Source of the DNA: an uncultured Actinomycetota bacterium
Lineage (GTDB): Bacteria; Actinomycetota; Humimicrobiia; Humimicrobiales; Humimicrobiaceae
Assembly: GCA_964603595.1 (NCBI GenBank)
Contig: CAZRVN010000004.1
Location: 148,678 to 212,677, forward strand
DNA: 64,000 bases
Direction of reading: 5' to 3'
Numbering within the stretch: position 1 is the first letter of the stretch; the number at the start of each line of letters is the position of its first letter. The notes beneath the pieces are model-generated. The model saw only the letters and a program-made list of their open reading frames with translations, was not told where the DNA came from and made no database searches. Positions 1 through 64,000 of this stretch are shown piece by piece. The position numbers and the translations under genes were made by a program.

Positions 1-813
<813 letters not shown>

Positions 814-979
814 TATCTTTCCTCCTTTTTAAATTAGTATATTTACACATATGTGCCGATTATAACAAGCACTCTCTTATATAGACTGCTGACCTTTAGC
901 AATAATATTATAACGAAATTAAAAAATCAAGAAAAAATTCAATGAAATTTTGTTCTTAAAATACAACTAAAAATCTTAG

Positions 980-1996
980 CTACATATCGCTCCTGGAGTA
1001 AACATCAACCTTAAAATTGTCAAACTCTTTTTCTAAAAACCTGTAATACCCGACACAGGCAACCATTGCTGCATTATCGGTACACAGGTAAAGAGGCGGG
1101 ATATGCACCTTTATATCATTCTCACCAGCTTTTTTTAAAAATTCCTTTCTGAGCTCGCTGTTAGCAGCAACGCCACCGCTGATAAGTATTTTTTCCACAC
1201 CAAACTTCTTTGCAGCTCTTATGGTTTTTTCAGTTAAAACTTCAACTACTGAACGCTGGAAGCTGGCAACAAGATTGGGAATATTTTCTTTTGAAATAAT
1301 CTCCTTAGATTTTTTTGTCCTGTAAATAAGGGCAGTCTTAAGCCCGCTGAAACTAAAATTAAAATCACCGCTGTCAATCATTGGCCTCGGTAAATCTATA
1401 TAATAAGGATTGCCTTCCTGCGACAGTTTATCTATAACAGGCCCTCCCGGGTAACCAAGATTTAAGTACCTGGCAATTTTATCATATGCTTCCCCTGCAG
1501 CATCGTCCACAGTATGGCCTATCTCTTTAATATTCCAGTCATCATCAACATGATACAGGCTGGAATGCCCCCCGGAAACAATAAGCCCTATAAAATTGCC
1601 TCCTATATCAGGATTTACCAGTATGTTGGAATAAATATGAGCTTCAAGATGATTAACAGCAATTAGCGGAATATTTTTTGAGTAACTAATGGCTTTGGCC
1701 GCTCCCATTCCCACCAGAAGTGACCCTATAAGGCCGGGCCTGTTCGTAACACTCACTGCATCAATCCGCCCAAAATCCACGCCGGCCTTCTCTATTGCTT
1801 CTTTTATGACTATATCTATTACTTCTATGTGTTTTCTTGACGCTACCTCGGGAACAATACCACCGTATTTACTATGAATCCCCTCCTGGGATGAAACTAC
1901 ATTGGAAAGCACAGTAGAGCCGTTTTTAACCACCGCGGCACAAGTATCGTCGCAAGAAGTTTCAATCCCAAGTATATGTATATCCTCTTTTACCAT
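980..1996 (-). CDS. tsaD: tRNA N6-adenosine threonylcarbamoyltransferase TsaD (Kae1/Gcp family)
   Basis: The 338-aa product carries the N-terminal LGIETSCDDT motif. The ASKHA-fold and metal-binding regions are conserved. It sits in an operon with tsaE and tsaB. Confidence 0.9.
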   Translation of the reverse strand: MVKEDIHILGIETSCDDTCAAVVKNGSTVLSNVVSSQEGIHSKYGGIVPEVASRKHIEVIDIVIKEAIEKAGVDFGRIDAVSVTNRPGLIGSLLVGMGAAKAISYSKNIPLIAVNHLEAHIYSNILVNPDIGGNFIGLIVSGGHSSLYHVDDDWNIKEIGHTVDDAAGEAYDKIARYLNLGYPGGPVIDKLSQEGNPYYIDLPRPMIDSGDFNFSFSGLKTALIYRTKKSKEIISKENIPNLVASFQRSVVEVLTEKTIRAAKKFGVEKILISGGVAANSELRKEFLKKAGENDIKVHIPPLYLCTDNAAMVACVGYYRFLEKEFDNFKVDVYSRSDM

Positions 1997-2225
1997 ATTA
2001 TTCTTTGCTGCCTTCTCTTATATTCATATCACAGCTTTCTATCAATACTTTGTTATGCTGCCTTAGATTTACTTATGTTTTTAATCCTTTTGCTTTTTTA
2101 TTTTCTTTCTTACTTTATTCTTTACAATTTTCCTGTTTATTCCATTAGTTTGCCTTCTGTATTTGCCTGTTATTTATATGCTATCTTATAGGCCCTCTTC
2201 CCGGGGCTGCCTTATGCCCTCTCCC

Positions 2226-3056
2226 TTATTTCGCACCTCCAAAAGGTATAAATTCCCTGACATACACAGGAATAAGATTTTTTGTTGCTACCTTCCTTAC
2301 CGCATTGTAATATGCACAAACATTTAAGTACCCTGCCCGGGGGTAAAATGTTTTTCTATCAAGAATAAATGTTTTGCTACTGCTGGCTATACCAGAGAGC
2401 ACTTTCCCGTAACTTAAGTAACAGTTCCCCCCTATAAGTATTTTTAAATCTCCGCTTCCGGCAGAGTCCGCCTGATTTTTTAAAATTTCATCTTCAACCA
2501 CTCTGCTTAAAAGACTTTTAAGGTCATCATACCGGGCCAAGAAACTTTTACCCCACTTTTTTATAAAAAAATGCCCCCTTTTTAATCTAACTTCAGCAAG
2601 ATATTTATTATTATTGCTACCGATTTCCTGCGTAAGTTCGTAGAAAGAAAAATAAACTTCCTCTTTCCTTACATCAAGGCAGGACATCACCATAAAAGGT
2701 TTATTCTTCTTAAGACAATTTATAATATAACCGCTATTTACCAGGCACATGCCCAGGGCATGCGAATCAAGCGAATTTATGCAGTAAGCCGGCTTTGATT
2801 CCAGCCAGGACAGCATCTTTATCACGCTAACCCCTATCCTTGTTCCCGTAAAATCCCCGGGGCCTGCATTCACCCCGAAAACATCTATTTCCTTTAAGGT
2901 AAGTTTTGCTCTGGATAGAGCGCCGTCAACCATCCCTATTATATTTACCATATGTCTTGATTTGCTCTTATCATTTACCTCCGAAAGCAATTTATTATCA
3001 CAGCTAACCGCCGCGCTTAAAAATTTGGTGCTGCTGTCAATGCTTAAAATATTCAT
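2226..3056 (-). CDS. tsaB: tRNA threonylcarbamoyladenosine biosynthesis protein TsaB (YeaZ-like)
   Basis: The 276-aa product starts MNILSIDSST...DVFGVNAGPGDFTGTRIGVSV, the inactive Kae1 paralog fold. It lies between tsaE and tsaD. It is somewhat longer than the typical TsaB. Confidence 0.75.
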   Translation of the reverse strand: MNILSIDSSTKFLSAAVSCDNKLLSEVNDKSKSRHMVNIIGMVDGALSRAKLTLKEIDVFGVNAGPGDFTGTRIGVSVIKMLSWLESKPAYCINSLDSHALGMCLVNSGYIINCLKKNKPFMVMSCLDVRKEEVYFSFYELTQEIGSNNNKYLAEVRLKRGHFFIKKWGKSFLARYDDLKSLLSRVVEDEILKNQADSAGSGDLKILIGGNCYLSYGKVLSGIASSSKTFILDRKTFYPRAGYLNVCAYYNAVRKVATKNLIPVYVREFIPFGGAK

Positions 3057-3104
3057 AACGCTACCTTTAAAGATTAACCCATAATAACAGAGATAATATT
3101 ATTT

Positions 3105-3599
3105 CTACTTATTTAGTATACTTTTAAATTCTTCCAGTTTCCCATCCCAGTACTTCCCCGAGCTTTTAAAAATAATCTTTCTTTTATTTCCTGAATTTTC
3201 ATCATCCATAATATAGCTCAGGTCCACTTCCAGAAATTCTTTTTTTATATATTCCTTTATCTTATCTCCCCATTCCACACAGATAATCGAAGTATCTTTA
3301 TAGAAGTAATCGTCAAGGCCAATCCCTTCTATCTCATCAATATTTTCCAACCTGTACAAGTCAACATGCACAAGCTCTCTGCGGCTGCTAATCACATACT
3401 CGTTAAGTATGGTAAAACTGGGACTGGAAACCTTTCCCACAAGGCCTAAACCCTCCGCAATCCCGGTTATAAAGGTTGTTTTGCCGCCACCAAGTTCACC
3501 GGTAAAAAGGATAATATCCCCTCTTGAAATAACCCTGGAGAAGGTCTTGCCTAAACCATTTGTGAAGAAAGGAGAATTTGAAATAACCTTAATTTGCAT
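3105..3599 (-). CDS. tsaE: tRNA t6A biosynthesis ATPase TsaE (YjeE)
   Basis: The 164-aa product has a P-loop GELGGGKTTF, and the tsaE-tsaB-tsaD gene order is preserved. Confidence 0.85.
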   Translation of the reverse strand: MQIKVISNSPFFTNGLGKTFSRVISRGDIILFTGELGGGKTTFITGIAEGLGLVGKVSSPSFTILNEYVISSRRELVHVDLYRLENIDEIEGIGLDDYFYKDTSIICVEWGDKIKEYIKKEFLEVDLSYIMDDENSGNKRKIIFKSSGKYWDGKLEEFKSILNK

Positions 3600-3600
3600 A

Positions 3601-4254
3601 TTAAAAGAGCCCTAACTGTTCGCCACTATTCTCTTTGCCCCCAGCTTCAATATTTAATAAATCTTCCTGGAAGCTTTCTATATTTCCATTAGAGTCAACC
3701 AGCTTTTTTACTTTCTGAAAGTCCTGTTTTAAAATTTCCATCCTTGAAGGAGCATATAACGCAGCTGCAGGGTGGTTTATAGGCATAATAAGACGGTTAT
3801 TAACTTTAAATATCTTCCCCCTGAGGCCCGTAATCCCCTTACTTGTATTAAGCAGTACCTGTGTGGAAAATTTACCCATAGTACATATTATTTTAGGGTC
3901 AATTATTTCTATCTGCTGGAGCAGATACTCTTTGCAGCTTTCAATTTCTTCTGCCCTCGGGTCCCTGTTTCCAGGAGGCCTGCATTTCAATACATTTGCT
4001 ATAAAGACTTCATTTCTGCTGGATCCAATAGAATCAAGAAGTTCATCAAGTATCTTTCCTGCCTGGCCAACGAAAGGCAGCCCCTGCAGGTCTTCGTTTT
4101 TGCCAGGAGCTTCTCCTACAAGCATAATTTCGGCATAGGCACTTCCGCCCCCAAAAACAAATTTTGTCCTGGTTTTTGAAAGCTCACACCTGGTACAATC
4201 TTTAATCTTTAAGTAAAAATCTTTAAGTTTCTCTCTCTTATTATATTCTTCCAT
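3601..4254 (-). CDS. Uracil-DNA glycosylase, family 4 (4Fe-4S type)
   Basis: The 217-aa product contains CTRCELS...GEAPG...FVGQAGKILD...HP motifs. These are typical of family-4 UDG and SPO1-polymerase-related proteins. Confidence 0.8.
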   Translation of the reverse strand: MEEYNKREKLKDFYLKIKDCTRCELSKTRTKFVFGGGSAYAEIMLVGEAPGKNEDLQGLPFVGQAGKILDELLDSIGSSRNEVFIANVLKCRPPGNRDPRAEEIESCKEYLLQQIEIIDPKIICTMGKFSTQVLLNTSKGITGLRGKIFKVNNRLIMPINHPAAALYAPSRMEILKQDFQKVKKLVDSNGNIESFQEDLLNIEAGGKENSGEQLGLF

Positions 4255-4409
4255 ATTTTTTAATACCGCCTAAATTACTTAATATTTATTTATAACTCAT
4301 AATATTACATACTTCAATATTTATACATCCTCATTTACAAAATCTTAAAATTCTTCTATTATTAATTTAATAATTAGACAAGGCACTAACTATATAGAAA
4401 AGGACACAT

Positions 4410-4820
4410 ATGAAAACTAAAGTAACAATTTTTTCCCTAATTATAGCACTCAGCTTTGCATTGTTTACAGCAGGTTGCACTCCCAGTCCTTTTGAGATTG
4501 AAGAAGTAGTTACTTGCAAAAATGTAGATAGTGAATACAAGCCCTTAGGGCCCACAACTGTCTTCCCGTCAGGAACTGATATTATATGGGCATCAGTTAA
4601 AATCAAAAATATGACCACCGAAGATAAAATAACCACCAAGTGGAATTATCTGGAAACAAAGGATTTAATTAATTCAACTGATTTTACCACAGATAAAGCT
4701 GGTTCGGGTTATGTCGGTTTCAGTCTGACCATGGAAAGCGGTTTTCCTGAAGGAAGATACAATGTAGTAATTTTCCTTAACGATGAACAAACAGAGACCG
4801 TAGAATTTTCTATAGAGTAA
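4410..4820 (+). CDS. Small lipoprotein of unknown function
   Basis: It has a signal peptide with an LFTAGC lipobox, and a hydrophilic mature domain follows. Confidence 0.5.
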   Translation: MKTKVTIFSLIIALSFALFTAGCTPSPFEIEEVVTCKNVDSEYKPLGPTTVFPSGTDIIWASVKIKNMTTEDKITTKWNYLETKDLINSTDFTTDKAGSGYVGFSLTMESGFPEGRYNVVIFLNDEQTETVEFSIE

Positions 4821-4938
4821 GTGACTTAGTCAATATTTAGAGTTTTTATTTTATCGCCCTCAACCTGCCACTTGCCCTGGTATGGATAGTTATATTATTC
4901 TTTTAACTTTTTATTTTTTAAAATTCTTTACAATTATA

Positions 4939-6315
4939 CTATATTCCCGCAAATTTTTTTGCTATCGCCTCCGCAATGAATGCTACAGCAAACAGCGCGC
5001 TCACTATAATCATCAGCGGATGAAGGTCTTTAAATTTACCCCTGAATAATTTTATCAAAGTATAACTAATAAAACCAAACCCAATTCCATAAGATATACT
5101 GTATGTGAACGGCATTATAATTATGGTTAAAAATGCTGGTATTCCTACTTCGTAGTCCTTAAAATCAATTTTATTCATAACTGACATCATTAAGAAACCA
5201 ACTACAATCAACGCCGATGAGGTAACAGGATATTTAAAAACCCCATCCGCTATTTCTATTCCTCCACCAATAACAGCAATCAGGGGAGAGAAAAATATAG
5301 AAATAATAAAAAGGAAGCCAGTCACAGTAGGCATTATTCCTGTCCTTCCGCCGTCGGATACTCCTGATGCACTCTCAATATAGGTTGTTATCGAGCTGGC
5401 ACCAAATAAGCCACCGGCTACTGCTGCAAGGGAGTCTACTAAAAGAACACTCTTTAAATTAGGAAGGCTTCCTTTTTTATCAAGCAGTCCTGCTTCTCCG
5501 CCTACGCCTATGACTGTACCCATAGTGTCAAAAAAGTCAGTCATAAACAATGCAAAGATCATTACCAATGCAGCTATATTCAGCATTCCTTTGCTCCATA
5601 CCGCACCAACCACATCTGCTTTAAAAAAGGTGCTAAAATTTTCAATCGCAGGGATCTTTATAATTTCTTTAGGAATGGATATTATCCTGAATATCATACC
5701 TGCGGCCGCTGTCCCAATTATTCCCAGCAAAATCCCGCCTCTTATCCTGAAAGCAACAAGAATTGATGTAAGCACCAGCCCAAAAGCTGCCAGCTGGGTA
5801 TAACTTGCAGTAAAATCACCAAGAGTTACCACGGTGGAAGAACTAGCGACAACAAAACCTGCCTCCTGGGCTCCAATAAATGCAATGAAAAGCCCTATTC
5901 CAACTCCAATCGCATACTTTAGACCCATTGGTATCGCCCTCATTATCATGCTGCGCAGGCCTGTCAGCACCATAACCGTAACAACAAGCCCTTCAATAAC
6001 CACTACCCCCATCGCCTGCTGCCAGCTAAGACCAAGCCCATAAATAATAGTTAAGACAACTACTGCGTTTATGCCCATTCCTGAAGCAAGCGCAAAAGGA
6101 GTATTTGTTATGACGCCCATTAATACACTCATAAGCCCCGCACCAATACACGTTGCATAAACTGCAGCCTCAAAAGGAATTCCCGTTTCGCCACCCTGTG
6201 ATAGTATTGCCGGATTTACGAATATAATATAAGCCATGGTCATAAAAGTTGTAATCCCAGCAACAACTTCTGTCCTGATATTCGTATTCCTCTCTTTTAA
6301 TTTGAAATAGTCCAA
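4939..6315 (-). CDS. NCS2/AzgA-family purine (guanine/hypoxanthine/adenine) permease
   Basis: The 458-aa polytopic membrane protein has an N-terminus (...RTEVVAGITTFMTMAYIIFVNPAILS...) and overall architecture typical of the PbuG/AzgA family. Confidence 0.8.
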   Translation of the reverse strand: MDYFKLKERNTNIRTEVVAGITTFMTMAYIIFVNPAILSQGGETGIPFEAAVYATCIGAGLMSVLMGVITNTPFALASGMGINAVVVLTIIYGLGLSWQQAMGVVVIEGLVVTVMVLTGLRSMIMRAIPMGLKYAIGVGIGLFIAFIGAQEAGFVVASSSTVVTLGDFTASYTQLAAFGLVLTSILVAFRIRGGILLGIIGTAAAGMIFRIISIPKEIIKIPAIENFSTFFKADVVGAVWSKGMLNIAALVMIFALFMTDFFDTMGTVIGVGGEAGLLDKKGSLPNLKSVLLVDSLAAVAGGLFGASSITTYIESASGVSDGGRTGIMPTVTGFLFIISIFFSPLIAVIGGGIEIADGVFKYPVTSSALIVVGFLMMSVMNKIDFKDYEVGIPAFLTIIIMPFTYSISYGIGFGFISYTLIKLFRGKFKDLHPLMIIVSALFAVAFIAEAIAKKFAGI

Positions 6316-6359
6316 ACTACACCTCCCTGCCTGTCTTTATATTAATTAATAATTAAATA

Positions 6360-6746
6360 TTAGTAAAAATCCTTAAAATCAACCCACTTGCTTTTTTTAT
6401 CAAGTTTTCTTATTTTTATTTCTTTTAATATTAAATTTTCTATTTCATTTTCATTTATTGGAGAGCCTATATCTTTCCCTAAAATATAGACATTTATCTT
6501 TTTTCTTTTAGCTCTACTTACAATATCTGATAAATTAGAAATTTTTCTGCTTATAATAACCATATCAATTCTTTCATATTCCAAAATAAAATTTACAGCA
6601 AAACTGCTATTTAAATTTATAAATTTAAATTTTTTGAATAAATTTTGAACTCTCTTAAATGTTTTAGTATCCCTATCTGCTAATATGATATTAAAAGAAT
6701 TAATATATTTACTTATTTTATCATTTATATTAGTATATATATCCAA
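6360..6746 (-). CDS. Hypothetical protein in a very AT-rich patch
   Basis: 128-aa ORF with no recognisable motifs. The local composition is visibly more AT-rich than the flanking housekeeping genes. Confidence 0.35.
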   Translation of the reverse strand: MDIYTNINDKISKYINSFNIILADRDTKTFKRVQNLFKKFKFINLNSSFAVNFILEYERIDMVIISRKISNLSDIVSRAKRKKINVYILGKDIGSPINENEIENLILKEIKIRKLDKKSKWVDFKDFY

Positions 6747-6892
6747 TAGTGCTTTTGTATATATGTATAATTTAAAGAAATTTGTTTTAGTAGGATAAAA
6801 TATATTATTAACTATGTCAATACTATTTCTATACCTATTATATACTATAATATTATATAAATATATTATTTAATATTTAATCACATTTAAAT

Positions 6893-7258
6893 TTGAATTT
6901 AAATGTACGATTAAAATACCTACAGGAAATGAGCCTTATGGAACAAATAATTGGAATTACAAATGCCAGAAACAATATCAAAGAAATTGTAGATGCTATA
7001 TCTGATAAAAATGAAACTTATATCGTCACAAGAGACTGTATCCCCGAAGCTGTAATAATCTCATACAAGAAATACATGGAAAATAAGAAGCTTCTTGAAA
7101 AGATTGTAGAACTTCAATATGAAAAATCAATGAAAAAATCACAGAGCCAATTTAAAGAATGGCTACAGCAAAAAGGATTTAGTATTAATAATCTATCCGA
7201 AGAAGAAATTGATGAGATGATTAAAAACTTACATATTAATAGTATTAACAAACATTAA
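6893..7258 (+). CDS. Phd/YefM-family type II antitoxin-like protein. The true start is probably the ATG at 6938.
   Basis: The core IIGITNARNNIKEIVDAISDKNETYIVTRDCIPEAVIISYKKYMENKKLLE matches the Phd/YefM N-terminal fold. An AGGAAA RBS precedes the ATG at 6938. No toxin ORF follows it. Confidence 0.6.
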   Translation: MNLNVRLKYLQEMSLMEQIIGITNARNNIKEIVDAISDKNETYIVTRDCIPEAVIISYKKYMENKKLLEKIVELQYEKSMKKSQSQFKEWLQQKGFSINNLSEEEIDEMIKNLHINSINKH

Positions 7259-7498
7259 GATAAAACTTCAGAATTATTAATTAATAGAAATAACCTAAAA
7301 ATGATAGGGCATAAGCATTAAGCTTATGTGCCTGCCCCAGAAATGCAGTCTTAATTTAGCAATTTTTAACCTATATATCAATAACTACCAATTACACCCA
7401 ATTAACTTTAAATTATAAAATTCTATAACCTAACAATATATATTATCTATTAATATCTAAAGTAACCAAACTATATTGCTTTTACCTTAACGGGCTTT

Positions 7499-8530
7499 TT
7501 ATTTAAAAAGCTTTGATATTTCGTAAAGCTCTTTATCCAGAGGTTTTTCTTCCTTTATGGCTTTCTCCAGTGAAACAGACTTTATTACTCCATTTTCCAT
7601 AACTACCATCTCTCCGAATCTACCCTCATGGACAAGATCAACTGCCTTTACTCCCAATCTTGTAGCAACTATCCTATCAAAAGCAGTCGGCCTTCCGCCT
7701 CTCTGCAAGTGTCCCAGTATGGTTACCCTGGTACTATAGCCAGTCCTTTTCTCAATCTCCCTGGCAATAACATTACCCACACCGCCAAGTCTTACATGGC
7801 CAAAACTGTCAATCTCCTCTGAAGATGCTACCTGGCCTTCAACCTCAGCCGGCTTTGCTCCTTCCGCTACTGCAATTATACTGAAGTCCTTACCTCTCTC
7901 TCTTCTGCTCTCAATAGTATTCACTATGTCATCATAATCGAAAGGAACCTCCGGAATTAATATAACATCCGCACCCCCGGCAATACCTCCGTTTAGCGCC
8001 AGGCAGCCGGAATCTCTTCCCATAACTTCTACTATCATTATCCTGTGATGCGAAGATGCAGTGGTGTGAAGCTTGTCAATGCATCCGGTAACAACTTCCA
8101 GCGCCGTATCATAACCTATGGAATAATCAGAATGTGCAATGTCATTATCAATAGTCTGGGGTATCCCTACTCCCTTTATTCCATACTGAGTTAAACGTGT
8201 TATAACTCCATTGGTATCATCCCCGCCTATTGTTATTACCGCATCAAGCTCAAGCTTTTTTATATTTTCTTTAACCTTTTCAACTCCATTTTCTACTTTA
8301 AATGGGTTAGTCCTGGATGTTCCCAGTATAGTGCCGCCTTCAGAAAGAATTCCTGAAACTGATTCTCTACACAACTCTTCCGCACTTCCTTTAATAAGAC
8401 CTTCCCATCCGTTTTTAATTCCTATTATCTTATATCCATACTGTGATGCCCTCATAAAAATAGCCCTTATGGCTGCGTTTATTGCTGATGAATCTCCCCC
8501 ACCGGTTAGAATCCCAATATTTTTTACCAT
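7499..8530 (-). CDS. pfkA: 6-phosphofructokinase, with its start placed at the internal Met at 8530. A GGDD variant in the active site may mean it is PPi-dependent or atypical.
   Basis: The product reads MVKNIGILTGGGDSSAINAAIRA...TIGGDDTNG...GIPQTIDND...MGRDSGCLAL...GHLQRGG, the PFK_A family catalytic motifs. A GGAAAGGGA RBS precedes the Met at 8530. The track ORF extends to 8599. Confidence 0.85.
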   Translation of the reverse strand: MVKNIGILTGGGDSSAINAAIRAIFMRASQYGYKIIGIKNGWEGLIKGSAEELCRESVSGILSEGGTILGTSRTNPFKVENGVEKVKENIKKLELDAVITIGGDDTNGVITRLTQYGIKGVGIPQTIDNDIAHSDYSIGYDTALEVVTGCIDKLHTTASSHHRIMIVEVMGRDSGCLALNGGIAGGADVILIPEVPFDYDDIVNTIESRRERGKDFSIIAVAEGAKPAEVEGQVASSEEIDSFGHVRLGGVGNVIAREIEKRTGYSTRVTILGHLQRGGRPTAFDRIVATRLGVKAVDLVHEGRFGEMVVMENGVIKSVSLEKAIKEEKPLDKELYEISKLFK

Positions 8531-8699
8531 TTTAAATCCCTTTCCACCATTAATTAATTTTAAATAACTTTTTATATATAAAAAATCTATCTTTATCAAT
8601 TAAAAACAATCAAGCCAGCCTCACTCAGCATCCTGCAAACCGAACATAACTCTAGTTACAAAGATATCAAAAAACCACATAAAAACAATAAAAAATAAA

Positions 8700-9662
8700 T
8701 ACCTATCAAATTTAAAATTAGGCAATTATCCCTTGACATCACGTATATAATCTGGTATGATTATAGCATGATGAAAGATAAATTTACAATAAAAGACTTC
8801 AACAAAATGTATCCAGACGACAATGCTTGTCTTGATGAAATCTTTAACAATCGTTATGGTCATTTAAAATCATGTCCTTCCTGTAAAAAGAAAACTAATT
8901 TCTATAGAATAGAAAACCGTAAGGTCTATTCCTGTCAATACTGCGGTTATCAGATTAGCCCATTAGCCGATACCATATTTCATAAATCCTCTACTAGTTT
9001 AAAAGATTGGTTCTATTCTATCTATCTATTCTCTGTATCTAAAAATGGTGTTTCTGCTAAAGAGTTGGAACGTCAACTCGGAGTTACCTATAAATGTGCT
9101 TGGAGAATAGCCAAACAGATAAGACAACTGTTCAAACAGAATAAGGATTTATTGTCAGACATCATTGAGATTGACGAGACATATATCGGTGGTAAGCATA
9201 AAGGCAAAAGAGGTCGTGGCTCTGAAAATAAGACTCCGGTTGTGGGTTTAGCTCAACGAAAAGGGAACCTTAAAGCCAAAGTAGTTTCTAATACCAATTC
9301 CTATACCGTCCAGAATATAATGAGAGATAGTGTCCAACTTGGCTCAAATATTATGACTGATGAATATAGAAGCTATAATGTAGTAAGAAAATTAGGCTTC
9401 AATCATCAAACAGTCAGTCATTTCAAAGAACAATGGGCTAACGGTATAGCACACACCAACACAATCGAGGGCTTCTGGTCTCAACTAAAAAGGTCAATCA
9501 ATGGTACTTATCACTGTGTTTCCCCGAAGTATCTTCAGTCTTATGTTGACGAGTTTGTCTATCGCTATAATAATCGTCTTTCCCCTTTCCCGATTTTTCT
9601 AAGTCTGGTCTTATCGGCTGGGAAGCACGTTTAATTATCAATTTAAATTGCTTTTTATCTAC
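8700..9662 (+). mobile_element. IS1595-family insertion sequence with approximate boundaries. The terminal inverted repeats were not resolved.
   Basis: It is a single-transposase IS and is AT-rich. A TTGACA-N17-TATAAT promoter lies just upstream of the transposase ATG. Palindromic AATTTAAATT motifs sit near both flanks. I could not assign the ends confidently. Confidence 0.4.
8768..9634 (+). CDS. IS1595-family transposase, with an N-terminal zinc ribbon and a DDE domain
   Basis: CPSCKKK...CQYCG zinc-ribbon motifs are present. The IEIDETYIGGKHKGKRGRG...TDEYRSYN...GIAHTNTIEGFWSQLKR stretch matches the DDE_Tnp_IS1595 pattern. Confidence 0.8.
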   Translation: MMKDKFTIKDFNKMYPDDNACLDEIFNNRYGHLKSCPSCKKKTNFYRIENRKVYSCQYCGYQISPLADTIFHKSSTSLKDWFYSIYLFSVSKNGVSAKELERQLGVTYKCAWRIAKQIRQLFKQNKDLLSDIIEIDETYIGGKHKGKRGRGSENKTPVVGLAQRKGNLKAKVVSNTNSYTVQNIMRDSVQLGSNIMTDEYRSYNVVRKLGFNHQTVSHFKEQWANGIAHTNTIEGFWSQLKRSINGTYHCVSPKYLQSYVDEFVYRYNNRLSPFPIFLSLVLSAGKHV

Positions 9663-9676
9663 CATTTTTCTTATAT

Positions 9677-11938
9677 TTAAATAGAAAATTCAGAGAATTC
9701 TTCTTTAATTTTAAATTCAATACTTGTTATCTGTGAAGTATAATTTATTATTTTATGTATATTATCAGATATTTCCTTTTGGACATTCTTGTCTTTTGGT
9801 ATTGGTATAAGAATAGATTCAAAGACTTCTTTTCGGATTGATGGATAACCATTATTTAATAGCAATTTAGATGCATCAATGTTTAATAAACAAGCAAATA
9901 GATAGAGAGGTTTAATCCTATCGGCATGAGGTATTATACACGCAAAATGACTTACAACATATCCATCACAACCAAGAATCCCTCTATGATTTTTTAATAC
10001 AGTCTTTCCACTTTTCGGGAACAATATAGTCCCCTTGGGAAATTTATACAGATTCTCTATACCTCTTTCATTCAACTTATCTCTTGTTTTTATTAAATTA
10101 TAGGAAATATGTTCTCTTGCTAAATCTGATACTCTAAAGAATGGGTATACACCATCAGAAAATAACTCTGGATCCTGAGGCGCACTTTGTCCGAATTTTA
10201 TATCTGCTAATCTTGATAATGGGAAAGAATTAAAATCTTTTGACCTTAAACCCCTTTCTTCATAAATACTCTTTACCAACTGAAAACCTTTATTTTTAAT
10301 TTTATCTACCTCTAAAAAAGAAAATTCTATTCCATCAAGTAATTTGTCCAAATCATTATCCCCTTTTAAGGGTCTTCTGTAGTTATCTAGTGTAAAACCA
10401 TCATTCTTAACCTCGAAATACCATATTTTATTCTTTTTCTTGTTTTTAACTTTTATATATAGAATATTTGTCTTTTGTGGTGTATATGGTAGAAATACAC
10501 CATCGGGCAATGAGACTATTGTATGTAAGTCAAAATCCCTTATTATAAATTCTCTTTCTTTCCTATAAGTAGAATCGAAAAGAAAGCCTTCTGGAACAAT
10601 AATTCCGCACCTACTATTGTGATTAGCTTTATTTAGGGCTTTTAAACAATGTTGTATACAAATACTATCTCCGTTATCGGTTGGAAGATTATAAAAAGAA
10701 CCATGTGGCGTTTTGGTGGAAAAGGGTATATTAGTTATTACAATATCATATTTATTATCAATTGGGTTAACGAGACTATTAACTTTTTCTATATTGGAAT
10801 GACCATCCCCTATAAGTATCATATTCATTTTTGCAATTCTGGCAATGCTTGTTATTTCCCTTCCATATAATGATGATCTCTTCAAAACATTGATGGAATT
10901 TTCATTCTGTGGCATTGTACTTCTAATTTGCTTAAAAGATTCTGTGAGCATGCCGCCCGTTCCGCAAAATGGGTCGTATATAGTTTCACCAAACATTGGT
11001 CTCAGTAATTTAACCAAAGTCTTAATAATATGTCTTGGCGTAAAATATTGACCCAAATCATTATTATTACCACTACTATATGATTTTAAGAAATATTCAA
11101 AAGCATCTCCCTTTATATCGGTATTTGTATCGGTTAAATATAGAGGATCAATCATATCTATCAGATTTTTAAACGTATCAGGGTTTGTTATTTTAATATC
11201 CTCAAAAATACTCTTATCGTCAAACCTTTCCTTAAATTCCTTTAATACGACTTTTCCAACATAACTCAATAATTCTACAGGTCTTTTATCTCTAAAATAG
11301 TTCCACCTGTACTCAAGAGGAATATAATCTTTTTTACCACTATTTTCTTTTATTTCCTCTCTTTCGCTTATTAATTTCAAAAATAAAATATTGGCAAATT
11401 CGCTAAATCTTTCAACCCCAGCTTGTAGTCCTTCATCTCTAAGTAAGTCATTAGCTCTATCAAAAATTGAAATTAATTCTTTTCGAGAATTTATAACTTT
11501 TTTATCTAATGAAATATACTCATTATCATAAAGATAGTTTAATGCGAGTACTTCACTAATAAACTCTTCTACCTCCTCACCGTTTAAAAAGAGTGGTTTC
11601 TGTTTTTTTAAATGATATGTTTTTGTAAATACACCGTCAGTCGCATAAACTATCGGAGCGTCTATTTTTTGAGCATATAATACACCCTGTTTAATTGCTT
11701 TATCGATGTTTTCCTTAGGCTTTTTAGCTTCTATTATTATTAACGGCTCGTCTGATAATTTTCTATATAGAATATAGTCAGGCTTTAATCCACCTAATTT
11801 ATCATACTGCGTAGTAGTTTTGGGTTTTTGTTTGAAAACATTTCTTTGTGGACTTTGCGGATTATCATCCCAATTAAGATTTTTGAGTTGATTATCAACT
11901 AGAGTTTCTGTATCTCTTTCGTTTAATAAATTGCTCAT
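9677..11938 (-). CDS. Single-chain restriction-modification enzyme. It fuses a PD-(D/E)xK (HsdR_N/Mrr-like) nuclease domain, an N6-adenine DNA methyltransferase and an HsdS-like target-recognition domain (Type IIG-like).
   Basis: The N-terminus reads PDYILYRK...PLIIIEAKKP, a D...ExK nuclease motif. The middle carries methyltransferase motif I, YDPFCGTGGM, and a motif IV variant, DIVITNIPFS. The C-terminal roughly 180 aa resemble HsdS target-recognition domains. The total is 753 aa. Confidence 0.7.
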   Translation of the reverse strand: MSNLLNERDTETLVDNQLKNLNWDDNPQSPQRNVFKQKPKTTTQYDKLGGLKPDYILYRKLSDEPLIIIEAKKPKENIDKAIKQGVLYAQKIDAPIVYATDGVFTKTYHLKKQKPLFLNGEEVEEFISEVLALNYLYDNEYISLDKKVINSRKELISIFDRANDLLRDEGLQAGVERFSEFANILFLKLISEREEIKENSGKKDYIPLEYRWNYFRDKRPVELLSYVGKVVLKEFKERFDDKSIFEDIKITNPDTFKNLIDMIDPLYLTDTNTDIKGDAFEYFLKSYSSGNNNDLGQYFTPRHIIKTLVKLLRPMFGETIYDPFCGTGGMLTESFKQIRSTMPQNENSINVLKRSSLYGREITSIARIAKMNMILIGDGHSNIEKVNSLVNPIDNKYDIVITNIPFSTKTPHGSFYNLPTDNGDSICIQHCLKALNKANHNSRCGIIVPEGFLFDSTYRKEREFIIRDFDLHTIVSLPDGVFLPYTPQKTNILYIKVKNKKKNKIWYFEVKNDGFTLDNYRRPLKGDNDLDKLLDGIEFSFLEVDKIKNKGFQLVKSIYEERGLRSKDFNSFPLSRLADIKFGQSAPQDPELFSDGVYPFFRVSDLAREHISYNLIKTRDKLNERGIENLYKFPKGTILFPKSGKTVLKNHRGILGCDGYVVSHFACIIPHADRIKPLYLFACLLNIDASKLLLNNGYPSIRKEVFESILIPIPKDKNVQKEISDNIHKIINYTSQITSIEFKIKEEFSEFSI

Positions 11939-12082
11939 TTCTTAATCACCCTATAATTTTACCAAAGAATTTCTTGATATCATATTAAAACTTTCATAAT
12001 ATTTTTATGTATCAAAAAGACGGCAAGTGTACCTGTTATAAGGGGATACTCACCTAAAATTATATTAATTTCTGTTAGATAA

Positions 12083-13543
12083 TCAACCTATTTTTTTTCT
12101 TATAATCTCAACTGCCAGCTGCGGATTTGCTTTCCCCTTTGTTTTTGCCATTACTTTACCAACTAAAAAACTCAGCGCCTTTTCTTTCCCCCCGCGTAAC
12201 TGCTCTACCGGCCCTGGGTTTTCACCTATCACCTCATCAATAACCGACTCAAGAAGACCCTTATCACTTATCTGCTCCAGGCCCCTGCTTTCAATAATAT
12301 TTTCAGGGTCTTTACCTGTTGTAAACATCTCTTCAAATACTGACTTTGCCATCTTGGAACTGATTTGGCCCTTATCCACTATCTTAAGCATCTTGCAAAG
12401 ATTCTCAGGGGTTACCCTGCTCTCCTTTATTGTCGTTATCTTATCTTTATTCATAAGCGCGCTGAAATCACCCATTATCCAGTTTGCAATGTTCTTGGCA
12501 TCATCATAATACCTGCAGCTCTCCTCAAAATAACCAGCCATCTCTTTACTATTGGCAAGGAATATGCAATCGCCCCTGGGCAAACCGTACTCCTCCTCAA
12601 ACCTCCTGGCTTTTTCGGACGGCAGCTCAGGGATCGTTTTTCTAATCTCTTCTATCATTTTTTCTTCAACACAAATAGGAACCAGGTCGGGTTCAGGGAA
12701 ATATCTATAATCATGGGCCTCTTCCTTGGACCTGAGGGTTTTTGTAGTCCCGGTTTTACTGTCATAATGCCTTGTCTGCTGGATAACCCTGCCCTTTGAT
12801 TCAAGTATCTCAACCTGCCTTTTTACCTCATATTCCAGCCCTCTCTGTAAAAACTTGAAAGAGTTTAAATTCTTAATCTCCGTCTTTGTCCCTATCTTTT
12901 TGGCTCCTTTTACATTTACCGAAACATTTGCATCACAGCGGAGGCTGCCCTCCTCCATGCTGCAATCACTTACTTCCAGGAATAATATCAAATTCCTTAA
13001 GACTATCATGTATTCCCTTGCTTCTTCAGGCGACCTCATATCCGGCTCGCTTACAACTTCTATCAGGGGAGTGCCTGCCCTGTTAAAATCAACTATGCTT
13101 GCTTCAGATTCACTTATCCTGCCGGTTGACCCCGTGTGAAGAAGTTTTCCGGTATCTTCCTCCATGTGCACCCTGGTTATCCCTACTCTCCTGGTGTAGC
13201 TCCCCATGTCAATATCAAGATGACCTTTTACCCCAAGCGGAATGTCATATTGTGAAATCTGGTAGTTTTTAGGCATGTCAGGATAAAAATAGTTCTTCCT
13301 GTGAAAAATCGTATATTTATTAATTCTGCAGTTCAATGCCAGGGCAATCTTTGCCGCATACTCAACTGCTTTTTTATTGGTAACCGGAAGCGAGCCGGGA
13401 TGGCCAAGACAAACCGGGCAGGTATGTGTGTTTTTCTCATCACCAAAAGAAAGCTTACACCCGCAAAACATCTTTGTTTCCGTGTCAAGCTCCACATGTG
13501 TTTCAAGCCCTATTACCGACTGATATTTACTCTCTTTTCCCAT
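12083..13543 (-). CDS. gatB: Asp/Glu-tRNA amidotransferase subunit B
   Basis: The product starts MGKESKYQSVIGLETHVELDTETKMFCGCK, the canonical GatB N-terminus. The gatCAB gene order is preserved. Confidence 0.93.
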   Translation of the reverse strand: MGKESKYQSVIGLETHVELDTETKMFCGCKLSFGDEKNTHTCPVCLGHPGSLPVTNKKAVEYAAKIALALNCRINKYTIFHRKNYFYPDMPKNYQISQYDIPLGVKGHLDIDMGSYTRRVGITRVHMEEDTGKLLHTGSTGRISESEASIVDFNRAGTPLIEVVSEPDMRSPEEAREYMIVLRNLILFLEVSDCSMEEGSLRCDANVSVNVKGAKKIGTKTEIKNLNSFKFLQRGLEYEVKRQVEILESKGRVIQQTRHYDSKTGTTKTLRSKEEAHDYRYFPEPDLVPICVEEKMIEEIRKTIPELPSEKARRFEEEYGLPRGDCIFLANSKEMAGYFEESCRYYDDAKNIANWIMGDFSALMNKDKITTIKESRVTPENLCKMLKIVDKGQISSKMAKSVFEEMFTTGKDPENIIESRGLEQISDKGLLESVIDEVIGENPGPVEQLRGGKEKALSFLVGKVMAKTKGKANPQLAVEIIRKKIG

Positions 13544-13612
13544 GATCTCCCGTAATCAAACTTTTTAAAAAATATAAACTTAAAAATATCATATTAGCCC
13601 TGCCGCACTCCA

Positions 13613-15070
13613 CTACAGCCCTGGCCTATCATTAAAACCTATTGCTTTTTCAAGACTGTAGGCCACTCTTAAAATATTATCTTCCCTTAATACATTACCG
13701 ATAACCTGAACACCTATTGGAAGCCCGTCCTTCGAAAGTCCTGCCGGAATTGAAATCGCGGGAAGCCCTGCCAGGTTAACCGGTATTGTACAGATATCTG
13801 AAAGATACATGGTCAGGGGGTCCTCTGTTTTCTCCCCAATCTTAAAAGCAGTAGTAGGCGATGTGGGAGAAAGCAGAACATCAAATTTGCTGAATGCTTT
13901 CTTAAAATCATTTATAATCAATGTCCTTACTCTCCGCGCCTTCTCATAATATTCATCATAATAACCTGCTGACAGGCAGTAAGTCCCAATCATTATTCTT
14001 CTTTTAACCTCATCTCCAAAGCCCTCTGCCCTGCTCTTCCTGTACATCTTCCTTAAAGTTCTTGCTTCCGTGTTTCTGTATCCGTATCTCACACCGTCAA
14101 ACCTTGACAGGTTGGAGCTTGCCTCAGAAGGCGCTATTATATAATACACGCTTAAAGCATGCTTTAAGCTGGGAATTGAAATTTCTTCAACCTCTGCCCC
14201 CATATCTTCAGCCATACTGATTACTTTAAGTATTTTTTCCTTTACCTCCCCGTCAATGCCTTCTACCATAAGCTCTGAAGGAACCCCTATCTTCAAATCC
14301 TTAATATCAGGTTTTAAGAAACTCCTGTAATCCGGGATTTCCTTATTTATGGATGTGGAATCATTTTCGTCATGGCCGCAGATTACATTAAGCATTAGGG
14401 CACAATCTTCAACATCCCTTGCAAGCGGCCCTATCTGGTCAAGAGAAGATGCAAAGGCCACCAGCCCGTATCTTGATACCATTCCGTAAGTCGGCTTCAG
14501 CCCCACAATACCGCAAAGGGACGCCGGCTGCCTGATAGAGCCCCCTGTATCAGAACCCAGGGCACATATTGCCTCACCTGCCGCCACTGCCGCAGCAGGT
14601 CCGCCGCTTGAACCTCCCGGTACCCTGTTTACATCCCAGGGGTTCCTTACAGGCCCAAAATGAGAGTTCTCACTTGACGAGCCCATCGCAAACTCATCCA
14701 TATTTGACTTTCCCAGCAGGATATAATTACGGCTTTCAAGCTTTTCAATTACAGATGCATTGTATACCGGAACATAATTTTTAAGAATTTTTGAAGCACA
14801 TGTAGTTGTAATATTCTTAGTGCATATATTATCCTTTACCGCTACTGGAATTCCGGTAAGGTCTTCAACGCTGCCTCCGGATGCTATAAGGGCATCGACC
14901 TCTTTTGCCTTTAAAAGCGCACTTTCTTTTTCCAGTCTTATAAAGGAGTTTACCTTATCTTCAACTTCTTCAATCCGCCTGTAGGAACTCTTTGTTATTT
15001 CGCTACAGCTTATTTCTTTTTTCTTAAGCTTATCCCTTAACTGATGGGCTGTAAGGTAATATGTTTCCAA
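13613..15070 (-). CDS. gatA: Glutamyl-tRNA(Gln) amidotransferase subunit A
   Basis: It carries the amidase signature [15 protein letters not shown] and is 485 aa. Confidence 0.93.
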
Positions 15071-15102
15071 AACCTCTCCCGCTAACCTATTTTTATTATT
15101 TT

Positions 15103-15390
15103 TTAATCTATCTTGGGAACCTTAAAGCCGGAATCTACTTCATCCGGTGCATTCTCAAGCGCAGATTCCTGGGTTATTGATTTTTTAGGCACATCTTCCC
15201 TCAGGACATTTTTTATATCCAGTATGTGCGATATAGGGGTTATTCCTTCTGTATCCACCTTGCTTACTTCTGCCACATAATCCAGGATTTTATCCAGCTG
15301 GGATGTAATCTTCTCTATCTCTTTCTGTCCAATTTCAAGCTCTGCAAGCTTTGCCACATGCTTAACATCATCTTTAGAAATTCTTCCCAT
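15103..15390 (-). CDS. gatC: Asp/Glu-tRNA amidotransferase subunit C
   Basis: The 95-aa product starts [20 protein letters not shown] and lies upstream of gatA. Confidence 0.88.
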
Positions 15391-15533
15391 TGCTTTACCC
15401 TTTCTTAATATGCAAACTGCCTATTTATATCTACCTTATAAAGTTACAAAATGCTAATATAGCCCTAAATATTAAAACTTACGATAATTAAAGGCAGATT
15501 TAGATATAACATTTTAACAAATATTCTGTTCTA

Positions 15534-16307
15534 TTAATACAGCTTTATAATTTCCAGCTCTCCCAGTAAAATCATTATTAGTGCCAGATTGTAAACTCCA
15601 TGCAGAAAAATTGCGGGCATGAGTGATTTTGTCTTCTCAAAAACATACGCAAGCAGCCACCCTATAATCATAATGGGTATGAAGCTGTATATTTCCAGGT
15701 GAACTGCAGCAAAAAGGAAGGAGGATAGAAATAGCCCCGCATTAACCCCCCAGCTTTTTTTAAATGCCTGGTATAAAAAACCCCTGAAAAAAATCTCCTC
15801 GCTCAAAGGTGCAATTAACGTCACTATTACCAGAAGGGTATTGCTTGATATGCTTCCATTTCTTACGAGAACTTCAATTTTACTGGAAGGCGCCTCTATC
15901 CCGAACAGCGAATTCAATAAAAAAACATATAAAAAACTTACAATAAAAATAGCCACAAGTGAGATAAAAGAATACCATATTGTCTTAAGGATACTGTAAT
16001 AACGCAGTCCCAGGTCCCTTAAGCCAGACTTTCTTCTAAATAGGGCAAAAAACCAGACTACCCCCAGCATTAGAACAACCTGGATCGCATACAGGACCAC
16101 AAAACTTGAATTGCTTATATTGGATGAATTAAAAAATTCTTTGTCCCCAAAAACTTTAAATAGCCAGGCAGAGCCAAAATAAACGCCGATAAGGACCGCT
16201 GCTAAAAAAACCAGTGAAATTATCGCATCACGGGCATTCCACTTTATATTCAGGACATGTCCCTGGCTTTCCGGGTGATTTTTATCCTTAAAACTTCTGT
16301 TAGACAT
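15534..16307 (-). CDS. CPBP-family (CAAX/Abi) intramembrane metalloprotease
   Basis: EEIFFRGF...FAAVHL...FLHGVYN motifs are present, and the protein has multiple transmembrane segments. Confidence 0.75.
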   Translation of the reverse strand: MSNRSFKDKNHPESQGHVLNIKWNARDAIISLVFLAAVLIGVYFGSAWLFKVFGDKEFFNSSNISNSSFVVLYAIQVVLMLGVVWFFALFRRKSGLRDLGLRYYSILKTIWYSFISLVAIFIVSFLYVFLLNSLFGIEAPSSKIEVLVRNGSISSNTLLVIVTLIAPLSEEIFFRGFLYQAFKKSWGVNAGLFLSSFLFAAVHLEIYSFIPIMIIGWLLAYVFEKTKSLMPAIFLHGVYNLALIMILLGELEIIKLY

Positions 16308-16417
16308 ATAAAAAACAACTGTTAAAATTTTATAAATCTTTTATTATATTTTCCTTAATCCAAAGGATTTTTAAAGCCTGTATATTACCAGGCAATACAT
16401 TCAAATAAAATATATAA

Positions 16418-16440
16418 ATAAAGAGCTCAAGCCCTGCGCA
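16418..16440 (-). terminator. Putative intrinsic terminator just 3' of ligA
   Basis: A GC-rich palindrome AGCCCTGCGCAGGGCT is followed on the minus strand by a T-rich run. Confidence 0.35.
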
Positions 16441-16443
16441 GGG

Positions 16444-18561
<2,118 letters not shown>

Positions 18562-18749
18562 TTATGACCGGTTACAAGGATTAAAAATAATTTTATCTCA
18601 TTATAGCATATATTTGCAGCGAACTTTTTTAAAAAAGATACCTCTAAAAAGCATCGGGTCATCTGCATAAATATTTTTTGGTGAAGGTAAAAACACCAAA
18701 AATATTTCATGCTGTAAAATTTCCTGCCAATAATTTCAATAAAATGCTT

Positions 18750-19346
18750 TTACTCAGCACCTTCCAGAATATATACCAGCCCATAATTTTCAAACACCCT
18801 TTTCATCTCCTTTTCCGCCTCTATAAAGAGTGCTTCCGTATCAAGATAGAGCTTTTCTATTTTTGGCTCATCAAATGTGGAATAATTTCCGCTTTCATAA
18901 TATGACAGCACAAGATTTATGGTTTCAATGTCACTATCAATAAATTCCAGTTCATAATTATAAAAAGTCTCAAGCGGGGCCGGGATATTCTCAATAAGGA
19001 GTAATTTTTCCCTGTAACCGGTTACCGCATCACGCCTTTTAGATGCAAGCTCTTTTAGCTGGCCTACGTTTATAAACTCGCTGTCAAGTTCTTCTGATAA
19101 TTCAACTGTCTTTTCAATAAATTCATCCTTAAGCGGCCTGAACTTTTGGTAATACTCTGCAATCTCCCTCGCTTCTTCTGACTTTATCTCTTCAAGCATC
19201 TCAATTTCCCGCCTTGCCTCTTCTTCCAACTCTCTGCGGTTTTCTATTTTCTGCATCTCCATGGAAAATACATTGTATATTACAAGTGCTATAATAATTA
19301 TAACCAGTATCAATGCAGCTAATTTTTCTTTATTTAACTTACTCAT
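18750..19346 (-). CDS. Sortase-associated membrane-anchored coiled-coil protein (copy 1). Function unknown.
   Basis: It has an N-terminal transmembrane segment and an E/R-rich heptad region (EEEARREIEMLEEIKSEEAREIAEYY). It lies directly downstream of sortase 1. It is clearly paralogous to the ORF at 23936-24514. Confidence 0.6.
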   Translation of the reverse strand: MSKLNKEKLAALILVIIIIALVIYNVFSMEMQKIENRRELEEEARREIEMLEEIKSEEAREIAEYYQKFRPLKDEFIEKTVELSEELDSEFINVGQLKELASKRRDAVTGYREKLLLIENIPAPLETFYNYELEFIDSDIETINLVLSYYESGNYSTFDEPKIEKLYLDTEALFIEAEKEMKRVFENYGLVYILEGAE

Positions 19347-19354
19347 TTAATCCA

Positions 19355-20170
19355 TTATTTAACCTCGATAGATGCTATTTTGAGGGGATATATATTTATA
19401 AGTTCTGATATTAATACAATCCTCTCAGCTGCAGAATATTCCGGGTGGCATGAAGTAAGCAAAAGCTCTTTTTTACCAGTACCTTCCAGAATATATACAT
19501 CCTCTGGACCGACTATTTCCAATTCACTGACAGCATAGATAAAAGTCCCGCTTTCTGTCGTTTCAAGATAAATCAGGTCACCTTCAAGAAGTTCATCTAT
19601 CCTATTAAAGGGTGAGCCGTAAGTAGTCCTGTGACCGGAAATAGTGCACCTTCCGGTATCACCCGGAAGCGGGGTTCCCTCAATATGCCCCGGCCCACTT
19701 GTTAAAGTCAGTATGTCAGCCCCCTCGTTTACTATCCGCTCCAGCTTAATTCTGGGGATCTTAATCTTCAACGGGAAAAAGTCTTCCGCAGTTAGATTAC
19801 TGTAGTCTAATATTTCCCTACCAATATCAAAGCCAATTTCAATATCCCCGTAATCTGCAGTGTCCCGGCTGACGGACCCTTCCAGGGTTTTACCATCTTT
19901 AACGCTATCCTCTGAGGCAGTATTTTCTGAAGTGGTTCCAGAATCCCCTGCCAGCCCGGTTGTAGTGGCCCCCTCCTCTGATAGAGCCGCTTCCTGTGAT
20001 CCCCACTTTGATAAAATATCTTCCTGTCTCAATGTTGTTATGATATTTATATACAAGGGATATAATAAAAATAATATTACCGCGAAAGCTGCTAGAAACA
20101 ACGTTACCTTAATTATTCTTGACACTTTGACTTTTGAAAACTTTACTTTTTTCATATCATCAGGACGCAA
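19355..20170 (-). CDS. Sortase (copy 1)
   Basis: It has an N-terminal transmembrane anchor. The catalytic triad context is conserved, with His in GHRTTYG, Cys in LLLTSCHP (the TLxTC motif) and the following Arg. Confidence 0.8.
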   Translation of the reverse strand: MRPDDMKKVKFSKVKVSRIIKVTLFLAAFAVILFLLYPLYINIITTLRQEDILSKWGSQEAALSEEGATTTGLAGDSGTTSENTASEDSVKDGKTLEGSVSRDTADYGDIEIGFDIGREILDYSNLTAEDFFPLKIKIPRIKLERIVNEGADILTLTSGPGHIEGTPLPGDTGRCTISGHRTTYGSPFNRIDELLEGDLIYLETTESGTFIYAVSELEIVGPEDVYILEGTGKKELLLTSCHPEYSAAERIVLISELINIYPLKIASIEVK

Positions 20171-20213
20171 GATTTATACAGAATTGTCTATCATGCTCTG
20201 GAACAATTTAGTT

Positions 20214-22100
20214 TTATTTATAAAAAATATTTGATACCCTGCTTAATGCATCTATGGCATGCTGCGTGGTATCAATCCGTATCCTGTTATCATCAACCCT
20301 GAATCTAATCGCCCCTTCTACTCTCTCAGGGTGTGAGAGATAGTACATATCCGTACCGTCAAACTGAAGATTGATTAGATTATGAACACCGAGAAGAATT
20401 GATTTTTCATATCTATACATCCTCCCGTAATCTTTATCAAGCTCAGCCAATTCATAAGCGTAGGTCAATCCTTCCACATAAACTCCAGTGCTGCCTGAAA
20501 AGGGCACGCCGTATTCGGGATTGTCCGGGTCATAAAATCTCCCCAGATAATCAATATATGGTTTCCCGTCCTGGTCCTGCATTTGGATAATCTTATCATT
20601 TAACTTAAAGATTGCATCCTTGTATTTACTGGAACCAGTAATTAAATACAGCTTATAAAGAGACATCGTATGCCAGGGAACATAAGCCGGAAAATAATTA
20701 GCATCCATAAGGTCAACATATTTATTGACATAGTAATCCTGGGATTTTATCGCTGCATCAAGATACTTTTCATCTCCTGTTTTTTCATACAGTTCTACCA
20801 TGCTCAATATAGCTTCGCCGCTGTAATAAGTCAGCAGTTCTTCTTCATCATAGGAGTAGCCGGGTTCAATATACCACGCCCCAAGGGAGCCATCTTCATT
20901 CTGGAGGTACTGTAATGTATTGGCAAGCTTTGTAGCTTCATCCCTGTACTGCTCAAAATATGGGCTGAAAACCAGGACTCTCAGAGCTATGCCAATTGCA
21001 CCGATTTTTGATTTATTTTTAAAATATATATACCCCATCTTGCCGTCTTCCTGGTACCAGTTTTTAAAAATATAATCCAGGTTTTCCTCATGCATCCGGA
21101 GTAGCTCATTATTTTCACTGCTTTTTTCAGCCAGCCATCTTGATGACATAAGCTGTCTTATCATATTATTGCCATCATAATATTCGCCTTTTGAAGGTTC
21201 GTACTGGTAATTAAAATAACCCTTGCTATTCAGGTTGGAAAGCATCCACGCTTCGGCAAGGTCAAGGGAGCTTTCTATTTTTTCGCTATCTATATCAGGC
21301 CTAAAATCAATTTCGTTACACCTGTAGAAAGTAGTAATCTCATCTGAAAACCTGGTGGTCGCAAAATGTATGGTGGGAAAATAATATATATTTGTTGAAC
21401 TATCACTGTAGCAATCCTCATCTAAGTCCGCCTTTTTACATAACTTTAGAAGCAATGTATCCAGACTATGATTTCCTTCAACGGCAACCGTATTATAATA
21501 AGTTGCTCCGCTTTCCCCTTTTTCTATCCTTAACCCATGAATTCCTTTTTCATAACCCCCGTCTAACTTTTTTTCATCTCCAAGGATAATTATCTCTATT
21601 TTCAGATCATCTATATCATCTTCGGTTATTCCTCCGAATCTAGCGTCCTCTATGGTCCTTAAAGCCGCGACATAGACACTTTCCGCCAGGTTATTTTTTC
21701 TTGCAGAATATGACCCCTTTTTGCATCCCTCTAAACCGAACCCGATAAATACCTTCCTATCTACATCATCATATTTTTCTAAAAATAAAGACTCCTCATC
21801 AACATCCGAACCCGAGAAATAGTCATCTATCGCCTTATACGCGACTTCCATCAAGTATTCTTTATCTTCGTAAGATAAATCAATGAATTCGCCCGAATCC
21901 ACTTCAATAGAGTTAACATATTTAGAAAATTCTTTTTCAAACCAGCTTTCGTAGTCGTCACCGACCACGCTTATGTCTATTTCGCCCTCCTTTTCCTCCC
22001 TGCACCCGGAGCACAGGTAAGCGAAAGGTAAAAATAAAAAAATCATAGAGATAAAAAGCAAGATAATCCTTACTGTAATTTTTTTTCCATACCCGGGCAT
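20214..22100 (-). CDS. Lipoprotein with a C-terminal alpha/alpha-toroid-like repeat domain. Function unknown. The start is reassigned to the Met at 22100.
   Basis: The Met at 22100 is preceded by a GGAGGG RBS and begins a signal peptide with lipobox LCSGC. The C-terminal half carries repeated aromatic D-G motifs (NEDGSLGAWY, QDQDGKPY) reminiscent of prenyltransferase or terpene-cyclase-type toroids. The track ORF starts at 22178. Confidence 0.5.
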   Translation of the reverse strand: MPGYGKKITVRIILLFISMIFLFLPFAYLCSGCREEKEGEIDISVVGDDYESWFEKEFSKYVNSIEVDSGEFIDLSYEDKEYLMEVAYKAIDDYFSGSDVDEESLFLEKYDDVDRKVFIGFGLEGCKKGSYSARKNNLAESVYVAALRTIEDARFGGITEDDIDDLKIEIIILGDEKKLDGGYEKGIHGLRIEKGESGATYYNTVAVEGNHSLDTLLLKLCKKADLDEDCYSDSSTNIYYFPTIHFATTRFSDEITTFYRCNEIDFRPDIDSEKIESSLDLAEAWMLSNLNSKGYFNYQYEPSKGEYYDGNNMIRQLMSSRWLAEKSSENNELLRMHEENLDYIFKNWYQEDGKMGYIYFKNKSKIGAIGIALRVLVFSPYFEQYRDEATKLANTLQYLQNEDGSLGAWYIEPGYSYDEEELLTYYSGEAILSMVELYEKTGDEKYLDAAIKSQDYYVNKYVDLMDANYFPAYVPWHTMSLYKLYLITGSSKYKDAIFKLNDKIIQMQDQDGKPYIDYLGRFYDPDNPEYGVPFSGSTGVYVEGLTYAYELAELDKDYGRMYRYEKSILLGVHNLINLQFDGTDMYYLSHPERVEGAIRFRVDDNRIRIDTTQHAIDALSRVSNIFYK

Positions 22101-22195
22101 TATATTCCCTCCTATTACCTTATGATACATAAACCCTTCCCGTATCATTTTTAAATTGTGCAACAAATTATACAACAATACTGGTTAAAATATAA

Positions 22196-22226
22196 AATAG
22201 CCCGGACAATATGCCCGTGCTATTTT
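22196..22226 (-). terminator. Bidirectional-looking intrinsic terminator hairpin (copy 1, slightly decayed)
   Basis: AAATAGCCCGGACAATATGCCCGTGCTATTTT forms a 9-10 bp stem flanked by an A-tract and a T-tract. It is a near-identical copy of the hairpin at 25288-25320 with one stem mismatch. Confidence 0.55.
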
Positions 22227-22248
22227 ATTTCATTTTATATAATACCTG

Positions 22249-22287
22249 TTACTTCCTCCTGAACTTCTTCCTAAGTGAAGCTATAAA
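22249..22287 (-). pseudogene. 3'-terminal remnant of an LPxTG surface-protein gene. Only the last 12 codons and the stop are conserved.
   Basis: The minus-strand translation ...FIASLRKKFRRK* matches the C-terminal tail FIASLKKKFRRK* of the 1453-aa LPFTG protein. It is followed by the same terminator hairpin, and the upstream reading frame is not conserved. Confidence 0.55.
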
Positions 22288-22307
22288 AAAACAGGAAAAG
22301 AGGCTGA

Positions 22308-22335
22308 TTGACTTATTTCACAATTAGTATATAAT
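22308..22335 (+). promoter_or_regulatory. Putative sigma-70 promoter for abiEi with an overlapping dyad
   Basis: TTGACT-16 nt-TATAAT lies 11 nt before the ATG. An AGTA...TACT dyad overlaps the -10 element and could be an autoregulatory operator. Confidence 0.4.
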
Positions 22336-22346
22336 ATGTACTAATT

Positions 22347-22979
22347 ATGAATCAAGTTAAAAAAATTAAAAAACTGGAAAATCTCAGCTATTTTAATAAA
22401 GATACCATATCGCAGTTTGTTGATATAAATAAAAACGCTCTTTCGCAAGACGTTAAGAGATGGATTCAAAATGGTACTTTAATACAGCTAAAAAAGGGGT
22501 TTTATGTTACCTCAAATTATTTTGAAAGACTGGGAAACAAAACTCCATACCTTGAATTTATATCAAACAAACTGAGGGAGCCGTCATATCTAAGTCTGGA
22601 ATATATTTTACAAAAATACGGAGTATTAACGGAATCAATCTATTCTATTAATTCCATAACCATCAAATCAAGTAGAATATATAGAAACAATCTTGGTCTT
22701 TTTATATACAGGAATATAAAAGATGAGCTTTTTACAGGTTTTAATATCACGGAAAAAAATGGCTTTATAGTTAAGGAATCTACAAAAGCCAAGGCCCTTT
22801 TTGACTGGCTCTATTTAAGAATGTTAAGATTTAAAAAAATAGACCTTGCTGTGATGGAATCATTCAGATTGAATCTTGAAAACTTTAAGAAAAAAGATTT
22901 TAAGGAATTTAAAATATATTGTGAGCTTGCAGGTATAAAAAAATATTTAAAACTTGCAGAGATAATTAAAAAAATATAA
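22347..22979 (+). CDS. abiEi: AbiEi-like antitoxin/transcriptional regulator (type IV TA / abortive infection)
   Basis: 210 aa. It lies directly upstream of a DUF1814/AbiEii-family nucleotidyltransferase gene with a 10-nt gap. Its size and position fit AbiEi. Confidence 0.6.
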   Translation: MNQVKKIKKLENLSYFNKDTISQFVDINKNALSQDVKRWIQNGTLIQLKKGFYVTSNYFERLGNKTPYLEFISNKLREPSYLSLEYILQKYGVLTESIYSINSITIKSSRIYRNNLGLFIYRNIKDELFTGFNITEKNGFIVKESTKAKALFDWLYLRMLRFKKIDLAVMESFRLNLENFKKKDFKEFKIYCELAGIKKYLKLAEIIKKI

Positions 22980-22989
22980 CTGCTATAAA

Positions 22990-23841
22990 ATGATTTATAG
23001 AGAACTAGAAAAAATATTAATCGAAGAAAGAGACAGAGGCTCGCATGATGCTTATATCCTTAACTTATTAAAGGAGTATCTTCAGGTATATGTACTCTAC
23101 TTTATCTATACAAATTCTAAATATAATAAAAATCTTATTTTTACCGGCGGCACCTGCCTAAGACATTTTTATAATCTGCCGAGACTTTCAGAAGACATAG
23201 ATTTTGATTTTAAGGAGAATTTTGACCGTAAGATTTTGCTTGATGACCTTGAAGAATATTATAAAAAAAGATATAAGTATAATGAAATAAAGCTGGCTTT
23301 AAAGCAGCGCGGAGAACAGATATTGCTAAAGTTTCCAGTTTTACATAAACTGGGTCTGGCAGAAGAAGATAAAAGCAATCTGCTATTTGTAAAGCTCGAT
23401 TTTTCAGTAAACCCATCAAAATACTTTAACCTCGAGACTACTTCAAAATCCATTTATGGTTTTAATTTTGCGGCAGTTCATTATGACCTGTCTTCCCTTA
23501 TGTCCGGCAAAATACACGCTATTTTGGTAAGAAAAATATTTAAGGGTATCAATAATACCGAAGTGATTAGAGGCAGGGATTATTTTGACCTCCTATGGTT
23601 CTTAAAAAAATCTATCAGACCCAATCTAAAAAGACTTTCAGAAATGCTTGGCACCAGCATTAGCATGAATTTTCTTGTAAAACAACTGGATTTAAAAGTT
23701 AAGGAGCTTGCCAGGAAACATAAGTCATTTTTAAAATCTGACATTGCCCCACTTATAAGCAGCCCTGATTTTATAAAAATCTATGTGGATAATTATTACG
23801 AGGAATACATGAGAAATAAAAAGAATCTCTTCCAGGAATAA
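22990..23841 (+). CDS. abiEii: AbiEii/AbiGii-family nucleotidyltransferase toxin
   Basis: It carries LIFTGGTCLRHFYNLPRLSEDIDFDF, the GG[ST]xL and [DE]x[DE] nucleotidyltransferase motifs typical of AbiEii (DUF1814). The product is 283 aa. Confidence 0.7.
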   Translation: MIYRELEKILIEERDRGSHDAYILNLLKEYLQVYVLYFIYTNSKYNKNLIFTGGTCLRHFYNLPRLSEDIDFDFKENFDRKILLDDLEEYYKKRYKYNEIKLALKQRGEQILLKFPVLHKLGLAEEDKSNLLFVKLDFSVNPSKYFNLETTSKSIYGFNFAAVHYDLSSLMSGKIHAILVRKIFKGINNTEVIRGRDYFDLLWFLKKSIRPNLKRLSEMLGTSISMNFLVKQLDLKVKELARKHKSFLKSDIAPLISSPDFIKIYVDNYYEEYMRNKKNLFQE

Positions 23842-23935
23842 AATAAATATAAAGTCTTATTTTAATTCCTTAATAGCTTTGCATATATCTCATTCAATCA
23901 TTATGATTCTACTTTTTCCATTAATAATGATTAAT

Positions 23936-24514
23936 TTACTCAAAAAGATATCTCATCTCATATTGTCTGCATACATTATATAACTCTTCCTCAGCCCTCT
24001 GGTAAAGCAAACCGGTTTTCAGGTAAAGCTCATTTAAGATACTGCTATTATATGTTGAGTAGCTTTCACTGTCATAATATGAAAGCACAAGCCCGATGGT
24101 TTCAATATCGCTTTTTATAAATTCAAGCTCATAGTCATGGAAAGTTTCAAGCGGGGAAGGGACGCTCTCAATCATAAGAAATTTATCCCTGAATGCAATT
24201 GCAGCATCAAGCCGGCGAGATACAAGCTCTTTTATCCGGTCTATATTTACAAACTCGCTTTCCATCTCTTCTGATAATTCAATCGTTTCTTTGATAAATT
24301 CATCCCTGGCAGGCTCAAACTCAAGATAATATTCTACAACCTCTCTCGCTTCTTCTAACTTTATCTCCTCAAGCATCTCCCTTTTGAGCCGTTCTTCTTC
24401 TCTGGCTTCTCTCTCTGCTGCTATCTTCCCGTGTTCAACAAGGATAACATTAAGACCGACCAGAATAACTGCTGCTAAAAGAATTACAAGGGCTATTTTA
24501 CTTTTTCCTTTCAT
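23936..24514 (-). CDS. Sortase-associated membrane-anchored coiled-coil protein (copy 2)
   Basis: It is paralogous to the ORF at 18750-19346 (AEREAREEERLKREMLEEIKLEEAREVVEYY). Its start overlaps the sortase 2 stop by 4 nt (ATGA). Confidence 0.6.
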   Translation of the reverse strand: MKGKSKIALVILLAAVILVGLNVILVEHGKIAAEREAREEERLKREMLEEIKLEEAREVVEYYLEFEPARDEFIKETIELSEEMESEFVNIDRIKELVSRRLDAAIAFRDKFLMIESVPSPLETFHDYELEFIKSDIETIGLVLSYYDSESYSTYNSSILNELYLKTGLLYQRAEEELYNVCRQYEMRYLFE

Positions 24515-25230
24515 TTCACCCCTCCATAAATATCCAGACCCATCGGATAGAGATTCAGGAGCTCAGAGATTACAACCAGTCTTTTCGCACCGGAATATTT
24601 CGGATGGCAGGTTGTAAGCAAAAGTTCCTTCTTATATGAGCCCTCAAGTATATATACATCTTCGGGGCTAACGATATCCATACCTGTAACAGCATACACG
24701 AATAATTCCTCCTTAATAGTTTCCAGATAAATAAGGTCTCCTTCTTCAAGCTCATCAATCCTGTTAAAAGGCGAGCCGTAAGTCGTTCTGTGGCCGGATA
24801 TCGTACACCTCCCGGTATCTCCGGGAAGCGGCGTTTCAGAGATATGGCCGGGCCCCTGCTCTAGGGATTGGGGTTCCGCCCCCTCCCAGGAAACAAGCTC
24901 AAGGCCTATCCGCGGGATAGTCAGTTTCGCAGGAAAAAAATCCCCCGATGTTAATGCACTATAATCCAGGCCGCCATTAATCTCATATTGTGCACCACCG
25001 CCGGAAGTGTTAAAAGTCTCCATGTCTGCTTCCGCACCACTGCTATCTTCGTCTGCTTTTTCTTCTTCAAGTAAAGCTTCTTTACCTTCCTCCCACTGTG
25101 ATAAATAAGACGCCCTTTCCTTTTCGGTTAAAATATTTGAATAAATAAGGTAAAAAAGAAATGACACAGTCAGTACAGCAAAAATACAAAGCAGAATAAT
25201 CTTTATTTTTTGTTTCCTGGTTTTATCCAT
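24511..25230 (-). CDS. Sortase (copy 2)
   Basis: It has a transmembrane anchor and the motifs GHRTTYGSPFNRIDEL and LLLTTCHP. It is about 75 percent identical to sortase 1 across the catalytic domain. Confidence 0.8.
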   Translation of the reverse strand: MDKTRKQKIKIILLCIFAVLTVSFLFYLIYSNILTEKERASYLSQWEEGKEALLEEEKADEDSSGAEADMETFNTSGGGAQYEINGGLDYSALTSGDFFPAKLTIPRIGLELVSWEGAEPQSLEQGPGHISETPLPGDTGRCTISGHRTTYGSPFNRIDELEEGDLIYLETIKEELFVYAVTGMDIVSPEDVYILEGSYKKELLLTTCHPKYSGAKRLVVISELLNLYPMGLDIYGGVK

Positions 25231-25287
25231 CTGCCACTCAGTTAAATTTTAGAGAAAATTATATCCCAATAGAGTTAAAGTTAAAAT

Positions 25288-25320
25288 AAAATAGCCCGGA
25301 CAATATGCCCGGGCTATTTT
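25288..25320 (-). terminator. Intrinsic terminator downstream of the LPFTG protein gene
   Basis: AAATAGCCCGGACAATATGCCCGGGCTATTT forms a perfect stem flanked by an A-tract and a T-tract. It lies 23 nt after the stop codon. Confidence 0.7.
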
Positions 25321-25342
25321 TCTATATATTATATTATATTTA

Positions 25343-28300
25343 TTACTTCCTTCTGAACTTCTTTTTCAGTGAAGCTATGAACATTGCCAGTCCACCCAGT
25401 ATTATGGAAACACCGGATATTGGAATAGCAGGATTCATTCCAGTGAATGGAAGTTCCGTAATACCCAATACCTCTATCCCACCATCAGGAGGTGTCTTGG
25501 AGTTAGTTCTGCTGAAACTATGGTTTCTCTTAGCCGAATTAACTTCTATTCCAGTAATATCACTCATTTTTGAATAACCTGACGGCACGGTAGTTTCTAC
25601 AATTCTGTAGGTACCGAATGGGAGATTTCCCCAGCTTACAGTACCATTTCCGGTTATCTTCTTTTCTCCGCCAACTGCAGCACCATTTGAATCATACAGG
25701 GTAAATCCTGCAACATCGGTAGAGTCAAGCCCGCTCTTTGTAAGGGTTACCGAACCACGATAGCTAACCTTTTTCGTGTTTTCTCTGTCAAAGGTGTAGC
25801 TCTGCTGGCCTTCATTTCTGGAATCAATAACTATTCCGGTAATATCTGCTATAGTATTATATCCGGAAGGAGTGGTTGTTTCCTTTATTGAGTATGTATC
25901 CCACTCAAGATCCGTCCAGACAACCGAACCGTTACCTGTTACCGTCTTTTCTCCTCCTACAGGATTATTACTTGAATCATACAGTGTAAATCCTGCAGTA
26001 TCATCATAATCAAGACCGCTCTTATTAAGTGTTATATCTCCAGGTATCCTCGGGTCAGCTATTTCCTGCGTAAGGATAACATTCGGAGTTTCGCTATTCA
26101 AACCAAATACAAACTCACCGATAGGCGGATTCCCGAAAAGCAGATATCCCGCTGGAGCACTTGCTTCTACCACTTTATAAGTTCCATATGGCAAGTCTAT
26201 CCATTTGTAGTGGCCATCAGGACCAAGGATCTGTGTATCAACCAGAATCCATGAACCCTCTCTATACAATTCAAATGTTGATCCGCCAAGAGGCAGCCCT
26301 GTAACAGCATCAGTCTTGAATATTTCAATGGAGCCCTTCTCGGCACAGTTCTCTATAACTACGGGAACTTCTGCACCTATATCACCTTCAATTGTTCCTG
26401 ACCATACCGGATTAGAAACTGTGTAGGTATATAAATTGGTTATTCCATTAAAGTCTTCAAGTATGTAGTAATCACCATAAGGAAGGTCTATCCAGCTTGC
26501 AGTTCCGCCGTTTGATACTGTCTGCGGTGAAGTAGCGATCAGGTTATCACTAGAATCATACAGTGACAGATTTGCCTCATCGTCTCCTTCAAGCCCTATC
26601 TTTGTAACTGTAATGGAGCCCTTCTCTGCAGTGTTTACCACTTCGACCGTAGGATTTTCGTTATCCGGACCGATAACTACCGGGTCGGATGATAGGTCTG
26701 TTGTGTAAGTAAATACGTTACCTGAAGGATAACTCTCTGTTAGGGTATAAGAGCCAAATGGAAGGTCAATCCATCCACCTGTTCCACCTTCACTCAGAGT
26801 GATATCAGTATAAGGGCCACCAGGGCCAGAAAGTGAGAATATTGCCTGGTCGCTCTCTTCCAGTCCAGTCTTGTGAACCGAAATGGAACCCTTCTCGGCA
26901 GTATTAGTTATAGTATCAGTTTCATCACCATCAACAGTGATATTAGCTACCGGATTAGAAACCGTATAGGTATATACGTTGGTTATTCCATTAAAGTCTT
27001 CAAGTATGTAGTAATCACCATAAGGAAGATCTATCCAGCTTGCAGTTCCGCCGTTTGATACTATCTGCGGTGAAGTGGCAATCAGGTTATCACTAGAATC
27101 ATACAGCGAAAGGTTTGCCTGATCATTACCTTCAAGACCTGTCTTTGTAACTGTAATTGAACCCTTCTCGGCAGTGTTGACTACCTCAATCGTCGGCCAT
27201 GTATTATCCGGGCCAATTATTATAGGATCGGACGAGAGGTCTGTTGTGTAAGTATATACGTTACCAGACGGATATGTTTCGGTTAAAGTGTAGCTACCAT
27301 ATGGCAGTTGTTGCCAGTGAATACTTCCATGATTCCATATCGACGCACCACCATAAGATACTCCGCCTGGGCCTGTAAGTGTAAAGGTCGCCCTATCGCT
27401 TCCCTCAAGACCTGTCTTGTGGACCGTAAGGTCGCCCATCTCGGCAGTGTTAGTTATGGTGTCAGTCTCATCACCATCAACGGTAATGTTTGCAACAGGA
27501 TTAGAAACCGTATAGGTATAGACGTTGGTTATTCCATTAAAGTCTTCGACTATATAGTAGCCGCCGTAAGGAAGGTCTATCCAGCTTGCCAATCCACCAT
27601 TTGATACTGTCTGCGGTGAAGTGGCAATCAGGTTATCACTAGAATCATACAGTGAAAGGTTTGCCTGATCATTACCTTTAAGACCCATCTTTGTAACCGT
27701 AATGGAGCCCATCTCGGCAGTGTTAGTTATGGTATCAGTTTCATCACCATTAACGGTAATATCAGCAACAGGATTAGAAACCGTATAGGTATATACGTTG
27801 GTTATTCCATTAAAGTCTTCGACTATATAGTAGCCGCCATAAGGAAGATCTATCCAGCTTGCCAATCCACCATTTGATACTGTCTGTGGTGAAGTGGCGA
27901 TCAGGTTATCACTAGAATCATACAGCGAGAGGTTTGCCTCATCGTCTCCTTCAAGACCTGTCTTTGTAACTGTAATGGAGCCCAAAGGACAATCTACGAT
28001 ATCTTCAACTGCATTTAATGCGCCACCTGTCATGAATAATGCGGTTCCTCCGATATAAACAGTATAAGTAGCCGTATCAACGGCGTATCCCGGAGGAGCA
28101 CTTTCTTCAGTTAACGAATATGTACCCCATGGCAGTCCATCTATAAATGCATTGCCATCCACATCTGTGGTTAAAGTATATTCCGTTACATCAGGTGTGA
28201 AAGTCTGGCCGCCGATATAGGTCAGCTTGTATACCGCACCTTCAACCGGACCCTGGGTCTCGGAATCAGTCTTGTTAAGCTCAAAGCTTCCCCATGCAGT

Positions 28301-29704
28301 ATAAGTGCCGGAATCGTCATCACACGGCTCACTGTAGCTTTCTATAACGAATCTCTGGTCGTATGCTTCGGGGTATGTGATTTCCTCATCATGCCATTCC
28401 CTATCTTCAAAGTAGTAGCCAGCAGGTTTGGTAACCGAAGGGGCACCATTTTCCCAATGACTCCATACTATACCAGTCTCTTGTGTCCAGTATGTACCTA
28501 TCCAAACATCTTCATACGTCCCATAAATTCCGTCCTGTCCCTGTTTTTCAGTAACTACCATCTTACCGGCATTGAAATAGTCAATATCCACATTATCCGG
28601 ATTTTCAGTAATTACATCTCCATTTACGTCAGTTGCAACTATATGCGGGGAATTATAAGATCCCGGATCCTCTGTATCATCATAATCAGGATTTTCAATA
28701 GTCTGTATAACATTCATATTTGAATTGAACTCATCAAGGTCTTCTCCCTGTTCCTTGTCAATCTCTCCATCCTCATCAATATCAAGACATGCGCCTATGT
28801 TAACAGACATTTCCTCAAATTCGGAATAACCTTCTCCCCACCAGTAGAAATAGTATGGGATGCTTGCAAAACCGTAATTATCATCGGTTATCGCGCCATC
28901 GCCATCGGTATCCTCGGCATTACTGCCGTCATTATCATCCTCGTAATCATACATAGTGGAAGTAGTTTCAAGTACAAGGTCCGTCTGTGAAAAACTGACA
29001 TTATATGAACCCAAGAGCACATACCAGGAAACAGTTTTACCTTCATCGGTAATACCCGGAACCAGAGGATTTTCCATTGTAGCAGTAGCTTCAAATTCAT
29101 TATAATCGCCATTTTCATCTACCAGAGTATCCGCATCAAGGGCCACTTCTACTTCATTTACATTTTCATCATCCAGATATTCCTGCAACGACACGTCATT
29201 ACTAGGATCAGTATCATTGTTTTCAGGCAGTGCGACAAAACCATCTGCCATGGTCATAACTGCAAGTACTACTTCTTCCACATCATCATTAGGAGTGTAG
29301 TCCACATTATTATCTATTATATCCCACACAGCATCCTGATTTTGACCATCGGTAGCACCTGTAGCAGTTGTTGCCATGATCTCGGCTGCCTCAGCATTTA
29401 CTTCATCAACACCATTTGCCTGAAGCTCATCCGATACATCCGTACCTGTTTCGCTGTAAGCATCCGTAGCGTCGGTCAAGGTTACATCTTCATCCACACA
29501 ATAAACATCCATCTCTTCACCTGCAGGCGCCTCCTCAGGTTCATCGGAATAATCAGCATCATTAGGATCCATTTCATATTGGCCATTATCCGGTCCTTCT
29601 GCAGTTGAATTATCACCGGGTTCACCAAATAGGAAAGATGGTGCTGTGAAGAATACGATAAGAACAATCCCCAGGCATAACGCCATAAGTCTTTTTAATT
29701 TCAT
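25343..29704 (-). CDS. Giant sortase-anchored surface protein. It has a signal peptide, an acidic region, tandem Cna-B/SpaA-like domains and an LPFTG sorting signal.
   Basis: 1453 aa. The signal peptide reads MKLKRLMALCLGIVLIVFFTAPSFLFG. The N-terminal 300 aa are D/E-rich. SpaA-type motifs TYxxxExxAPxGY occur (TYKVVEASAPAGY, TYRIVETTVPSGY). The C-terminus reads ELPFTGMNPAIPISGVSIILGGLAMFIASLKKKFRRK, which is a sorting motif, a transmembrane segment and a basic tail. Confidence 0.85.
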   Translation of the reverse strand: MKLKRLMALCLGIVLIVFFTAPSFLFGEPGDNSTAEGPDNGQYEMDPNDADYSDEPEEAPAGEEMDVYCVDEDVTLTDATDAYSETGTDVSDELQANGVDEVNAEAAEIMATTATGATDGQNQDAVWDIIDNNVDYTPNDDVEEVVLAVMTMADGFVALPENNDTDPSNDVSLQEYLDDENVNEVEVALDADTLVDENGDYNEFEATATMENPLVPGITDEGKTVSWYVLLGSYNVSFSQTDLVLETTSTMYDYEDDNDGSNAEDTDGDGAITDDNYGFASIPYYFYWWGEGYSEFEEMSVNIGACLDIDEDGEIDKEQGEDLDEFNSNMNVIQTIENPDYDDTEDPGSYNSPHIVATDVNGDVITENPDNVDIDYFNAGKMVVTEKQGQDGIYGTYEDVWIGTYWTQETGIVWSHWENGAPSVTKPAGYYFEDREWHDEEITYPEAYDQRFVIESYSEPCDDDSGTYTAWGSFELNKTDSETQGPVEGAVYKLTYIGGQTFTPDVTEYTLTTDVDGNAFIDGLPWGTYSLTEESAPPGYAVDTATYTVYIGGTALFMTGGALNAVEDIVDCPLGSITVTKTGLEGDDEANLSLYDSSDNLIATSPQTVSNGGLASWIDLPYGGYYIVEDFNGITNVYTYTVSNPVADITVNGDETDTITNTAEMGSITVTKMGLKGNDQANLSLYDSSDNLIATSPQTVSNGGLASWIDLPYGGYYIVEDFNGITNVYTYTVSNPVANITVDGDETDTITNTAEMGDLTVHKTGLEGSDRATFTLTGPGGVSYGGASIWNHGSIHWQQLPYGSYTLTETYPSGNVYTYTTDLSSDPIIIGPDNTWPTIEVVNTAEKGSITVTKTGLEGNDQANLSLYDSSDNLIATSPQIVSNGGTASWIDLPYGDYYILEDFNGITNVYTYTVSNPVANITVDGDETDTITNTAEKGSISVHKTGLEESDQAIFSLSGPGGPYTDITLSEGGTGGWIDLPFGSYTLTESYPSGNVFTYTTDLSSDPVVIGPDNENPTVEVVNTAEKGSITVTKIGLEGDDEANLSLYDSSDNLIATSPQTVSNGGTASWIDLPYGDYYILEDFNGITNLYTYTVSNPVWSGTIEGDIGAEVPVVIENCAEKGSIEIFKTDAVTGLPLGGSTFELYREGSWILVDTQILGPDGHYKWIDLPYGTYKVVEASAPAGYLLFGNPPIGEFVFGLNSETPNVILTQEIADPRIPGDITLNKSGLDYDDTAGFTLYDSSNNPVGGEKTVTGNGSVVWTDLEWDTYSIKETTTPSGYNTIADITGIVIDSRNEGQQSYTFDRENTKKVSYRGSVTLTKSGLDSTDVAGFTLYDSNGAAVGGEKKITGNGTVSWGNLPFGTYRIVETTVPSGYSKMSDITGIEVNSAKRNHSFSRTNSKTPPDGGIEVLGITELPFTGMNPAIPISGVSIILGGLAMFIASLKKKFRRK
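26317..27982 (-). repeat. Tandem near-identical repeats of about 280 bp inside the surface-protein gene
   Basis: Protein-level units of about 92 aa (GSITVTKTGLEG.D.ANLSLYDSSDNLIATSPQTVSNGG.ASWIDLPYG.YYI.EDFNGITNVYTYTVSNPVA.ITV.GDETDTITNTAE) recur four times. They are interleaved with two copies of a related B unit. Long stretches are visibly identical at the nucleotide level. Confidence 0.8.
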
Positions 29705-29754
29705 ATCCTTTCACCTCCCAATAATAAACACATATTGATTATTTTATTTTTCAT
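29701..29754 (-). other. Possible 17-codon upstream ORF (MKNKIINMCLLLGGERI) translationally coupled to the surface-protein gene
   Basis: A GGGGG RBS sits 8 nt upstream of its ATG. Its TGA stop overlaps the main ATG in an ATGA arrangement. Confidence 0.25.
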
Positions 29755-30060
29755 TATTTTTTCCCCCTCTTTATTTTAGGTTAATTTATTATTTAAAACC
29801 GACCCCCATAGCCAGTTGAGTTATTTTTAAAAATCCCTATATAAATACAAAAACCGACTACATTTAGTCGGTTTCGCTATTTGCTCCTCTTTTCTCAAGC
29901 GTCCAAATTAGAGAAAAGCATCAAAGCTACTAAATCAAAAATTAAGCTATTTCTTCCTTTGCTCTCTATTCAATAAAAGTATTTTATAAATTTTATATAA
30001 CTATAATATTTAAGTGATGAAATTATACTACATCTTTAAGAAAAATACCAAACTTTTTTT
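29705..30060 (-). promoter_or_regulatory. Promoter plus structured 5' leader (copy 1 of a duplicated ~200-bp element) upstream of the LPFTG protein gene
   Basis: On the minus strand there is a -35/-10-like pair near 30040-30010. Hairpin B (CTTTTCTC...GAGAAAAG, 29888-29918) comes next. Hairpin A (CCGACT-N6-AGTCGG, 29854-29871) follows and is trailed by UUUUU. Confidence 0.5.
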
Positions 30061-30177
30061 ATAAAACTGTTATTTTAATAAAACTATAGTCAGACATTTT
30101 TTATATATCTATAATACAATATTCTAATTATAAAATGCCCTTATATTAAAATCACCTTATAATTTATTACTTATATC

Positions 30178-31248
30178 CTAAAAATCCACTTCAACTCCCG
30201 CATCCCTTAATTCATCTACCTGGCTTTCATCTGCAACAGGATTGCCTTTAATATAAAGCTTCTGTAAATTCGGAAGTTCCTTTAAAGCTGAGATGTCTGT
30301 TATTTCATTATCTTCCAGCCAGAGTGATTCAAGGCTTTTAATCTTTGAAAGTGATGAAATATCAGATATCTTATTCTTTGAAAGAGCCAGCTGCTTTAGA
30401 TTTTCCAACTCTGCCAGCGGTGATATATCTTCTATCTCACACTCGCTGAGACTTACAATCTCTAATTTTTCCATTTCACCCAGCGCTGATATATCTGATA
30501 ACGGGTTATTGCCCAGCATAATTAATACAAGATTAGATAAGCTTGATAACGGGCTGATATCTGATACATTATTGTTAGCCAGGGAAAGGTTCTTTAGATT
30601 TTTTAATTCAGATATAGCGCCAACATCTGCTATCTGGTTCCTGTTTAAACCCAGAACCTCTAAATTAGTAAGTTCTAATAAAGAGGGGATATCTACAATC
30701 AGATTATTATCCAGAACAGCCACCTTTAATTTATCAAGACCTATTAATGGAGAGATGTCTAATATTTCATTTTTGCCCAGACTGACACTTTCTAAATTTA
30801 CTAAATCCTCAAGCGGTCCTATATCTGTTATTTTATTATCATTCAGCCCGAGATTTGCAAGACTGTTAATATTAGAAAGAGGTGATATGTTACTGATTAG
30901 ATTACCATTTAGATTTAATATACGTAGTTTTGTAAGTTTTGACAGGGGTGATATATCAGTTATTTCATTATTGTTTAAACTTAGATTTTCTAAGTTTACA
31001 GCATCTTCAACGCCTGAGATAGTTTTTATCTCCATATTGTCTGCAAATAATTTATCCATTGACTCCATATCTTCAGCGCTTATTTCTTCACCGGTTATGC
31101 CCAGCTCTTCCTTCTCAGCTTTTAAAAGGTTCGGGTCGCTTGCTCTCTTAAATAAACTGCATCCCGGAATACTAACTGATATAATTAACGCTAAAATAAA
31201 TACCGGTGCTGCATAAATAAATTTTTTCATATATATCTTATGTTCCAT
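30178..31248 (-). CDS. Leucine-rich-repeat (internalin-like, 22-residue LRR) lipoprotein
   Basis: About 12 tandem LRRs of the form NLxxLxLxxNxIxDISPLxxLxxL are present. The N-terminus MEHKIYMKKFIYAAPVFILALIISVSIPGC is a signal peptide with a lipobox Cys. The track ORF start at 31341 would read through a terminator hairpin and is rejected. Confidence 0.75.
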   Translation of the reverse strand: MEHKIYMKKFIYAAPVFILALIISVSIPGCSLFKRASDPNLLKAEKEELGITGEEISAEDMESMDKLFADNMEIKTISGVEDAVNLENLSLNNNEITDISPLSKLTKLRILNLNGNLISNISPLSNINSLANLGLNDNKITDIGPLEDLVNLESVSLGKNEILDISPLIGLDKLKVAVLDNNLIVDIPSLLELTNLEVLGLNRNQIADVGAISELKNLKNLSLANNNVSDISPLSSLSNLVLIMLGNNPLSDISALGEMEKLEIVSLSECEIEDISPLAELENLKQLALSKNKISDISSLSKIKSLESLWLEDNEITDISALKELPNLQKLYIKGNPVADESQVDELRDAGVEVDF

Positions 31249-31429
31249 TTGAAATTTAAATAAAAAAAACCGACTGCATTTAGTCGGTTTCGCTACTTGC
31301 TCCTCTTTTCTCAAAGCGTCCAAATTAGAGAAAAGTATCAAAGCACCTAAATTAAAATAAATATTTTAATATCTAAATTATTATATTTTTATAACGGGAT
31401 TATATTACATTTTTTACTAAAATGTCAAA
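31231..31429 (-). promoter_or_regulatory. Promoter plus structured 5' leader (copy 2 of the duplicated element) upstream of the LRR lipoprotein gene
   Basis: The minus strand carries TTGACA (31429-31424) and a TATAAT-like -10 (31404-31399). Hairpin B is next. Hairpin A (31270-31287) comes next, followed by eight U residues that end about 14-30 nt before the start codon. Confidence 0.55.
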
Positions 31430-31548
31430 CTTTTCTTATAAAATAATTTTTTTTAAGCTTTTACTGCAGCAACCGTTGAATTAAGAAACTATAATCCAGT
31501 ATCAATCCTTATTTTATTATTAACAATAATAATGATAATATTTCCCCT

Positions 31549-32181
31549 ATGAAAATAAAAAAATTCTATAAAAAACATAAAATAAAAATTATAAGATACA
31601 CCGGAATAGCCCTGATAATAATGGGGCTTTCGGTTATAATATGGCCCTTCTACACCAGCTTTATCATGGCAAGAAGAGAACTGGATATACTCTCCTCATG
31701 GGAAGAAGAAACGGAATTAACCGGCGGTGAAAAAGGTGATGGAATAAATGGAAAGCTTGAAAAAGAAAATATTCCCGTTGATACAGAGAAAAAAGTCCCT
31801 TTCAGGATTACAATCCCCGATATTGAGCTGGACTGGATTGTCAATAAAGGAACCGACTACGCAACTTTAAGAAAAGGACCGGGCTATTACATATCCTCTG
31901 CTCTCCCGGGCGAAGAAGGCACCTGCCTTGTGGCCGGTCACAGGACTACCTACGGTGCTCCCTTTAATAGACTGGGTGAGCTTGAAGAAGGTGACGAAAT
32001 AATAATAGAGACAGAAGGTAACGAAAAATTCACCTATATAGTTACGGGTATGGAAGCTGTACTCCCCACTGACATGTCTGTCCTTGAAAATACTGATTAC
32101 CCTTCCCTGGTGCTGTCAACCTGTACACCAAAATATTATGCCACGAGAAGACTTATAATATATGCAAGGATTGCAGAATAA
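31549..32181 (+). CDS. Sortase (copy 3)
   Basis: It has a transmembrane anchor and the motifs AGHRTTYGAPFNRLGEL and LVLSTCTP, followed by the conserved Arg. The product is 210 aa. Confidence 0.8.
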   Translation: MKIKKFYKKHKIKIIRYTGIALIIMGLSVIIWPFYTSFIMARRELDILSSWEEETELTGGEKGDGINGKLEKENIPVDTEKKVPFRITIPDIELDWIVNKGTDYATLRKGPGYYISSALPGEEGTCLVAGHRTTYGAPFNRLGELEEGDEIIIETEGNEKFTYIVTGMEAVLPTDMSVLENTDYPSLVLSTCTPKYYATRRLIIYARIAE

Positions 32182-32496
32182 TCGGAATTTAAGAAGAATA
32201 ATTTAAGAATAATAGTTATTCCGGTTACCAGTGTTACCGGCAATTTTTGATTGGCTTAAATAATTATATATAACCTCTTTTACAGCAGCTATCTTTAGAC
32301 AGGTACATTCTAAATGCCATTTAAAAAAAATTAACCTTGTTTTATCCTGTTTTTATTAATCCGGGTTAATAATAAACTTTTTTAAAAATGCTAAACCCAT
32401 TTACTAAAGTTTAGTTAACTTCAACAAGCAGCTCATCGGCAGTGTATTGATATTGTATTTAAAAAAGTGAGTATTTAAGTAAAAGTTTAGTAAAAA

Positions 32497-32545
32497 AAGG
32501 GGGGTAAGTTCTCAAACTCTTGGACGCCTGAATTAACTTACCCGA
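32497..32545 (+). terminator. Hairpin with a T-tract in the 666-bp non-coding gap
   Basis: GGGTAAGTT-24 nt-AACTTACCC is followed by GATTTTT. It is about 320 nt downstream of sortase 3. Confidence 0.3.
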
Positions 32546-32847
32546 TTTTTAATTCTATCACGATTGTTTTTTAATTCAATATAATAATGATAAAATTCTA
32601 ATTATTTTGTTGTAATTTTATAATAGCCATATAATAAATTCGGCAAATTTAATAAATATTTAGTAAATGGATAAAAAAACATAAATATTTTCTGGGCGGG
32701 TTAATACAAAGTTAATACAGATTAAATCATTAACTTTAATCTACTACTTACTGCCTGCCTATAAACTCCCTGTAATCCAGCTCCTGCCGCCGGATATTTA
32801 TCTACTTTTTTTATTTATTATCATCTTTCATGCAGCCAGCATAAATA

Positions 32848-33660
32848 TTAATCAAGATATGAATGTGCATACAATGTTTTATTGGTCAGTATCTCAAAAG
32901 TTCTGACAGCATTCATTAATTCCCTGTCAAGCGGATTAACTATAGCGCTATCAAGACCGTTGCTTAAAAGTATTACAAGATATATCCTGTTAATAAGACT
33001 CTTAAGTTTGTGAGGAGAAGACTGGGAAACATTGCTTAGCCCCACTATAGTTTTTGGCTCGTCATCAAGTCCCATTACTTCCTTAAGTTCCTTAAATGCC
33101 TTCAGTGCGTTAATACAATTTAATACCTGCTCCTGAAGGACAGATACCGGCAGGATTAAAGGATCCAGATACAAATCCCCTGCAGGCACTCCATATTCCA
33201 GCGCAGAATTAACTATATCTATAGCTATTTCTAACCTGCTGTCAACATCGGGGGGCACCCCTTTTTTGGTTAAAGCAATTCCCACGATTTTACTGTTATA
33301 CTTCTTCGCCATGGGCATAAGAATATCAAGCTTATCCCTATCACCTGTAACAGAATTAATCATGGCAACGCCCTTATGTACTTTCAGACCTGCTTCAATA
33401 GCACTTATATTTTTAGTATCAAGAGAAAGATTTACATCTACCTCAGATTGAATGCTTGTAACCATCCACTTCATTAGTTCTTCGCCATTTTTTGTTGCCG
33501 GGCCTATGTTTACATCTATATAGTTCGCGCCTGCTTCTTTCTGCTCTTTTGCTATCTTAATAATGGGCTCTGCATTTCTTTCCTTAACCGCACTGCCTAT
33601 AACCTCTGAAGTTACAGTTATATTTTCCCCTACTATTAACATATTTCTCCCCAGACTCAT
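32848..33660 (-). CDS. acsE: Methyltetrahydrofolate:corrinoid/iron-sulfur protein methyltransferase (pterin-binding, AcsE/MtrH-like)
   Basis: 270 aa. LDTKNISAIEAGLKVHKGVAMINS, DLYLDPLILP and GLSNVSQ are close to Moorella AcsE motifs as I recall them. It lies near the acs cluster. Confidence 0.7.
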   Translation of the reverse strand: MSLGRNMLIVGENITVTSEVIGSAVKERNAEPIIKIAKEQKEAGANYIDVNIGPATKNGEELMKWMVTSIQSEVDVNLSLDTKNISAIEAGLKVHKGVAMINSVTGDRDKLDILMPMAKKYNSKIVGIALTKKGVPPDVDSRLEIAIDIVNSALEYGVPAGDLYLDPLILPVSVLQEQVLNCINALKAFKELKEVMGLDDEPKTIVGLSNVSQSSPHKLKSLINRIYLVILLSNGLDSAIVNPLDRELMNAVRTFEILTNKTLYAHSYLD

Positions 33661-33765
33661 GAATTTATAATATTAAAACACGAAAGACTGCGAAAAATAA
33701 TTACAACATTAAAACTAATTTAAAAGTTAATCCGCTCGCCTAAAAACACCCCATCAATCATATCA

Positions 33766-34569
33766 TTAAGATTCGTAATCAAACCACTTACTGTAAATTT
33801 CATCATAGGTTCCATCTTCCTTAATCTCTTCAAGGATGCTGTCGACTTCCTCTTTTAATGTGCTCCCTTCACTAAAGACAATTCCAAATTCTTTGCTTGA
33901 TTTTACTACTTCCAGCACACTATAAATCCCGGTATTTCCAGTGATAAGATTAACCCCCACGGGAAGGGAAAGAAACATTCCGCCAATATCCTTATTCTTC
34001 AGGGCATCAATCATAATAACTACATCATTATATCTTTCAACTTCAAAATTAAGCAGATAATCCTCATCAATGTATTTTTCTTCGCTACTCAATATCCCTA
34101 AGGGTCCCCCCTCCATATTTTCCTTAATCTTGATATCGGCCTCATCTAAGACAATTAACATATACTCCATAGTAAAATAAGGAATTGAAAAATCAACTAT
34201 ATCGTCTTTATCAGGTAATATTGGAATAGCTGATATAACCATATCAAGTTTTATATCCCCGGGAATCTGGTAGCTGCTCTCCCAGTCTATTTGCACTATT
34301 TCTAAATCCTTCTCCATCCTGCTGGCAATTTCTGTTGCAATATCAATATCAAAACCCTCAACATTACCATCTTCCATAAACTCAAAAGCTGGATATGTAG
34401 GGTCGCAGCCCACCATAAGGTTTGACCCTATATTATTTATATCTCCGGCATTATCCCTGGTCCTGCAACCACCTGAATTCAGAAGCAAAAAAATAATTAT
34501 GCCGGCAATAATCACATATATAAAAAATAAAGAAGTATTCTTATTTTTTTGTATAAAATTTAAAAACAT
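33766..34569 (-). CDS. Family-3 periplasmic solute-binding lipoprotein (amino-acid type). It is orphaned, with no adjacent permease or ATPase.
   Basis: It has a signal peptide with an LLNSGGC lipobox and an SBP_bac_3-like fold pattern. Confidence 0.55.
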   Translation of the reverse strand: MFLNFIQKNKNTSLFFIYVIIAGIIIFLLLNSGGCRTRDNAGDINNIGSNLMVGCDPTYPAFEFMEDGNVEGFDIDIATEIASRMEKDLEIVQIDWESSYQIPGDIKLDMVISAIPILPDKDDIVDFSIPYFTMEYMLIVLDEADIKIKENMEGGPLGILSSEEKYIDEDYLLNFEVERYNDVVIMIDALKNKDIGGMFLSLPVGVNLITGNTGIYSVLEVVKSSKEFGIVFSEGSTLKEEVDSILEEIKEDGTYDEIYSKWFDYES

Positions 34570-35026
34570 TTAAAAAATTTACTTTTCATTTAAGTTATAT
34601 GCTCATAATTAATTTACCATAGGTTAAATTTTATTAGAATTAAATTATTTTTCAAGCAATATTTTGGCTTTACCACGCCATAGTTTTAGAAGCATATAAA
34701 TGATAAATATATGATTTTAAAATATAAATATAAAACTCTATTAAATGATTATAAAAAACTCTAATTAATTCATGTATAAAAGTATTTTATATCCTACTCA
34801 TTATATGTTAAAATTAATAGTGTAGAGTACTAATATTATTTAATAATATCAGTATTTTTAATATTTTAAGTAAAAATAGATAGAGGAAGTGCTCAAATAC
34901 GGGTTCTAAATATAAGTTTACAGGTTGATTTGATTTTTACTTAAAAATAGTATAAAGTATTTCAAGTTTTATTTTGGAAATGTTTTGACGGACTGAAAAA
35001 ATTATTAAAAAGGTTGGTGAATAAAA

Positions 35027-35464
35027 ATGGCTAAGAGTGATGATGTCAAGAAAAAATCAGAAGAGATAGGAATAAATGGTCTCAACAGCATAAGCAATTT
35101 AGAAGCTGAAATAATGAAGATTATCTGGAAGAGCGGCAAAGTAACAGTAAGGGAAGTGCATGAGGACATGCTGAGAAAAGAAATTGAAAGTAAAGAGCAT
35201 GGTTTCATACCATATACCACTGTGATGTCAACAATGACTACCCTGGCTGAAAAAGGCCTTCTAAAGCAGAATAAGACTTCCAAAACATACCTGTATTCTG
35301 CTGCTGTTGACAAAAAGGAACTTTCAAAGAGAATAATAAAATCAGTTTCTGACAAATTGCTTGAGGATAGTACCAGAGGAATGGTCTCAAGATTTTTATC
35401 TGACAGCAAGAATATCTCAAAAGAAGGGATAAATAAGCTATTAAAAGAGATAGACAAGCACTAA
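35027..35464 (+). CDS. BlaI/MecI/CopY-family winged-helix transcriptional repressor
   Basis: LEAEIMKIIWKSGKVTVREVHEDM...TVMSTMTTLAEKGLL aligns with the BlaI N-terminal DNA-binding domain. It lies upstream of an M56 peptidase gene. Confidence 0.8.
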   Translation: MAKSDDVKKKSEEIGINGLNSISNLEAEIMKIIWKSGKVTVREVHEDMLRKEIESKEHGFIPYTTVMSTMTTLAEKGLLKQNKTSKTYLYSAAVDKKELSKRIIKSVSDKLLEDSTRGMVSRFLSDSKNISKEGINKLLKEIDKH

Positions 35465-35667
35465 AACTGATTACCTGTAATAAATATATTTTTACATTGC
35501 TAGTCCGGAAAGCTGGTTAGAGGAAAAATATAAGAAAATTTTAAAATTATTTTCGGCTGAGATTTATGTTAGTGTAATCATATTAAAAAAATTTTTCCCT
35601 CGTGTATTTGTCAGGATTAAATTATGCAATAGTATTTATATAATTAATACATAATACATATATCTTT

Positions 35668-36729
35668 ATGTTTTTTTTAGAAATATTAATAAATTACATT
35701 CTGCCGATTATCTATACAAGTGCTATAAGTCTTGTACTGGTACTATTATTCCTTTTTATCTTCAGGATTAAAGACTCAAATATAAGAATTTTATTTTTCT
35801 TTATACCGCTGATAAAGCCATTTATAGCAATTGCGGAAAAATTTGATACTAGCAAACAGCACTTTAACGTAAACACCACTATCGGAGCAATCAGGTTTCC
35901 CGACCCTGCCAATATCATTAAAAGTTTTGAAATTTTTGACAAAGGTCCCCTGGTCATTTCCGACATCAACTACCTGATTCTATTTCTTGTATCTATAATT
36001 ATAATCATGGTACTGGTGGCAAGATGGATTAACCTTCTTTTTTTCTACAGGAGACTGGCATATGAAGAAAGGGTCAGCCGTAAGGATGTGCCTGATCTCT
36101 ATAAAATTATGGACCGCTACACCAGTAAAATAAAATTAAATACACCTGCTGTAAGTCTTACCCACAGGGATTTCTTCTCACCTTTTGTCGCCGGCATTAA
36201 AAACTACACCATGGTCCTGTCGCCAACTCTAATAGAAAAGCTTGATTTAAACGAAAAAGAAACCCTGATCCAGCATGAACTTTCACATATAAAAAGAAAG
36301 GATAATTTTATAGGATGGATGGCTCTGATATTAAGAGACCTCTTTTTCTTTAACCCTGTTTCCTACATTGCTTACGGCCTGATAAGGGCTGAACAGGAAA
36401 AAGACAGCGATAAGCTCATGGTAAAATACTCCGGCAAGTCCAAAAAAGAGATATCCAGAAGCATCCTGGGAATTATCCTGAAGCTAAACTCAATCACAAC
36501 AAGAAGAATGAATCCGGATACTCCCTATACTTCTACCTTCTCCCCCTTCACTCTGCTCAACCACATAAAGATAAAAAACAGGATAAAATCCATTTCAAGA
36601 ACCGACCCGGGAAAAATTTACAGCCGCCTGCTTCCCAGGGTTTTAATGTATTTAATGTTCGCTCTCCTGTTACTGCTCCAGATTGTTTTTATTTTTAAAA
36701 TAGGTAACTGGTTTATTTTCCTTAGATAA
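35668..36729 (+). CDS. M56-family (BlaR1/MecR1-like) membrane metallopeptidase lacking the C-terminal penicillin-binding sensor domain
   Basis: It has multiple transmembrane segments and the M56 zinc motif LIQHELSHIKRKD. It is 353 aa, against about 585 aa for sensor-bearing BlaR1. Confidence 0.75.
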   Translation: MFFLEILINYILPIIYTSAISLVLVLLFLFIFRIKDSNIRILFFFIPLIKPFIAIAEKFDTSKQHFNVNTTIGAIRFPDPANIIKSFEIFDKGPLVISDINYLILFLVSIIIIMVLVARWINLLFFYRRLAYEERVSRKDVPDLYKIMDRYTSKIKLNTPAVSLTHRDFFSPFVAGIKNYTMVLSPTLIEKLDLNEKETLIQHELSHIKRKDNFIGWMALILRDLFFFNPVSYIAYGLIRAEQEKDSDKLMVKYSGKSKKEISRSILGIILKLNSITTRRMNPDTPYTSTFSPFTLLNHIKIKNRIKSISRTDPGKIYSRLLPRVLMYLMFALLLLLQIVFIFKIGNWFIFLR

Positions 36730-36903
36730 ATTTTAGAAATATAACATAACCTTCCTAAAATTTTGGATACCAGAAATTAATCTTTTTTTACCTGCCGCAT
36801 TACCATACCAGTTTGATATAACAGCTTTATAGTAGTAACATATATAACTATATAATAATTATATAGCTGTAACATAAAAATTACTTCAGGAAGGGAGTAA
36901 TAT

Positions 36904-37026
36904 TTGAAGTCCATCAACAAAACCAAAGACCTCTGGAATAATGACCTGAAGATGGAAGGGTTAAAAGGTTATATGAGCCCCATGTGCTGCTGGATATGGT
37001 GTTTCTGGTGGATTGACCACCCATGA
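36904..37026 (+). CDS. Putative RiPP precursor peptide, 40 aa, with a TTG start. It is not in the supplied ORF track.
   Basis: AGGAAGGGAG sits 6 nt upstream of TTG. The translation is (M)KSINKTKDLWNNDLKMEGLKGYMSPMCCWIWCFWWIDHP, with a Cys/Trp-dense C-terminal core. The stop lies 20 nt before the radical-SAM/SPASM gene. Confidence 0.5.
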   Translation: MKSINKTKDLWNNDLKMEGLKGYMSPMCCWIWCFWWIDHP

Positions 37027-37046
37027 TAGTGTAGATATTACTAATA

Positions 37047-38423
37047 ATGGAATTATTCCAGAGTAGTTACAACTACTCAAAAAAAATAAATTCAAAGTAT
37101 ACCCTGATAAATAATACCCTGACCGGTGCACTGGATATAATAGAAAATTATATCTGGCAACTGATAGAAAAGAAAAGTTTTGATAAAGTAGAATCCGGTA
37201 TTTTATCACGGCTTATGGATAGGGGGTATTTCTATACCGATTCAAAAAAAGAAGACCAGATATTTAAAGAGCTTTTTTCTAACTATACAAAAAAAATATT
37301 TTCAAAACCCGTTAGATTTGTATTCTGCCCATCTTTCCATTGCAACCTTGATTGTATTTACTGCTTCCAGAAAGACCTTCCCGGCAATCCAAATAAATTC
37401 ATGAGCAAAAAAGTACTTAATGACTCCATTAAAGCTGCCAGGAAAATATCAGAAAAGAAATCAGGCAATATTGACTCTATTGAACTTTTTGGAGGAGAGC
37501 CCCTTCTCCCAAAGAGTAAAAACTATGTAGAGAAAATTCTCAAATTTGCAGCAGAGGAAGATGCAACCATAACCATAGTTACAAATGGGGTACTGGTAAA
37601 AGATTTTCTGGACATACTTAAACCGGTAAAAAATAGAATCAACATGCTCCAGATAACCATTGACGGGCCACCTGAAATCCATGACAGCAGGAGAAAATTC
37701 CATTCCGGCAGAGGCAGTTTTGACAAAATAGAAGAGGGCATAGACCTCCTCTTAGAAAATAATATTAATACCCACATGAGGATAAATATTGACAATACCA
37801 ATATTGACTATCTACCGGAGCTTTACAAATATGTCAGTAAAAAAAACTGGCTTGGCCACCCTGATTTTAAAATATTACCTGCACTGGTTACGGACCACAG
37901 CACCCTTGATTATGACGATATCATAATACCCGAAGAGAAATTACTGGAAAAATTAATTATATTGTATGACAACCATCCGGAATTGGAAGACGTGCTTAGT
38001 TTTTATGCTTTCAAGCCCGTAAGGCATATACTGGAACTCTTAGAAGGATCGCCCAATGTTTCCCCAAAATTCTACAACTGCGAGAGCAATATACTGGAAA
38101 TGAATATTTTTGGCCCTGACGGATATATTTATGCCTGCGGGGAATCCATAGGCAAGCCCGAATATGCTATAGGAAGATTCAGCCCCGGACTTGAATTTTA
38201 CCCGGACAGAGAGAAACTATGGACCTCAAGAAACATAATGAGTATGAAAAAATGCAAAGAGTGTAAATTCGCTCCCCTCTGCGGCGGCGGCTGCGCCTTT
38301 TCCTCAATGCTTATATATGATAATAACAGCACCCCGGTATGTGAAAGATACCAGGAAGTACTTGATACATTCATTGAGCTAAGAGGAGAAAAGATATTTA
38401 AAAAATATATGGAAGACCGGTAA
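37047..38423 (+). CDS. Radical SAM enzyme with a C-terminal SPASM domain (peptide-modifying maturase type)
   Basis: The CNLDCIYC element gives the CxxxCxxC radical-SAM cluster motif. The C-terminus has seven Cys including CKECKFAPLCGGGC, which matches Cx2Cx5Cx3C. About 90 aa N-terminal to the core could be a precursor-recognition domain. Confidence 0.8.
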   Translation: MELFQSSYNYSKKINSKYTLINNTLTGALDIIENYIWQLIEKKSFDKVESGILSRLMDRGYFYTDSKKEDQIFKELFSNYTKKIFSKPVRFVFCPSFHCNLDCIYCFQKDLPGNPNKFMSKKVLNDSIKAARKISEKKSGNIDSIELFGGEPLLPKSKNYVEKILKFAAEEDATITIVTNGVLVKDFLDILKPVKNRINMLQITIDGPPEIHDSRRKFHSGRGSFDKIEEGIDLLLENNINTHMRINIDNTNIDYLPELYKYVSKKNWLGHPDFKILPALVTDHSTLDYDDIIIPEEKLLEKLIILYDNHPELEDVLSFYAFKPVRHILELLEGSPNVSPKFYNCESNILEMNIFGPDGYIYACGESIGKPEYAIGRFSPGLEFYPDREKLWTSRNIMSMKKCKECKFAPLCGGGCAFSSMLIYDNNSTPVCERYQEVLDTFIELRGEKIFKKYMEDR

Positions 38424-38432
38424 AGCCCTTTT

Positions 38433-39347
38433 TTAAAGCTGCATTTTTGCTGCTTTTAAAGTATTTTTAAGAAGCATCGCAATTGTCATCGGGCCAACTC
38501 CACCGGGAACAGGTGAAATATAGCCAGCTTTGGGCTCCACTTTTAGAAAATCCACATCTCCTATAAGAGTAGAACCCTTTTTCTCAAAGTCTTCCTTTCT
38601 CCATTCAAGAAGTTCCTTACTTGCTTTATCTTTTGTTATCCTGTTAATTCCCACATCTATAACCACTGCGCCTTCCTTAACCATATCTTCTTTAATTAAG
38701 TAAGGAACACCGGCAGCAACAATAAGGATATCAGCTCCTGAAGTACTGAACTTCAGGTCCCTGGTTTCAATATGACATATTGTAACAGTAGCCCATTCAT
38801 TCAAAAGGAGCAGCGATGTCGGTTTGCCCACTATTTCACTGTGCCCCACCATGGTAGCATTCTTTCCCTTTATGGTTATGTTTTCTCTCTTCAGCATTTC
38901 TATAATGCCGGATGGAGTAGCGGGAACCAGGCAATCCTGCTGCGCTATCAGTCTTCCCGTATTTATGGGATGAAATCCATCCACATCCTTTTCCGGGTAT
39001 ATAGCTTCCAGGACCTCTGCCTTATTTACCTGTGGCGGCAACGGAAGCTGGACAAGGATGCCATGGATATCATCCCTCTGGTTAAGCTTCTTGATTTCAT
39101 CCAGAATATCCCTGTTAGATATACTTTTATCCATCCTTATTGTCTCAGAATAGAATCCAACCTCATCACAGCCCTTCTTTTTATTTCTTATATACACTTC
39201 CGAAGCAGGGTTATCCCCTACCAGTATCACTGCCAGACCCGGTGCAACTCCCCTGGTTTTTTTTAGTTCTTTTACTTCTTCTGTTATTTCTTTTTTTATA
39301 TCCTGTGATATCTTCCTGCCGTCAATTAATTTAGCTATTTTAATCAC
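38433..39347 (-). CDS. folD: Bifunctional methylene-THF dehydrogenase / methenyl-THF cyclohydrolase
   Basis: 304 aa with GLAVILVGDNPAS, YIRNKKK and PGGVGPMTIAML motifs. Confidence 0.88.
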   Translation of the reverse strand: MIKIAKLIDGRKISQDIKKEITEEVKELKKTRGVAPGLAVILVGDNPASEVYIRNKKKGCDEVGFYSETIRMDKSISNRDILDEIKKLNQRDDIHGILVQLPLPPQVNKAEVLEAIYPEKDVDGFHPINTGRLIAQQDCLVPATPSGIIEMLKRENITIKGKNATMVGHSEIVGKPTSLLLLNEWATVTICHIETRDLKFSTSGADILIVAAGVPYLIKEDMVKEGAVVIDVGINRITKDKASKELLEWRKEDFEKKGSTLIGDVDFLKVEPKAGYISPVPGGVGPMTIAMLLKNTLKAAKMQL

Positions 39348-39481
39348 CCCTGTTATCTAAAAAATATAATGAACCTACAAAAAAAATTACCTTAAAATGA
39401 GTTCTTAATAAACCAACCCATTGGCGCCAGAAAATAAAATCATATTAAAAAACAAAAAATATTAAAATGCACTGCCTGCTC

Positions 39482-40831
39482 CTATGCAGTGTACTCCTTC
39501 AAAAATTTGGGGACTTCTGCTCCCTCACGGGGACCAACAATAACTTTCCATCCTTCTCCCAGCTCTTCCTCAAGCTCACCCTGCATCTGGGCTACGTATC
39601 CCGGTATCACTATCTCCCTTTTCTTTACCTTCTCGACAATACCGCTTTTCTTTATATATTGGGCAATCAATTCGGGAACAAACTTACCAGCAGCCCACGC
39701 AGTAAGAACCGACTGCCCTTCTACATCCATAACTAAAAGCCAGGTTGGAACCTTGCTGTTTTCCACTTCACCAGAAATTATAAAATAAGTAAGTGAAAAA
39801 TTAGTTGTAATAAGTATCGGCGACTTATCATCCGGTTTTCCTATTTCATATACTTTCTGCTCTACCTGCATCGGCCTCCTCGGGTCTGTATATATGTTCT
39901 GCCTGTAAATAAGGAGCGGAAAAATATTCTGGTAATCAACATTAGAGAGAACAATAATTGAGCTATACTTGGATACAAAAGCAGATGCTATTAAAGTTTC
40001 CTTTAAGGAATCTCCTGTCATTTCATTGGGAAAAACTATAGTCGGGTAGCCATAAAGCCGGTTTTTCTGTTTTATGGCAGACATCCTTAACAGAACCTGG
40101 CTACGGAAATCTTCTTTAAAATTCCTTGAGCCAATATCTATCACCAGATTCTTAATTCCCCCATTACGCATCTTTCCGGTAATATCCGCTATATCTTCAA
40201 ATGTCCTGCCCCTAACTACTATCGGGCAACCGGTTTCTTTACCAACATTAACAAAAAAATCTATACTATCTGCAGTAGCTGCGTGGAGCAGGGGTTTCTT
40301 CTCTTTATAAGCTTCTGCCGCACTTTTTAATGTCTCTTTATCTTCTGAAATTAATATCAAAGGTTTCTTTGTAAGTGAATTAACTTTCTTTATTACCTCC
40401 ATAAACTTATCTTTATTCCTGGATTTATTTTTGATGCAGACAGCATTAACTTTTAAAACCTGGTCTACCCTCTCATAGGCAATTGAATTTACTTTTTCAA
40501 GCAACTCTTCAATCTTGCTTATGCCAAGTTCATCATCAATTGACAATGCAAATGCGTTCTGGTTTACAAATGTCCTTTCATGTCTGTGCAGCACCATTTC
40601 TTCACCAACCACAAAAGAATCTTCGCCTGTTCCCACTTCCACTTTTAATATAGGGGGCTGGGAAGCTTCTGCAAGTTCTTTTTTTACTTCATCAGAAAGA
40701 TGCGGACATCTGTCCAGCTCAACTTTTCCGGCTGCAATCTGCATAGCGAAAGCCAGGCATGTTGGAAACCCGCAATCCTTGCAGTTTGTCTTTGGCAGTT
40801 TCTTAAATATTTCAAGACCGCTCAAGCCCAT
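39482..40831 (-). CDS. acsC: Corrinoid iron-sulfur protein large subunit (CFeSP gamma, AcsC/CdhE)
   Basis: 449 aa. The N-terminal [4Fe-4S] motif TNCKDCGFPTCLAFAMQIAAGKVELDRC is present. It sits in the acs gene context. Confidence 0.8.
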   Translation of the reverse strand: MGLSGLEIFKKLPKTNCKDCGFPTCLAFAMQIAAGKVELDRCPHLSDEVKKELAEASQPPILKVEVGTGEDSFVVGEEMVLHRHERTFVNQNAFALSIDDELGISKIEELLEKVNSIAYERVDQVLKVNAVCIKNKSRNKDKFMEVIKKVNSLTKKPLILISEDKETLKSAAEAYKEKKPLLHAATADSIDFFVNVGKETGCPIVVRGRTFEDIADITGKMRNGGIKNLVIDIGSRNFKEDFRSQVLLRMSAIKQKNRLYGYPTIVFPNEMTGDSLKETLIASAFVSKYSSIIVLSNVDYQNIFPLLIYRQNIYTDPRRPMQVEQKVYEIGKPDDKSPILITTNFSLTYFIISGEVENSKVPTWLLVMDVEGQSVLTAWAAGKFVPELIAQYIKKSGIVEKVKKREIVIPGYVAQMQGELEEELGEGWKVIVGPREGAEVPKFLKEYTA

Positions 40832-40886
40832 TCCATACTCTCCTTACCTTAATTTTGTGCATACATGCACTTTCACAATTTATTAT

Positions 40887-43067
40887 CTAAAGCATTGATT
40901 CCATTTCCAGAACCGGATGTTTTACTTTCTGTATCCATTCCAGTACTTCTTCTTCAGTTTCTGCCTCTTTTTCAGTAGCAACCTTTTCAAGAAAATCTTC
41001 TATTCCCATTCCCTTAGCCCTCTCCTCCAGCAAATCCCTTATTTCTTCTTTTAACCCTCCGGGCATCCATACCAGTCTTTTCAATCCGCCATCTGCCTTT
41101 ATAAATTTCTTTGAGCCGATAAAAAATTTGCTGATGCCTATAAAACCAGGGGTCTGGATCCCCCCACCAACCATACCGGCCATAGTTGAAAACTTCATAC
41201 CGCTTGGCGTCATTCCGGGATATTCCCTGTTTACCGCCATTACTCCATTAGTGGAAGGCAGGATGGTAACTATCACTTCAAAACAACCACAGGAAGTCAT
41301 GGGATTTATCATCATTGAATACGCCGAAAAAGATTCCAGGGTTTGATTGGAAGCTTTATAAACAAATTCGTTTACTCCTTTCCATACCCCCAGTTTTTCA
41401 TCAAGTACCTCACCTTTCTTTATGGGCTGGTTAGGTCCGGTTGGATTAATCTCGTAAGACGCTTTACAATCAAGCCAGTTGTATGCACCGCAAAGGCCCG
41501 GTCTCTCAGGTGAAACCGCACATACATGATTCGGAGCAAATGACTGGCACAGCGTACAGGAATAAAAAGTATCCACACTTTCATCAGTCAGGCTGCTCAG
41601 TCTCTCATCCCTTTCCCTGAAAACTTCCTTTGCTCTTTTTTTCAGCTTTGAAACATCATCAGGTTTTGTATAAATATTTATCTGGATTTTATCCATTATA
41701 TTGCCGAAATCCGAGTGCATCCTGGCATGCAGGATATTCCCCAGATGCCTGATTTTAAAACCGGCTTTTACCGCATCTTTGCTGAACCTGAGCCAGGTAA
41801 TATCTCTCTGGCCCATATGGAATATACCGGTAGCATAATTGATAAAATAATGTATCTGCCTTTCCATAACCGGCTCAAAATCTTCTTGCATCTTTCTTCC
41901 GTAAACCAGAACTTCAATTCCTAAAGGAAGCACCCCTCCTTCTTCTACATCATCTACCTCCGGGCCGATTACCTCAATCTTTCCATCCTCCACTTTTAAA
42001 GAAGGGGCAGCATGAAGAAATTCCACCGCCTCGCTTCTATTTCCGCCAAATTCAATATAAGTGTTCGCTCTTCTCACTCTTTCACCTTCAAAAGCAGGTC
42101 CAAAAGCTACAGGAATATCAACCTTCTCTACGGTAATCTTTAAGCCCCTTATCTCTATCGCTTTTGAAACAACCTCCTCATCGGGAATATTAGAAACTAC
42201 ATGTTCGTAGGTGCATATTCCCCTGGGTAATATTTCAGGAATATTTGTATTGGCAATTGTGGGGAACCCATAATTTATGGCACCTGCGGCATTAGCTACC
42301 TTTTCTTCATCTACTTCACCAAGAGCCAGGACAAATGCGAAAACCCTGTTTTTATTATATAAAAGCATTCTTTTGTAATCTCCCGGCTGAATTCCGCCGA
42401 AGCTAAGGGCAACCCTGGTTGCAAATCCAAGTGAATAAATAGTAGCACTTACATCCTTTCCAAAGGGTACCAGCCTGGTATCCCATCCCAGTTCTACCCC
42501 TTCTTCCTGAAGCTGCTCGGCCATTGATATACCATTGGTAGAAGCTGACATAAAAACATAAATATTTTTTTCCTGAAGTTCCCTTGCAATCTTGACTGCA
42601 GTCTTGCTGTCCCTGCAGGCCCCTACACAGGCAGCAAACCCCGGCGCCGTCCCATCTACAAACTCAATTCCTCTTTCCCTTATAATTGCATCTACAGCAG
42701 AACCCAGCCATATACCGCTAACAGGTGACGAGCCATCTATATATTTTATAGCTTCTATTATCTCCTCTGCCCAGAGTGTTGCTACTCCTGCATCCAGTGT
42801 ATTCCCAAGATAGGGGAGCCATAATTTTTCACCGGGGACAGGTGGGAGTAGTTCCTTTGCCTTATTTATAACTTTCTCTCCATCCCCTAATTTTTCTACT
42901 TTTTTTCCAGTCATGCCGTATATAATAGGAAGAAAGTAACCGGTATCGGGAAACTCCAGCTTCTGGTCTCTTCCATACTTACCAATGCAATCATTAAGCT
43001 CTTTTTCTGCACGTTCAACAATTTTATATGCACCTTTAACAGCAATAGATGCAACTATTTTAGACAT
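40887..43067 (-). CDS. acsB: Acetyl-CoA synthase (ACS, A-cluster subunit; AcsB/CdhC)
   Basis: 726 aa. The A-cluster motif SCGCFE is present. It overlaps cooS by 8 nt. Confidence 0.85.
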   Translation of the reverse strand: MSKIVASIAVKGAYKIVERAEKELNDCIGKYGRDQKLEFPDTGYFLPIIYGMTGKKVEKLGDGEKVINKAKELLPPVPGEKLWLPYLGNTLDAGVATLWAEEIIEAIKYIDGSSPVSGIWLGSAVDAIIRERGIEFVDGTAPGFAACVGACRDSKTAVKIARELQEKNIYVFMSASTNGISMAEQLQEEGVELGWDTRLVPFGKDVSATIYSLGFATRVALSFGGIQPGDYKRMLLYNKNRVFAFVLALGEVDEEKVANAAGAINYGFPTIANTNIPEILPRGICTYEHVVSNIPDEEVVSKAIEIRGLKITVEKVDIPVAFGPAFEGERVRRANTYIEFGGNRSEAVEFLHAAPSLKVEDGKIEVIGPEVDDVEEGGVLPLGIEVLVYGRKMQEDFEPVMERQIHYFINYATGIFHMGQRDITWLRFSKDAVKAGFKIRHLGNILHARMHSDFGNIMDKIQINIYTKPDDVSKLKKRAKEVFRERDERLSSLTDESVDTFYSCTLCQSFAPNHVCAVSPERPGLCGAYNWLDCKASYEINPTGPNQPIKKGEVLDEKLGVWKGVNEFVYKASNQTLESFSAYSMMINPMTSCGCFEVIVTILPSTNGVMAVNREYPGMTPSGMKFSTMAGMVGGGIQTPGFIGISKFFIGSKKFIKADGGLKRLVWMPGGLKEEIRDLLEERAKGMGIEDFLEKVATEKEAETEEEVLEWIQKVKHPVLEMESML

Positions 43068-45009
43068 CTCTTAATGCCCTCCTTGCTTCCATATCCAGTA
43101 AAACCCTTTCTTTTTTGGCATCAATCTTAAGAGCTTTTCTCTTTTCGACAATCACATTTAAAATTTTACCCAGCGCTTCTTCTGCATCTGAAATATATAC
43201 CAGCTGCCCTTTATATTTTTTCTGCCACCCTGTTGTCATTATCTCTTTCACTTCACCGCTTGATTCAACAGGAATTGGCTCACCGCTAAAAATTGTATAT
43301 ACACCCGATGCGGCTGTACATGTTCCCATTGAAATTTCCTTTTCGCTCATCCACTCAGGTGCGACAGCAGCTACCGGAAGGTCGCTGATATCCTCACCCA
43401 GCCCACCTTCTTTTACCAACGCTGATAAAACAGCCAGTATCCTTGAACTATCCGCGTATGAACCTATATGTAATACCGGGGGCATGCCCACTGCCTCACA
43501 AATAGACCTTAATCCATCTCCAGCATATTTTATTGCCTCCGGATCCATAAGGCCGCTCTTTGCTATCGCAATAGCCGCACATCCCGTTGAAATAACCAGG
43601 TAATCCTTCTTAATTAATTCCCTTGCCAGGTAATTATGATATTTATCATGGCATTGCATTACATTATTGCAACCTATTATAGCCACAATACCCTGTATCC
43701 TGCCGTCAATAATAGCATCATTTAATGGCCTTAAAGACTCCCTGAATCTCCCCCCAAGCATATATTTTATATATTCAGGTGAAAATCCTGCTATAAAATC
43801 AGATGACACATCCGGTATAAACGGCTTATTCTTCCTGTTAGGGAAATTTTCTATTGCCATTTTTATAATTTTTTTCGCAAGCTCTATACCATTGCTGCCA
43901 TTGAATTCCAGATGCATGGCTCCCGTGATTTTAGCCCCGGAACTGGTGGTAACCAGTTTTGTATGATAACTCTCCGCCAGCTCGCCAAGCGCCTGTATCG
44001 CACACTGGATATCAACTACCATTAATTCTATTGCACCAGTCATTAACGCAGCTTCCTGCGACAGAAAATTTCCAATCACAGGTATTCCCTCTCTCATTGA
44101 TACTTCATTTGCGCTACAGCACAACCCGACCACATTAATACCTTTAGCACCTTTACTCTTCGCATATTCTATAAGTTCGCTTTCTGCCGAAAGTTTAATG
44201 ATAATTTCAGACAATGCCGGTTCATATCCATTAATTACCAGATTGACTTCATCTTCTTTCAGCATTCCAAGGTTTGCTTTTGACCTGACTGCCGCCGGGG
44301 TTTTGAATAATATATCCTTAATAGCAGTGGCTATCAAAGACCCGCCCCAGCCGTCAGATATGGCACACCTTATTGCCTGGTCCATAATGTGCTCCGGGTC
44401 CTGGTCAGCTCCCACATGGGTCCCGCGCATAACTTTAACTATCTCGCTGTCTATCCCCTCCGGTACTATATTTTTTTCCCTCCATAACTCCTGCCTTTTC
44501 TCCGGCGCCACCTTTATTAAATTTAATTCTCCAGACTGCTGGCCGATACAGGATAGAGCTTTCTTTGACACTTCCCCTGCAATCTCTCTTACGTTCTTAC
44601 CTTCAGACTCAATTCCCAGACTATTTGCAAAATCTATTAATTTTGATTCATCTCTGATTTCCAGACCAGGGGCTTTATCTTCTGCCACCAAACCAAGCAG
44701 GCGGGCCATTTCCCTTCCATGGCCAGAATTTACGGCGGTGCCAGCTGCAACATGACGGGCAAAATTCCTGGCGGTAACAGTCGCCATCGTTGCCCCGCAA
44801 ATTCCAGTTGTTTCTTCGGTCACAATACACGGTCCCATTGAACAGATCCTGCAGCAATTCCCGGAAATACTTTTACCGGTAGGGCATCCCTTAACTGATT
44901 CAGCCCGGTCAAATATAGTGGCTGCTTTATTACCCAGCTTATCTAAAATCCTTGCAACCGCCTCATCATCGCTTATATTACTGCGTATTTCGTCATAATT
45001 TTTTTTCAT
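43060..45009 (-). CDS. cooS: Ni,Fe carbon-monoxide dehydrogenase catalytic subunit
   Basis: 649 aa. The N-terminal cysteine clusters (GCPTGKSISGNCCRICSMGPC) and overall CODH fold pattern are present. Confidence 0.85.
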   Translation of the reverse strand: MKKNYDEIRSNISDDEAVARILDKLGNKAATIFDRAESVKGCPTGKSISGNCCRICSMGPCIVTEETTGICGATMATVTARNFARHVAAGTAVNSGHGREMARLLGLVAEDKAPGLEIRDESKLIDFANSLGIESEGKNVREIAGEVSKKALSCIGQQSGELNLIKVAPEKRQELWREKNIVPEGIDSEIVKVMRGTHVGADQDPEHIMDQAIRCAISDGWGGSLIATAIKDILFKTPAAVRSKANLGMLKEDEVNLVINGYEPALSEIIIKLSAESELIEYAKSKGAKGINVVGLCCSANEVSMREGIPVIGNFLSQEAALMTGAIELMVVDIQCAIQALGELAESYHTKLVTTSSGAKITGAMHLEFNGSNGIELAKKIIKMAIENFPNRKNKPFIPDVSSDFIAGFSPEYIKYMLGGRFRESLRPLNDAIIDGRIQGIVAIIGCNNVMQCHDKYHNYLARELIKKDYLVISTGCAAIAIAKSGLMDPEAIKYAGDGLRSICEAVGMPPVLHIGSYADSSRILAVLSALVKEGGLGEDISDLPVAAVAPEWMSEKEISMGTCTAASGVYTIFSGEPIPVESSGEVKEIMTTGWQKKYKGQLVYISDAEEALGKILNVIVEKRKALKIDAKKERVLLDMEARRALRDV

Positions 45010-45045
45010 TCTATTTGCGACACCATCTCTTTAATAGCCAATAAA

Positions 45046-45987
45046 TTATACTAATCCCTGCATAAACTCCTTAATCAAACTTACCGCCCTGGGATGCCTC
45101 ATTATCAGAATATCCGCACCGGCAAGCAACATACTCATACTTGTAATGGCCTCCCAGTTTATTCCTCTTTCCTCCTGGTTGCCCCACTGGGGGTAATGTT
45201 CCTCACTTTCCTTAACTTCTTTTAATTTCCATACCTCAGGCGCGACATCGGTTATAATAGGCATCTGAGTCATTTTATCATCCTGCATAAGTGCAGCTAT
45301 TTTTAATCTCTCCATAGCAGAGTAACAATATTCTATTCCGTAACCCAATCCGGAGGTTGAAGGGTCCATCGCTATATAATTATTCGGCAGGCCCAGCTGG
45401 GTAAGCAGTATATTCAGCTGTTTTGCAATGTTTACATCAAGCGGATTTAATGCTACGACATTATTTTTATATCCTATTGCCGAAGCCGCCATAGTTTTAT
45501 AATTATCTTCCTCAACCCAGCCCATTAAAATCTTTTCATCCTTATTTTTTTCAGAAATCTTCTTCATTACTTCAGCAATTTTTTCAAGAGGTCCTGTTCC
45601 ATACACTATCAGGGGCCGGGTTATAGATTCCCTTAAGGTTTTGACTATCTCTGCTGCCTCTTCCGGAGACAGGTCCTCATTTTCCGGATTTATCCTTGTA
45701 AGTCTGAGGCATATGGCATCAGCTCCATACCGGTTAATACTTTTTTTTGCCCATTTTACAGGGTCATCAGAAACATCACTGTAATACTGGCTTACTACTT
45801 CAGGCCAGTCTTCAGGTTTTTTATCATAAACTTCCATAGCAATAATTGGCCTGTTTGGTATTTCACCTTCAAAGCTGTAAAAAGGAAGGGCGGATTCTCC
45901 GCCCACCAGGATTTTATTATCACCTTTACCCAGTTCCAGCACATTAACCTTTCCTGAATAAATATTTTTTGGAATCTTGAAGCTCAA
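45046..45987 (-). CDS. acsD: Corrinoid iron-sulfur protein small subunit (CFeSP delta, AcsD/CdhD)
   Basis: 313 aa with a TIM-barrel pterin-binding-like fold pattern. It lies between the RACo gene and cooS. Confidence 0.7.
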   Translation of the reverse strand: MSFKIPKNIYSGKVNVLELGKGDNKILVGGESALPFYSFEGEIPNRPIIAMEVYDKKPEDWPEVVSQYYSDVSDDPVKWAKKSINRYGADAICLRLTRINPENEDLSPEEAAEIVKTLRESITRPLIVYGTGPLEKIAEVMKKISEKNKDEKILMGWVEEDNYKTMAASAIGYKNNVVALNPLDVNIAKQLNILLTQLGLPNNYIAMDPSTSGLGYGIEYCYSAMERLKIAALMQDDKMTQMPIITDVAPEVWKLKEVKESEEHYPQWGNQEERGINWEAITSMSMLLAGADILIMRHPRAVSLIKEFMQGLV

Positions 45988-46361
45988 GTCTATCTCATCT
46001 CCTCTGATTAGTATTGGCTATCATTAAAAAATTCTCTTCCTTGAAAAAGCACAATTATGACATTTTATCATTTTTAAAATAAAACTTCAGTTTGTTTTTA
46101 TAACTAATTCAGTATAAAACATAAAATCTTTAAGGAAAGCTATTTATTAAAAAAACCATAACCATAATCCAGGCTTCCCAATTGAATTTCTTTCTCTCAA
46201 TTAATGGTTGCCGGAAACTCATATACACAGGCCAGCTACCGGGATATATCTTGTAAGGATGACACTTATTCCTTAAAATCTTCTAAATAATACCATTAGA
46301 ACCGGCATTTTAATCCCTTACTTATTTATATACTCCCAGCTTTATTTAAAAATCCTTTTTT

Positions 46362-48296
46362 TCATTCTTTATTAAATGAGTCAGGACCCTTTTCTACAGA
46401 TGGAAAATCCTTCATATCAGTATAAGGAAGGAATAAACCTGCCACATACCTGTCCATAAATTTCATGTTGACGCTCAGCTCAACATAGGTAATTTTTCCT
46501 GCAATCTCCGAACTTTGCTTATATTTATTATCTGAAAGTAAGCTCAGATATGCCCCTGTAACCGATGTATTCCCGAGGAAGAAATATTTCCCGGTATCAA
46601 TATCCGGCAACATGCCTATTACTATGGCATTTCTGACATAGATATGCTTTCCGAGCCCGCCTGCTATATATATCTTTTCAATATCATATATACTCAAGCC
46701 AACTTCTTCCAGCAGTGTTTTTATACCCGCATAAACAGCTGCTTTTGCCCTTATTAAATTATCAATATCAACTTCAGTTATATATATATCTTTTCCATCT
46801 GCGCTATTCTCGCCATCTACCAAAATGTAACGGCATGTATCTCCATCAAGCTTTATGTATTTATTCCCTGTATCCTTATTAAATTTACCCTTCCTATCAA
46901 TAACTCCCTTAAGGTACATTTCTCCAATTACATCAATAAGCCCCGACCCACAGATACCCTTAGGCCTTTCCCCGCCGATTACCTCAATGCTGCATTTATA
47001 TGAATGCTTGTCAATTGCTACTTTTTCAATTGCTCCATCCACTGCCCTTATGCCGCATTTTACTCCTCCGCCCTCAAAAGCAGGGCCTGCGGAACACGAA
47101 GCACCCATCATCCATTCAGAATTGCCTACCACCAGCTCGCCATTAGTACCTAAATCCAGTAAAAGAGCCAGCTCTTTTTTCTTATGCATATTCGTTGCCA
47201 GAACACCTGATGTTATATCACCACCCAGGTAACTTGCCACTCCCTGCATGCTATAAACGCGAGCGTTTTTAATATTCTTTATACCTATCTCTCCTGCAGT
47301 GGCAACCGGGAATTTGTTAGCTGCCGTAACATACGGTTCTTCCCTTATATATTTTGGGGTAACTCCATAGAAAAGATGCATCATCGTAGAATTACCGGCA
47401 ACCATCATTGAAATAATTTTATTTGCTTTCACGTGCTCGTTAAAGAGTAACTTCCATATAATATTATTAATCGAATCTATAACCACTTCCCTTAATTTTT
47501 CCAGCCCATCTTTTTTCCCTGCATAAACTATTCGGCTTATTATATCCTCGCCAAACCTTATCTGGGGATTGTATTCTGACCAGGAAGCTAATATTTTTCC
47601 GCTCTCGAGATCTACAAGATAAAGAACCAGGGATGTAGTTCCAATATCCAGCGCCAGCCCGCAGCATTTATTACTTACTTTGCCTGCCTCTATGTCAATA
47701 AGTATCCTGTTTTTCTTATTAACAGTTACCGTAACTTCCCAGTCTTTCTTCCTAAGGACAGCAGGCAATTTCTTAATCAGTTGAATTGGCACTATGCAGT
47801 CTTTTACACCTAAATTTTCCCTTATACTTTTTTTTAAACGGAATAAATCGCTGGTTCCGTAACTGAGAGACGGCTTCTCTACGGTTATCGCCGCTTTTTC
47901 CATCCAGGGTTTGATTTCAATTGAAGAAATCTCGCTCCTGTTAATATCTGAATATTCCTTGGATTCCATTTCCGTAAATATGCCCTTTTCTATCTTTGCA
48001 CTGACCTCATTCTCTGAAAAAGTTTCTACAACCAGGTCACTTTCAACTTTAGAAAGGCATGAAAGGACATATCCGCTTTTCTTTTCCTCTGCTGATATAA
48101 ACCTGGTTTTCTTTGTGCTGACTTTACCTTCCTTAATTCTAACCAGGCACCTGCCGCAGGTTCCCACTCCTCCGCAGGGTGATTCGATGTCAACTCCGCA
48201 ATCTCTCATTGCCTGCAATAAATTGTAACCGTGAGGAATTTTTATGGATTTTTTACCGGGGATGAATTTTATTAAATGCTTTTTTTTATTTTCCAT
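46362..48296 (-). CDS. Reductive activator of corrinoid/Fe-S protein (RACo). It has a 2Fe-2S ferredoxin domain and an ASKHA ATPase domain.
   Basis: The N-terminal plant-type ferredoxin motif reads CGGVGTCGRC...C. The protein is 644 aa. It lies next to the CFeSP genes. Confidence 0.7.
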   Translation of the reverse strand: MENKKKHLIKFIPGKKSIKIPHGYNLLQAMRDCGVDIESPCGGVGTCGRCLVRIKEGKVSTKKTRFISAEEKKSGYVLSCLSKVESDLVVETFSENEVSAKIEKGIFTEMESKEYSDINRSEISSIEIKPWMEKAAITVEKPSLSYGTSDLFRLKKSIRENLGVKDCIVPIQLIKKLPAVLRKKDWEVTVTVNKKNRILIDIEAGKVSNKCCGLALDIGTTSLVLYLVDLESGKILASWSEYNPQIRFGEDIISRIVYAGKKDGLEKLREVVIDSINNIIWKLLFNEHVKANKIISMMVAGNSTMMHLFYGVTPKYIREEPYVTAANKFPVATAGEIGIKNIKNARVYSMQGVASYLGGDITSGVLATNMHKKKELALLLDLGTNGELVVGNSEWMMGASCSAGPAFEGGGVKCGIRAVDGAIEKVAIDKHSYKCSIEVIGGERPKGICGSGLIDVIGEMYLKGVIDRKGKFNKDTGNKYIKLDGDTCRYILVDGENSADGKDIYITEVDIDNLIRAKAAVYAGIKTLLEEVGLSIYDIEKIYIAGGLGKHIYVRNAIVIGMLPDIDTGKYFFLGNTSVTGAYLSLLSDNKYKQSSEIAGKITYVELSVNMKFMDRYVAGLFLPYTDMKDFPSVEKGPDSFNKE

Positions 48297-48604
48297 TACT
48301 AAAATCTAACTTTCTAAAATCACCCGGGATATTATGAAAAATACCTTTGAATGAAATTAAAAGTTGAAACAACGATTACCAGTCCCTGAAATTATATTAT
48401 ATACATAACTAAAAATCAAAATAGAAAGGCAACCTTCTTAACGGTTACCTTCCCATTTCTTATTATCTCATCCGACACTAATATCAAACTTATATTCAAC
48501 CACTTATTGGTCTTTTCCTTTGTTATGCCCGGGCTACTTTTTTGCCCGGTTTGCCTTTTTCTAAACAATTATTCTATTTTTAATTCAATTTCATATGATA
48601 TCTT

Positions 48605-49144
48605 TTACTCTAAATCCAAACCCAGTGTTATATGGGTTAATCCGTTTTGGTCCTCCGCGCAGAATAACGTTAGATTATAATTATCTTTGCTGGCACTAAT
48701 CATTGATGTCTTTCCTTCTGCACTATCCGAAGCAAACTCACTATCAATATTCCAGCCACCAAGCTGGCCTTTATACCAGTCAACTATTTTATCACTTGTA
48801 TCTTCGCTTTCAGCTATAATTGAAAAGCTATCCTTCCCGTCATGAGTAAATTTAGATGAAGTTACAATTTCCATATCAGGATATATGGGAACTTCACCCT
48901 CGGGAAAGCCCTCCGGAATATCGGCTCCGCTGCCTATGGTTGTCTCTCCTTCATCCGTTTTCATAGTTACTGACCCTTCAGATATATTAACATCTGCTCC
49001 GGTTTCATCTTCAATTGCTTTCTCTATAGCTCCCTCTGTAATTTTTTCTGCAAGTTTTTCTCCGGCATTAAAACAACCGCCGGCTAACAGCAGAGAAACT
49101 GCCAGGCTTATTATTAGAGCTAAGGTGACTATTTTCCTAATCAT
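48605..49144 (-). CDS. Lipoprotein of unknown function
   Basis: It has a signal peptide with an LLLAGGC lipobox and an acidic mature domain. Confidence 0.45.
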   Translation of the reverse strand: MIRKIVTLALIISLAVSLLLAGGCFNAGEKLAEKITEGAIEKAIEDETGADVNISEGSVTMKTDEGETTIGSGADIPEGFPEGEVPIYPDMEIVTSSKFTHDGKDSFSIIAESEDTSDKIVDWYKGQLGGWNIDSEFASDSAEGKTSMISASKDNYNLTLFCAEDQNGLTHITLGLDLE

Positions 49145-49332
49145 TCATTCTCCTTTTTAATTTTTATATTAAAACACATATTTCAGTTCTTTCATTTTAC
49201 TAAAATAAAGTTCTTTTATAAAATATTAATTTTTAAATCTTTATGTATTATAATTTCCAAGGCACAGGATAAGTCATTTAAAAACCCTGATTAACTGCAT
49301 ACTTCCTGCAATCAACATCCTGTATGAAAATC

Positions 49333-51144
49333 TTACTTCTTGATATCCAGCTTGTAAAAACTCATAAAAGCTTCTTCCGGGATCTCAACCCTGCCAACTT
49401 TTTTCATTTTTTTCTTGCCCTTCTTTTGCTTTTCAAGGACTTTTCTTTTCCTGGTTATATCCCCGCCATAAAGCCCGGCAGTAACATCCTTCCTGTATGG
49501 GGCTATTCTTTCTTTTGCAATTATCTTCTTTCCAATAGCTGCCTGAATTGAAACTTCAAAATTCTGCCTTGGTATTAATTTCCTTAAATTTTCTGCCATT
49601 TCTCTACCAATATAATATGCCTTCTCGCTGTGGGTTATTATTGAAAGGTCTTCAACCTTTTCTCCTGCAACCAGGATGTCCAGCTTAACCAAATCGGAAG
49701 TTCTATACTCAAGAAACTCATAATCAAGTGAGGCGAACCCGGAACTTACCGATTTAAGAATATTAAAAAAGTCAACTATTATCTCCGAAAGCGGCAGTGC
49801 ATATTTAATTTCAACCCTTTCCCGGGAAAGATACTTCATGTCCTTAAAATCTCCCCTCTTCCGGTTTGCCAGTTTCATAACATCACCTATGTAGTCTTTT
49901 GGAGTTATTATAGTTGCCTCCACATACGGCTCTTCTATTTTTATCAATTTCTCCTGCTCCGGAAAATCAGAAGGCCTTTTTACCTCAATTACAGAATTAT
50001 CACTTTTTGTAATCCTGTAAGCTACGTTGGGCGAGGACGTAATCAGCTTTAATTTATACTCCCTTTCAAGCCTTTCCTTTATAATCTCCATATGGAGAAG
50101 CCCCAGAAAGCCGCACCTGAAACCAAAACCAAGTGCACCTGAAGATTCAGGGGCAAAATCCAGGGAAGAATCATTAAGTGAAAGCTTTCCCAGTGCATTC
50201 CTTAAATTCTCGTAGTCTCCGCCTTCCATTGGAAACAAACCGCAGTAAACCATTGGCCTTGGTTTTTTATATCCGGGAAGATTCTTTGCTGCAGGATTTT
50301 CAAGGCCGGTTATGGTATCCCCAACCATTATATTGCTCACTTCCTTAATCCCGGTAATGATATAGCCAACCTCACCTGCAACCAGCAAATCTTTCTTTAT
50401 CATGCCGGGACCGAATATGCCTGCTTCTTCAACCTCGCTGGTAATATTTTCACCCATAAATTTTATTCTATCTCCTCTTCTTATACAGCCATTTACCACC
50501 CTTATAAGAGCCACAACTCCCCTGTATGAATCATACTGGGAGTCAAATACCAGTACTTGAAGGGGACTGCCGGCATCACCTGCCGGAGGTGGAATATCGC
50601 TTACCACTCTTTCCAGTATTTTTTCAATTCCATAACCGGTTTTAGCACTTACTTTCAATATATCTTCTTCTCTTACACCCAGTATCCTGCCCAGCCCCAT
50701 TGCAACTTCATCAATTACCGCACTTTTAAGATCAATCTTGTTTATAACCGGAATTATTTTAAGATTATTACCGGCAGCAAGATAAACATTTGCAAGGGTC
50801 TGGGCCTGTATTCCCTGAGCGGCATCAACAACCAGAATCGCTCCTTCACATGCAGCCAGGCTCCTGGAAACTTCATAGCTGAAATCAACATGCCCCGGCG
50901 TGTCAATTAAATTAAATATATACTGCCTGCCGTCAAGAGGGCTATTATAAAGAACTCTTACCGAATGTGCTTTTATGGTAATTCCGCGCTCTCTCTCAAG
51001 TTCCATATCATCCAGGAATTGGTCTAGCATTTCTCTCCGGCTAACGGTCTCCGTTATTTCCAGAATTCTGTCAGCCAGGGTTGATTTACCGTGGTCAATA
51101 TGGGCAATTATTGAAAAGTTCCTGATTAATTTACTGTCTGTCAT
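49333..51144 (-). CDS. lepA: Elongation factor 4 (LepA)
   Basis: NFSIIAHIDHGKSTLADR is the G1 motif. The product is 603 aa and carries the LepA-specific C-terminal domain. Confidence 0.93.
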   Translation of the reverse strand: MTDSKLIRNFSIIAHIDHGKSTLADRILEITETVSRREMLDQFLDDMELERERGITIKAHSVRVLYNSPLDGRQYIFNLIDTPGHVDFSYEVSRSLAACEGAILVVDAAQGIQAQTLANVYLAAGNNLKIIPVINKIDLKSAVIDEVAMGLGRILGVREEDILKVSAKTGYGIEKILERVVSDIPPPAGDAGSPLQVLVFDSQYDSYRGVVALIRVVNGCIRRGDRIKFMGENITSEVEEAGIFGPGMIKKDLLVAGEVGYIITGIKEVSNIMVGDTITGLENPAAKNLPGYKKPRPMVYCGLFPMEGGDYENLRNALGKLSLNDSSLDFAPESSGALGFGFRCGFLGLLHMEIIKERLEREYKLKLITSSPNVAYRITKSDNSVIEVKRPSDFPEQEKLIKIEEPYVEATIITPKDYIGDVMKLANRKRGDFKDMKYLSRERVEIKYALPLSEIIVDFFNILKSVSSGFASLDYEFLEYRTSDLVKLDILVAGEKVEDLSIITHSEKAYYIGREMAENLRKLIPRQNFEVSIQAAIGKKIIAKERIAPYRKDVTAGLYGGDITRKRKVLEKQKKGKKKMKKVGRVEIPEEAFMSFYKLDIKK

Positions 51145-51178
51145 AGTTTAATAAAAATCCCATTAGTATATTGAATAA

Positions 51179-52753
51179 TTAAGCACTCCTTTTAAATTTC
51201 TTAAACAATCCAAATATAAATTTTACCTCTTCCATCCTTAACAGTATAGTGCAGCCCACATATATGCCGATACCTGTAGAAATGGTCAGAAATAAAAATA
51301 ATATAAGAGGCCATAAACCTTCGTAAGCATATTTTTCTACATAATTCCATAAAAAGAAAATTGTCACACCCATCACAGCCGTGGAAGCAAAAATTTTTCC
51401 AAATGATACAAAAATCCTTCTTCCTCCAAAATTACCTACTTTTTTCCTCAGTATCACAATCAAAATCACCACATTGCACAGGGCAACCAGAGATGTTGAA
51501 AGGGCAAGACCTCCTACATCCATGAATTTTATTAAAATCCAGTCAAGAAAAAGGTTTACAATAATAGATATACTAGCAACTTTTAGCGGCGTTCTAACAT
51601 TCTTGAACGCATAAAACGTTCTGTTAAGAATCATAAGAAGCCCGAAAAACACCAGCCCCAGACTGTGAAAGATAAGTATATATGCTACTTTTTCTGTATC
51701 CGCGGCCCCAAAAGAAAAACGCTCAAATAAAACTTTTATTACAGGATAACTTAGAATCACAAGCCCTGCAGTTGCCGGCAGCATCATGTATCCGATTTCC
51801 CTTACTCCCAGGGAAAAACTTTCCTTAATGCCCTTTATATCATTTACAACCGCCTGCCGGGATATCAAAGGATAAAGAACGGTTACTATTGCCACCGAAA
51901 ATACTCCCAGGGGCAGGTTGGCAACCCTCCATGATAGATTTAGAGCAGTAGTATTACCCCCGCCCAGATTTAATGCAAAGAAGTAATCAATGCTGTTATT
52001 AAGCTGAACCGCACCCAGACTTAAAAGAATGGGCACCGTGAGTGCAAATATCTCCCTTACGCCATGATGCCTGAAATCAATTTTAAACCGGTATCTGAAC
52101 GGAGATAATTTGAGCTGTGGGAGCTGTATAAGAAGATGCATAATGGAGCCTGCCATCACTCCAACAGCCATGCTGCATATATCAATCCGCCCGGCAAATA
52201 AAATAACAGAAATAATGGTGACTATATTCATAACGAATGGAGCCAGTGAGGGGGTAGTAAAAACATTATGGGAATTCAGTATGCCTGTGGCCAGGCTTGA
52301 CAGGGACATCGATACCAGTGAAAAAATCATAATCCTGCTCATCACCGTAAATTTATATATGTCAAACTGTCTGCTGGCTATTTTTGAAAGCAGCACACCT
52401 ATTTCGGGAGAAAAAATAAATATGATTACAGAAGCTGCCAGAAAAACAAGAATAATAATATTGATAACCGAATTTACAAAAACTTTCAGGTCATCTCTCT
52501 TACCTTTTTTTAAATACGCGGAATAAATGGGTATGAAAGCAGCAATAATCAGGCTTTCTGCAAAAAGTATCCTGAAAAGATTCGGTATATAATCTGCCCA
52601 TATGAAAGCATCTGTATCATAAGTTACACCAAAATAACCGGTCATCATCTGGTCCCTTACCAGACCCGAAACTTTTGACAGTAAAATCGCTATTAACACA
52701 AATACAGTGGCACTGAATATTCTTTTCCTGGATAATAAATAATCTTCATCCAT
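51179..52753 (-). CDS. murJ: Lipid II flippase MurJ (MviN)
   Basis: 524 aa, 14-TM MOP-superfamily pattern, N-terminal VSGLVRD motif. Confidence 0.8.
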   Translation of the reverse strand: MDEDYLLSRKRIFSATVFVLIAILLSKVSGLVRDQMMTGYFGVTYDTDAFIWADYIPNLFRILFAESLIIAAFIPIYSAYLKKGKRDDLKVFVNSVINIIILVFLAASVIIFIFSPEIGVLLSKIASRQFDIYKFTVMSRIMIFSLVSMSLSSLATGILNSHNVFTTPSLAPFVMNIVTIISVILFAGRIDICSMAVGVMAGSIMHLLIQLPQLKLSPFRYRFKIDFRHHGVREIFALTVPILLSLGAVQLNNSIDYFFALNLGGGNTTALNLSWRVANLPLGVFSVAIVTVLYPLISRQAVVNDIKGIKESFSLGVREIGYMMLPATAGLVILSYPVIKVLFERFSFGAADTEKVAYILIFHSLGLVFFGLLMILNRTFYAFKNVRTPLKVASISIIVNLFLDWILIKFMDVGGLALSTSLVALCNVVILIVILRKKVGNFGGRRIFVSFGKIFASTAVMGVTIFFLWNYVEKYAYEGLWPLILFLFLTISTGIGIYVGCTILLRMEEVKFIFGLFKKFKRSA

Positions 52754-52895
52754 ATATACATTATATTATAGATATTATTAAAGAATTTATTATATCATTT
52801 ATATCGGCCCGGCAATAAATATTTTTATTTATTTAAAAAAATGCTAAAATGTAAAATCGTTTAAAATTGAAGTTTACAGGAGAGGAAATAATTAA

Positions 52896-53165
52896 ATGCC
52901 AAACATAAAGTCACAGGAAAAAAGAGCCAGACAGAATATTAAAAGAAGGGCCAAAAACAAACTTTTAAAAGCCAGGATAAAAACTGACGAGAAGAAATTA
53001 ATTAAGGCAGTAAAAAATAAAAATAAAAAAGAAGCCAAAAGTAATCTGGACATCCTTTTTAAAAACCTTGACGATGCCGCCAAGAAAGGCGCAGTTCATA
53101 AAAACTTTTCTTCAAATAAAAAATCTAAAGCAGCAAAGCTTGTAAATTCCATTAAAAAATCCTAA
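52896..53165 (+). CDS. rpsT: 30S ribosomal protein S20
   Basis: The product starts MPNIKSQEKRARQNIKRRAKNK, typical of S20. Confidence 0.9.
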   Translation: MPNIKSQEKRARQNIKRRAKNKLLKARIKTDEKKLIKAVKNKNKKEAKSNLDILFKNLDDAAKKGAVHKNFSSNKKSKAAKLVNSIKKS

Positions 53166-53178
53166 AAAAAATTTTAAG

Positions 53179-54216
53179 CTAAACACTGACATCTATAATT
53201 TCCGGAATTAGTTTCTTAACAAGGTTTTTGCTTTCAATCATACCTGTCCTGAAACTTATATCATACCTGTTTAATATATCAAATACTTTTAATATCTCAG
53301 CTTCCGTATAATTATCACTATACCGGATATATTTATTTACCAGCTTTCCAACAAAATAAGGAGGAACTTTTAAATTTTTTTCGATATAATCCGTAACTGA
53401 TGAATGGCTGTTTCCTGATTTAATATATATAAAGCATCTGAACATCCTGTAGAGCAATGTGACCACTCCAATCCAATTCTGACCTTCCTCAAGTATTGCT
53501 TTTAAAGCTTTAAGACTGTTACATCTATCCCTCTGGCCAACATAGTCCACCAGGTCAAAAACTTTTAATGAATAAACCCTGTTTACCAGGGAGCTGACTG
53601 CATCTTCTCCAATTATTTTTTCCTTTTCCGAACTTATATAATCATAAAGTTTTTCATATTCTTTCTTCAGTAAATTTAAATCCAAATTCACATTTTCAAT
53701 CAGGAGGTCCCGGGCTTCACCTGTAAATTTTATTCCGTCTGATTCCGACTTTTCTTCAAGCCATTTTTTCAAACTTCCGATTACAGGCGTTTTCAGTTGC
53801 GTTATCTTGCCTTCCTTCCTTGCTGCATCCATAAGGGCAGGGCTCAGTTTCTTCTTAAGAGCAGTAATGATAAAAACCATGTTCCCTTGACTGGAGCTGC
53901 TTTTTAATATAGAATCCGCCAATTTCTGCTGTAATGCCAGGCTAGTGTTATCAATGTTTTTTATTGCCACCACTTTCTTCGGGGAAAATAATGAAGGAGT
54001 ATTTATATAATTAAAAAACTCCTCTTCGTCGATTTCTTCAGTCCCATTAAAATTCTTAAAATCTGTATCAAAGTTGATTTTCCCTTTAAGATATTTTTTT
54101 ATACTGCCAATTGTATCTTCAAGCAGCGAAGAGCTGGGGCTAATATATAAATAGCACGGTAGAAGCTTATCCAACCCTGGAGATTCCTTTTTTGTATTAT
54201 TTCTGTTCGCAGCCAA
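53179..54216 (-). CDS. holA: DNA polymerase III delta subunit (probable)
   Basis: It is 345 aa and sits in the conserved Firmicutes position between comEC and rpsT. The similarity is weak. Confidence 0.5.
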   Translation of the reverse strand: MAANRNNTKKESPGLDKLLPCYLYISPSSSLLEDTIGSIKKYLKGKINFDTDFKNFNGTEEIDEEEFFNYINTPSLFSPKKVVAIKNIDNTSLALQQKLADSILKSSSSQGNMVFIITALKKKLSPALMDAARKEGKITQLKTPVIGSLKKWLEEKSESDGIKFTGEARDLLIENVNLDLNLLKKEYEKLYDYISSEKEKIIGEDAVSSLVNRVYSLKVFDLVDYVGQRDRCNSLKALKAILEEGQNWIGVVTLLYRMFRCFIYIKSGNSHSSVTDYIEKNLKVPPYFVGKLVNKYIRYSDNYTEAEILKVFDILNRYDISFRTGMIESKNLVKKLIPEIIDVSV

Positions 54217-54237
54217 TCTTAGTCTCCAGTATAATTA

Positions 54238-55464
54238 TTATGTTACGTTTATGTTTCTGCTTAAATATCTGAGCTCCCTTTTATTCATAATAGCTATAAC
54301 TATTATAAGAAGCAATAGGAGTGTTAGATCTATGTATAAAACACTGTTCTTTGAAAAATTCTCCGACAGGTAACCACTTAAGTATTGAAAAAGTACCACT
54401 CCCAGATAGGAAGACGCATGCAGTAAACTGGAAACAATGTTGGTAAACCGCGAACCAATATTTAAGCCCATTGAAAAAGTCAGAGAGAAATTGCCTGCTA
54501 CATTTACCCCGAATAAAAATATAAAAATTATTTTAGCCGTAATGTTAGGGATAAGAAATGCCGAAAGTAAAAAAACGAATGATAGTGATATACTTGCAAG
54601 CAGCAACTCTTTTTCCTTCATATATTTAACCATGTAATTCTTAACTAACATTCCTACAACAGTAGCGGTAGTATAAATAGCAAGAATCAGAGAGCTTGTA
54701 TCCAGACTGACATCCATAGCCGAGAAATATGAAGTGAACCAGGTGTAAAATGTCTGCATTGTAGAAACGTAAAGAAAAGTTATAAAACAGCACAGGGCAA
54801 TATAGGGGTGGGTAGCAATAATCCTATTAGCGTTAAGAAGATTCTTTAAGCTTCTCGCGCTAATGTCTTTCCTACCCCTGGGAACCCTTAAAAATAACAA
54901 TAATATTATTAAAAAAATCTGTGGCACGGCAAGATAGAAAAATAGAAACTGCCAGCCCATATTGATATAAACACTAAGACTTACAAGCAACGGGGCAATA
55001 ACTGCTCCAATAGTCAGCCCTATATTAGATATCAATATACTCTTTGATTTATTCTTAAAATAATGATTACCCACCAGTGACATGGTAGCTACAGTTATTA
55101 CACCTATACCCAGTTGTAAAACTGTATAAGCTATTATAAATATGATATTGGAATAAGAAAATACCAGTCCAAGGCAACCGGAAAGGATTAATACCGCTCC
55201 GGCAAAGATAACTCTCTTAAATCCGAATATCTCCAGCAGAAAGCCGGCACCAATTACTGAAATTAATAACGCAAGAGTGCCGAAAGATATTATCCTGCCC
55301 ATATATTCCAGGCCAATATCCAGATCACTGGTAATAAGGGGGATAACCGGCCCGATAACATTCATGCTTATGCTCATAAACAGGCGCTGGGTAAAAGAAA
55401 AAATTAAAATGCTCCTGTGCGATTTTATTCTTTTATTCCTGGCAAAATGTATAATATTTCTCAT
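54238..55464 (-). CDS. MFS transporter
   Basis: 12-TM pattern, 408 aa. Confidence 0.6.
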   Translation of the reverse strand: MRNIIHFARNKRIKSHRSILIFSFTQRLFMSISMNVIGPVIPLITSDLDIGLEYMGRIISFGTLALLISVIGAGFLLEIFGFKRVIFAGAVLILSGCLGLVFSYSNIIFIIAYTVLQLGIGVITVATMSLVGNHYFKNKSKSILISNIGLTIGAVIAPLLVSLSVYINMGWQFLFFYLAVPQIFLIILLLFLRVPRGRKDISARSLKNLLNANRIIATHPYIALCCFITFLYVSTMQTFYTWFTSYFSAMDVSLDTSSLILAIYTTATVVGMLVKNYMVKYMKEKELLLASISLSFVFLLSAFLIPNITAKIIFIFLFGVNVAGNFSLTFSMGLNIGSRFTNIVSSLLHASSYLGVVLFQYLSGYLSENFSKNSVLYIDLTLLLLLIIVIAIMNKRELRYLSRNINVT

Positions 55465-55579
55465 TGTATTTTTAAAATCCTGACTTTAAAATATAAATTA
55501 TATTACCATATCCCTGTTTAATTTATCCCTGATTAAAATTTTTTCAAATCATAACAGTATAGCACATAGCTTAAAATTC

Positions 55580-57208
55580 TCACTTCCCGTTATCAGCCCT
55601 TCTCAGCGCCGTGCGTATTAGTATTAATATAATTATAAATACCAGATAGTATTTTATGGCACTTGCTTTATTAAAATTATCAAAATTTATAATAAAATAG
55701 TCAAATCTGCTTAGGATTCTAACCGTTTTTAATATATATCCAGAAAAAATACTGGCTGACCTTAATATAAAACCGCCTAAAGGGGGCCAGATTATTATAA
55801 TAATTGAAGAAACTATTAAAATAAAAAGAAAAGGATAAAATGCTGATATCACAAAAACATTAGCAAACACAGGAATCAGGGAAACCTCCCTGAAAAAGTA
55901 AGCAAGTACCGGAAATAAAGCCGCCTGCACCGAAATGGTAACAAGGATTATTTTTATTACAAAGAAACCGGCCTTACCGCCACGAAATACAGGAACATTA
56001 CCGGCCAGGCTGCGCATAACCGGATAAACAAAGACTAAAGCTGCCATGGAAACGAAAGTCATCCAGAACCCCAGATCATAAAGAAAAAGCGGGTTATAAA
56101 TAATCAATATGATGTAAGAAATATAGAGAATAATCCTGTAGCTGAATTCCCTTCCCATCATCCCCGCTAAAAGAATAAAAACAGCCATAACTGAAGCTCT
56201 TAACGTGCTGGCCTTCTCACCGATTAAAAAATTATAGGCAGCCAGAAAAATAATCACAGCCCAGAATAAAAAAATTGATTTCCTTATCCTTCTAAAAATT
56301 AGATATATAAGTGACACAAAAAAAGATAAATGAAGACCTGAAATAGCAAATAAATGATACAGCCCGCACTTCTTAAAAGAATCCATAACACAGTCCGGAA
56401 TATTATTCCTGTTTCCCAGTATTACTGCTTCAGCAACGCAGGCATTTTCACTTTTAAGGTATCTATAAAAAGCATTTTTCAGGCATTCATATATCCTGCT
56501 CCTTAAGGTGAACAGCTTGTTCAATGGACCCAGGCACTCAATTTTACGAAGATTTTTATATTCAGTTTCAAAAATAATATCATAGCTGTTTAAGCCGTAC
56601 CCGGAATTTTTTGAATGAATTTTTTTAAAACTGCCATTTAAAATTATACAGTCATCCCTGTTTATAAAGCTTCCCTCCGGGTCAGTAAGCTTTACATTTA
56701 TAAGCTCCCCTGCTTTTAAAAAGCTCTCCGGGGCACCACCCGGGCCGCCCTTATATATCTTATCCACCGCCAGTAGAAAGTTTAGATTACCATAGCTTAC
56801 CTGTGGATGGTTTGATACCCTGCCTTCTATTATTATATTTTTAACAACACTGCTGCCTTCTTTTTCATAATCAAAGATATTTAAAAATATACTGCTACCC
56901 TCTTTAGATTCATACACTCCTGTAACCAGGTTCCCCATAAGAAATAATATTAAAAACGGGATTATTACAAAAATAAAAAGTTTCTCATTACAACAGCAAG
57001 AATTCCTTTGACCGGATGAAATCCCCGCAGCTATTAACATTTCAGCAGTAAAAAGGAATATAATAATCAAAATCAAGATTAAATCCGGGAAGATATCACA
57101 TAAAACATTCCTGCTCCCGGCATATATCCCGGCAGTCAGGCCCAGAGCCCAGAAAAGAAGATACTCATTAGATATAAGTGATAATATATTTTTTTTTATG
57201 CATTTCAA
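55580..57208 (-). CDS. comEC: ComEC/Rec2-family DNA-uptake channel protein (membrane core only)
   Basis: It has a polytopic competence domain and lies downstream of comEA with a 4-nt overlap. At 542 aa there is no room for the usual C-terminal metallo-beta-lactamase domain. Confidence 0.6.
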   Translation of the reverse strand: MKCIKKNILSLISNEYLLFWALGLTAGIYAGSRNVLCDIFPDLILILIIIFLFTAEMLIAAGISSGQRNSCCCNEKLFIFVIIPFLILFLMGNLVTGVYESKEGSSIFLNIFDYEKEGSSVVKNIIIEGRVSNHPQVSYGNLNFLLAVDKIYKGGPGGAPESFLKAGELINVKLTDPEGSFINRDDCIILNGSFKKIHSKNSGYGLNSYDIIFETEYKNLRKIECLGPLNKLFTLRSRIYECLKNAFYRYLKSENACVAEAVILGNRNNIPDCVMDSFKKCGLYHLFAISGLHLSFFVSLIYLIFRRIRKSIFLFWAVIIFLAAYNFLIGEKASTLRASVMAVFILLAGMMGREFSYRIILYISYIILIIYNPLFLYDLGFWMTFVSMAALVFVYPVMRSLAGNVPVFRGGKAGFFVIKIILVTISVQAALFPVLAYFFREVSLIPVFANVFVISAFYPFLFILIVSSIIIIIWPPLGGFILRSASIFSGYILKTVRILSRFDYFIINFDNFNKASAIKYYLVFIIILILIRTALRRADNGK

Positions 57209-58068
57209 ATTGATATAAACTCAATTATTTCCTCATATTTCTTTTCTCCAATACCGGTAACTTTTTTTAGTTCCTCTTTTTTCTCAAATAAACCGTTTCT
57301 TTCCCTGTATTTAATAATATTGCCTGCAATCACAGGACCTATCCCCGGCAGTGATTCCAACTCATTTAAATTTGCCGTATTTATGTTTATATTTAGATTC
57401 TCAGCAGCGTTGTAATCATCTGAATAATTTCCTGTAAAAAATAGGGAATTTCCATTCGCCACTTCCTCCATAGAGGGGATATAAACTCTCTGACCATCAA
57501 CAAGGATACGGGCCAGATTAATAATTTCAAGGCAGGCATTTTCGCCCTGCCCTCCTGCAACCTCTATTAAATCTATTATTCTTGAACCCTGCTTTAGCTC
57601 ATAAACACCGGAATTCTCTACCTCTCCGCAGATATATACTTTTATAGTGACTTCCGGCTGCTGCAGGTTATAATCACCATCATTATCAATACTTTCGAAA
57701 TAATTACCGTTGCCGGCAGGTAAATTTTTATTGCTGCCCTCCGATCCTGCCACTTCCCCATTTTCGCCCCCGGCTGCCCCTTCCGGTTCAATGCTTGCCG
57801 TATTATCCCCGGAATAATAGCTTTTCAGTATATTTTCTTTTCTTTTTATTTCTATCTGAAGGTTTATATAAATTACAGAAAAAACAGTTATTATAAGAAT
57901 AAGCAGCACTACTACTGTTATATAGAAGTTTTTCCCTCTCCCATATTTAATTTTATCTATAAAGAATCTTACTTTATCTATTATTTCTCTCATAACTAAA
58001 AACTTTTTAAACCAGTAGAGTTTTATATAATATATTTTTTTGATATTTATATAAATATACAATAGCAT
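57205..58068 (-). CDS. comEA: ComEA DNA receptor (tandem helix-hairpin-helix)
   Basis: It has a transmembrane anchor and C-terminal HhH motifs (ESLPGIGPVIAGNIIKYR, KVTGIGEKKYEEI). Confidence 0.8.
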   Translation of the reverse strand: MLLYIYINIKKIYYIKLYWFKKFLVMREIIDKVRFFIDKIKYGRGKNFYITVVVLLILIITVFSVIYINLQIEIKRKENILKSYYSGDNTASIEPEGAAGGENGEVAGSEGSNKNLPAGNGNYFESIDNDGDYNLQQPEVTIKVYICGEVENSGVYELKQGSRIIDLIEVAGGQGENACLEIINLARILVDGQRVYIPSMEEVANGNSLFFTGNYSDDYNAAENLNININTANLNELESLPGIGPVIAGNIIKYRERNGLFEKKEELKKVTGIGEKKYEEIIEFISI

Positions 58069-58178
58069 AAAGGCATAAAAAATTAAAGAAAAAAATCAGC
58101 AGAACAGCCGTGAATATAATAAAAAATCCTGTTAAAATAATTATAGTTTCAAATATATAAAATACAGGAGAGCATTCT

Positions 58179-58685
58179 ATGGCAAAATTAGTACTTATAA
58201 TGATTGAAAATGAATACAGAGACGAAGAAGCTATTTATCCTTACTACAGGTTCAAGGAAGCCGGTTACGATGTAAAAGTTGTTGGTCCGGAAAAAAATAA
58301 AGAATATCGCGGAAAATATGGGACAACACTTAAATCCGAGCTTTTACCTTCTGAAGTTGAGCTTGATAATGTTGCTGCAGTGATTATCCCCGGGGGGAAC
58401 GCGCCTGATAAAATGAGAATTAAAAAGGATATGGTCGAACTTGTAAAAAAATCTTACCTTCAGCAAAAGGTTATCGGGGCAATCTGCCATGGCGGCTGGA
58501 TGCTTGCCGAAGCCGATATTATAAAAGGCAAGAAAGTCACCGGCTACATCGCAGTAGCTACCGATTTAAGAAATGCCGGAGGGGAGTACCTTGACAGGGA
58601 AGTAGTAGCTGACGGGAACATAGTAACATCCAGAATTCCTGATGACCTTCCTGCATTCTGCAGCACCATTCTAAAACTCATCTAA
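58179..58685 (+). CDS. DJ-1/PfpI-family protein (intracellular protease / deglycase-like)
   Basis: The nucleophile elbow AICHGGWML is present, and the product is 168 aa. Confidence 0.8.
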   Translation: MAKLVLIMIENEYRDEEAIYPYYRFKEAGYDVKVVGPEKNKEYRGKYGTTLKSELLPSEVELDNVAAVIIPGGNAPDKMRIKKDMVELVKKSYLQQKVIGAICHGGWMLAEADIIKGKKVTGYIAVATDLRNAGGEYLDREVVADGNIVTSRIPDDLPAFCSTILKLI

Positions 58686-58753
58686 AAAACCAAAGAAAAA
58701 AAATATTTAAAAATATTTACTTAAACTGCATTAATTATTTTTTATGCTTAAGC

Positions 58754-61327
58754 TTACTTTACAACAATATTAACAAGTTTACCGGGCACAACTATTTCTT
58801 TAACTACTTTCCTGCCGTCCGTATATTTTTTTATTTTTTCTAGTGAAAGAGCAAACTCCTTCAACTGGTCTTCAGGGGTATCCACAGCCAGTTCTGCTTT
58901 ATCCCTTAGTTTCCCGTTTACCTGAAATACTATAGTAGCCAGCTCTTCTTTTGCAATCTCACAATTATAATCCGGCCACTTAATTTTATGAATGCTCCCA
59001 CCGTTACCTGACATAAGCCACAATTCTTCAGTTATAAATGGCGTAATAGGTGAAAGGAGCATTAATAATTTTTTGGTTACCTCCCTTACCAGCAAAATAT
59101 TTTTTCTGTTATCGGATACATCCTCCTGATATTTATAAAAAAGGTTAACCAGCTCCATAGTAGCACTTATCGCAGTATTAAAATTAAACCTGTCAAGTAT
59201 ATCATCTGTTACCTTCTTTATTGTCTGGTGTAACTTTTTATATAATTCCTTTTCCAGTCCGCTTAACTTCCCACTATTATATTGATCTTTAACCTTAAAA
59301 CCTAAAGTATCCTCACCGGGGCCATGCCCGCTAACATTACTGCTGCTTAATTTCTCATCCTTTTCATTTTTTATGAGCTTAATATTTCCAACTGCCAGTC
59401 TCCAGACCCTCTTTAAGAACCTGTTTGCCCCTTCCACACCGCTGCTGTTCCAGTCAACCGGGCTGTCAGCCGGTCCCATAAAGAGTATGTATAACCTTAA
59501 TGTATCTGCTCCAAACTTATTATAAATCTCGGATGGGTTTACAATATTACCCCTGGACTTGGACATTTTCTGGCCACTTAAATTTACAATACCATGAGGG
59601 AAATATTTAATAAAAGGCTCCTTGAATTTTACCAGCCCGGAATCGTAAAGTACCTTGGTAAAAAATCTGGAGTATATAAGATGCATGCTGGCATGTTCTA
59701 TTCCGCCTATATACTGGTCTACAGGCATCCAGTAATCAACTTCCCTGCTGTCAAAAGCACTCTTATTATTATGAGGGCTGCAATACCTCAGGAAATACCA
59801 TGATGAGCAGACAAAAGTATCCATTGTATCTGTTTCCCTCTTTGCCTTACCGCCGCATATGGGACAGGTGGTATTTACAAACCGGTCAGAATAAGTCAGG
59901 GGTGAAAGACCCTTCGGTTTAAAATCCACATCGTAAGGAAGAAGGACAGGCAAATCTTCTTCAGGCACCGGAACCGTACCGCACTTATCGCAATAGATAA
60001 TAGGGATTGGTGCTCCCCAGTATCTCTGCCTTGAGATCAGCCAGTCTCTTAGCTTATAATTCACGCTGAATTTGCCAATTTTATTTTTTTCAAGATAAGA
60101 AGTTATTTCTTTCTTACCTTTTTCTGAAGGGACGCTGCTAAATTTCCCTGAATTTACCATTACTCCTTCCCCGGTATAAGCAGTATCCAGCCGGTGATGG
60201 CTTTCCCCATCAGGTGAAATTACTTCCCTTATAGAGATTCCGTATTTAGATGCGAATTCAAAATCCCTCTGATCATGGGCAGGAACTGCCATAATAGCGC
60301 CTGTACCATATTCCAGAAGAACATAGTTTGCAATCCAGACCGGAACCTTCTCACCATTCAGCGGGTTTATTACATTCCTTCCAGTAAAACATCCTATTTT
60401 TTTAACCTCAGCCGAGCCCCTTTCAATATCACTCTGCCTGGAAATTATATCCCTGGCTTTCTTAATTTCCTTTCTGTATTTTTCACCTTCTACAATTTTA
60501 TCCACCAGGGGATGTTCGGGAGCAAGAATAAAAAAGGTAACACCAAATAATGTATCAGGCCTTGTAGTAAATACCGGGATTTCAATAGCACTATCTCCGT
60601 CAAGTTTAAAATTAACTGTAGCGCCCTCACTTCTCCCAATCCAGTTCCTCTGAATATTAAGTGCCCTTTCCGGCCATCCTTCTTCTAAAAGCTCCATATC
60701 ATCAAGCAATCTCTGGGCATAATCAGTTATTTTAAAAAACCATTGAGATAAAACCTTTTTTTCAACCGAACTGCCGCATCTTTCGCACTTTCCCGAAATT
60801 ACCTGCTCATTTGCCAGAACAGTCTGGCAGGAATTACACCAGTTAACAGCCGCTTCCTTTTTTTCTGCCAGGCCCATCTTGTAAAGCAATAAAAAAAGCC
60901 ACTGGGTCCACTTATAGTAGTCAGGCTCAGAAGTTATAACCTCATCACTGAAGTCATAACTTATACCCATTCTTTTAAGAGCTGCTCTCATCTTTTCAAT
61001 ATTAGACATGGTGCTTTCTTTAGGATGCATGCCACTTTTTATAGCTGCATTTTCCGCAGGCAGTCCAAAAGCGTCAAACCCGATAGGATGAAGGACATTA
61101 TGACCTTTCCTTGAAAGGACCTTTGCAACAACATCCCCGATTGTATAATTCCTTGCATGCCCCATGTGCGGCTCTCCCGAAGGGTAAGGGAACATCTCAA
61201 GTAAATAATATTTAGGGTCATCTTTTGAAGATTTAAGAGAAAATATTTTTTCCTTTTCCCACTTCTTAATTAATCTTTTCTCTATTTCCTCCGGCTTATA
61301 AAGTTTTTTTAGTTTTACTTCTCCCAA
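58754..61327 (-). CDS. leuS: Leucyl-tRNA synthetase
   Basis: The HMGH (PHMGHARNYTIGD) and KMSKS motifs are present, and the product is 857 aa. Confidence 0.93.
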   Translation of the reverse strand: MGEVKLKKLYKPEEIEKRLIKKWEKEKIFSLKSSKDDPKYYLLEMFPYPSGEPHMGHARNYTIGDVVAKVLSRKGHNVLHPIGFDAFGLPAENAAIKSGMHPKESTMSNIEKMRAALKRMGISYDFSDEVITSEPDYYKWTQWLFLLLYKMGLAEKKEAAVNWCNSCQTVLANEQVISGKCERCGSSVEKKVLSQWFFKITDYAQRLLDDMELLEEGWPERALNIQRNWIGRSEGATVNFKLDGDSAIEIPVFTTRPDTLFGVTFFILAPEHPLVDKIVEGEKYRKEIKKARDIISRQSDIERGSAEVKKIGCFTGRNVINPLNGEKVPVWIANYVLLEYGTGAIMAVPAHDQRDFEFASKYGISIREVISPDGESHHRLDTAYTGEGVMVNSGKFSSVPSEKGKKEITSYLEKNKIGKFSVNYKLRDWLISRQRYWGAPIPIIYCDKCGTVPVPEEDLPVLLPYDVDFKPKGLSPLTYSDRFVNTTCPICGGKAKRETDTMDTFVCSSWYFLRYCSPHNNKSAFDSREVDYWMPVDQYIGGIEHASMHLIYSRFFTKVLYDSGLVKFKEPFIKYFPHGIVNLSGQKMSKSRGNIVNPSEIYNKFGADTLRLYILFMGPADSPVDWNSSGVEGANRFLKRVWRLAVGNIKLIKNEKDEKLSSSNVSGHGPGEDTLGFKVKDQYNSGKLSGLEKELYKKLHQTIKKVTDDILDRFNFNTAISATMELVNLFYKYQEDVSDNRKNILLVREVTKKLLMLLSPITPFITEELWLMSGNGGSIHKIKWPDYNCEIAKEELATIVFQVNGKLRDKAELAVDTPEDQLKEFALSLEKIKKYTDGRKVVKEIVVPGKLVNIVVK

Positions 61328-61352
61328 TTATCTATCCCTTCCAGAATAATAA

Positions 61353-61745
61353 TTATTTTTTGGCCCATTTTACTTCTTCTGAATCCATCCACAACCTTTC
61401 AAGCTCATAATATTCTCTCAGTTCATTTGTAAAAATATGAACTATAAAATGGTTATAATCAATTAAAATCCATCTCCCTTCAGACAGCCCGCTGATATTA
61501 ATAGTAAAAAGATTTTTTTTCTTAAGATAGGTACGGATCTCTTCTTCTATTCCCCTGGTCAACCTGGTATTTTTAGCGCTGATTATAATGAAATAATCAG
61601 TGATAATAAGTCTTGACCTCATATCCAGGATTTTTATATAATCTGCCTTTTTCTCATCCGCTATCCTGGCAACTTCTTTAACTATTTTAGTAGTATTGGT
61701 TAATTTATTTTTTATATCAATAGCTCTTTCTTTCCTTTTTATCAC
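61353..61745 (-). CDS. rsfS: Ribosomal silencing factor RsfS (Iojap)
   Basis: 130 aa. The DYFIIISAKNTRLTRGI motif is present, and the gene lies in yqeK-rsfS synteny. Confidence 0.85.
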   Translation of the reverse strand: MIKRKERAIDIKNKLTNTTKIVKEVARIADEKKADYIKILDMRSRLIITDYFIIISAKNTRLTRGIEEEIRTYLKKKNLFTINISGLSEGRWILIDYNHFIVHIFTNELREYYELERLWMDSEEVKWAKK

Positions 61746-63571
61746 TGACTTGTGTAATCACTTCCCAGCGTTACGCTAATATCCACATTGTCAACATTAT
61801 TGTCAGAATATTCTATCGTACCAACACCCAGCCGTTCCTGTATGCTCTGTGCTACCTCATCCACTACATCCCCGGAATTAAAAATAGTTATTTCAGTCTC
61901 GGTATAATTAAAGTTATCAGCACTTCTTGGCTCAAGCATTACCGCTCTTTCTTCATCAGCATTAAAATAATTATTAAGTATATCAGTAACTGTAGCAGCC
62001 AGTTTGCCTGTGCCTTCCCCGTTTATAACAATTATTTTCACAATCATGGTTTCTGCTCCGTCTTCCTCTGTCGAGCCGGTAGCTAAAGCCAGGTAGTCTT
62101 TCCCCAGTATTATTATAATATCCGAGTTTATTGCCTCATTCTCCCTCATATTTATGCTCCCGGTACCAAGCACCTGTATAATTTCATCAGCAGCAGCCAG
62201 CTTGTTTGCATCAGGGGAATATACCAGAATCTGGGTATTATCATATATATTATCAGAATTTCCTATATCGGTTACATCATATTTATTCCTGCCGTCATCA
62301 AATTTTAAATTCCTAAAAATTTCAGATGTATCTGTTGCCAGCCCAAAAGCTTCAGGAGAATCATATGCCCCATTTAGCACTGTAATTTTTACCGTTTCAT
62401 TAAAATCACCGGTCTCCTCTGTGGGCTTTCCCACTCCTTCTTTGCTGAATATTTCGCTTAGCTCCGATATATCCTGCGGAATATAAAATATGCTCTCACC
62501 TTCCGGGTCCGGAGTAGATGATACTTCCAGAGAATAAACCTGATTACTGGCCTGTTCTATGCTGGAAAATGTAGAAAATATTTTTAAGCTCTCCTCCATG
62601 CTTAGATTAGTGTCCATATAATCCTTTATTAAATTCAGATTAGTTGACAGGTCTTCATCACTCTCACCCACAGCTTTTTTAATAATTGCATCTATGACCA
62701 GCTTCTGATTCGTGATATTTTCTACAGGCACATCCTCTTCCAGACCGCTAAAATATTTCAGGAAACTTAATGCTTCTGCCCCGTCTATAAGATTCTCTCC
62801 TTTCTCAAGGTTAAAATTGGAACCATCATCATAATTCTTTACTGTTACGCTATCTTCCAGCTCCAGGACTATACCGCCCAATTTATTAACCGTATTATAC
62901 ACATCAAAAAGAATATGGTAGTCCACTTCCATGTCCATACCAAGATTATTTTCTAAAGAAAGGTCCAGCAGGTCCATGCCTCCTTCATTTACTGACCTGC
63001 CTATCAATTCCACGCCAATAGTAGGTATATCCATAAGTGTTTTTGGAGGGATGCACAACGAAATTAATTTATTCTCACTGCTGTAGTAACTTGAAAATAT
63101 TATTGTGCTGACATCAGGCTCCAGCAAATTCTCACCGGCACAGGTAAAAACTATATTTATATTTTTACCCAGCGCCAGGGATTCCGGAACATCTATTCTA
63201 TCCTCATCATCAGTTACTACCTCTTTACTGAAAAACTTATTTTTAGCCCATGGAACAACCCAGAAAACTATTCCTGCGGCAACTATAACAAGCGCAAGAA
63301 CTGCAGCTATTATTATAAAGATACCTTTTCTTCTTTTTTTTCTCTGTCTTGTCCTTCTGCTCCTAACACCTTCTACTTCCCTGGATCCTTCTTCCTCTTT
63401 ACTTTCTTCCTTATATCCTTCAAATTCAAAGTCTTCATCTTTTAAGAAGTCGTCCATAGAACCATTGCTTTTCTCATTTCCATTATCAAGGTCATAGAAC
63501 TCATCTTCGTCAGAGTTATTTTTTTTAGACCTTTTATCTTCTTCATCAAAAGACATATTAAATACCTCCAC
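61742..63571 (-). CDS. LytR-CpsA-Psr (LCP) family cell-envelope protein with a long acidic N-terminal region
   Basis: It has a transmembrane anchor, and the LCP core pattern is ...LIDGAEALSFLKY... The product is 609 aa. Confidence 0.5.
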   Translation of the reverse strand: MEVFNMSFDEEDKRSKKNNSDEDEFYDLDNGNEKSNGSMDDFLKDEDFEFEGYKEESKEEEGSREVEGVRSRRTRQRKKRRKGIFIIIAAVLALVIVAAGIVFWVVPWAKNKFFSKEVVTDDEDRIDVPESLALGKNINIVFTCAGENLLEPDVSTIIFSSYYSSENKLISLCIPPKTLMDIPTIGVELIGRSVNEGGMDLLDLSLENNLGMDMEVDYHILFDVYNTVNKLGGIVLELEDSVTVKNYDDGSNFNLEKGENLIDGAEALSFLKYFSGLEEDVPVENITNQKLVIDAIIKKAVGESDEDLSTNLNLIKDYMDTNLSMEESLKIFSTFSSIEQASNQVYSLEVSSTPDPEGESIFYIPQDISELSEIFSKEGVGKPTEETGDFNETVKITVLNGAYDSPEAFGLATDTSEIFRNLKFDDGRNKYDVTDIGNSDNIYDNTQILVYSPDANKLAAADEIIQVLGTGSINMRENEAINSDIIIILGKDYLALATGSTEEDGAETMIVKIIVINGEGTGKLAATVTDILNNYFNADEERAVMLEPRSADNFNYTETEITIFNSGDVVDEVAQSIQERLGVGTIEYSDNNVDNVDISVTLGSDYTSQ

Positions 63572-64000
63572 AAATATTATTCCAAATCTTAGATGTATCA
63601 GGATGCAATAGCTTATTTCCTTTTACTATATATATTATAGTATTTTTATAGATCTCTAATAAGCATAAATTTAAATTTTTTAAAGCAAGCGCTCTGAGAT
63701 CCTCCGCCCCCTCGTAATTCCTGCCTTTCTCAACCTTATCAGCAATAAATAAAATCTTATCTTCAATACTCATATCACAATAACCAATAGTATGAAACTT
63801 TATTGCTTTAAGTATTTTATTTTCAGAAATATTGAAATCCCTCGAAACCAGGTAATCTCCAATAAAACTATGCAGTAGCTCCGGAGTATTCAATTCAAAA
63901 TCACTTATTTCAAGCTTATTCTTTTTTACTATCCTAACCAGCTCTTTATAGCTGAATATTTTACCATAATCATGCAAAATACATGCCACGCTCAGGCAGA
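63558..64000 (-). CDS. yqeK: HD-domain hydrolase YqeK (partial). The N-terminus lies beyond the window edge.
   Basis: ILHDYGK matches the YqeK HD-family motif. The rsfS neighbourhood matches the conserved nadD-yqeK-rsfS arrangement. Confidence 0.65.
   Translation of the reverse strand, partial: CLSVACILHDYGKIFSYKELVRIVKKNKLEISDFELNTPELLHSFIGDYLVSRDFNISENKILKAIKFHTIGYCDMSIEDKILFIADKVEKGRNYEGAEDLRALALKNLNLCLLEIYKNTIIYIVKGNKLLHPDTSKIWNNICGGI

Follow-up and report, generated by a model that had tools for sequence, protein, structure and literature searches.

TIE (thioester, isopeptide, ester domain) adhesins, among them BaTIE of Bacillus anthracis (PDB 6FWV), combine a signal peptide, a thioester-type head at the N terminus, a CnaB-type stalk and an LPXTG anchor. 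The 1453-residue protein described here shares this layout. Its gene lies in a 64,000-nucleotide stretch of DNA (the window) from a low-GC, uncultured member of the Actinomycetota that is close to Candidatus Humimicrobiia. It departs from BaTIE in having ten stalk domains rather than three and in being expressed under a riboswitch, and its head, in which a DxDxDG loop is conserved and one segment is hypervariable, is unlike those of TIE adhesins in escaping recognition by PF08341 and in its longer Cys–Gln spacing.

Clostridioides difficile has four class II c-di-GMP riboswitches. All of them work as ON switches, and the sortase-anchored adhesins CD2831 and CD3246 are under the control of two (PMC6366702), the riboswitch being located in the leader of the adhesin gene (PMC6366702; PMC6447587) as at our locus. 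C. difficile belongs to the Bacillota whereas our host is an actinomycetote, and the head domains differ. The C. difficile sorting motif is (S/P)PXTG, in contrast to the LPFTG/LAFTG found here, and neither a PPEP-1/ZmpI-type releasing protease nor Pro-Pro cleavage sites were found in the part of the window that was scanned. The same species encodes CdTEP, a large class II thioester domain with long insertions whose thioester was demonstrated by mass spectrometry (PMC4450167); this experimentally validated, 408-residue construct provides a precedent for the size of our head.

Two further systems resemble the stalk. Periscope proteins (SasG, Rib, Aap) are also wall-anchored rods of tandem stable Ig-like domains with a functional head, and their domain number likewise varies between relatives, but their repeats are near-perfect at the DNA level whereas ours are 65–92% identical and unchanged in number in three assemblies from the same population. 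BcpA (PDB 3KPT), which Bacillus cereus uses as its major pilin, shares the CnaB fold and a Lys/Glu/Asn triad at aligned positions, yet it is polymerised and has both a pilin motif and a class C sortase; here neither was found. We regard the protein as probably a monomeric, sortase-anchored thioester-isopeptide adhesin induced by c-di-GMP (Table 1).

Table 1. Features of the adhesin locus, in descending order of position (window coordinates; aa, residues of the adhesin)
Feature	Coordinates	Strand	Basis or remark
Neighbouring unit: second c-di-GMP-II riboswitch and internalin-like leucine-rich-repeat (LRR) lipoprotein gene	30178..31357	-	
Promoter-like site TTGGTA, 18-nt spacer, TATAAT	30022..30051	-	Consensus scan, 10/12 matches
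c-di-GMP-II riboswitch aptamer, adhesin 5′ leader	29857..29940	-	Rfam RF01786
Intrinsic-terminator hairpin GAAACCGACUA/UAGUCGGUUUU, then U tract; expression platform	29840..29875	-	Terminator scan
Upstream ORF, 17 codons, MKNKIINMCLLLGGERI	29701..29754	-	Sequence reading
Adhesin CDS, 1453 aa	25343..29704	-	Single ORF; also recovered in independent assemblies
Putative signal peptide, aa 1–27 (approximate)	29624..29704	-	Basic N terminus and hydrophobic core, translation reading
Acidic head domain, aa 28–471, predicted thioester-domain-like	28292..29623	-	
DIDEDGEID loop, aa 308–316, DxDxDG-type candidate calcium site	28757..28783	-	
Aromatic-rich hypervariable segment, aa ~383–448, just before the Gln450 strand	28361..28558	-	
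Stalk domain S0, aa 472–574, canonical SpaA/CnaB	27983..28291	-	Pfam SpaA and ten-unit alignment
Six-unit array	26336..27982	-	Tandem Repeats Finder and repeat search; Lys/Glu/Asn triad in each unit
Array units	A1 27710–27982, A2 27437–27709, B1 27164–27436, A3 26891–27163, B2 26621–26890, A4 26336–26620	-	
Stalk domains S1 26042–26335, S2 25757–26041, S3 25469–25756, canonical SpaA/CnaB	25469..26335	-	Pfam SpaA
Cell-wall sorting signal: LPFTG, hydrophobic segment, KKKFRRK tail	25346..25453	-	Translation reading
Terminator-like hairpin, 15 pairs, just 3′ of the adhesin stop codon	25288..25320	-	Terminator scan
Sortase gene, 239 aa, directly downstream of the adhesin	24511..25230	-	Pfam PF04203, E = 3e-29
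Membrane/coiled-coil partner gene, 192 aa, overlapping the sortase stop codon	23936..24514	-	

The riboswitch-bearing leader

The leader aptamer aligned to the full RF01786 model (positions 1–84) with 57.9 bits (gathering score 53.5; E = 3e-10). It had been overlooked in an earlier reading of the sequence made without database searches (the sequence-only reading). The same riboswitch is found directly 5′ of homologues at seven or more other loci (L001, L006, L008, L009, L012, L013 and L014), where the adhesins behind it are only 31–57% identical. The 5′ arm of the terminator hairpin is built from aptamer nucleotides, namely AACCGAC and the 3′ strand of P1, and the hairpin folds with -17.2 kcal/mol (z = -4.6). 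A hairpin overlapping the 3′ end of the aptamer is kept in 10/10 related riboswitches, with one compensatory pair, A-U to G-C, at 5:4. Overlap of this kind predicts an ON switch, and by this logic and by analogy with the C. difficile riboswitches we expect the adhesin riboswitch to act as one.

The site about 80 nt 5′ of the aptamer may serve as the promoter, judging from its match to the consensus. Between riboswitch and adhesin, the short upstream ORF has a strong Shine-Dalgarno sequence and ends in a stop codon that shares bases with the start codon of the adhesin (ATGA); the L001 leader has no evident counterpart of this ORF. The second riboswitch of the window, at 31273–31357 (Rfam, 61.9 bits), has the same terminator design and precedes the LRR lipoprotein gene (ATG at 31230; LRR matches in both Pfam and NCBIfam).

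The acidic head

The N-terminal ~300 residues had been described as acidic, and residues 28–330 indeed contain 28% Asp+Glu and 0.7% Lys+Arg. The resemblance of this region to thioester domains was overlooked in that description. Three thioester-domain motifs have been published, [YFL]C-phi-zeta, xQxx-phi-W and phi-Q-zeta-phi-phi (PMC6194298), and all three are invariant in the head family, where they fall at Cys69 (29498–29500), Gln123/Trp127 (29324–29341) and Gln450 (28355–28357), respectively. The family is rare and conserved and resembles thioester domains in fold. The spacing between Cys69 and Gln450, 381 residues here and 314–551 across the family, exceeds that in solved domains of class I (129–153) and class II (171–204; PMC6194298).

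The head and its family profile matched neither PF08341 nor any thioester-domain sequence in the PDB, an hhalign comparison with a thioester protein aligned the SpaA part alone, and a Foldseek search of the PDB with the head model (pLDDT 86.8) gave no meaningful match. Taken with the extreme acidity of the head, the missing sequence matches could indicate a domain, lectin-like for instance, that binds non-covalently and depends on Ca2+; its Cys and Gln would be structural, no thioester would form and the resemblance would be remote or convergent. Known thioester domains share merely 12–23% mutual identity, however, so that failure of a sequence search is expected (PMC6194298). Acidity is also weak evidence for the Ca2+ binding that had been read from it, since other exported proteins of the window are acidic too. 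Some specific support comes from the DxDxDxxxD loop, whose four Asp are kept in 33/33 homologues and which weakly resembles an EF-hand. A second loop, DTDGDG, is present in the head; both would suit a non-covalent binder. Against such a binder, four of the approximately 37 invariant family columns are exactly the signature residues Cys, Gln, Trp and Gln, each in the expected motif context, and the distance from the Cys to the Gln of QxxxW matches that in a thioester protein recognised by Pfam (54 versus 55 residues). We therefore consider the non-covalent alternative possible but rather unlikely, and prefer a head that is predicted to be thioester-domain-like, for which we infer an internal thioester bond, Ca2+ binding and a target. 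The segment preceding the Gln450 strand ranges from 10 to 201 residues across the family and is wholly unlike between P0001 and P0002, alleles that are otherwise ~95% identical; it probably sets specificity.

The stalk and its six-unit array

The stalk consists of ten CnaB/SpaA-type domains. Pfam SpaA (PF17802) matched the protein with E = 1.2e-66 over four stretches, and its gathering threshold (23.1 bits) is not reached by the A and B units (14–22 bits). A profile of all ten units matched BaTIE (6fwv, the best match, E = 9e-26), BcpA (3kpt, E = 1.2e-21) and SpyCatcher. Among the canonical domains, S2 shares 50% protein identity with S3. SpaA/Cna-B motifs had been noted near both ends of the array, and we located them at residues 528 (TYSLTEESAPPGY) and 1175 (TYKVVEASAPAGY). 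The model of one unit, a check that the earlier reading had proposed, has the CnaB fold (pLDDT 93.5; TM ~0.7 to BcpA, a CnaB2 domain and BaTIE), and the triad positions are kept in 10/10 units: Lys and Glu are invariant and the third residue is Asn in nine and Asp in one (in S0, K478/E533/N564). Isopeptide bonds are thus predicted within the stalk domains.

Tandem Repeats Finder reported the array with a period of 273, 92% matches and a score of 939. The six units of about 92 residues in the sequence-only reading are there (90–95 residues each), but the order A1-A2-B1-A3-B2-A4 is not the strict alternation of two subtypes that it described. Near-identity applies to A1, A2 and A3 alone (88–92% at the DNA level); A4 is 78–82% identical to the other A units and B1 and B2 are 65% identical. 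The long runs of nucleotide identity in that reading need qualifying, the longest perfect run between any two units being 50 nt.

The same reading expected slipped-strand or recombinational events to vary the length and antigenicity of a surface fibril. On this model the array would be a contingency locus comparable to Periscope proteins, and slippage or unequal recombination between its repeats would go on altering the stalk in the population. Exact runs of 43–50 nt among A1–A3 are sufficient for homologous recombination, and shared-variant sites among the A units are phylogenetically incompatible (0011, 0110, 0101), which fits past gene conversion. Unit numbers also differ in relatives: L015 has two A units and no B, P0001 and P0002 have one B, and most homologues are 560–770 residues long with only one or two stalk domains. 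This variation among related species argues for expansion on an evolutionary time scale. Within the population, three independent metagenome assemblies from different samples (L016, L017 and L018) span the array, are colinear with the window at 99.97–100% identity and have the same number of units, although as consensus sequences they could hide minority length variants. The repeats are well under the very high identity that defines Periscope proteins (PMC9704523), and the synonymous differences among A1–A3 outnumber the non-synonymous ones (12:6, 16:9 and 21:7), suggesting that the copies are old and have been held under purifying selection. Ongoing variation of this kind therefore seems to us improbable. 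The array is best read as the product of duplications, with some gene conversion, that lengthened the stalk specifically in this lineage, and as stable today.

Anchoring and proposed mechanism

The features on which the protein had been called a sortase substrate were all found in the translation. In its N terminus, MKLKRLMALCLGIVLIVFFTAPSFLFG, a hydrophobic stretch comes after a basic one, and LPFTG (residues 1418–1422, 25439–25453) is followed by the hydrophobic segment and basic tail; in homologues the motif is (V/I)LGIxELPFTG or VLAFTG. The sortase encoded directly downstream is likely the anchoring enzyme. Its top NCBIfam match is class E (107 bits, below the 160-bit cut-off). The product of the adjoining partner gene is 54% identical to that of 18750–19346, which adjoins a second sortase gene (19355–20170). 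A pilus subunit polymerised by one of the three sortases encoded within 13 kb is very hard to credit: the SpaA-type domains and a weak C-terminal NCBIfam match to SpaH/EbpB major pilins (26.6 bits, cut-off 95) would allow it, but the YPK pilin motif is absent from the entire protein, the nearby sortases score best as class E rather than class C (all below NCBIfam cut-offs), the adhesin gene stands alone as a structural gene, with a leader and a terminator of its own, and 1453 residues with a large head is how monomeric TIE adhesins, BaTIE among them, are built (PMC6194298).

For the monomeric adhesin we propose the following mechanism. Transcription would start upstream of the riboswitch. When no ligand is bound, the aptamer's 3′ portion and the downstream sequence would form the intrinsic terminator and the transcript would stop before the gene; with c-di-GMP bound, those nucleotides would be retained in the aptamer and RNA polymerase would read through. 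The protein would be exported via its signal peptide, and the adjacent sortase would cleave LPFTG and link it to the cell wall. The ten stalk domains, each self-locked by a predicted Lys-Asn/Asp isopeptide bond, would keep the acidic 440-residue head away from the wall. There, a predicted internal thioester between Cys69 and Gln450 would react with a surface nucleophile of the target, with the conserved DxDxDG loop as a candidate Ca2+ site. Inactivating changes in the adhesin gene occur in three further assemblies from this population, so the protein may often not be made. Expression of the adhesin is apparently turned on by c-di-GMP, a biofilm signal, and its head is predicted to resemble domains with which other bacteria bind their targets covalently.

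Anchoring and stalk of the adhesin

The adhesin is predicted to be a sortase-anchored protein, induced by c-di-GMP, whose ten-domain stalk is cross-linked and whose head is of a divergent thioester type. In the ORF list it is a single ORF (Table), whose translation starts with a basic and then a hydrophobic stretch and ends in LPFTG-MNPAIPISGVSIILGGLAMFIASL-KKKFRRK, with a hydrophobic stretch between motif and tail. The signal peptide and LPFTG sorting signal described in the sequence-only reading are both present, as expected of an LPXTG surface protein, and members of the head family terminate in ELPFTG or VLAFTG. A strong terminator-type hairpin follows the stop codon. The gene adjoins a sortase gene (Pfam sortase domain) and two further sortase genes lie close by; all three sortases scored best as class E, yet under the cut-offs. 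A sortase-assembled pilin was rejected, as the adhesin has no YPK pilin motif and there is no class C sortase. A sortase gene paired with a gene for a 192/198-aa membrane/coiled-coil protein occurs twice, and the two partner proteins are 54% identical to each other and have no match in Pfam or NCBIfam. The third sortase gene stands on the opposite strand to the adhesin. In related genomes, more LPFTG-type surface protein genes lie beside the adhesin gene (L015, 3230-5005; L001, 5788-7098).

Both TYxxxExxAPxGY motifs reported earlier were confirmed, at aa 528 and aa 1175. Pfam SpaA (PF17802) recognized four domains above threshold (overall E = 1.2e-66), and the six A/B units, taken singly, scored just under it (14-22 bits vs 23.1). 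A profile of the ten units matched solved isopeptide domains, namely BaTIE (6fwv, 9e-26), BcpA (3kpt, 1.2e-21), the CnaB2 domain, and SpyCatcher. When the units were aligned, a Lys in the first strand and a Glu in the YxLxE box were invariant in all ten, and the triad residue of the last strand was Asn in nine and Asp in S1; these positions align with the triad residues of BcpA. The conserved Lys-Glu-Asn/Asp set is the predicted CnaB isopeptide triad of the stalk. The AlphaFold model of unit A1 (pLDDT 93.5) has the seven strands of the prealbumin-like beta-sandwich expected of such domains and compares with BcpA, the CnaB2 domain, and BaTIE at Foldseek TM 0.68-0.70. The lack of a Cna-B-like fold would have spoken against the earlier proposal; a CnaB-type fold is instead predicted for the repeat units, because the A1 model is confident and superposes on these three structures. 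The stalk units have the fold in common with BaTIE and BcpA and the triad in common with BcpA; the bond in the adhesin is predicted from sequence and model.

Features of the adhesin gene and its surroundings (window positions with strand, and adhesin residues)
Feature	Window position	Residues	Description
Adhesin ORF	29704 -> 25343 (-)		1453 aa
Head		28-471	
Candidate calcium loop		308-316	DIDEDGEID
Aromatic-rich segment	28361-28558	~383-448	just before the putative thioester Gln
S0		472-574	stalk domain
A1		575-665	stalk domain, repeat unit
A2		666-756	stalk domain, repeat unit
B1		757-847	stalk domain, repeat unit
A3		848-938	stalk domain, repeat unit
B2		939-1028	stalk domain, repeat unit
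A4		1029-1123	stalk domain, repeat unit
S1		1124-1221	stalk domain
S2		1222-1316	stalk domain
S3		1317-1412	stalk domain
Sorting motif		1418-1422	LPFTG
Repeat array	26336-27982		six units, A-A-B-A-B-A
Hairpin	25288-25320		terminator type
Adjoining sortase gene	24511-25230		
Sortase-partner pairs	23936-25230 and 18750-20170 (-)		
Third sortase gene	31549-32181 (+)		
uORF	29701-29754 (-)		17 codons
Adhesin riboswitch	29857-29940 (-)		c-di-GMP-II, RF01786
Second riboswitch	31273-31357 (-)		c-di-GMP-II
Second riboswitch and LRR lipoprotein gene	30178-31357 (-)		
Promoter match	31399-31428		TTGACA-18-TATAAT
Toxin gene and 210-aa ORF	22347-23841 (+)		AbiEii type
Other window regions	8768-11938 and 38433-48296		transposase, restriction-modification, and Wood-Ljungdahl genes

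Repeat array and alleles

Six repeat units had been described as near-identical, in two alternating subtypes. The units are real, since Tandem Repeats Finder and a repeat search detected an array with a period of 273 nt and the domains could be mapped; the order in the table is not a strict alternation, and the copies are less alike than claimed. DNA identity is 88-92% among A1, A2, and A3, 78-82% between A4 and the remaining A units, and 65% between B1 and B2, and the longest exact run between any two units is 50 nt. The differences among A1-A3 are chiefly synonymous (12:6, 16:9, and 21:7 codons) and the shared-variant patterns among the A units are mutually incompatible, which agrees with copies that are old and have occasionally undergone gene conversion.

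An exact look-up of the adhesin protein returned no record. Same-population assemblies from several samples were found through the exact sequence of the neighboring sortase (eight contigs), and three independent ones extend across the array (L016 with all 4362 nt, L017 with 3073 nt, and L018 with 3958 nt) and align colinearly to the window with 99.97-100% identity. None differed from the window in repeat number, as far as consensus assemblies, in which minority variants are possible, can tell. With the same unit number in three assemblies and only moderate DNA identity, the hypervariable, expanding and contracting array of the sequence-only reading was not borne out. Periscope proteins are defined by tandem repeats of very high DNA identity (PMC9704523), of which the adhesin units fall short (A, 78-92%; B, 65%); their repeat number varies between close strains, whereas the arrays of L016, L017, and L018 are equal at the level of consensus assemblies.

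Stalk domain number differs between species. Most homologues are 560-770 aa long with one or two stalk domains; the homologous protein P0002 has a single B-type unit, and the adhesin of L015 has two A-type units but neither a B unit nor S3. Because it is stable within the population while domain number varies between species, the six-unit array is a lineage-specific lengthening of the stalk. As a repeat array it is real but ordinary and stable.

In three same-population assemblies the adhesin gene is inactivated, each time by another change: L016 has TAG in place of CAG at codon 607 (window 27886), L018 has an extra A that shifts the frame at codon 587 (window 27946), and in L014 the four nucleotides GCGA are tandemly duplicated at codon 270 (window 28895). 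The gene is intact in the window and in L017. The three alleles may be a real loss-of-function polymorphism or assembly errors. In the sister species (L002-L005, protein P0001), the adhesin is fused in-frame to a sortase catalytic domain in five contigs from different samples. This fusion keeps the head, S0, and one B unit, with the remaining stalk and the sorting signal deleted; no riboswitch precedes the fusion gene, and a c-di-GMP-II riboswitch occurs in antisense orientation between it and ligA.

The head domain

The head has no Pfam match. A search with the full-length adhesin gave six matches only and was swamped by the SpaA repeats, and the head alone was used as query instead. An exhaustive search of 1.84 billion proteins recovered only 35 cluster representatives, with all named matches in Actinomycetota metagenome-assembled genomes; a metagenome scan added one further locus, and a genome scan was run on a set that does not include the window's own genome. 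With the 35 homologues as alignment, AlphaFold modeled the head at pLDDT 86.8 and pTM 0.86. Foldseek of this model against the PDB gave noise only (TM < 0.2), with no match to the thioester-domain fold of a beta-barrel and a helical bundle. In a further comparison of the head, BaTIE, FNE, SfbI-TED, and Cpa came within the top six, and SaTIE-TED and PnTIE-TED ranked lower.

Three motifs have been published for thioester domains (TEDs): [YFL]C-phi-zeta, TQxx-phi-W on helix alpha-2, and phi-Q-zeta-phi-phi (PMC6194298). The first reads VYC69VD in the head, its Cys being present in 34 of 34 homologues in the context [YFLHI]C[IVL][DNE]. The second, NQ123DAVW, falls on a predicted helix and has its Gln in 34/34 and its Trp in 31/34 homologues, with Asn or Asp, not Thr, as first residue. 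The third reads (Y/D)Q450RFV beside a predicted strand; Gln450, the putative bond-forming Gln, occurs in 30 of the 31 sequences covering its column and does not vary in the trimmed alignment. From the Cys to the Gln of QxxxW there are 54 residues in the head, against 55 in a Pfam-recognized thioester protein. Cys and the putative bond-forming Gln are 381 residues apart in the adhesin (314-551 across the family), compared with 129-153 in class I and 171-204 in class II of the solved TEDs. The large size has a precedent, because CdTEP, a class II TED of 408 residues, has been validated.

Against the thioester reading, every sequence-based comparison of the head with thioester domains failed. PF08341 matched 0 of the 35 family members even at E <= 1 and nothing in the adhesin head at Pfam E <= 10; the PDB yielded no TED chain when searched with the head-family profile, and neither hhalign nor hmmsearch found anything in the head when a PF08341-containing protein was the partner. 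Weighing motifs against failed comparisons, we lean toward a head that carries a thioester. The sequence-only reading overlooked this thioester-like head.

Calcium binding had been proposed from the acidic N terminus. Asp and Glu make up 26-28% of the head, but the exported LRR protein, solute-binding protein, and sortase of the window are acidic too (pI 4.0-4.5), whereas its cytoplasmic proteins are not, so that acidity alone is no specific evidence for calcium. What survives is a narrower form of the proposal: DIDEDGEID, with four Asp conserved in 33/33 homologues, is a candidate loop that fits the DxDxDG calcium-loop pattern.

The aromatic-rich segment is cassette-like. It is entirely different in P0001 and P0002, which are alleles ~95% identical on both flanks, and in the head family it can be anything between 10 and 201 aa long, with internal peptide repeats in some versions.

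Riboswitches, host, and meaning

The sequence-only reading also overlooked a full-length c-di-GMP-II riboswitch (57.9 bits vs threshold 53.5, model positions 1-84) whose aptamer lies ~150 nt 5' of the adhesin start codon. Another (61.9 bits, model positions 1-84) precedes the LRR lipoprotein gene. In both aptamers the 3' nucleotides, AACCGAC together with the P1 3' strand, also serve as the 5' arm of a hairpin that is followed by a U tract. Because this terminator hairpin uses the 3' nucleotides of the aptamer, the two structures are mutually exclusive; ligand should therefore block termination, and the adhesin riboswitch is predicted to be an ON switch. The hairpin is kept in 10/10 related riboswitches, with one compensatory change of an A-U to a G-C pair. 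The same kind of riboswitch also lies directly upstream of homologous adhesin genes at seven loci (L001, L006, L008, L009, L012, L013, and L014), where the encoded proteins are just 31-57% identical. C. difficile has four class II c-di-GMP riboswitches, all of which act as ON switches; sortase-dependent adhesins are under the control of two (PMC6366702). CD3246 of C. difficile couples its riboswitch to a group I ribozyme, whereas such coupling was rejected for the adhesin leader, in which the gap from aptamer to start is only ~150 nt and no intron is reported by Rfam. A scan of the 20 neighboring ORFs gave no GGDEF or EAL gene.

The LRR lipoprotein is internalin-like, and its riboswitch has the same terminator design and is preceded by a perfect promoter match. 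Since each gene follows its own c-di-GMP-II riboswitch, the two adjacent surface proteins appear to be co-regulated by c-di-GMP. In L001, a gene next to the adhesin likewise has its own c-di-GMP-II riboswitch, and this lineage seems to use the element widely for surface proteins. The uORF has a strong Shine-Dalgarno sequence and a stop that overlaps the adhesin start (ATGA), and translational coupling could result; we kept it out of the mechanism because the L001 leader shows no evident equivalent.

LigA of the window shares 85% identity with its counterpart in an 'Actinomycetota bacterium' genome and 74-78% with that of Candidatus Hydromicrobium (class Candidatus Humimicrobiia). The AbiEii-type toxin gene and its upstream 210-aa ORF, which lie between the sortase operon and the genes that follow, have no counterpart in the syntenic region of L002, from the sister species. 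Two other regions of the window together hold an IS1595-family transposase beside a fused type I restriction-modification methylase/specificity gene and also the Wood-Ljungdahl genes CdhD, RACo, and FolD, which fit an anaerobic acetogen-like lifestyle. Positions 1-200 of L009, on a contig labeled uncultured Actinomycetota, match the 3' part of OLE (ornate large extremophilic) RNA at 166.9 bits; OLE RNA is usually associated with anaerobic Firmicutes.

The components of the adhesin are all of known kinds; what appears to be new is the head family and the consistency with which it is paired with a riboswitch in Actinomycetota. To our knowledge, nearly all work on thioester adhesins to date concerns Firmicutes pathogens, and the best-known riboswitch-gated sortase adhesins are those of C. 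difficile. The locus suggests that free-living, uncultured Actinomycetota combine a covalent tip with a cross-linked stalk and c-di-GMP gating, the head being so divergent that current family models miss it. Taken jointly, the observations could point to an unrecognized TED class confined to uncultured anaerobic Actinomycetota, c-di-GMP-gated and with on/off null alleles, a tentative reading that we consider rather unlikely. If it were true, the cassette-like hypervariable segment beside the reactive Gln would set target specificity, the conserved Ca2+ loop would tune thioester reactivity, and a covalent 'harpoon' would be produced only at high c-di-GMP through a family-conserved riboswitch. 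The null alleles (3/5 assemblies and the sister-species fusion) would then be a population on/off polymorphism of covalent adhesion, instead of variation in repeat length. Being small, with 35 representatives, and having clear invariant residues, the head family is a tidy test case for wider detection of thioester domains and could help to show how specificity is coded beside a reactive bond.

Follow-up and report, generated by a model that had tools for sequence, protein, structure and literature searches.

Two genes for different surface proteins lie one behind the other on the minus strand of this locus, each preceded by a related leader, and the question is whether that leader is a new kind of regulatory RNA or a familiar one in an unfamiliar genome. 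In the window (the whole stretch of 64,000 nucleotides that was analyzed), an initial annotation had described a duplicated promoter and structured leader, probably undescribed and not recognized as any known riboswitch class. This suggestion of novelty proved wrong. In an Rfam cmscan of the whole window, both minus-strand copies matched RF01786 (c-di-GMP-II) along the full model (positions 1-84 of 84), with scores that exceed the gathering score of 53.5: copy 2, an 85-nt aptamer at 31273..31357 with its conserved positions kept, scored 61.9 bits (E 2e-11), and copy 1, an 84-nt aptamer at 29857..29940, scored 57.9 bits (E 3e-10), a margin of 4.4 bits only over the gathering score. These matches rule out a new riboswitch class. 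The c-di-GMP-II class goes back to Lee et al. (Science 2010, cited in PMC11477304), and its control of sortase-anchored adhesins is well documented in Clostridioides difficile (PMC6200980, PMC11477304). Neither the Rfam scan nor a covariance model of our own (R1) found copies beyond these two in the window, where a pattern of the conserved core occurred twice, compared with no occurrence in 100 shuffles. With E values of up to 10 allowed, 29600..31700 yielded no GEMM (c-di-GMP-I) match, and the window as a whole had none at the gathering score. We conclude from the sequence that the modules are two copies of an already described class II c-di-GMP riboswitch, with no new RNA class or mechanism.

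Alignment of the two copies bore out the annotated identity of about 90% over the first 95 nt of the plus strand, with 87/96 columns (90.6%) identical across aptamer and terminator (the 3' 96 columns of the transcribed strand); the aptamers alone are 91-92% identical. The looser relatedness out to about 200 nt was also confirmed: the promoter block is 76% identical (38/50, where our own estimate for random sequence at such an AT content, used as the yardstick, is ∼34%), and the leader between promoter and aptamer only 31%, with a 34-nt indel in copy 1. The two copies resemble each other more closely (92%) than either resembles the positional orthologue in the nearest listed relative (86%). Modules 1 and 2 probably arose by recent duplication or gene conversion, promoter included. 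The duplication is no assembly artifact, because two independent metagenome assemblies, L001 (Logan) and L002 (JGI), encode the identical LRR protein, and in both its gene has copy 2 on one side and the beginning of copy 1 on the other.

The fold of these aptamers was assessed against a family sample of at least 128 homologues from other genomes, among the matches listed, which a covariance-model search retrieved with a search pattern that fixed UUGG (positions 35-38) and CCGA (70-73), the two strands of a candidate second pseudoknot helix, in every sequence. In the window copies, P1 has a core of 6 bp (AUUUAG/CUAAAU), P2 consists of GC/GC plus, at its base, a U-A pair (copy 2) or an A.A mismatch (copy 1), and P3 is an 8-bp helix, CUUUUCUC/GAGAAAAG, in both. 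P3 is what had been annotated as a conserved stem-loop B; the hairpin, CUUUUCUC-N14/15-GAGAAAAG, is indeed present in both copies, but it is only the inner helix of a larger aptamer. Across the listed homologues, P1, P2, and P3 are ∼90% paired (range, 80-96%) versus 30-46% with slid partners, both sides change at 19-21 of the 22 helix pairs, and the helix covariation score is 0.63-0.67 versus 0.17 after shuffling, a value reached in 0/500 shuffles. The window copies show almost no covariation between each other because their aptamers are 92% identical. The P3 loop (39-42) forms a pseudoknot with the P2-P1 junction (64-67), in which C40, G41, and C42 pair with G64, C65, and G66 in both copies and the fourth pair, 39-67, is an A.A mismatch in both. 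In the listed family members, pair 41-65 is G-C in 49, A-U in 19, and unpaired in 0, and pair 39-67 is G-C in 32, A-U in 18, U-A in 9, and something else in 9; the pseudoknot covaries even though the covariance model used for the alignment does not contain it. A K-turn between P2 and P3, recognized by sequence only, reads GC-UUU-GA-U...A-GGA-GC in both copies (a bulge of 3 nt and then G.A and A.G in tandem), a motif documented for the crystal structure 3Q3Z in PMC4316175. Its G19, A20, G55, and A56 are kept in the window copies, and G19 and A20, which the search pattern did not force, are invariant in 127/127 listed members. We take the family assignment, the helices, and the pseudoknot as established, together with the overlap of aptamer and terminator to which we now turn.

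A terminator scan of 29600..31700 found two terminator-like sites only, one per module. The expression platform of copy 2 (31258..31291, minus strand) is GAAACCGACU-AAAUGC-AGUCGGUUUU followed by a U-run that reaches about 31262, with its stem at 31291..31266 (-13.6 kcal/mol, z -4.2); that of copy 1 (29845..29875, minus strand) is GAAACCGACUA-AAUG-UAGUCGGUUUU followed by UGUAUUU, with its stem at 29875..29850 (-14.9 kcal/mol, z -5.5). The annotated stem-loop A with its U-run is therefore present in both copies, but its stem is longer than had been described and overlaps the aptamer, so that it is no independent module. The 5' arm, AAACCGACUA, comprises nucleotides of the ligand pocket (AACCG) and the 3' strand of P1 and occupies aptamer positions 67-76, and the terminator fold is more stable than the P1-enforced fold by 10.5 kcal/mol in copy 2 and 12 kcal/mol in copy 1. 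Because the terminator arm overlaps both pocket and P1, the ligand-bound fold and the terminator are mutually exclusive, and an ON switch is predicted. A ligand-sensing leader with a terminator platform is the riboswitch-type geometry that had been proposed for this locus, and this part of the proposal is supported. The terminator is kept in 13/13 listed copies of the clade, where it is 91.6% paired, and one compensatory change (A-U to G-C) ties aptamer position 73 to the terminator 3' arm. Covariation in the clade is weak, with this one compensatory pair, because the aptamer freezes the 5' arm; our argument for the predicted terminator is one of conservation, not of covariation. Across the family, the aptamer-overlapping layout was found in 61/124 sampled family members among the matches listed. 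We also considered a leader-peptide attenuator and rejected it: Phe_leader (RF01859) scored 26.6 bits (E 0.11), where its gathering score is 55, the match came from the terminator alone, and no leader ORF precedes the terminator.

These features suggest how the switch would operate. At low c-di-GMP, the nascent RNA would fold into the more stable terminator hairpin, AAACCGACUA paired with UAGUCGGUUU and followed by the U-run, and transcription would end short of the LRR-lipoprotein gene in the case of copy 2 and of the LPFTG adhesin gene in the case of copy 1. When c-di-GMP is high, binding of the ligand would lock the aptamer, made up of the AU-rich P1, P2, the K-turn, P3, and the loop-to-junction pseudoknot; the locked aptamer would sequester AACCG and CUAAAU, the 5' arm of the terminator, allowing the polymerase to read through and both surface proteins to be made. 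We consider it highly likely that the sigma-70-type promoter, the short AU-rich leader, the class II aptamer, and the overlapping terminator together constitute a c-di-GMP ON switch for both genes, in which c-di-GMP binding, the ON direction, and the use of the promoters are predicted from sequence.

The module 2 promoter, predicted from consensus matches only, is TTGACA-18-TATAAT at 31399..31428 (minus strand), matching at 12/12 positions as the initial annotation had indicated, and its predicted transcription start lies ∼35 nt upstream of the aptamer. The module 1 counterpart, TTGGTA-18-TATAAT at 30022..30051 (minus strand), matches at 10/12. The gene behind copy 2 (30178..31230, minus strand) encodes a probable lipoprotein of 350 aa with leucine-rich repeats (LRR_4, E 6e-51; LRR_8) and a signal peptide ending in ...SIPGC. 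Its start codon is ATG 31230 or an in-frame ATG farther upstream (31248), 13-31 nt past the U-run; no obvious Shine-Dalgarno sequence is visible, and there may be an added translational component at this gene. The gene behind copy 1 (25343..29704, minus strand) encodes an adhesin of 1453 aa with a signal peptide, repeated SpaA/prealbumin-fold domains (SpaA, E 1e-66, in four stretches), and an LPFTG signal with membrane anchor at the C terminus (...ELPFTGMNPAIPISGVSIILGGLAMFIASLKKKFRRK). Its ATG at 29704 lies 146 nt past the end of the copy 1 terminator stem (29850) and has its own strong ribosome-binding site; the distances to both start codons agree with those first annotated. Past the end of the adhesin gene, the sequence shows a strong intrinsic terminator at 25283..25317 (minus strand), AUAGCCCGG-loop-CCGGGCUAU with UUUAUUUU behind it, which probably closes the transcription unit under riboswitch control. 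The stretch from the LRR gene to module 1 had no detected terminator, so that read-through may link the two units in part. Very probably, two separate promoters, each with its riboswitch, co-regulate two different surface genes.

Sortase genes lie on both sides of this array. One, divergent and beside module 2 (31549..32181, plus strand; Sortase, E 2e-33), is outside riboswitch control and encodes a candidate anchoring enzyme for the LPFTG protein; a second (24511..25230, minus strand; Sortase, E 3e-29) lies directly downstream of the adhesin gene, past its terminator. Pfam scans of most larger ORFs found no GGDEF, EAL, or HD-GYP genes in the 64-kb window, and it is the relatives only that point to c-di-GMP metabolism in this genome. 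The host also has Wood-Ljungdahl genes, CODH/ACS included.

The closest listed relatives are syntenic low-GC metagenome-assembled genomes (MAGs) labeled Actinomycetota, with 80-84% protein identity. RF01786 was assigned to at least 13 riboswitch copies in at least 10 of these close-relative loci, plus one in a further locus (L019). In one syntenic locus (L035), the gene behind the riboswitch encodes a SpaA/LPFTG adhesin homologous to the one here (32% identity, E 1e-57); the SpaA adhesins of the relatives bear LPFTG or LAFTG signals, and homologues of the divergent sortase gene beside module 2, of 62-68% identity, adjoin the riboswitch in three loci (L035, L040, and L085). In another locus (L071), the riboswitch precedes a gene for a 7TM-PAS-GGDEF-HD-GYP protein, and close sequence similarity to that locus indicates the same target in two more (L078 and L084). 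The presence of this GGDEF-HD-GYP gene behind the riboswitch indicates that the lineage uses c-di-GMP. Family-wide, 83 of the 115 downstream ORFs among the matches listed have signal-peptide-like N termini by a crude heuristic, and the downstream genes include those for pilins or prepilin-like proteins, lipoproteins, and LPXTG proteins.

One rival reading is that the fold is the same but the ligand is different. The ligand contacts that PMC7288161 lists for 3Q3Z are A13, A14, U37, G39, U60, A61, C68, A69, A70, C71, C72, G73, and A74; the offset to Rfam numbering (-1) was inferred from the register of AACCG. On this numbering, about 8-9 of these 13 nucleotides are identical in both copies, namely U36, G38, A60, A68, A69, C70, C71, and G72, plus A73 in one count. 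Positions 13 and 59 differ from the listed contacts and vary across the sampled family, the A14 equivalent (position 13) being identical in copy 1 only. The ligand-contacting A13 equivalent, position 12, reads U in copy 1 but G in copy 2, and the C68 equivalent, position 67, is A in both, which is why it cannot pair with A39. GEMM-Ib, which senses cGAMP, and the variant families that Rfam places in the same clan (c-di-GMP-II-GAG and c-di-GMP-II-GCG) offer analogies, and such clade substitutions (U or G at the A13 equivalent and the A.A at 39-67) might have retuned the same fold to some related nucleotide or to a different cyclic dinucleotide. In 71% of the listed members position 12 is A, and lower-scoring matches to other families of clan CL00127 overlapped both copies, so that variant models recognize them too. 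However, in a competition between the models, RF01786 scored best at each window copy and in every listed relative, and the eight identical contacts that form the pocket core are unchanged relative to the listed ones. G at position 12 (18% of listed members) and A at position 67 (27%) are ordinary family variation, although U at position 12, as in copy 1, is rare (2%). Moreover, the same clade variant controls the GGDEF/HD-GYP gene in the relatives, which fits c-di-GMP. We therefore regard another ligand as very improbable. Equally slight is the chance that the copies are a subtype specific to the clade of low-GC Wood-Ljungdahl MAGs labeled Actinomycetota (non-A at the A13 equivalent and often an A.A pseudoknot end) with altered ligand affinity or specificity, for example, another threshold or another cyclic dinucleotide. 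If this were true, the two switches in series (module 2 and the LRR gene, then, with no terminator between, module 1 and the adhesin gene) would give an uncultured, deep-branching lineage a circuit that grades surface display by two thresholds.

An RNA that binds c-di-GMP could also act by a route other than termination, either mainly on translation or by yielding a terminated small RNA that acts in trans. Terminated riboswitch fragments acting in trans exist in other classes, SreA and SreB of Listeria being examples; about half of the sampled family has no terminator that overlaps the aptamer and must rely on a different platform; and the copy 2 U-run ends close to a start codon with no visible Shine-Dalgarno sequence. 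Nonetheless, both copies have a textbook intrinsic terminator and U-run that competes with the aptamer and is conserved in the clade, and the copy 1 start codon, ∼146 nt past the terminator stem with its own strong ribosome-binding site, is one that the aptamer cannot mask. Class II switches in C. difficile also act on transcript abundance (PMC6200980). To this route, we give a small chance. A simple promoter duplication with a fortuitous hairpin and no RNA function would be compatible with the near absence of covariation between two almost identical aptamers and with the duplication of the promoter along with them. Yet both copies are full-length RF01786 matches above the gathering score, and the pattern is not that of two paralogues lacking covariation, because hundreds of compensatory changes in homologues from more than 120 unrelated genomes have left the fold intact, the unmodeled pseudoknot included. 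The terminator is also kept throughout the listed clade copies, and the divergence of the leader to 31% while the aptamer stays at 91% points to selection on the RNA. We consider a functionless duplication extremely improbable, and a c-di-GMP ON switch acting through transcription termination is the reading that we retain.

The closest parallels to this switch are in C. difficile, where all four class II switches are ON switches and two drive sortase-anchored adhesins (PMC6200980, PMC11477304). As with Cdi-2-3 (CD2831, a collagen-binding adhesin) and the CD3246 switch, an RF01786 aptamer precedes a sortase-anchored LPXTG-type adhesin (PMC6200980, PMC11477304), the ON direction here being a prediction, and in both organisms several copies per genome would co-regulate surface display with c-di-GMP. 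The window differs from C. difficile in its host, an uncultured low-GC lineage with Wood-Ljungdahl genes whose nearest syntenic genomes are labeled Actinomycetota; in its LRR lipoprotein target, a type outside the targets given in PMC6200980 and PMC11477304; and in its two adjacent modules that share a duplicated promoter. Neither a counter-regulated protease of the PPEP-1/ZmpI type nor a class I riboswitch is seen in the window. The CD3246 switch acts via a group I ribozyme, which the window copies do not. Cdi-2-4 (pilA1, type IV pili) is likewise a class II switch with a terminator-type platform in front of a surface adhesion structure, with ON predicted for the modules here, but the target in the window is no pilus operon; many members of the family sample, too, are followed by prepilin-like genes. 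The Bc2 riboswitch of Bacillus thuringiensis has a class I (GEMM) aptamer, whose fold is unrelated to that of class II. Like the module 1 switch, it lies in the 5' UTR of an adhesin gene, that of the collagen adhesion protein Cap, and it relieves repression as c-di-GMP rises (PMC4933901). As far as the C. acetobutylicum structure 3Q3Z is described in the papers that cite it (Smith et al., PNAS 2011; cited in PMC4316175 and PMC7288161), the window copies share P1-P3, the K-turn, the pseudoknot/triplex, and the AACCG pocket strand with it, and they differ at the A13 equivalent (U/G), at the C68 equivalent (A, giving A.A and not a G-C pseudoknot pair), and at the P2 base pair.

For the family, the LRR lipoprotein is an addition to the gene types found behind class II switches, and low-GC MAGs labeled Actinomycetota use these switches repeatedly, for adhesins and for a GGDEF/HD-GYP enzyme. 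A possible use, with little beyond annotation, lies in annotating such MAGs and in finding c-di-GMP regulons outside Firmicutes. For the organism, these data suggest that an uncultured anaerobe very probably uses c-di-GMP to time the display of a giant, sortase-anchored adhesin with SpaA repeats and of an LRR lipoprotein, following the planktonic-to-attached logic established in C. difficile.

Read on the minus strand, the two modules share one layout: a promoter, a structured segment, a hairpin with a U-run and then a gene. In module 2, promoter and terminator scans located a TTGACA-18-TATAAT promoter (31428..31399) and the stem of the hairpin with U-run (31291..31266), and the conserved structured segment lies at 31357..31273; the 350-aa LRR protein starts at 31230 (alternative in-frame ATG at 31248). 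In module 1, the same scans put the promoter (TTGGTA-18-TATAAT) at 30051..30022 and the hairpin stem at 29875..29850; the structured segment spans 29940..29857, and a 1453-aa protein starts further on, at 29704. The terminator scan found no terminator-like sites in 29600..31700 other than the two module hairpins. In pairwise alignments, the structured segment plus terminator is 90.6% identical between the copies (96 columns) and the promoter block 76% identical (50 columns), and the leader between them is only 31% identical, with a 34-nt insertion in copy 1. Two independent metagenome assemblies contain the LRR gene in identical form, with copy 2 on one side and the first part of copy 1 on the other, which rules out an assembly artefact. 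The two related segments, promoters, stem-loops and U-runs described in the initial annotation are all present; its stem-loop A is indeed a hairpin followed by a U-run, but the stem is longer than was written.

We scanned the whole window with Rfam 15 at gathering thresholds and the module region again in a second, permissive scan. There were exactly two matches in the whole window at gathering thresholds, both to RF01786, the cyclic-di-GMP-II riboswitch aptamer (gathering score 53.5 bits), and both spanning model positions 1-84 of 84: copy 2 (31357..31273, minus strand) at 61.9 bits and copy 1 (29940..29857, minus strand) at 57.9 bits. The permissive scan of the module region gave no credible match beyond these two. 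In the Rfam alignment, what had been called stem-loop B (CUUUUCUC/GAGAAAAG) is helix P3; P2 lies outside it (GC/GC plus one further pair), the K-turn consists of a UUU bulge followed by G19 A20 opposite G55 A56, and P1 is outermost, with the core AUUUAG/CUAAAU. The variant families c-di-GMP-II-GAG and c-di-GMP-II-GCG belong to the same Rfam clan as RF01786. Overlapping clan matches at the window copies scored lower and were left out by the scan, so that canonical RF01786 wins at both copies and in every relative, as judged by model competition. Both copies are almost certainly c-di-GMP-II aptamers, a class described by Lee et al., Science 2010 (reference 91 of PMC11477304). The initial annotation was correct in seeing a real regulatory RNA, which both the Rfam scan and the covarying fold bear out; its suggestion of a probably undescribed element of no known riboswitch class is excluded by two full-length matches above the gathering score, and the element is an ordinary addition to an established class.

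A degenerate pattern based on the conserved core was run over GTDB representative genomes, giving at least 120 loci, and 128 homologues from the listed loci were aligned with a covariance model built from the two window copies, using nested helices only and leaving out the pseudoknot. The alignments showed that the fold covaries across the 128 homologues from other genomes among the matches listed: standard pairs filled 90% of cells at the proposed pairs versus 30-46% when partners were slid 1-3 columns, and the covariation score was 0.63-0.67 versus 0.17 in shuffles, with 0/500 shuffles reaching the observed score. The two freely varying pairs of the pseudoknot, which joins the P3 loop with the P2-P1 junction, also covaried cleanly among these matches. 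In Rfam numbering, pair 41-65 was G-C in 49 sequences, A-U in 19 and unpaired in 0, and pair 39-67 was G-C in 32, A-U in 18, U-A in 9 and unpaired in 9 in one alignment, with similar figures in a second. Because the pseudoknot is absent from the covariance model, the alignment cannot lean towards it. Both window copies pair C40 G41 C42 with G64 C65 G66 and leave A39.A67 unpaired. G19 and A20 of the K-turn, which the search pattern left free, are invariant in 127/127 sequences among the matches listed.

In the Clostridium acetobutylicum aptamer structure 3Q3Z, c-di-GMP is contacted by A13, A14, U37, G39, U60, A61, C68, A69, A70, C71, C72, G73 and A74 (review PMC7288161). The register of the AACCG strand suggests that crystal and Rfam numbering are offset by one, and under this offset U36, G38, A60, A68, A69, C70, C71, G72 and A73 are kept in both copies. 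All pocket differences sit at positions variable within the family. P2 pair 13-59, a variable position, differs in the window copies from 3Q3Z; pseudoknot position 67 is A in both copies (C 60, A 35 and U 33 in the family sample, among the matches listed); and at bulge position 12 copy 2 has G where copy 1 has U (A 91, G 23, C 8 and U 3 in that sample). The U of copy 1 is the one unusual feature; combined with the A.A mismatch that this copy has at the base of P2, it accounts for the lower Rfam score there.

The full terminator stem (GAAACCGACUA-loop-UAGUCGGUUUU; -13.6 to -14.9 kcal/mol, z -4.2 to -5.5) takes as its 5' arm aptamer positions 67-76, comprising the pocket strand AACCG and the first bases of the P1 3' strand, and because this arm is shared, the aptamer and terminator folds cannot coexist. 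The minimum-energy fold of a 101-nt transcript combines P2, P3 and the terminator, and enforcing P1 costs 10.5-12 kcal/mol in a nested-pair energy model; since the terminator fold is cheaper, the RNA should terminate without ligand. Without ligand, then, the terminator would form and transcription would end before the downstream gene, and with ligand, stabilized P1 and pseudoknot would block the terminator and allow read-through. We infer both c-di-GMP binding and this ON direction at the window locus, and it is likely that both copies work as ON switches through their terminators. In the closest clade, 13/13 copies have this hairpin and U-run (91.6% paired; matches listed), and one A-U to G-C compensatory change among these 13 couples aptamer position 73 to the terminator 3' arm. 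By a simple heuristic, 61/124 sampled family members among the matches listed have a terminator starting within 10 nt of AACCG.

In Clostridioides difficile, each of the four class II riboswitches raises downstream transcripts 4- to 43-fold at raised c-di-GMP (PMC6200980), and the literature classes them as transcriptional ON switches (PMC6200980, PMC11477304); our ON prediction agrees with these experiments. The closest known systems are those before CD2831 and CD3246, which encode sortase substrates, and pilA1, with which the window switches have riboswitch family, logic and target type in common. The differences are modest: the host lineage, an LRR lipoprotein as one target, two adjacent modules with a duplicated promoter in common, and a few family-tolerated substitutions at the pocket periphery.

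The copy 1 leader has several further features. About 30 nt past its terminator lies a second, weak hairpin (29797-29817, minus strand; AACUGGCU-AUGGG-GGUCGGUU, then UUAAAU; -7.7 kcal/mol, z -2.4), whose 3' arm resembles the terminator 3' arm (AGUCGGUU) and which may be a duplication remnant or a weak back-up terminator. Between terminator and adhesin gene is a 17-codon upstream ORF (29701-29754, minus strand; MKNKIINMCLLLGGERI) that carries a strong ribosome-binding site (AGAGGGGGAAAAAAUAAUG). The stop codon of this ORF and the start codon of the adhesin gene overlap (AUGA), an arrangement suggestive of translational coupling. The relative L035 lacks the ORF, and only 45 nt separate its riboswitch from the start of the adhesin. 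A further feature maps to 29941-30016 (minus strand): in the minimum-energy fold of the full copy 1 leader, the P1 5' strand (UGAUUUAG) pairs with an upstream AU-rich segment, which could be an extra anti-P1 element of low stability in the 34-nt insertion, absent from copy 2.

Both targets are predicted surface proteins. The 1453-aa adhesin behind copy 1 combines a signal peptide with numerous SpaA/prealbumin-fold repeats (Pfam E 1e-66) and carries an LPFTG sorting signal and membrane anchor at its C-terminus, and its gene is followed by a strong terminator. The LRR protein behind copy 2 has a signal peptide ending ...SIPGC and is probably a lipoprotein. The scan of 29600..31700 detected no terminator separating the LRR gene from module 1, so read-through from module 2 would meet the second switch. 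Pfam identified flanking sortase genes at 31549..32181 (plus strand) and 25230..24511 (minus strand); counting the former, there are three sortase genes within 13 kb. Paralogous pairs at 23936-25230 and 18750-20170 (both minus strand) each consist of a sortase gene and, directly after it, one for a 192-198-aa membrane-anchored Glu/Lys-rich protein with no Pfam match. Adjoining the third sortase is a gene for a 654-aa protein with AMMECR1 and GH127-like domains (20214-22178, minus strand); a 48% identical homologue occurs in an Actinomycetota MAG (L019:147-2959), where the same gene pair lies beside a c-di-GMP-II riboswitch, and the window gene has none beside it, the only RF01786 matches window-wide being the two copies. 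The rest of the window (GC ~37%) is ordinary chromosome, with CODH/ACS Wood-Ljungdahl genes, FolD, LepA, MurJ, LigA, GatAB, LeuRS and TsaBDE, and Pfam scans covering most of the larger ORFs of the 64 kb gave no GGDEF, EAL or HD-GYP gene. Amid this housekeeping region, mobile or defence-type genes lie at 8768-11938 and 22347-23841: by Pfam, the first stretch holds an IS1595-family transposase (8768..9634) and a fused type I restriction-modification methylase/specificity protein (9677..11938). The second, immediately past the downstream end of the adhesin-sortase cluster, holds an AbiEii toxin gene and a partner ORF upstream of it (22347..23841).

The best-scoring homologues among the matches listed come from low-GC "Actinomycetota bacterium" MAGs (L040, L035, L085, L118, L084, L115, L078, L071, L060 and L049), and three relatives are syntenic with the window (FolD 84% identical, pterin-binding protein 78-81%, divergent sortase 62-68%). 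The window copies share 92% identity with each other, against 86% with L040, whose copy is the positional orthologue of copy 2. This pattern suggests a recent duplication or conversion in which the promoter would have been included. The L035 locus has two riboswitch copies as well, one preceding a 620-aa SpaA/LPFTG adhesin homologous to that of the window (32% identity, E 1e-57), and the switches of L060 and L116 lie ahead of SpaA proteins bearing LAFTG signals. Two or three copies of the core pattern often lie within a few hundred bases (e.g., L005, L022, L024, L036, L043, L059, L060, L068 and L104). The core pattern was seen in Trueperaceae, Chloroflexota, Actinomycetota, Bacilli and Patescibacteria/CPR MAGs, a spread far beyond Clostridia that is at least this wide among the matches listed from GTDB representatives. 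By a rough heuristic, signal-peptide-like N-termini were found in 83/115 sampled first downstream ORFs (matches listed), which include prepilin-like proteins, lipoproteins and LPXTG proteins. The c-di-GMP-II riboswitch of L071 (5068-5151) has this terminator platform too and lies ahead of a 7TM-PAS-GGDEF-HD-GYP gene; by close sequence similarity, the same holds for L078 and L084. This gene indicates that the lineage makes and degrades c-di-GMP, and its position implies that in these related MAGs c-di-GMP turnover would be feedback-controlled by c-di-GMP itself.

Follow-up and report, generated by a model that had tools for sequence, protein, structure and literature searches.

A Cys/Trp-rich peptide and its radical SAM enzyme coupled to a BlaI/BlaR-like module: very likely a new family of radical SAM-modified peptides

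Much new chemistry, and antibiotics such as darobactin, have come from peptides modified by radical SAM enzymes. Among solved structures, the CteB/SCIFF ranthipeptide maturases (5WGG/5WHY) are the closest to the enzyme described below. Like it, they combine a radical SAM core with a SPASM domain of seven cysteines and bind peptides through a domain at the N-terminus (the last predicted in the present enzyme), and in both systems the gene of a Cys-rich precursor adjoins that of the enzyme. No SCIFF cluster with BlaI and M56 genes is known. Eep/RseP-type M50 proteases process short hydrophobic peptides (pheromones), and streptide is under Shp/Rgg control. By analogy, these systems may be likened to the present cassette in the small hydrophobic peptide, the putative radical SAM crosslinking enzyme and the membrane zinc protease; the differences are that the protease belongs to M56 and that the regulator is BlaI rather than Rgg.

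The repressor fold, the M56 module and the HExxH motif of the BlaI/BlaR1 and MecI/MecR1 systems (S. aureus, B. licheniformis) are all common to the cassette, and the canonical BlaI/BlaR1 gene order, with the repressor 5' of the protease, is the same. In contrast to them, the cassette has neither an extracellular transpeptidase domain nor a nearby beta-lactamase or PBP2a gene, and it is linked to a peptide and a radical SAM enzyme. An M56 protease devoid of the transpeptidase domain and paired with BlaI, as in the cassette, is present in C. difficile CenIR, M. tuberculosis/M. abscessus BlaIR and P. aeruginosa PvmSR, which regulate cell-envelope, energy-metabolism or virulence genes; none has been reported beside a radical SAM/peptide pair. 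The activating signal of CenIR, BlaIR and PvmSR is unknown, as is the signal sensed by most BlaR-like M56 proteases without a beta-lactam sensor (PMC13492132; bioRxiv 10.64898/2026.08.03.742534). A BlaI is found in the vicinity of about 96% of M56 proteins, this sensor is absent from most of them, and a sensorless M56 beside BlaI is the commonest M56 architecture (PMC13492132); this combination, to which an earlier reading of the present DNA from its letters alone (the sequence-only reading) had drawn attention, is thus not unusual in itself.

The cassette lies in a window of 64,000 nucleotides (the whole stretch of DNA analysed) from an uncultured Actinomycetota bacterium. ORF listing and domain searches confirmed, in coordinates as well as domains, the four co-oriented plus-strand genes which had been proposed at 35027-38423, namely BlaI, M56, a small ORF and a radical SAM enzyme. 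The features are as follows:

35027..35464, plus strand: BlaI/MecI-family winged-helix repressor (ORF1), 145 aa, PF03965
35668..36729, plus strand: sensorless BlaR1-like M56 membrane zinc protease (ORF2), 353 aa, PF05569
36813..36841, plus strand: promoter-like site TTGATA-17-TAACAT 5' of the peptide gene, a consensus scan match only
36889..36897, plus strand: Shine-Dalgarno GGAAGGGAG, read directly off the sequence
36904..37026, plus strand: probable precursor peptide ORF with TTG start, 40 aa, MKSINKTKDLWNNDLKMEGLKGYMSPMCCWIWCFWWIDHP
37047..38423, plus strand: radical SAM/SPASM enzyme (ORF4), probable peptide maturase, 458 aa, PF04055 and PF13353

In the window, the cassette is placed between pterin-binding methyltransferase/SBP genes and folD-cdhD-acsB; its neighbours comprise pterin-binding, SBP, FolD, CdhD and ACS genes, with no beta-lactamase or PBP2a gene among them.

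The 40-codon ORF is a real gene and more than a chance ORF, because it is conserved in related loci and is under purifying selection. It is kept in every related locus with enough DNA, and about 40 independent loci, whose GC content ranges from 28% to 75%, have a homologue of it immediately 5' of radical SAM; the conservation on which the sequence-only reading had made its proposal depend was thus found. Between the homologues, synonymous sites have reached saturation (pS 0.72) but few replacement differences have built up (pN 0.21), and the median dN/dS of 0.24 indicates purifying selection. The peptide is built of a hydrophilic leader, a CCWxWC core and a variable aromatic tail, and its homologues have in common the leader S-[ILV]-N-x-T..LW and the core CC[WF]x[WFY]C. 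In four members (L032, L036, L037, L039) the core is duplicated as CCWxxCxxCCWxxC, and duplication of the core is common in RiPP precursors. No other CCW-type ORF occurs in the window.

The Shine-Dalgarno sequence is located 6 nt 5' of the TTG start, and in all related loci an equivalent AAGGAGG or GGGAGG motif stands in front of the peptide start. The distance from the peptide stop to the radical SAM start codon amounts to 0-25 nt across the loci and to 20 nt (before the ATG) in the window. At the same intergenic position as TTGATA-17-TAACAT, at least 13 related loci have a conserved extended -10 element, TGNTATAAT, and this promoter-like element counts toward a putative promoter of the peptide gene's own. 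The description of the ORF as unannotated and equipped with a ribosome-binding site was accurate: no gene had been called at its position on homologous public contigs. No Pfam or NCBIfam model matched the peptide, NCBIfam precursor models gave no match to the peptides at E up to 10, and among 5.8 billion protein clusters only one 40-aa relative was present.

ORF4 matched Radical_SAM PF04055 (3.8e-20) as well as PF13353 in Pfam. The radical SAM CX3CX2C motif (C99/C103/C106) is invariant in 24 homologues, and so are the seven SPASM cysteines (C345, C364, C403, C406, C412, C416, C432), with G359 included in the CX13GX4C element; the SPASM domain is therefore complete, as had been claimed, despite the lack of a match to the Pfam SPASM model. 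The best curated model was CefB (NF038107, “Cys-every-fifth”; 1.5e-54), matching residues 6-449 and hence the whole length, followed by Clo7bot, DynA, TIGR04463 and PapB. None of the curated-family cut-offs was reached: 185.5 bits were scored against a cut-off of 600 for CefB and 101.9 bits against 425 for the SCIFF maturase model TIGR03974, and Clo7bot and DynA were also far below theirs. CteB was the top solved structure both by sequence profile (1.4e-26) and by fold (2.9e-19, full-length alignment), at a sequence identity of only about 20%, and anSME was the second. The AlphaFold2 model of ORF4 (pLDDT 89) had CteB, anSME, TigE, ChlB and SuiB as top fold matches. Its N-terminal domain (pLDDT about 90), in which helices come after three strands (9-13, 18-23, 28-33), is predicted to be a beta3-alpha domain resembling a RiPP recognition element (RRE); no match to ORF4 was given by the PqqD HMM. 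Fold alignments extend over the full length (467-492 columns) for CteB, TigE and SuiB, which bear an RRE, and over about 390 columns for anSME. The nearest relatives of ORF4 are thus maturases of peptides and not enzymes of the sulfatase or quinone type, the grouping which the sequence-only reading had named as contrary to its proposal. The precursor differs from SCIFF in its leader and its CCWxWC core, and compared with the CefA/CefB system its cysteines are spaced as CCxxxC, duplicated in some members. In all probability, the peptide and the radical SAM enzyme constitute a precursor/maturase pair.

ORF2 was assigned to Peptidase_M56 PF05569 (2.2e-22) and carries HELSH at residues 203-207; among 19 M56 homologues from cassettes, H203, E204, H207 and E244 do not vary. 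Its profile aligns to residues 10-330 of the 602 of S. aureus BlaR1 (8EXP), stopping where the sensor domain of BlaR1 begins, and the 353-residue protein terminates after its last transmembrane helix, hence the C-terminal extracellular transpeptidase sensor domain is missing, as the sequence-only reading had it. Transmembrane segments were found by hydropathy at approximately 4-33, 37-59, 93-128 and 319-353, the 120 best homologues all have lengths of 338-357 aa, and BlaR1 was the only significant fold match of a moderate model (pLDDT 66). ORF1 matched Penicillinase_R PF03965 (3.6e-25). When it is aligned to MecI/BlaI structures, its R122-F123 coincides with N101-F102, the scissile bond of MecI; the residue at this position varies across the cassette BlaI family. 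A shared BlaI operator upstream of blaI and the peptide gene was sought and not found. It is reasonably probable that BlaI controls the cassette.

The comparison embraced 28 close loci (radical SAM identity of at least 52%) and 12 distant ones (30-39% identity, GC 0.28-0.75). M56, peptide and radical SAM occur together in every close locus with enough DNA and in the 12 distant loci. All-against-all clustering of neighbouring ORFs in 33 loci returned radical SAM in 31, M56 in 29 and BlaI in 24, FolD being next with 9; the families conserved around the peptide are only radical SAM, M56 and, in most loci, BlaI. Among the loci with sufficient upstream DNA, 23 of the 24 close ones and 10 of the 11 distant ones have BlaI (about 33/35 overall). 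The M56-linked radical SAM enzymes all fall in a single clade of a neighbour-joining tree, and a search that set out from M56 likewise led to the peptide ORF and radical SAM. Co-occurrence of the BlaI/M56 pair with the peptide-maturase pair, which had been left to be checked, is thus clade-wide. The recurrence of the four genes as a unit in about 40 unrelated genome fragments makes it very likely that peptide, radical SAM enzyme and BlaI/BlaR-like module represent a new family of radical SAM-modified peptides. In curated models and literature no described RiPP class matching the cassette was found, nor any literature linking BlaR/M56 to radical SAM peptides, in agreement with what had been supposed, and the conserved coupling of a radical SAM peptide to a BlaI/BlaR-like module is unprecedented.

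It is proposed that the cassette is a self-contained RiPP system in which the peptide is modified by ORF4 and M56 acts on both the peptide and BlaI, a reading which we consider reasonably probable as a whole. The 40-aa product of 36904-37026 would be the precursor, and its leader, S-I-N-K-T..LW, would be bound by the RRE-like N-terminal domain of the radical SAM enzyme, which would install at least one radical-mediated crosslink in the CCWxWC core. By analogy with the nearest relatives, the crosslinks would most likely be Cys-derived thioethers, and Trp C-C or C-S links may also be formed. M56 would be an obligate membrane partner with a zinc site facing, by homology, the cytoplasm, where the precursor and the enzyme would be located. 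Its likeliest action in this scheme would be on the peptide itself, by leader removal or product binding, and such direct action is put forward tentatively; M56 may be a leader peptidase, a sensor or both. M56 would also cleave BlaI, as in BlaR1 systems, and in this proposal either the cassette's own product or a signal from the envelope would therefore turn it on. The product could be a signal, an antimicrobial, or a membrane/cofactor-like peptide.

The role of M56 may be purely regulatory, because BlaI/sensorless-M56 pairs are very common regulators and one locus has a second, peptide-less pair. In such a case BlaI and M56 would be an ordinary non-canonical BlaIR pair which senses an unrelated cue, from the envelope or the environment, and controls the adjacent RiPP operon, M56 would never touch the peptide, and leader removal and export would be left to housekeeping or distant genes. 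This would be the canonical function of the family and agrees with the frequency of M56 near BlaI cited above, with the BlaI of nearly all assessable loci, and with L085/L086, in which a second BlaI/M56 pair without a peptide stands beside the cassette; moreover, a Ste24-like M48 peptidase is encoded 3' of the radical SAM gene in one sublineage, where it could be the real leader peptidase. However, M56, peptide and radical SAM are retained in L017 and L038, the two loci without an adjacent BlaI; in L038 it is radical SAM that is divergent, the peptide gene having kept its place behind M56. The sister clusters L040 and L042, with a homologous leader, have an M50-like membrane metalloprotease in place of M56/BlaI, and not another regulator. 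M56 identity falls in step with radical SAM identity (80, 60, 50, 30, 25%), as is expected of co-evolving partners, and no conserved protease other than M56 was found across 33 loci. A solely regulatory M56 is regarded as rather unlikely. It may be added that two loci without BlaI are a small number, that BlaI could be encoded elsewhere in the L017 and L038 genomes, and that L040 also carries an ABC ATPase.

Trimming of the peptide to a redox- or metal-active cofactor like PQQ or mycofactocin, tied here to the acetyl-CoA pathway, is considered highly improbable. It would account for the missing exporter: no exporter or immunity gene is conserved across the 33 loci, which extends to the family the earlier remark that no exporter is adjacent. 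The position of the cassette next to folD-cdhD-acsB fits as well, and so does the match of the QhpD (quinohemoprotein amine dehydrogenase maturase) model to ORF4 (1.1e-21), QhpC, the substrate of QhpD, being a protein with Cys thioethers and a Cys-Trp quinone. However, FolD/CODH-ACS neighbours are confined to the closest relatives (9/33 loci), other members adjoin HD-GYP-like, EF-G, rubrerythrin, FtsH or sugar genes, and the acetyl-CoA-pathway neighbours are lineage-specific synteny, so the redox or metal role at which this placement had seemed to hint is not supported. In addition, PQQ/mycofactocin-type accessory tailoring genes are not conserved across the 33 loci, and the C-terminal tail, aromatic and variable, has the look of a product under diversification and not of a fixed cofactor.

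That the ORF, rich in Trp and Cys codons and ending 20 nt before the radical SAM start, is an attenuation leader peptide which tunes radical SAM expression to Trp/Cys-tRNA charging, the enzyme modifying another protein as does anSME, its second-best solved relative, is scarcely credible, for the hydrophilic leader is conserved as amino acids too at GC 28-75% with saturated synonymous sites, the 20-nt gap holds no plus-strand terminator or antiterminator, there is no Rfam element, in L038 the radical SAM gene is not even preceded by the ORF, and the enzyme has a predicted N-terminal peptide-binding-type domain absent from anSME.

To return to the self-contained cassette, a further step, which is speculative and at present improbable, is that the sensorless BlaR1-type protease has the crosslinked CCW peptide as its cognate ligand in an autoinduction/quorum-sensing circuit. 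M56 would sense the processed and released hydrophobic peptide either inside the membrane or through its short extracellular loop or tail, and would then cleave BlaI and derepress the cassette and, in some lineages, also an adjacent HD-GYP-type signalling gene.

A new RiPP family whose leader is distinct, whose core is dense in Cys and Trp and for which no curated model exists would offer a defined enzyme/substrate pair which is directly testable. Public assemblies hardly ever include gene calls for its peptides, and standard annotation is blind to such small genes. The tie of one M56 clade across phyla to one small peptide and its maturase provides a concrete candidate substrate or ligand, and the question of the signal of sensorless BlaR proteases therefore becomes experimentally tractable. 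If the peptide proved to be this ligand, it would constitute the first defined ligand class for the large group of BlaR-like proteases without a beta-lactam sensor, and the circuit would be of a new kind, with autoinduction or quorum sensing by a peptide.

A sequence-only reading had proposed four co-oriented plus-strand reading frames in this region, and all of them were recovered in the ORF listing at exactly the same coordinates:

35027-35464, plus strand, BlaI/MecI penicillinase-repressor protein of 145 aa (PF03965, 3.6e-25)
35668-36729, plus strand, M56 BlaR1-type peptidase of 353 aa with HELSH at residues 203-207 (PF05569, 2.2e-22)
36904-37026, plus strand, small peptide ORF of 40 aa with a TTG start (ORF listing; no match in Pfam or NCBIfam)
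37047-38423, plus strand, radical SAM enzyme of 458 aa (PF04055, 3.8e-20)

The small ORF encodes the peptide MKSINKTKDLWNNDLKMEGLKGYMSPMCCWIWCFWWIDHP, is preceded by GGAAGGGAG six bases 5' of its TTG start and is separated from the radical SAM ATG by 20 nt; the window holds no second ORF of this type. On both sides the cassette is flanked by minus-strand genes, namely a pterin-binding methyltransferase-like gene and a solute-binding protein gene on the 5' side, and folD, cdhD and the acetyl-CoA synthase gene on the 3' side. The genes for a leucine-rich-repeat protein (30178-31341, minus strand) and a sortase (31549-32181, plus strand), which lie shortly before the acetyl-CoA-pathway block, have no relation to the cassette. 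A radical SAM protein identical to that of the window is also found on a 757-kb metagenome contig.

DNA for comparison was taken from the surroundings of radical SAM homologues (loci designated L001 and onwards, with locus-internal coordinates), which were collected by exact-protein look-up and by a metagenome scan using a 24-sequence alignment as query. The comparative set was supplied by this alignment-based scan; a scan of a genome collection by the radical SAM protein alone gave just one locus, the archaeal L001, at 29% identity. In every close locus covering the region, a 37-42-codon ORF with a strong Shine-Dalgarno motif lies directly 5' of the radical SAM gene and encodes a leader matching M[KI]S[ILV]NKT..LW and a CCW[x][WFY]C core, behind which come two to nine residues, mostly aromatic. 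The same design is kept in distant loci, at radical SAM identities of 30-39% and GC contents of 0.28-0.75, for example MKSLNKKDELWASRGKIEKPKVEPLCCWVFCWFW in L056, MRSLNRDDMLWDAIEHAECLEDSTSCCFYYSYCWGW in L085 and MAALNPTGSLWTNNLQLGAAGLGPDGPGPACCWWMCNLCCWVFC in L036, with a duplicated core. In a comparison of 24 close sequences the peptide gene shows saturation at synonymous sites (mean pS 0.72) and few replacement differences (mean pN 0.21), with a median dN/dS of 0.24 for the unsaturated pairs and similar behaviour of leader and core. The 40-aa ORF is a genuine gene, and one that is almost never annotated; the public contigs inspected carry no gene call for it, and among 5.8 billion protein clusters the peptide has a single relative of 40 aa. 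The precursor models of Pfam and NCBIfam did not match the peptides even at E values up to 10. In the 75% GC locus L043 (3593-5533) the radical SAM ORF is extended at its N-terminus, and the extension contains CCWNVCGSW in frame; this could be a precursor-enzyme fusion or simply the result of an absent stop codon.

All 24 homologues compared keep the CX3CX2C motif (C99, C103, C106) and the seven SPASM cysteines (C345, C364, C403, C406, C412, C416, C432) of the radical SAM enzyme unchanged. Its top curated models are all peptide maturases, i.e. CefB (1.5e-54), Clo7bot, DynA, TIGR04463, geopeptide, PapB and ryptide, and none of them comes near its cut-off (the highest score is 185 bits against 600). 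Among solved structures the thioether-forming CteB is nearest (1.4e-26) and the sulfatase maturase anSME comes next. The AlphaFold2 model (pLDDT 89) starts with three N-terminal strands followed by helices and the radical SAM barrel; its Foldseek alignments to CteB, TigE and SuiB, each with a peptide-recognition domain, span the whole model, whereas the alignment to anSME was limited to the core. Judging from this model, the N-terminal domain is a likely candidate for a PqqD-like RiPP recognition element, the proposed binder of the precursor leader; the Pfam PqqD model did not match the isolated N-terminal 93 residues. The Pfam SPASM model likewise gave no match to the isolated C-terminal part.

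Linkage was measured by a tblastn survey and by all-against-all clustering of neighbouring ORFs in 33 loci, with results in agreement. Only three conserved families surround the peptide: the radical SAM enzyme (31 loci by clustering), the M56 protease (29) and BlaI (24, upstream DNA being absent in most others); next in frequency is FolD, in 9 loci of close relatives only. No exporter or immunity gene is conserved around the cassette in these 33 loci. When M56 was taken as the starting point, the order BlaI-M56-peptide-radical SAM was found for all three homologues chosen from long contigs. In a neighbour-joining tree of radical SAM proteins every M56-linked member falls inside a single clade, and enzymes outside it, at 27-30% identity, have neither M56 nor this type of peptide. 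A GAF- or PAS-HD_5 (HD-GYP-like) signalling gene adjoins the cassette in at least seven loci and in three arrangements, other neighbours being variable; it is divergent and upstream of blaI in L019, L021/L092, L090 and L091, downstream of the radical SAM gene in L017 (5760-6953) and L056 (3207-4712), and present also on a further comparison contig, P0078. The window has no such gene. Where it occurs, the gene may provide the system with an accessory output or input. Some distant cassettes contain a second radical SAM gene (L036:5396-7534, L037:4468-6405, L047:5409-7403 and L056:4706-6022, of B12-binding type in the last two), suggesting additional tailoring steps in those lineages.

The profile of 19 cassette M56 proteins aligns with residues 10-330 of Staphylococcus aureus BlaR1, and the alignment ends where the BlaR1 sensor starts. 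Residues H203, E204, H207 and E244 are invariant in these 19 proteins, and all 120 best database matches are 338-357 aa long, therefore all lack the sensor. BlaR1 was the sole significant fold match of the M56 model, which is of moderate quality (pLDDT 66). Hydropathy and homology suggest that the N-terminus and a short conserved C-terminal tail are outside the cell, as is a loop of about 40 residues with a conserved PDP motif, and that the protease domain is cytoplasmic. The N101-F102 cleavage site of MecI aligns with R122-F123 of BlaI, a pair which is variable across the family. A CopY-type copper repressor was rejected as the identity of BlaI (55 bits against a cut-off of 122, and no C-terminal Cys motif). 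Sensorless M56 proteins adjoining BlaI are not rare in themselves: a Pseudomonas example exists, and according to a 2026 survey (PMC13492132) a transpeptidase sensor is present in only about 6% of M56 proteins, BlaI is nearby for 96% and the signals of M56 are unknown. In one sublineage a Ste24-like M48 peptidase (Peptidase_M48_N and M48), which could be an extra processing protease, is encoded immediately 3' of the radical SAM gene (L019:4577-5797, L021/L092:4977-6203, L023:1592-2803 and the P0078 contig).

A dual role of M56, in processing or sensing of the peptide and in BlaI cleavage, is favoured, and a purely regulatory M56 is a strong rival. The latter agrees with the retention of BlaI in nearly all loci. 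It also agrees with L085, and likewise L086, where the cassette is closely followed by another pair of genes for BlaI and a sensorless M56 (6541-6933 and 8134-9171 in L085), to which neither a peptide nor a radical SAM gene belongs. Against it, L017 and L038 retain M56, peptide and radical SAM enzyme without an adjacent BlaI, the peptide gene of L038 is still downstream of M56 although the radical SAM gene is on the opposite strand, and in the sister clusters L040 and L042, which have a homologous leader, M56/BlaI is replaced by an M50-like membrane metalloprotease; such cases point to a link of M56 with the peptide itself, in addition to BlaI. The sister clusters (L040:5546-6562 and 6636-7322; L042:1953-3185) show the leader S[VI]N..LW..REEY and CC-repeat cores; L040 also has an ABC ATPase and adjoins an IS66 transposase and a recombinase.

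The BlaI operator was sought as repeats and dyads in the window and 16 loci, where no dyad common to the blaI-upstream and peptide-upstream regions was found, a result that counts against the tie between M56 and the peptide. A TAC-N18-TAC repeat, with three copies in the window, was rejected as the operator: locus L002, 79% identical, does not share it, and it is probably due to chance in AT-rich DNA. A conserved AT-rich palindrome precedes blaI by about 170-200 nt and reads TATTAATATTAAATATTAATA in relatives (L004, L013, L018, L028 and L030) and CTAATATTATTTAATAATATCAG in the window (about 34820-34845). In L019-L024 another motif, TTTGTCAAA, is conserved 5' of blaI. Both are candidate operators.

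It is unlikely that the small ORF is an attenuation-type upstream ORF, because its hydrophilic leader is kept at the protein level, no terminator or RNA element was found (Rfam gave no match in 34400-38600) and in L038 the ORF is not located 5' of the radical SAM gene. A peptide-derived cofactor pathway tied to carbon fixation is also unlikely, since the carbon-fixation context is restricted to close relatives and accessory genes are absent in the 33 loci. Elsewhere the cassette adjoins unrelated genes (HD-GYP-like signalling proteins, EF-G, rubrerythrin, FtsH, an ammonium transporter, sugar enzymes), therefore the acetyl-CoA-pathway setting of the window represents lineage-specific synteny without functional signal; the earlier suggestion of a redox- or metal-linked peptide, drawn from this setting, is not supported, FolD being confined to nine loci, and a functional tie to the pathway was dropped. 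Anti-phage defence was rejected, as PADLOC showed only generic radical SAM similarity to pVip.

No curated model includes the peptide, and none takes the radical SAM enzyme as a member of its family; the searchable open literature gave no report that connects radical SAM peptides with BlaR1 or M56. The proposed kind of system, a radical SAM/SPASM-modified ribosomal peptide, is already known; what is new is the precursor family and its conserved coupling to a BlaI/BlaR-like module.
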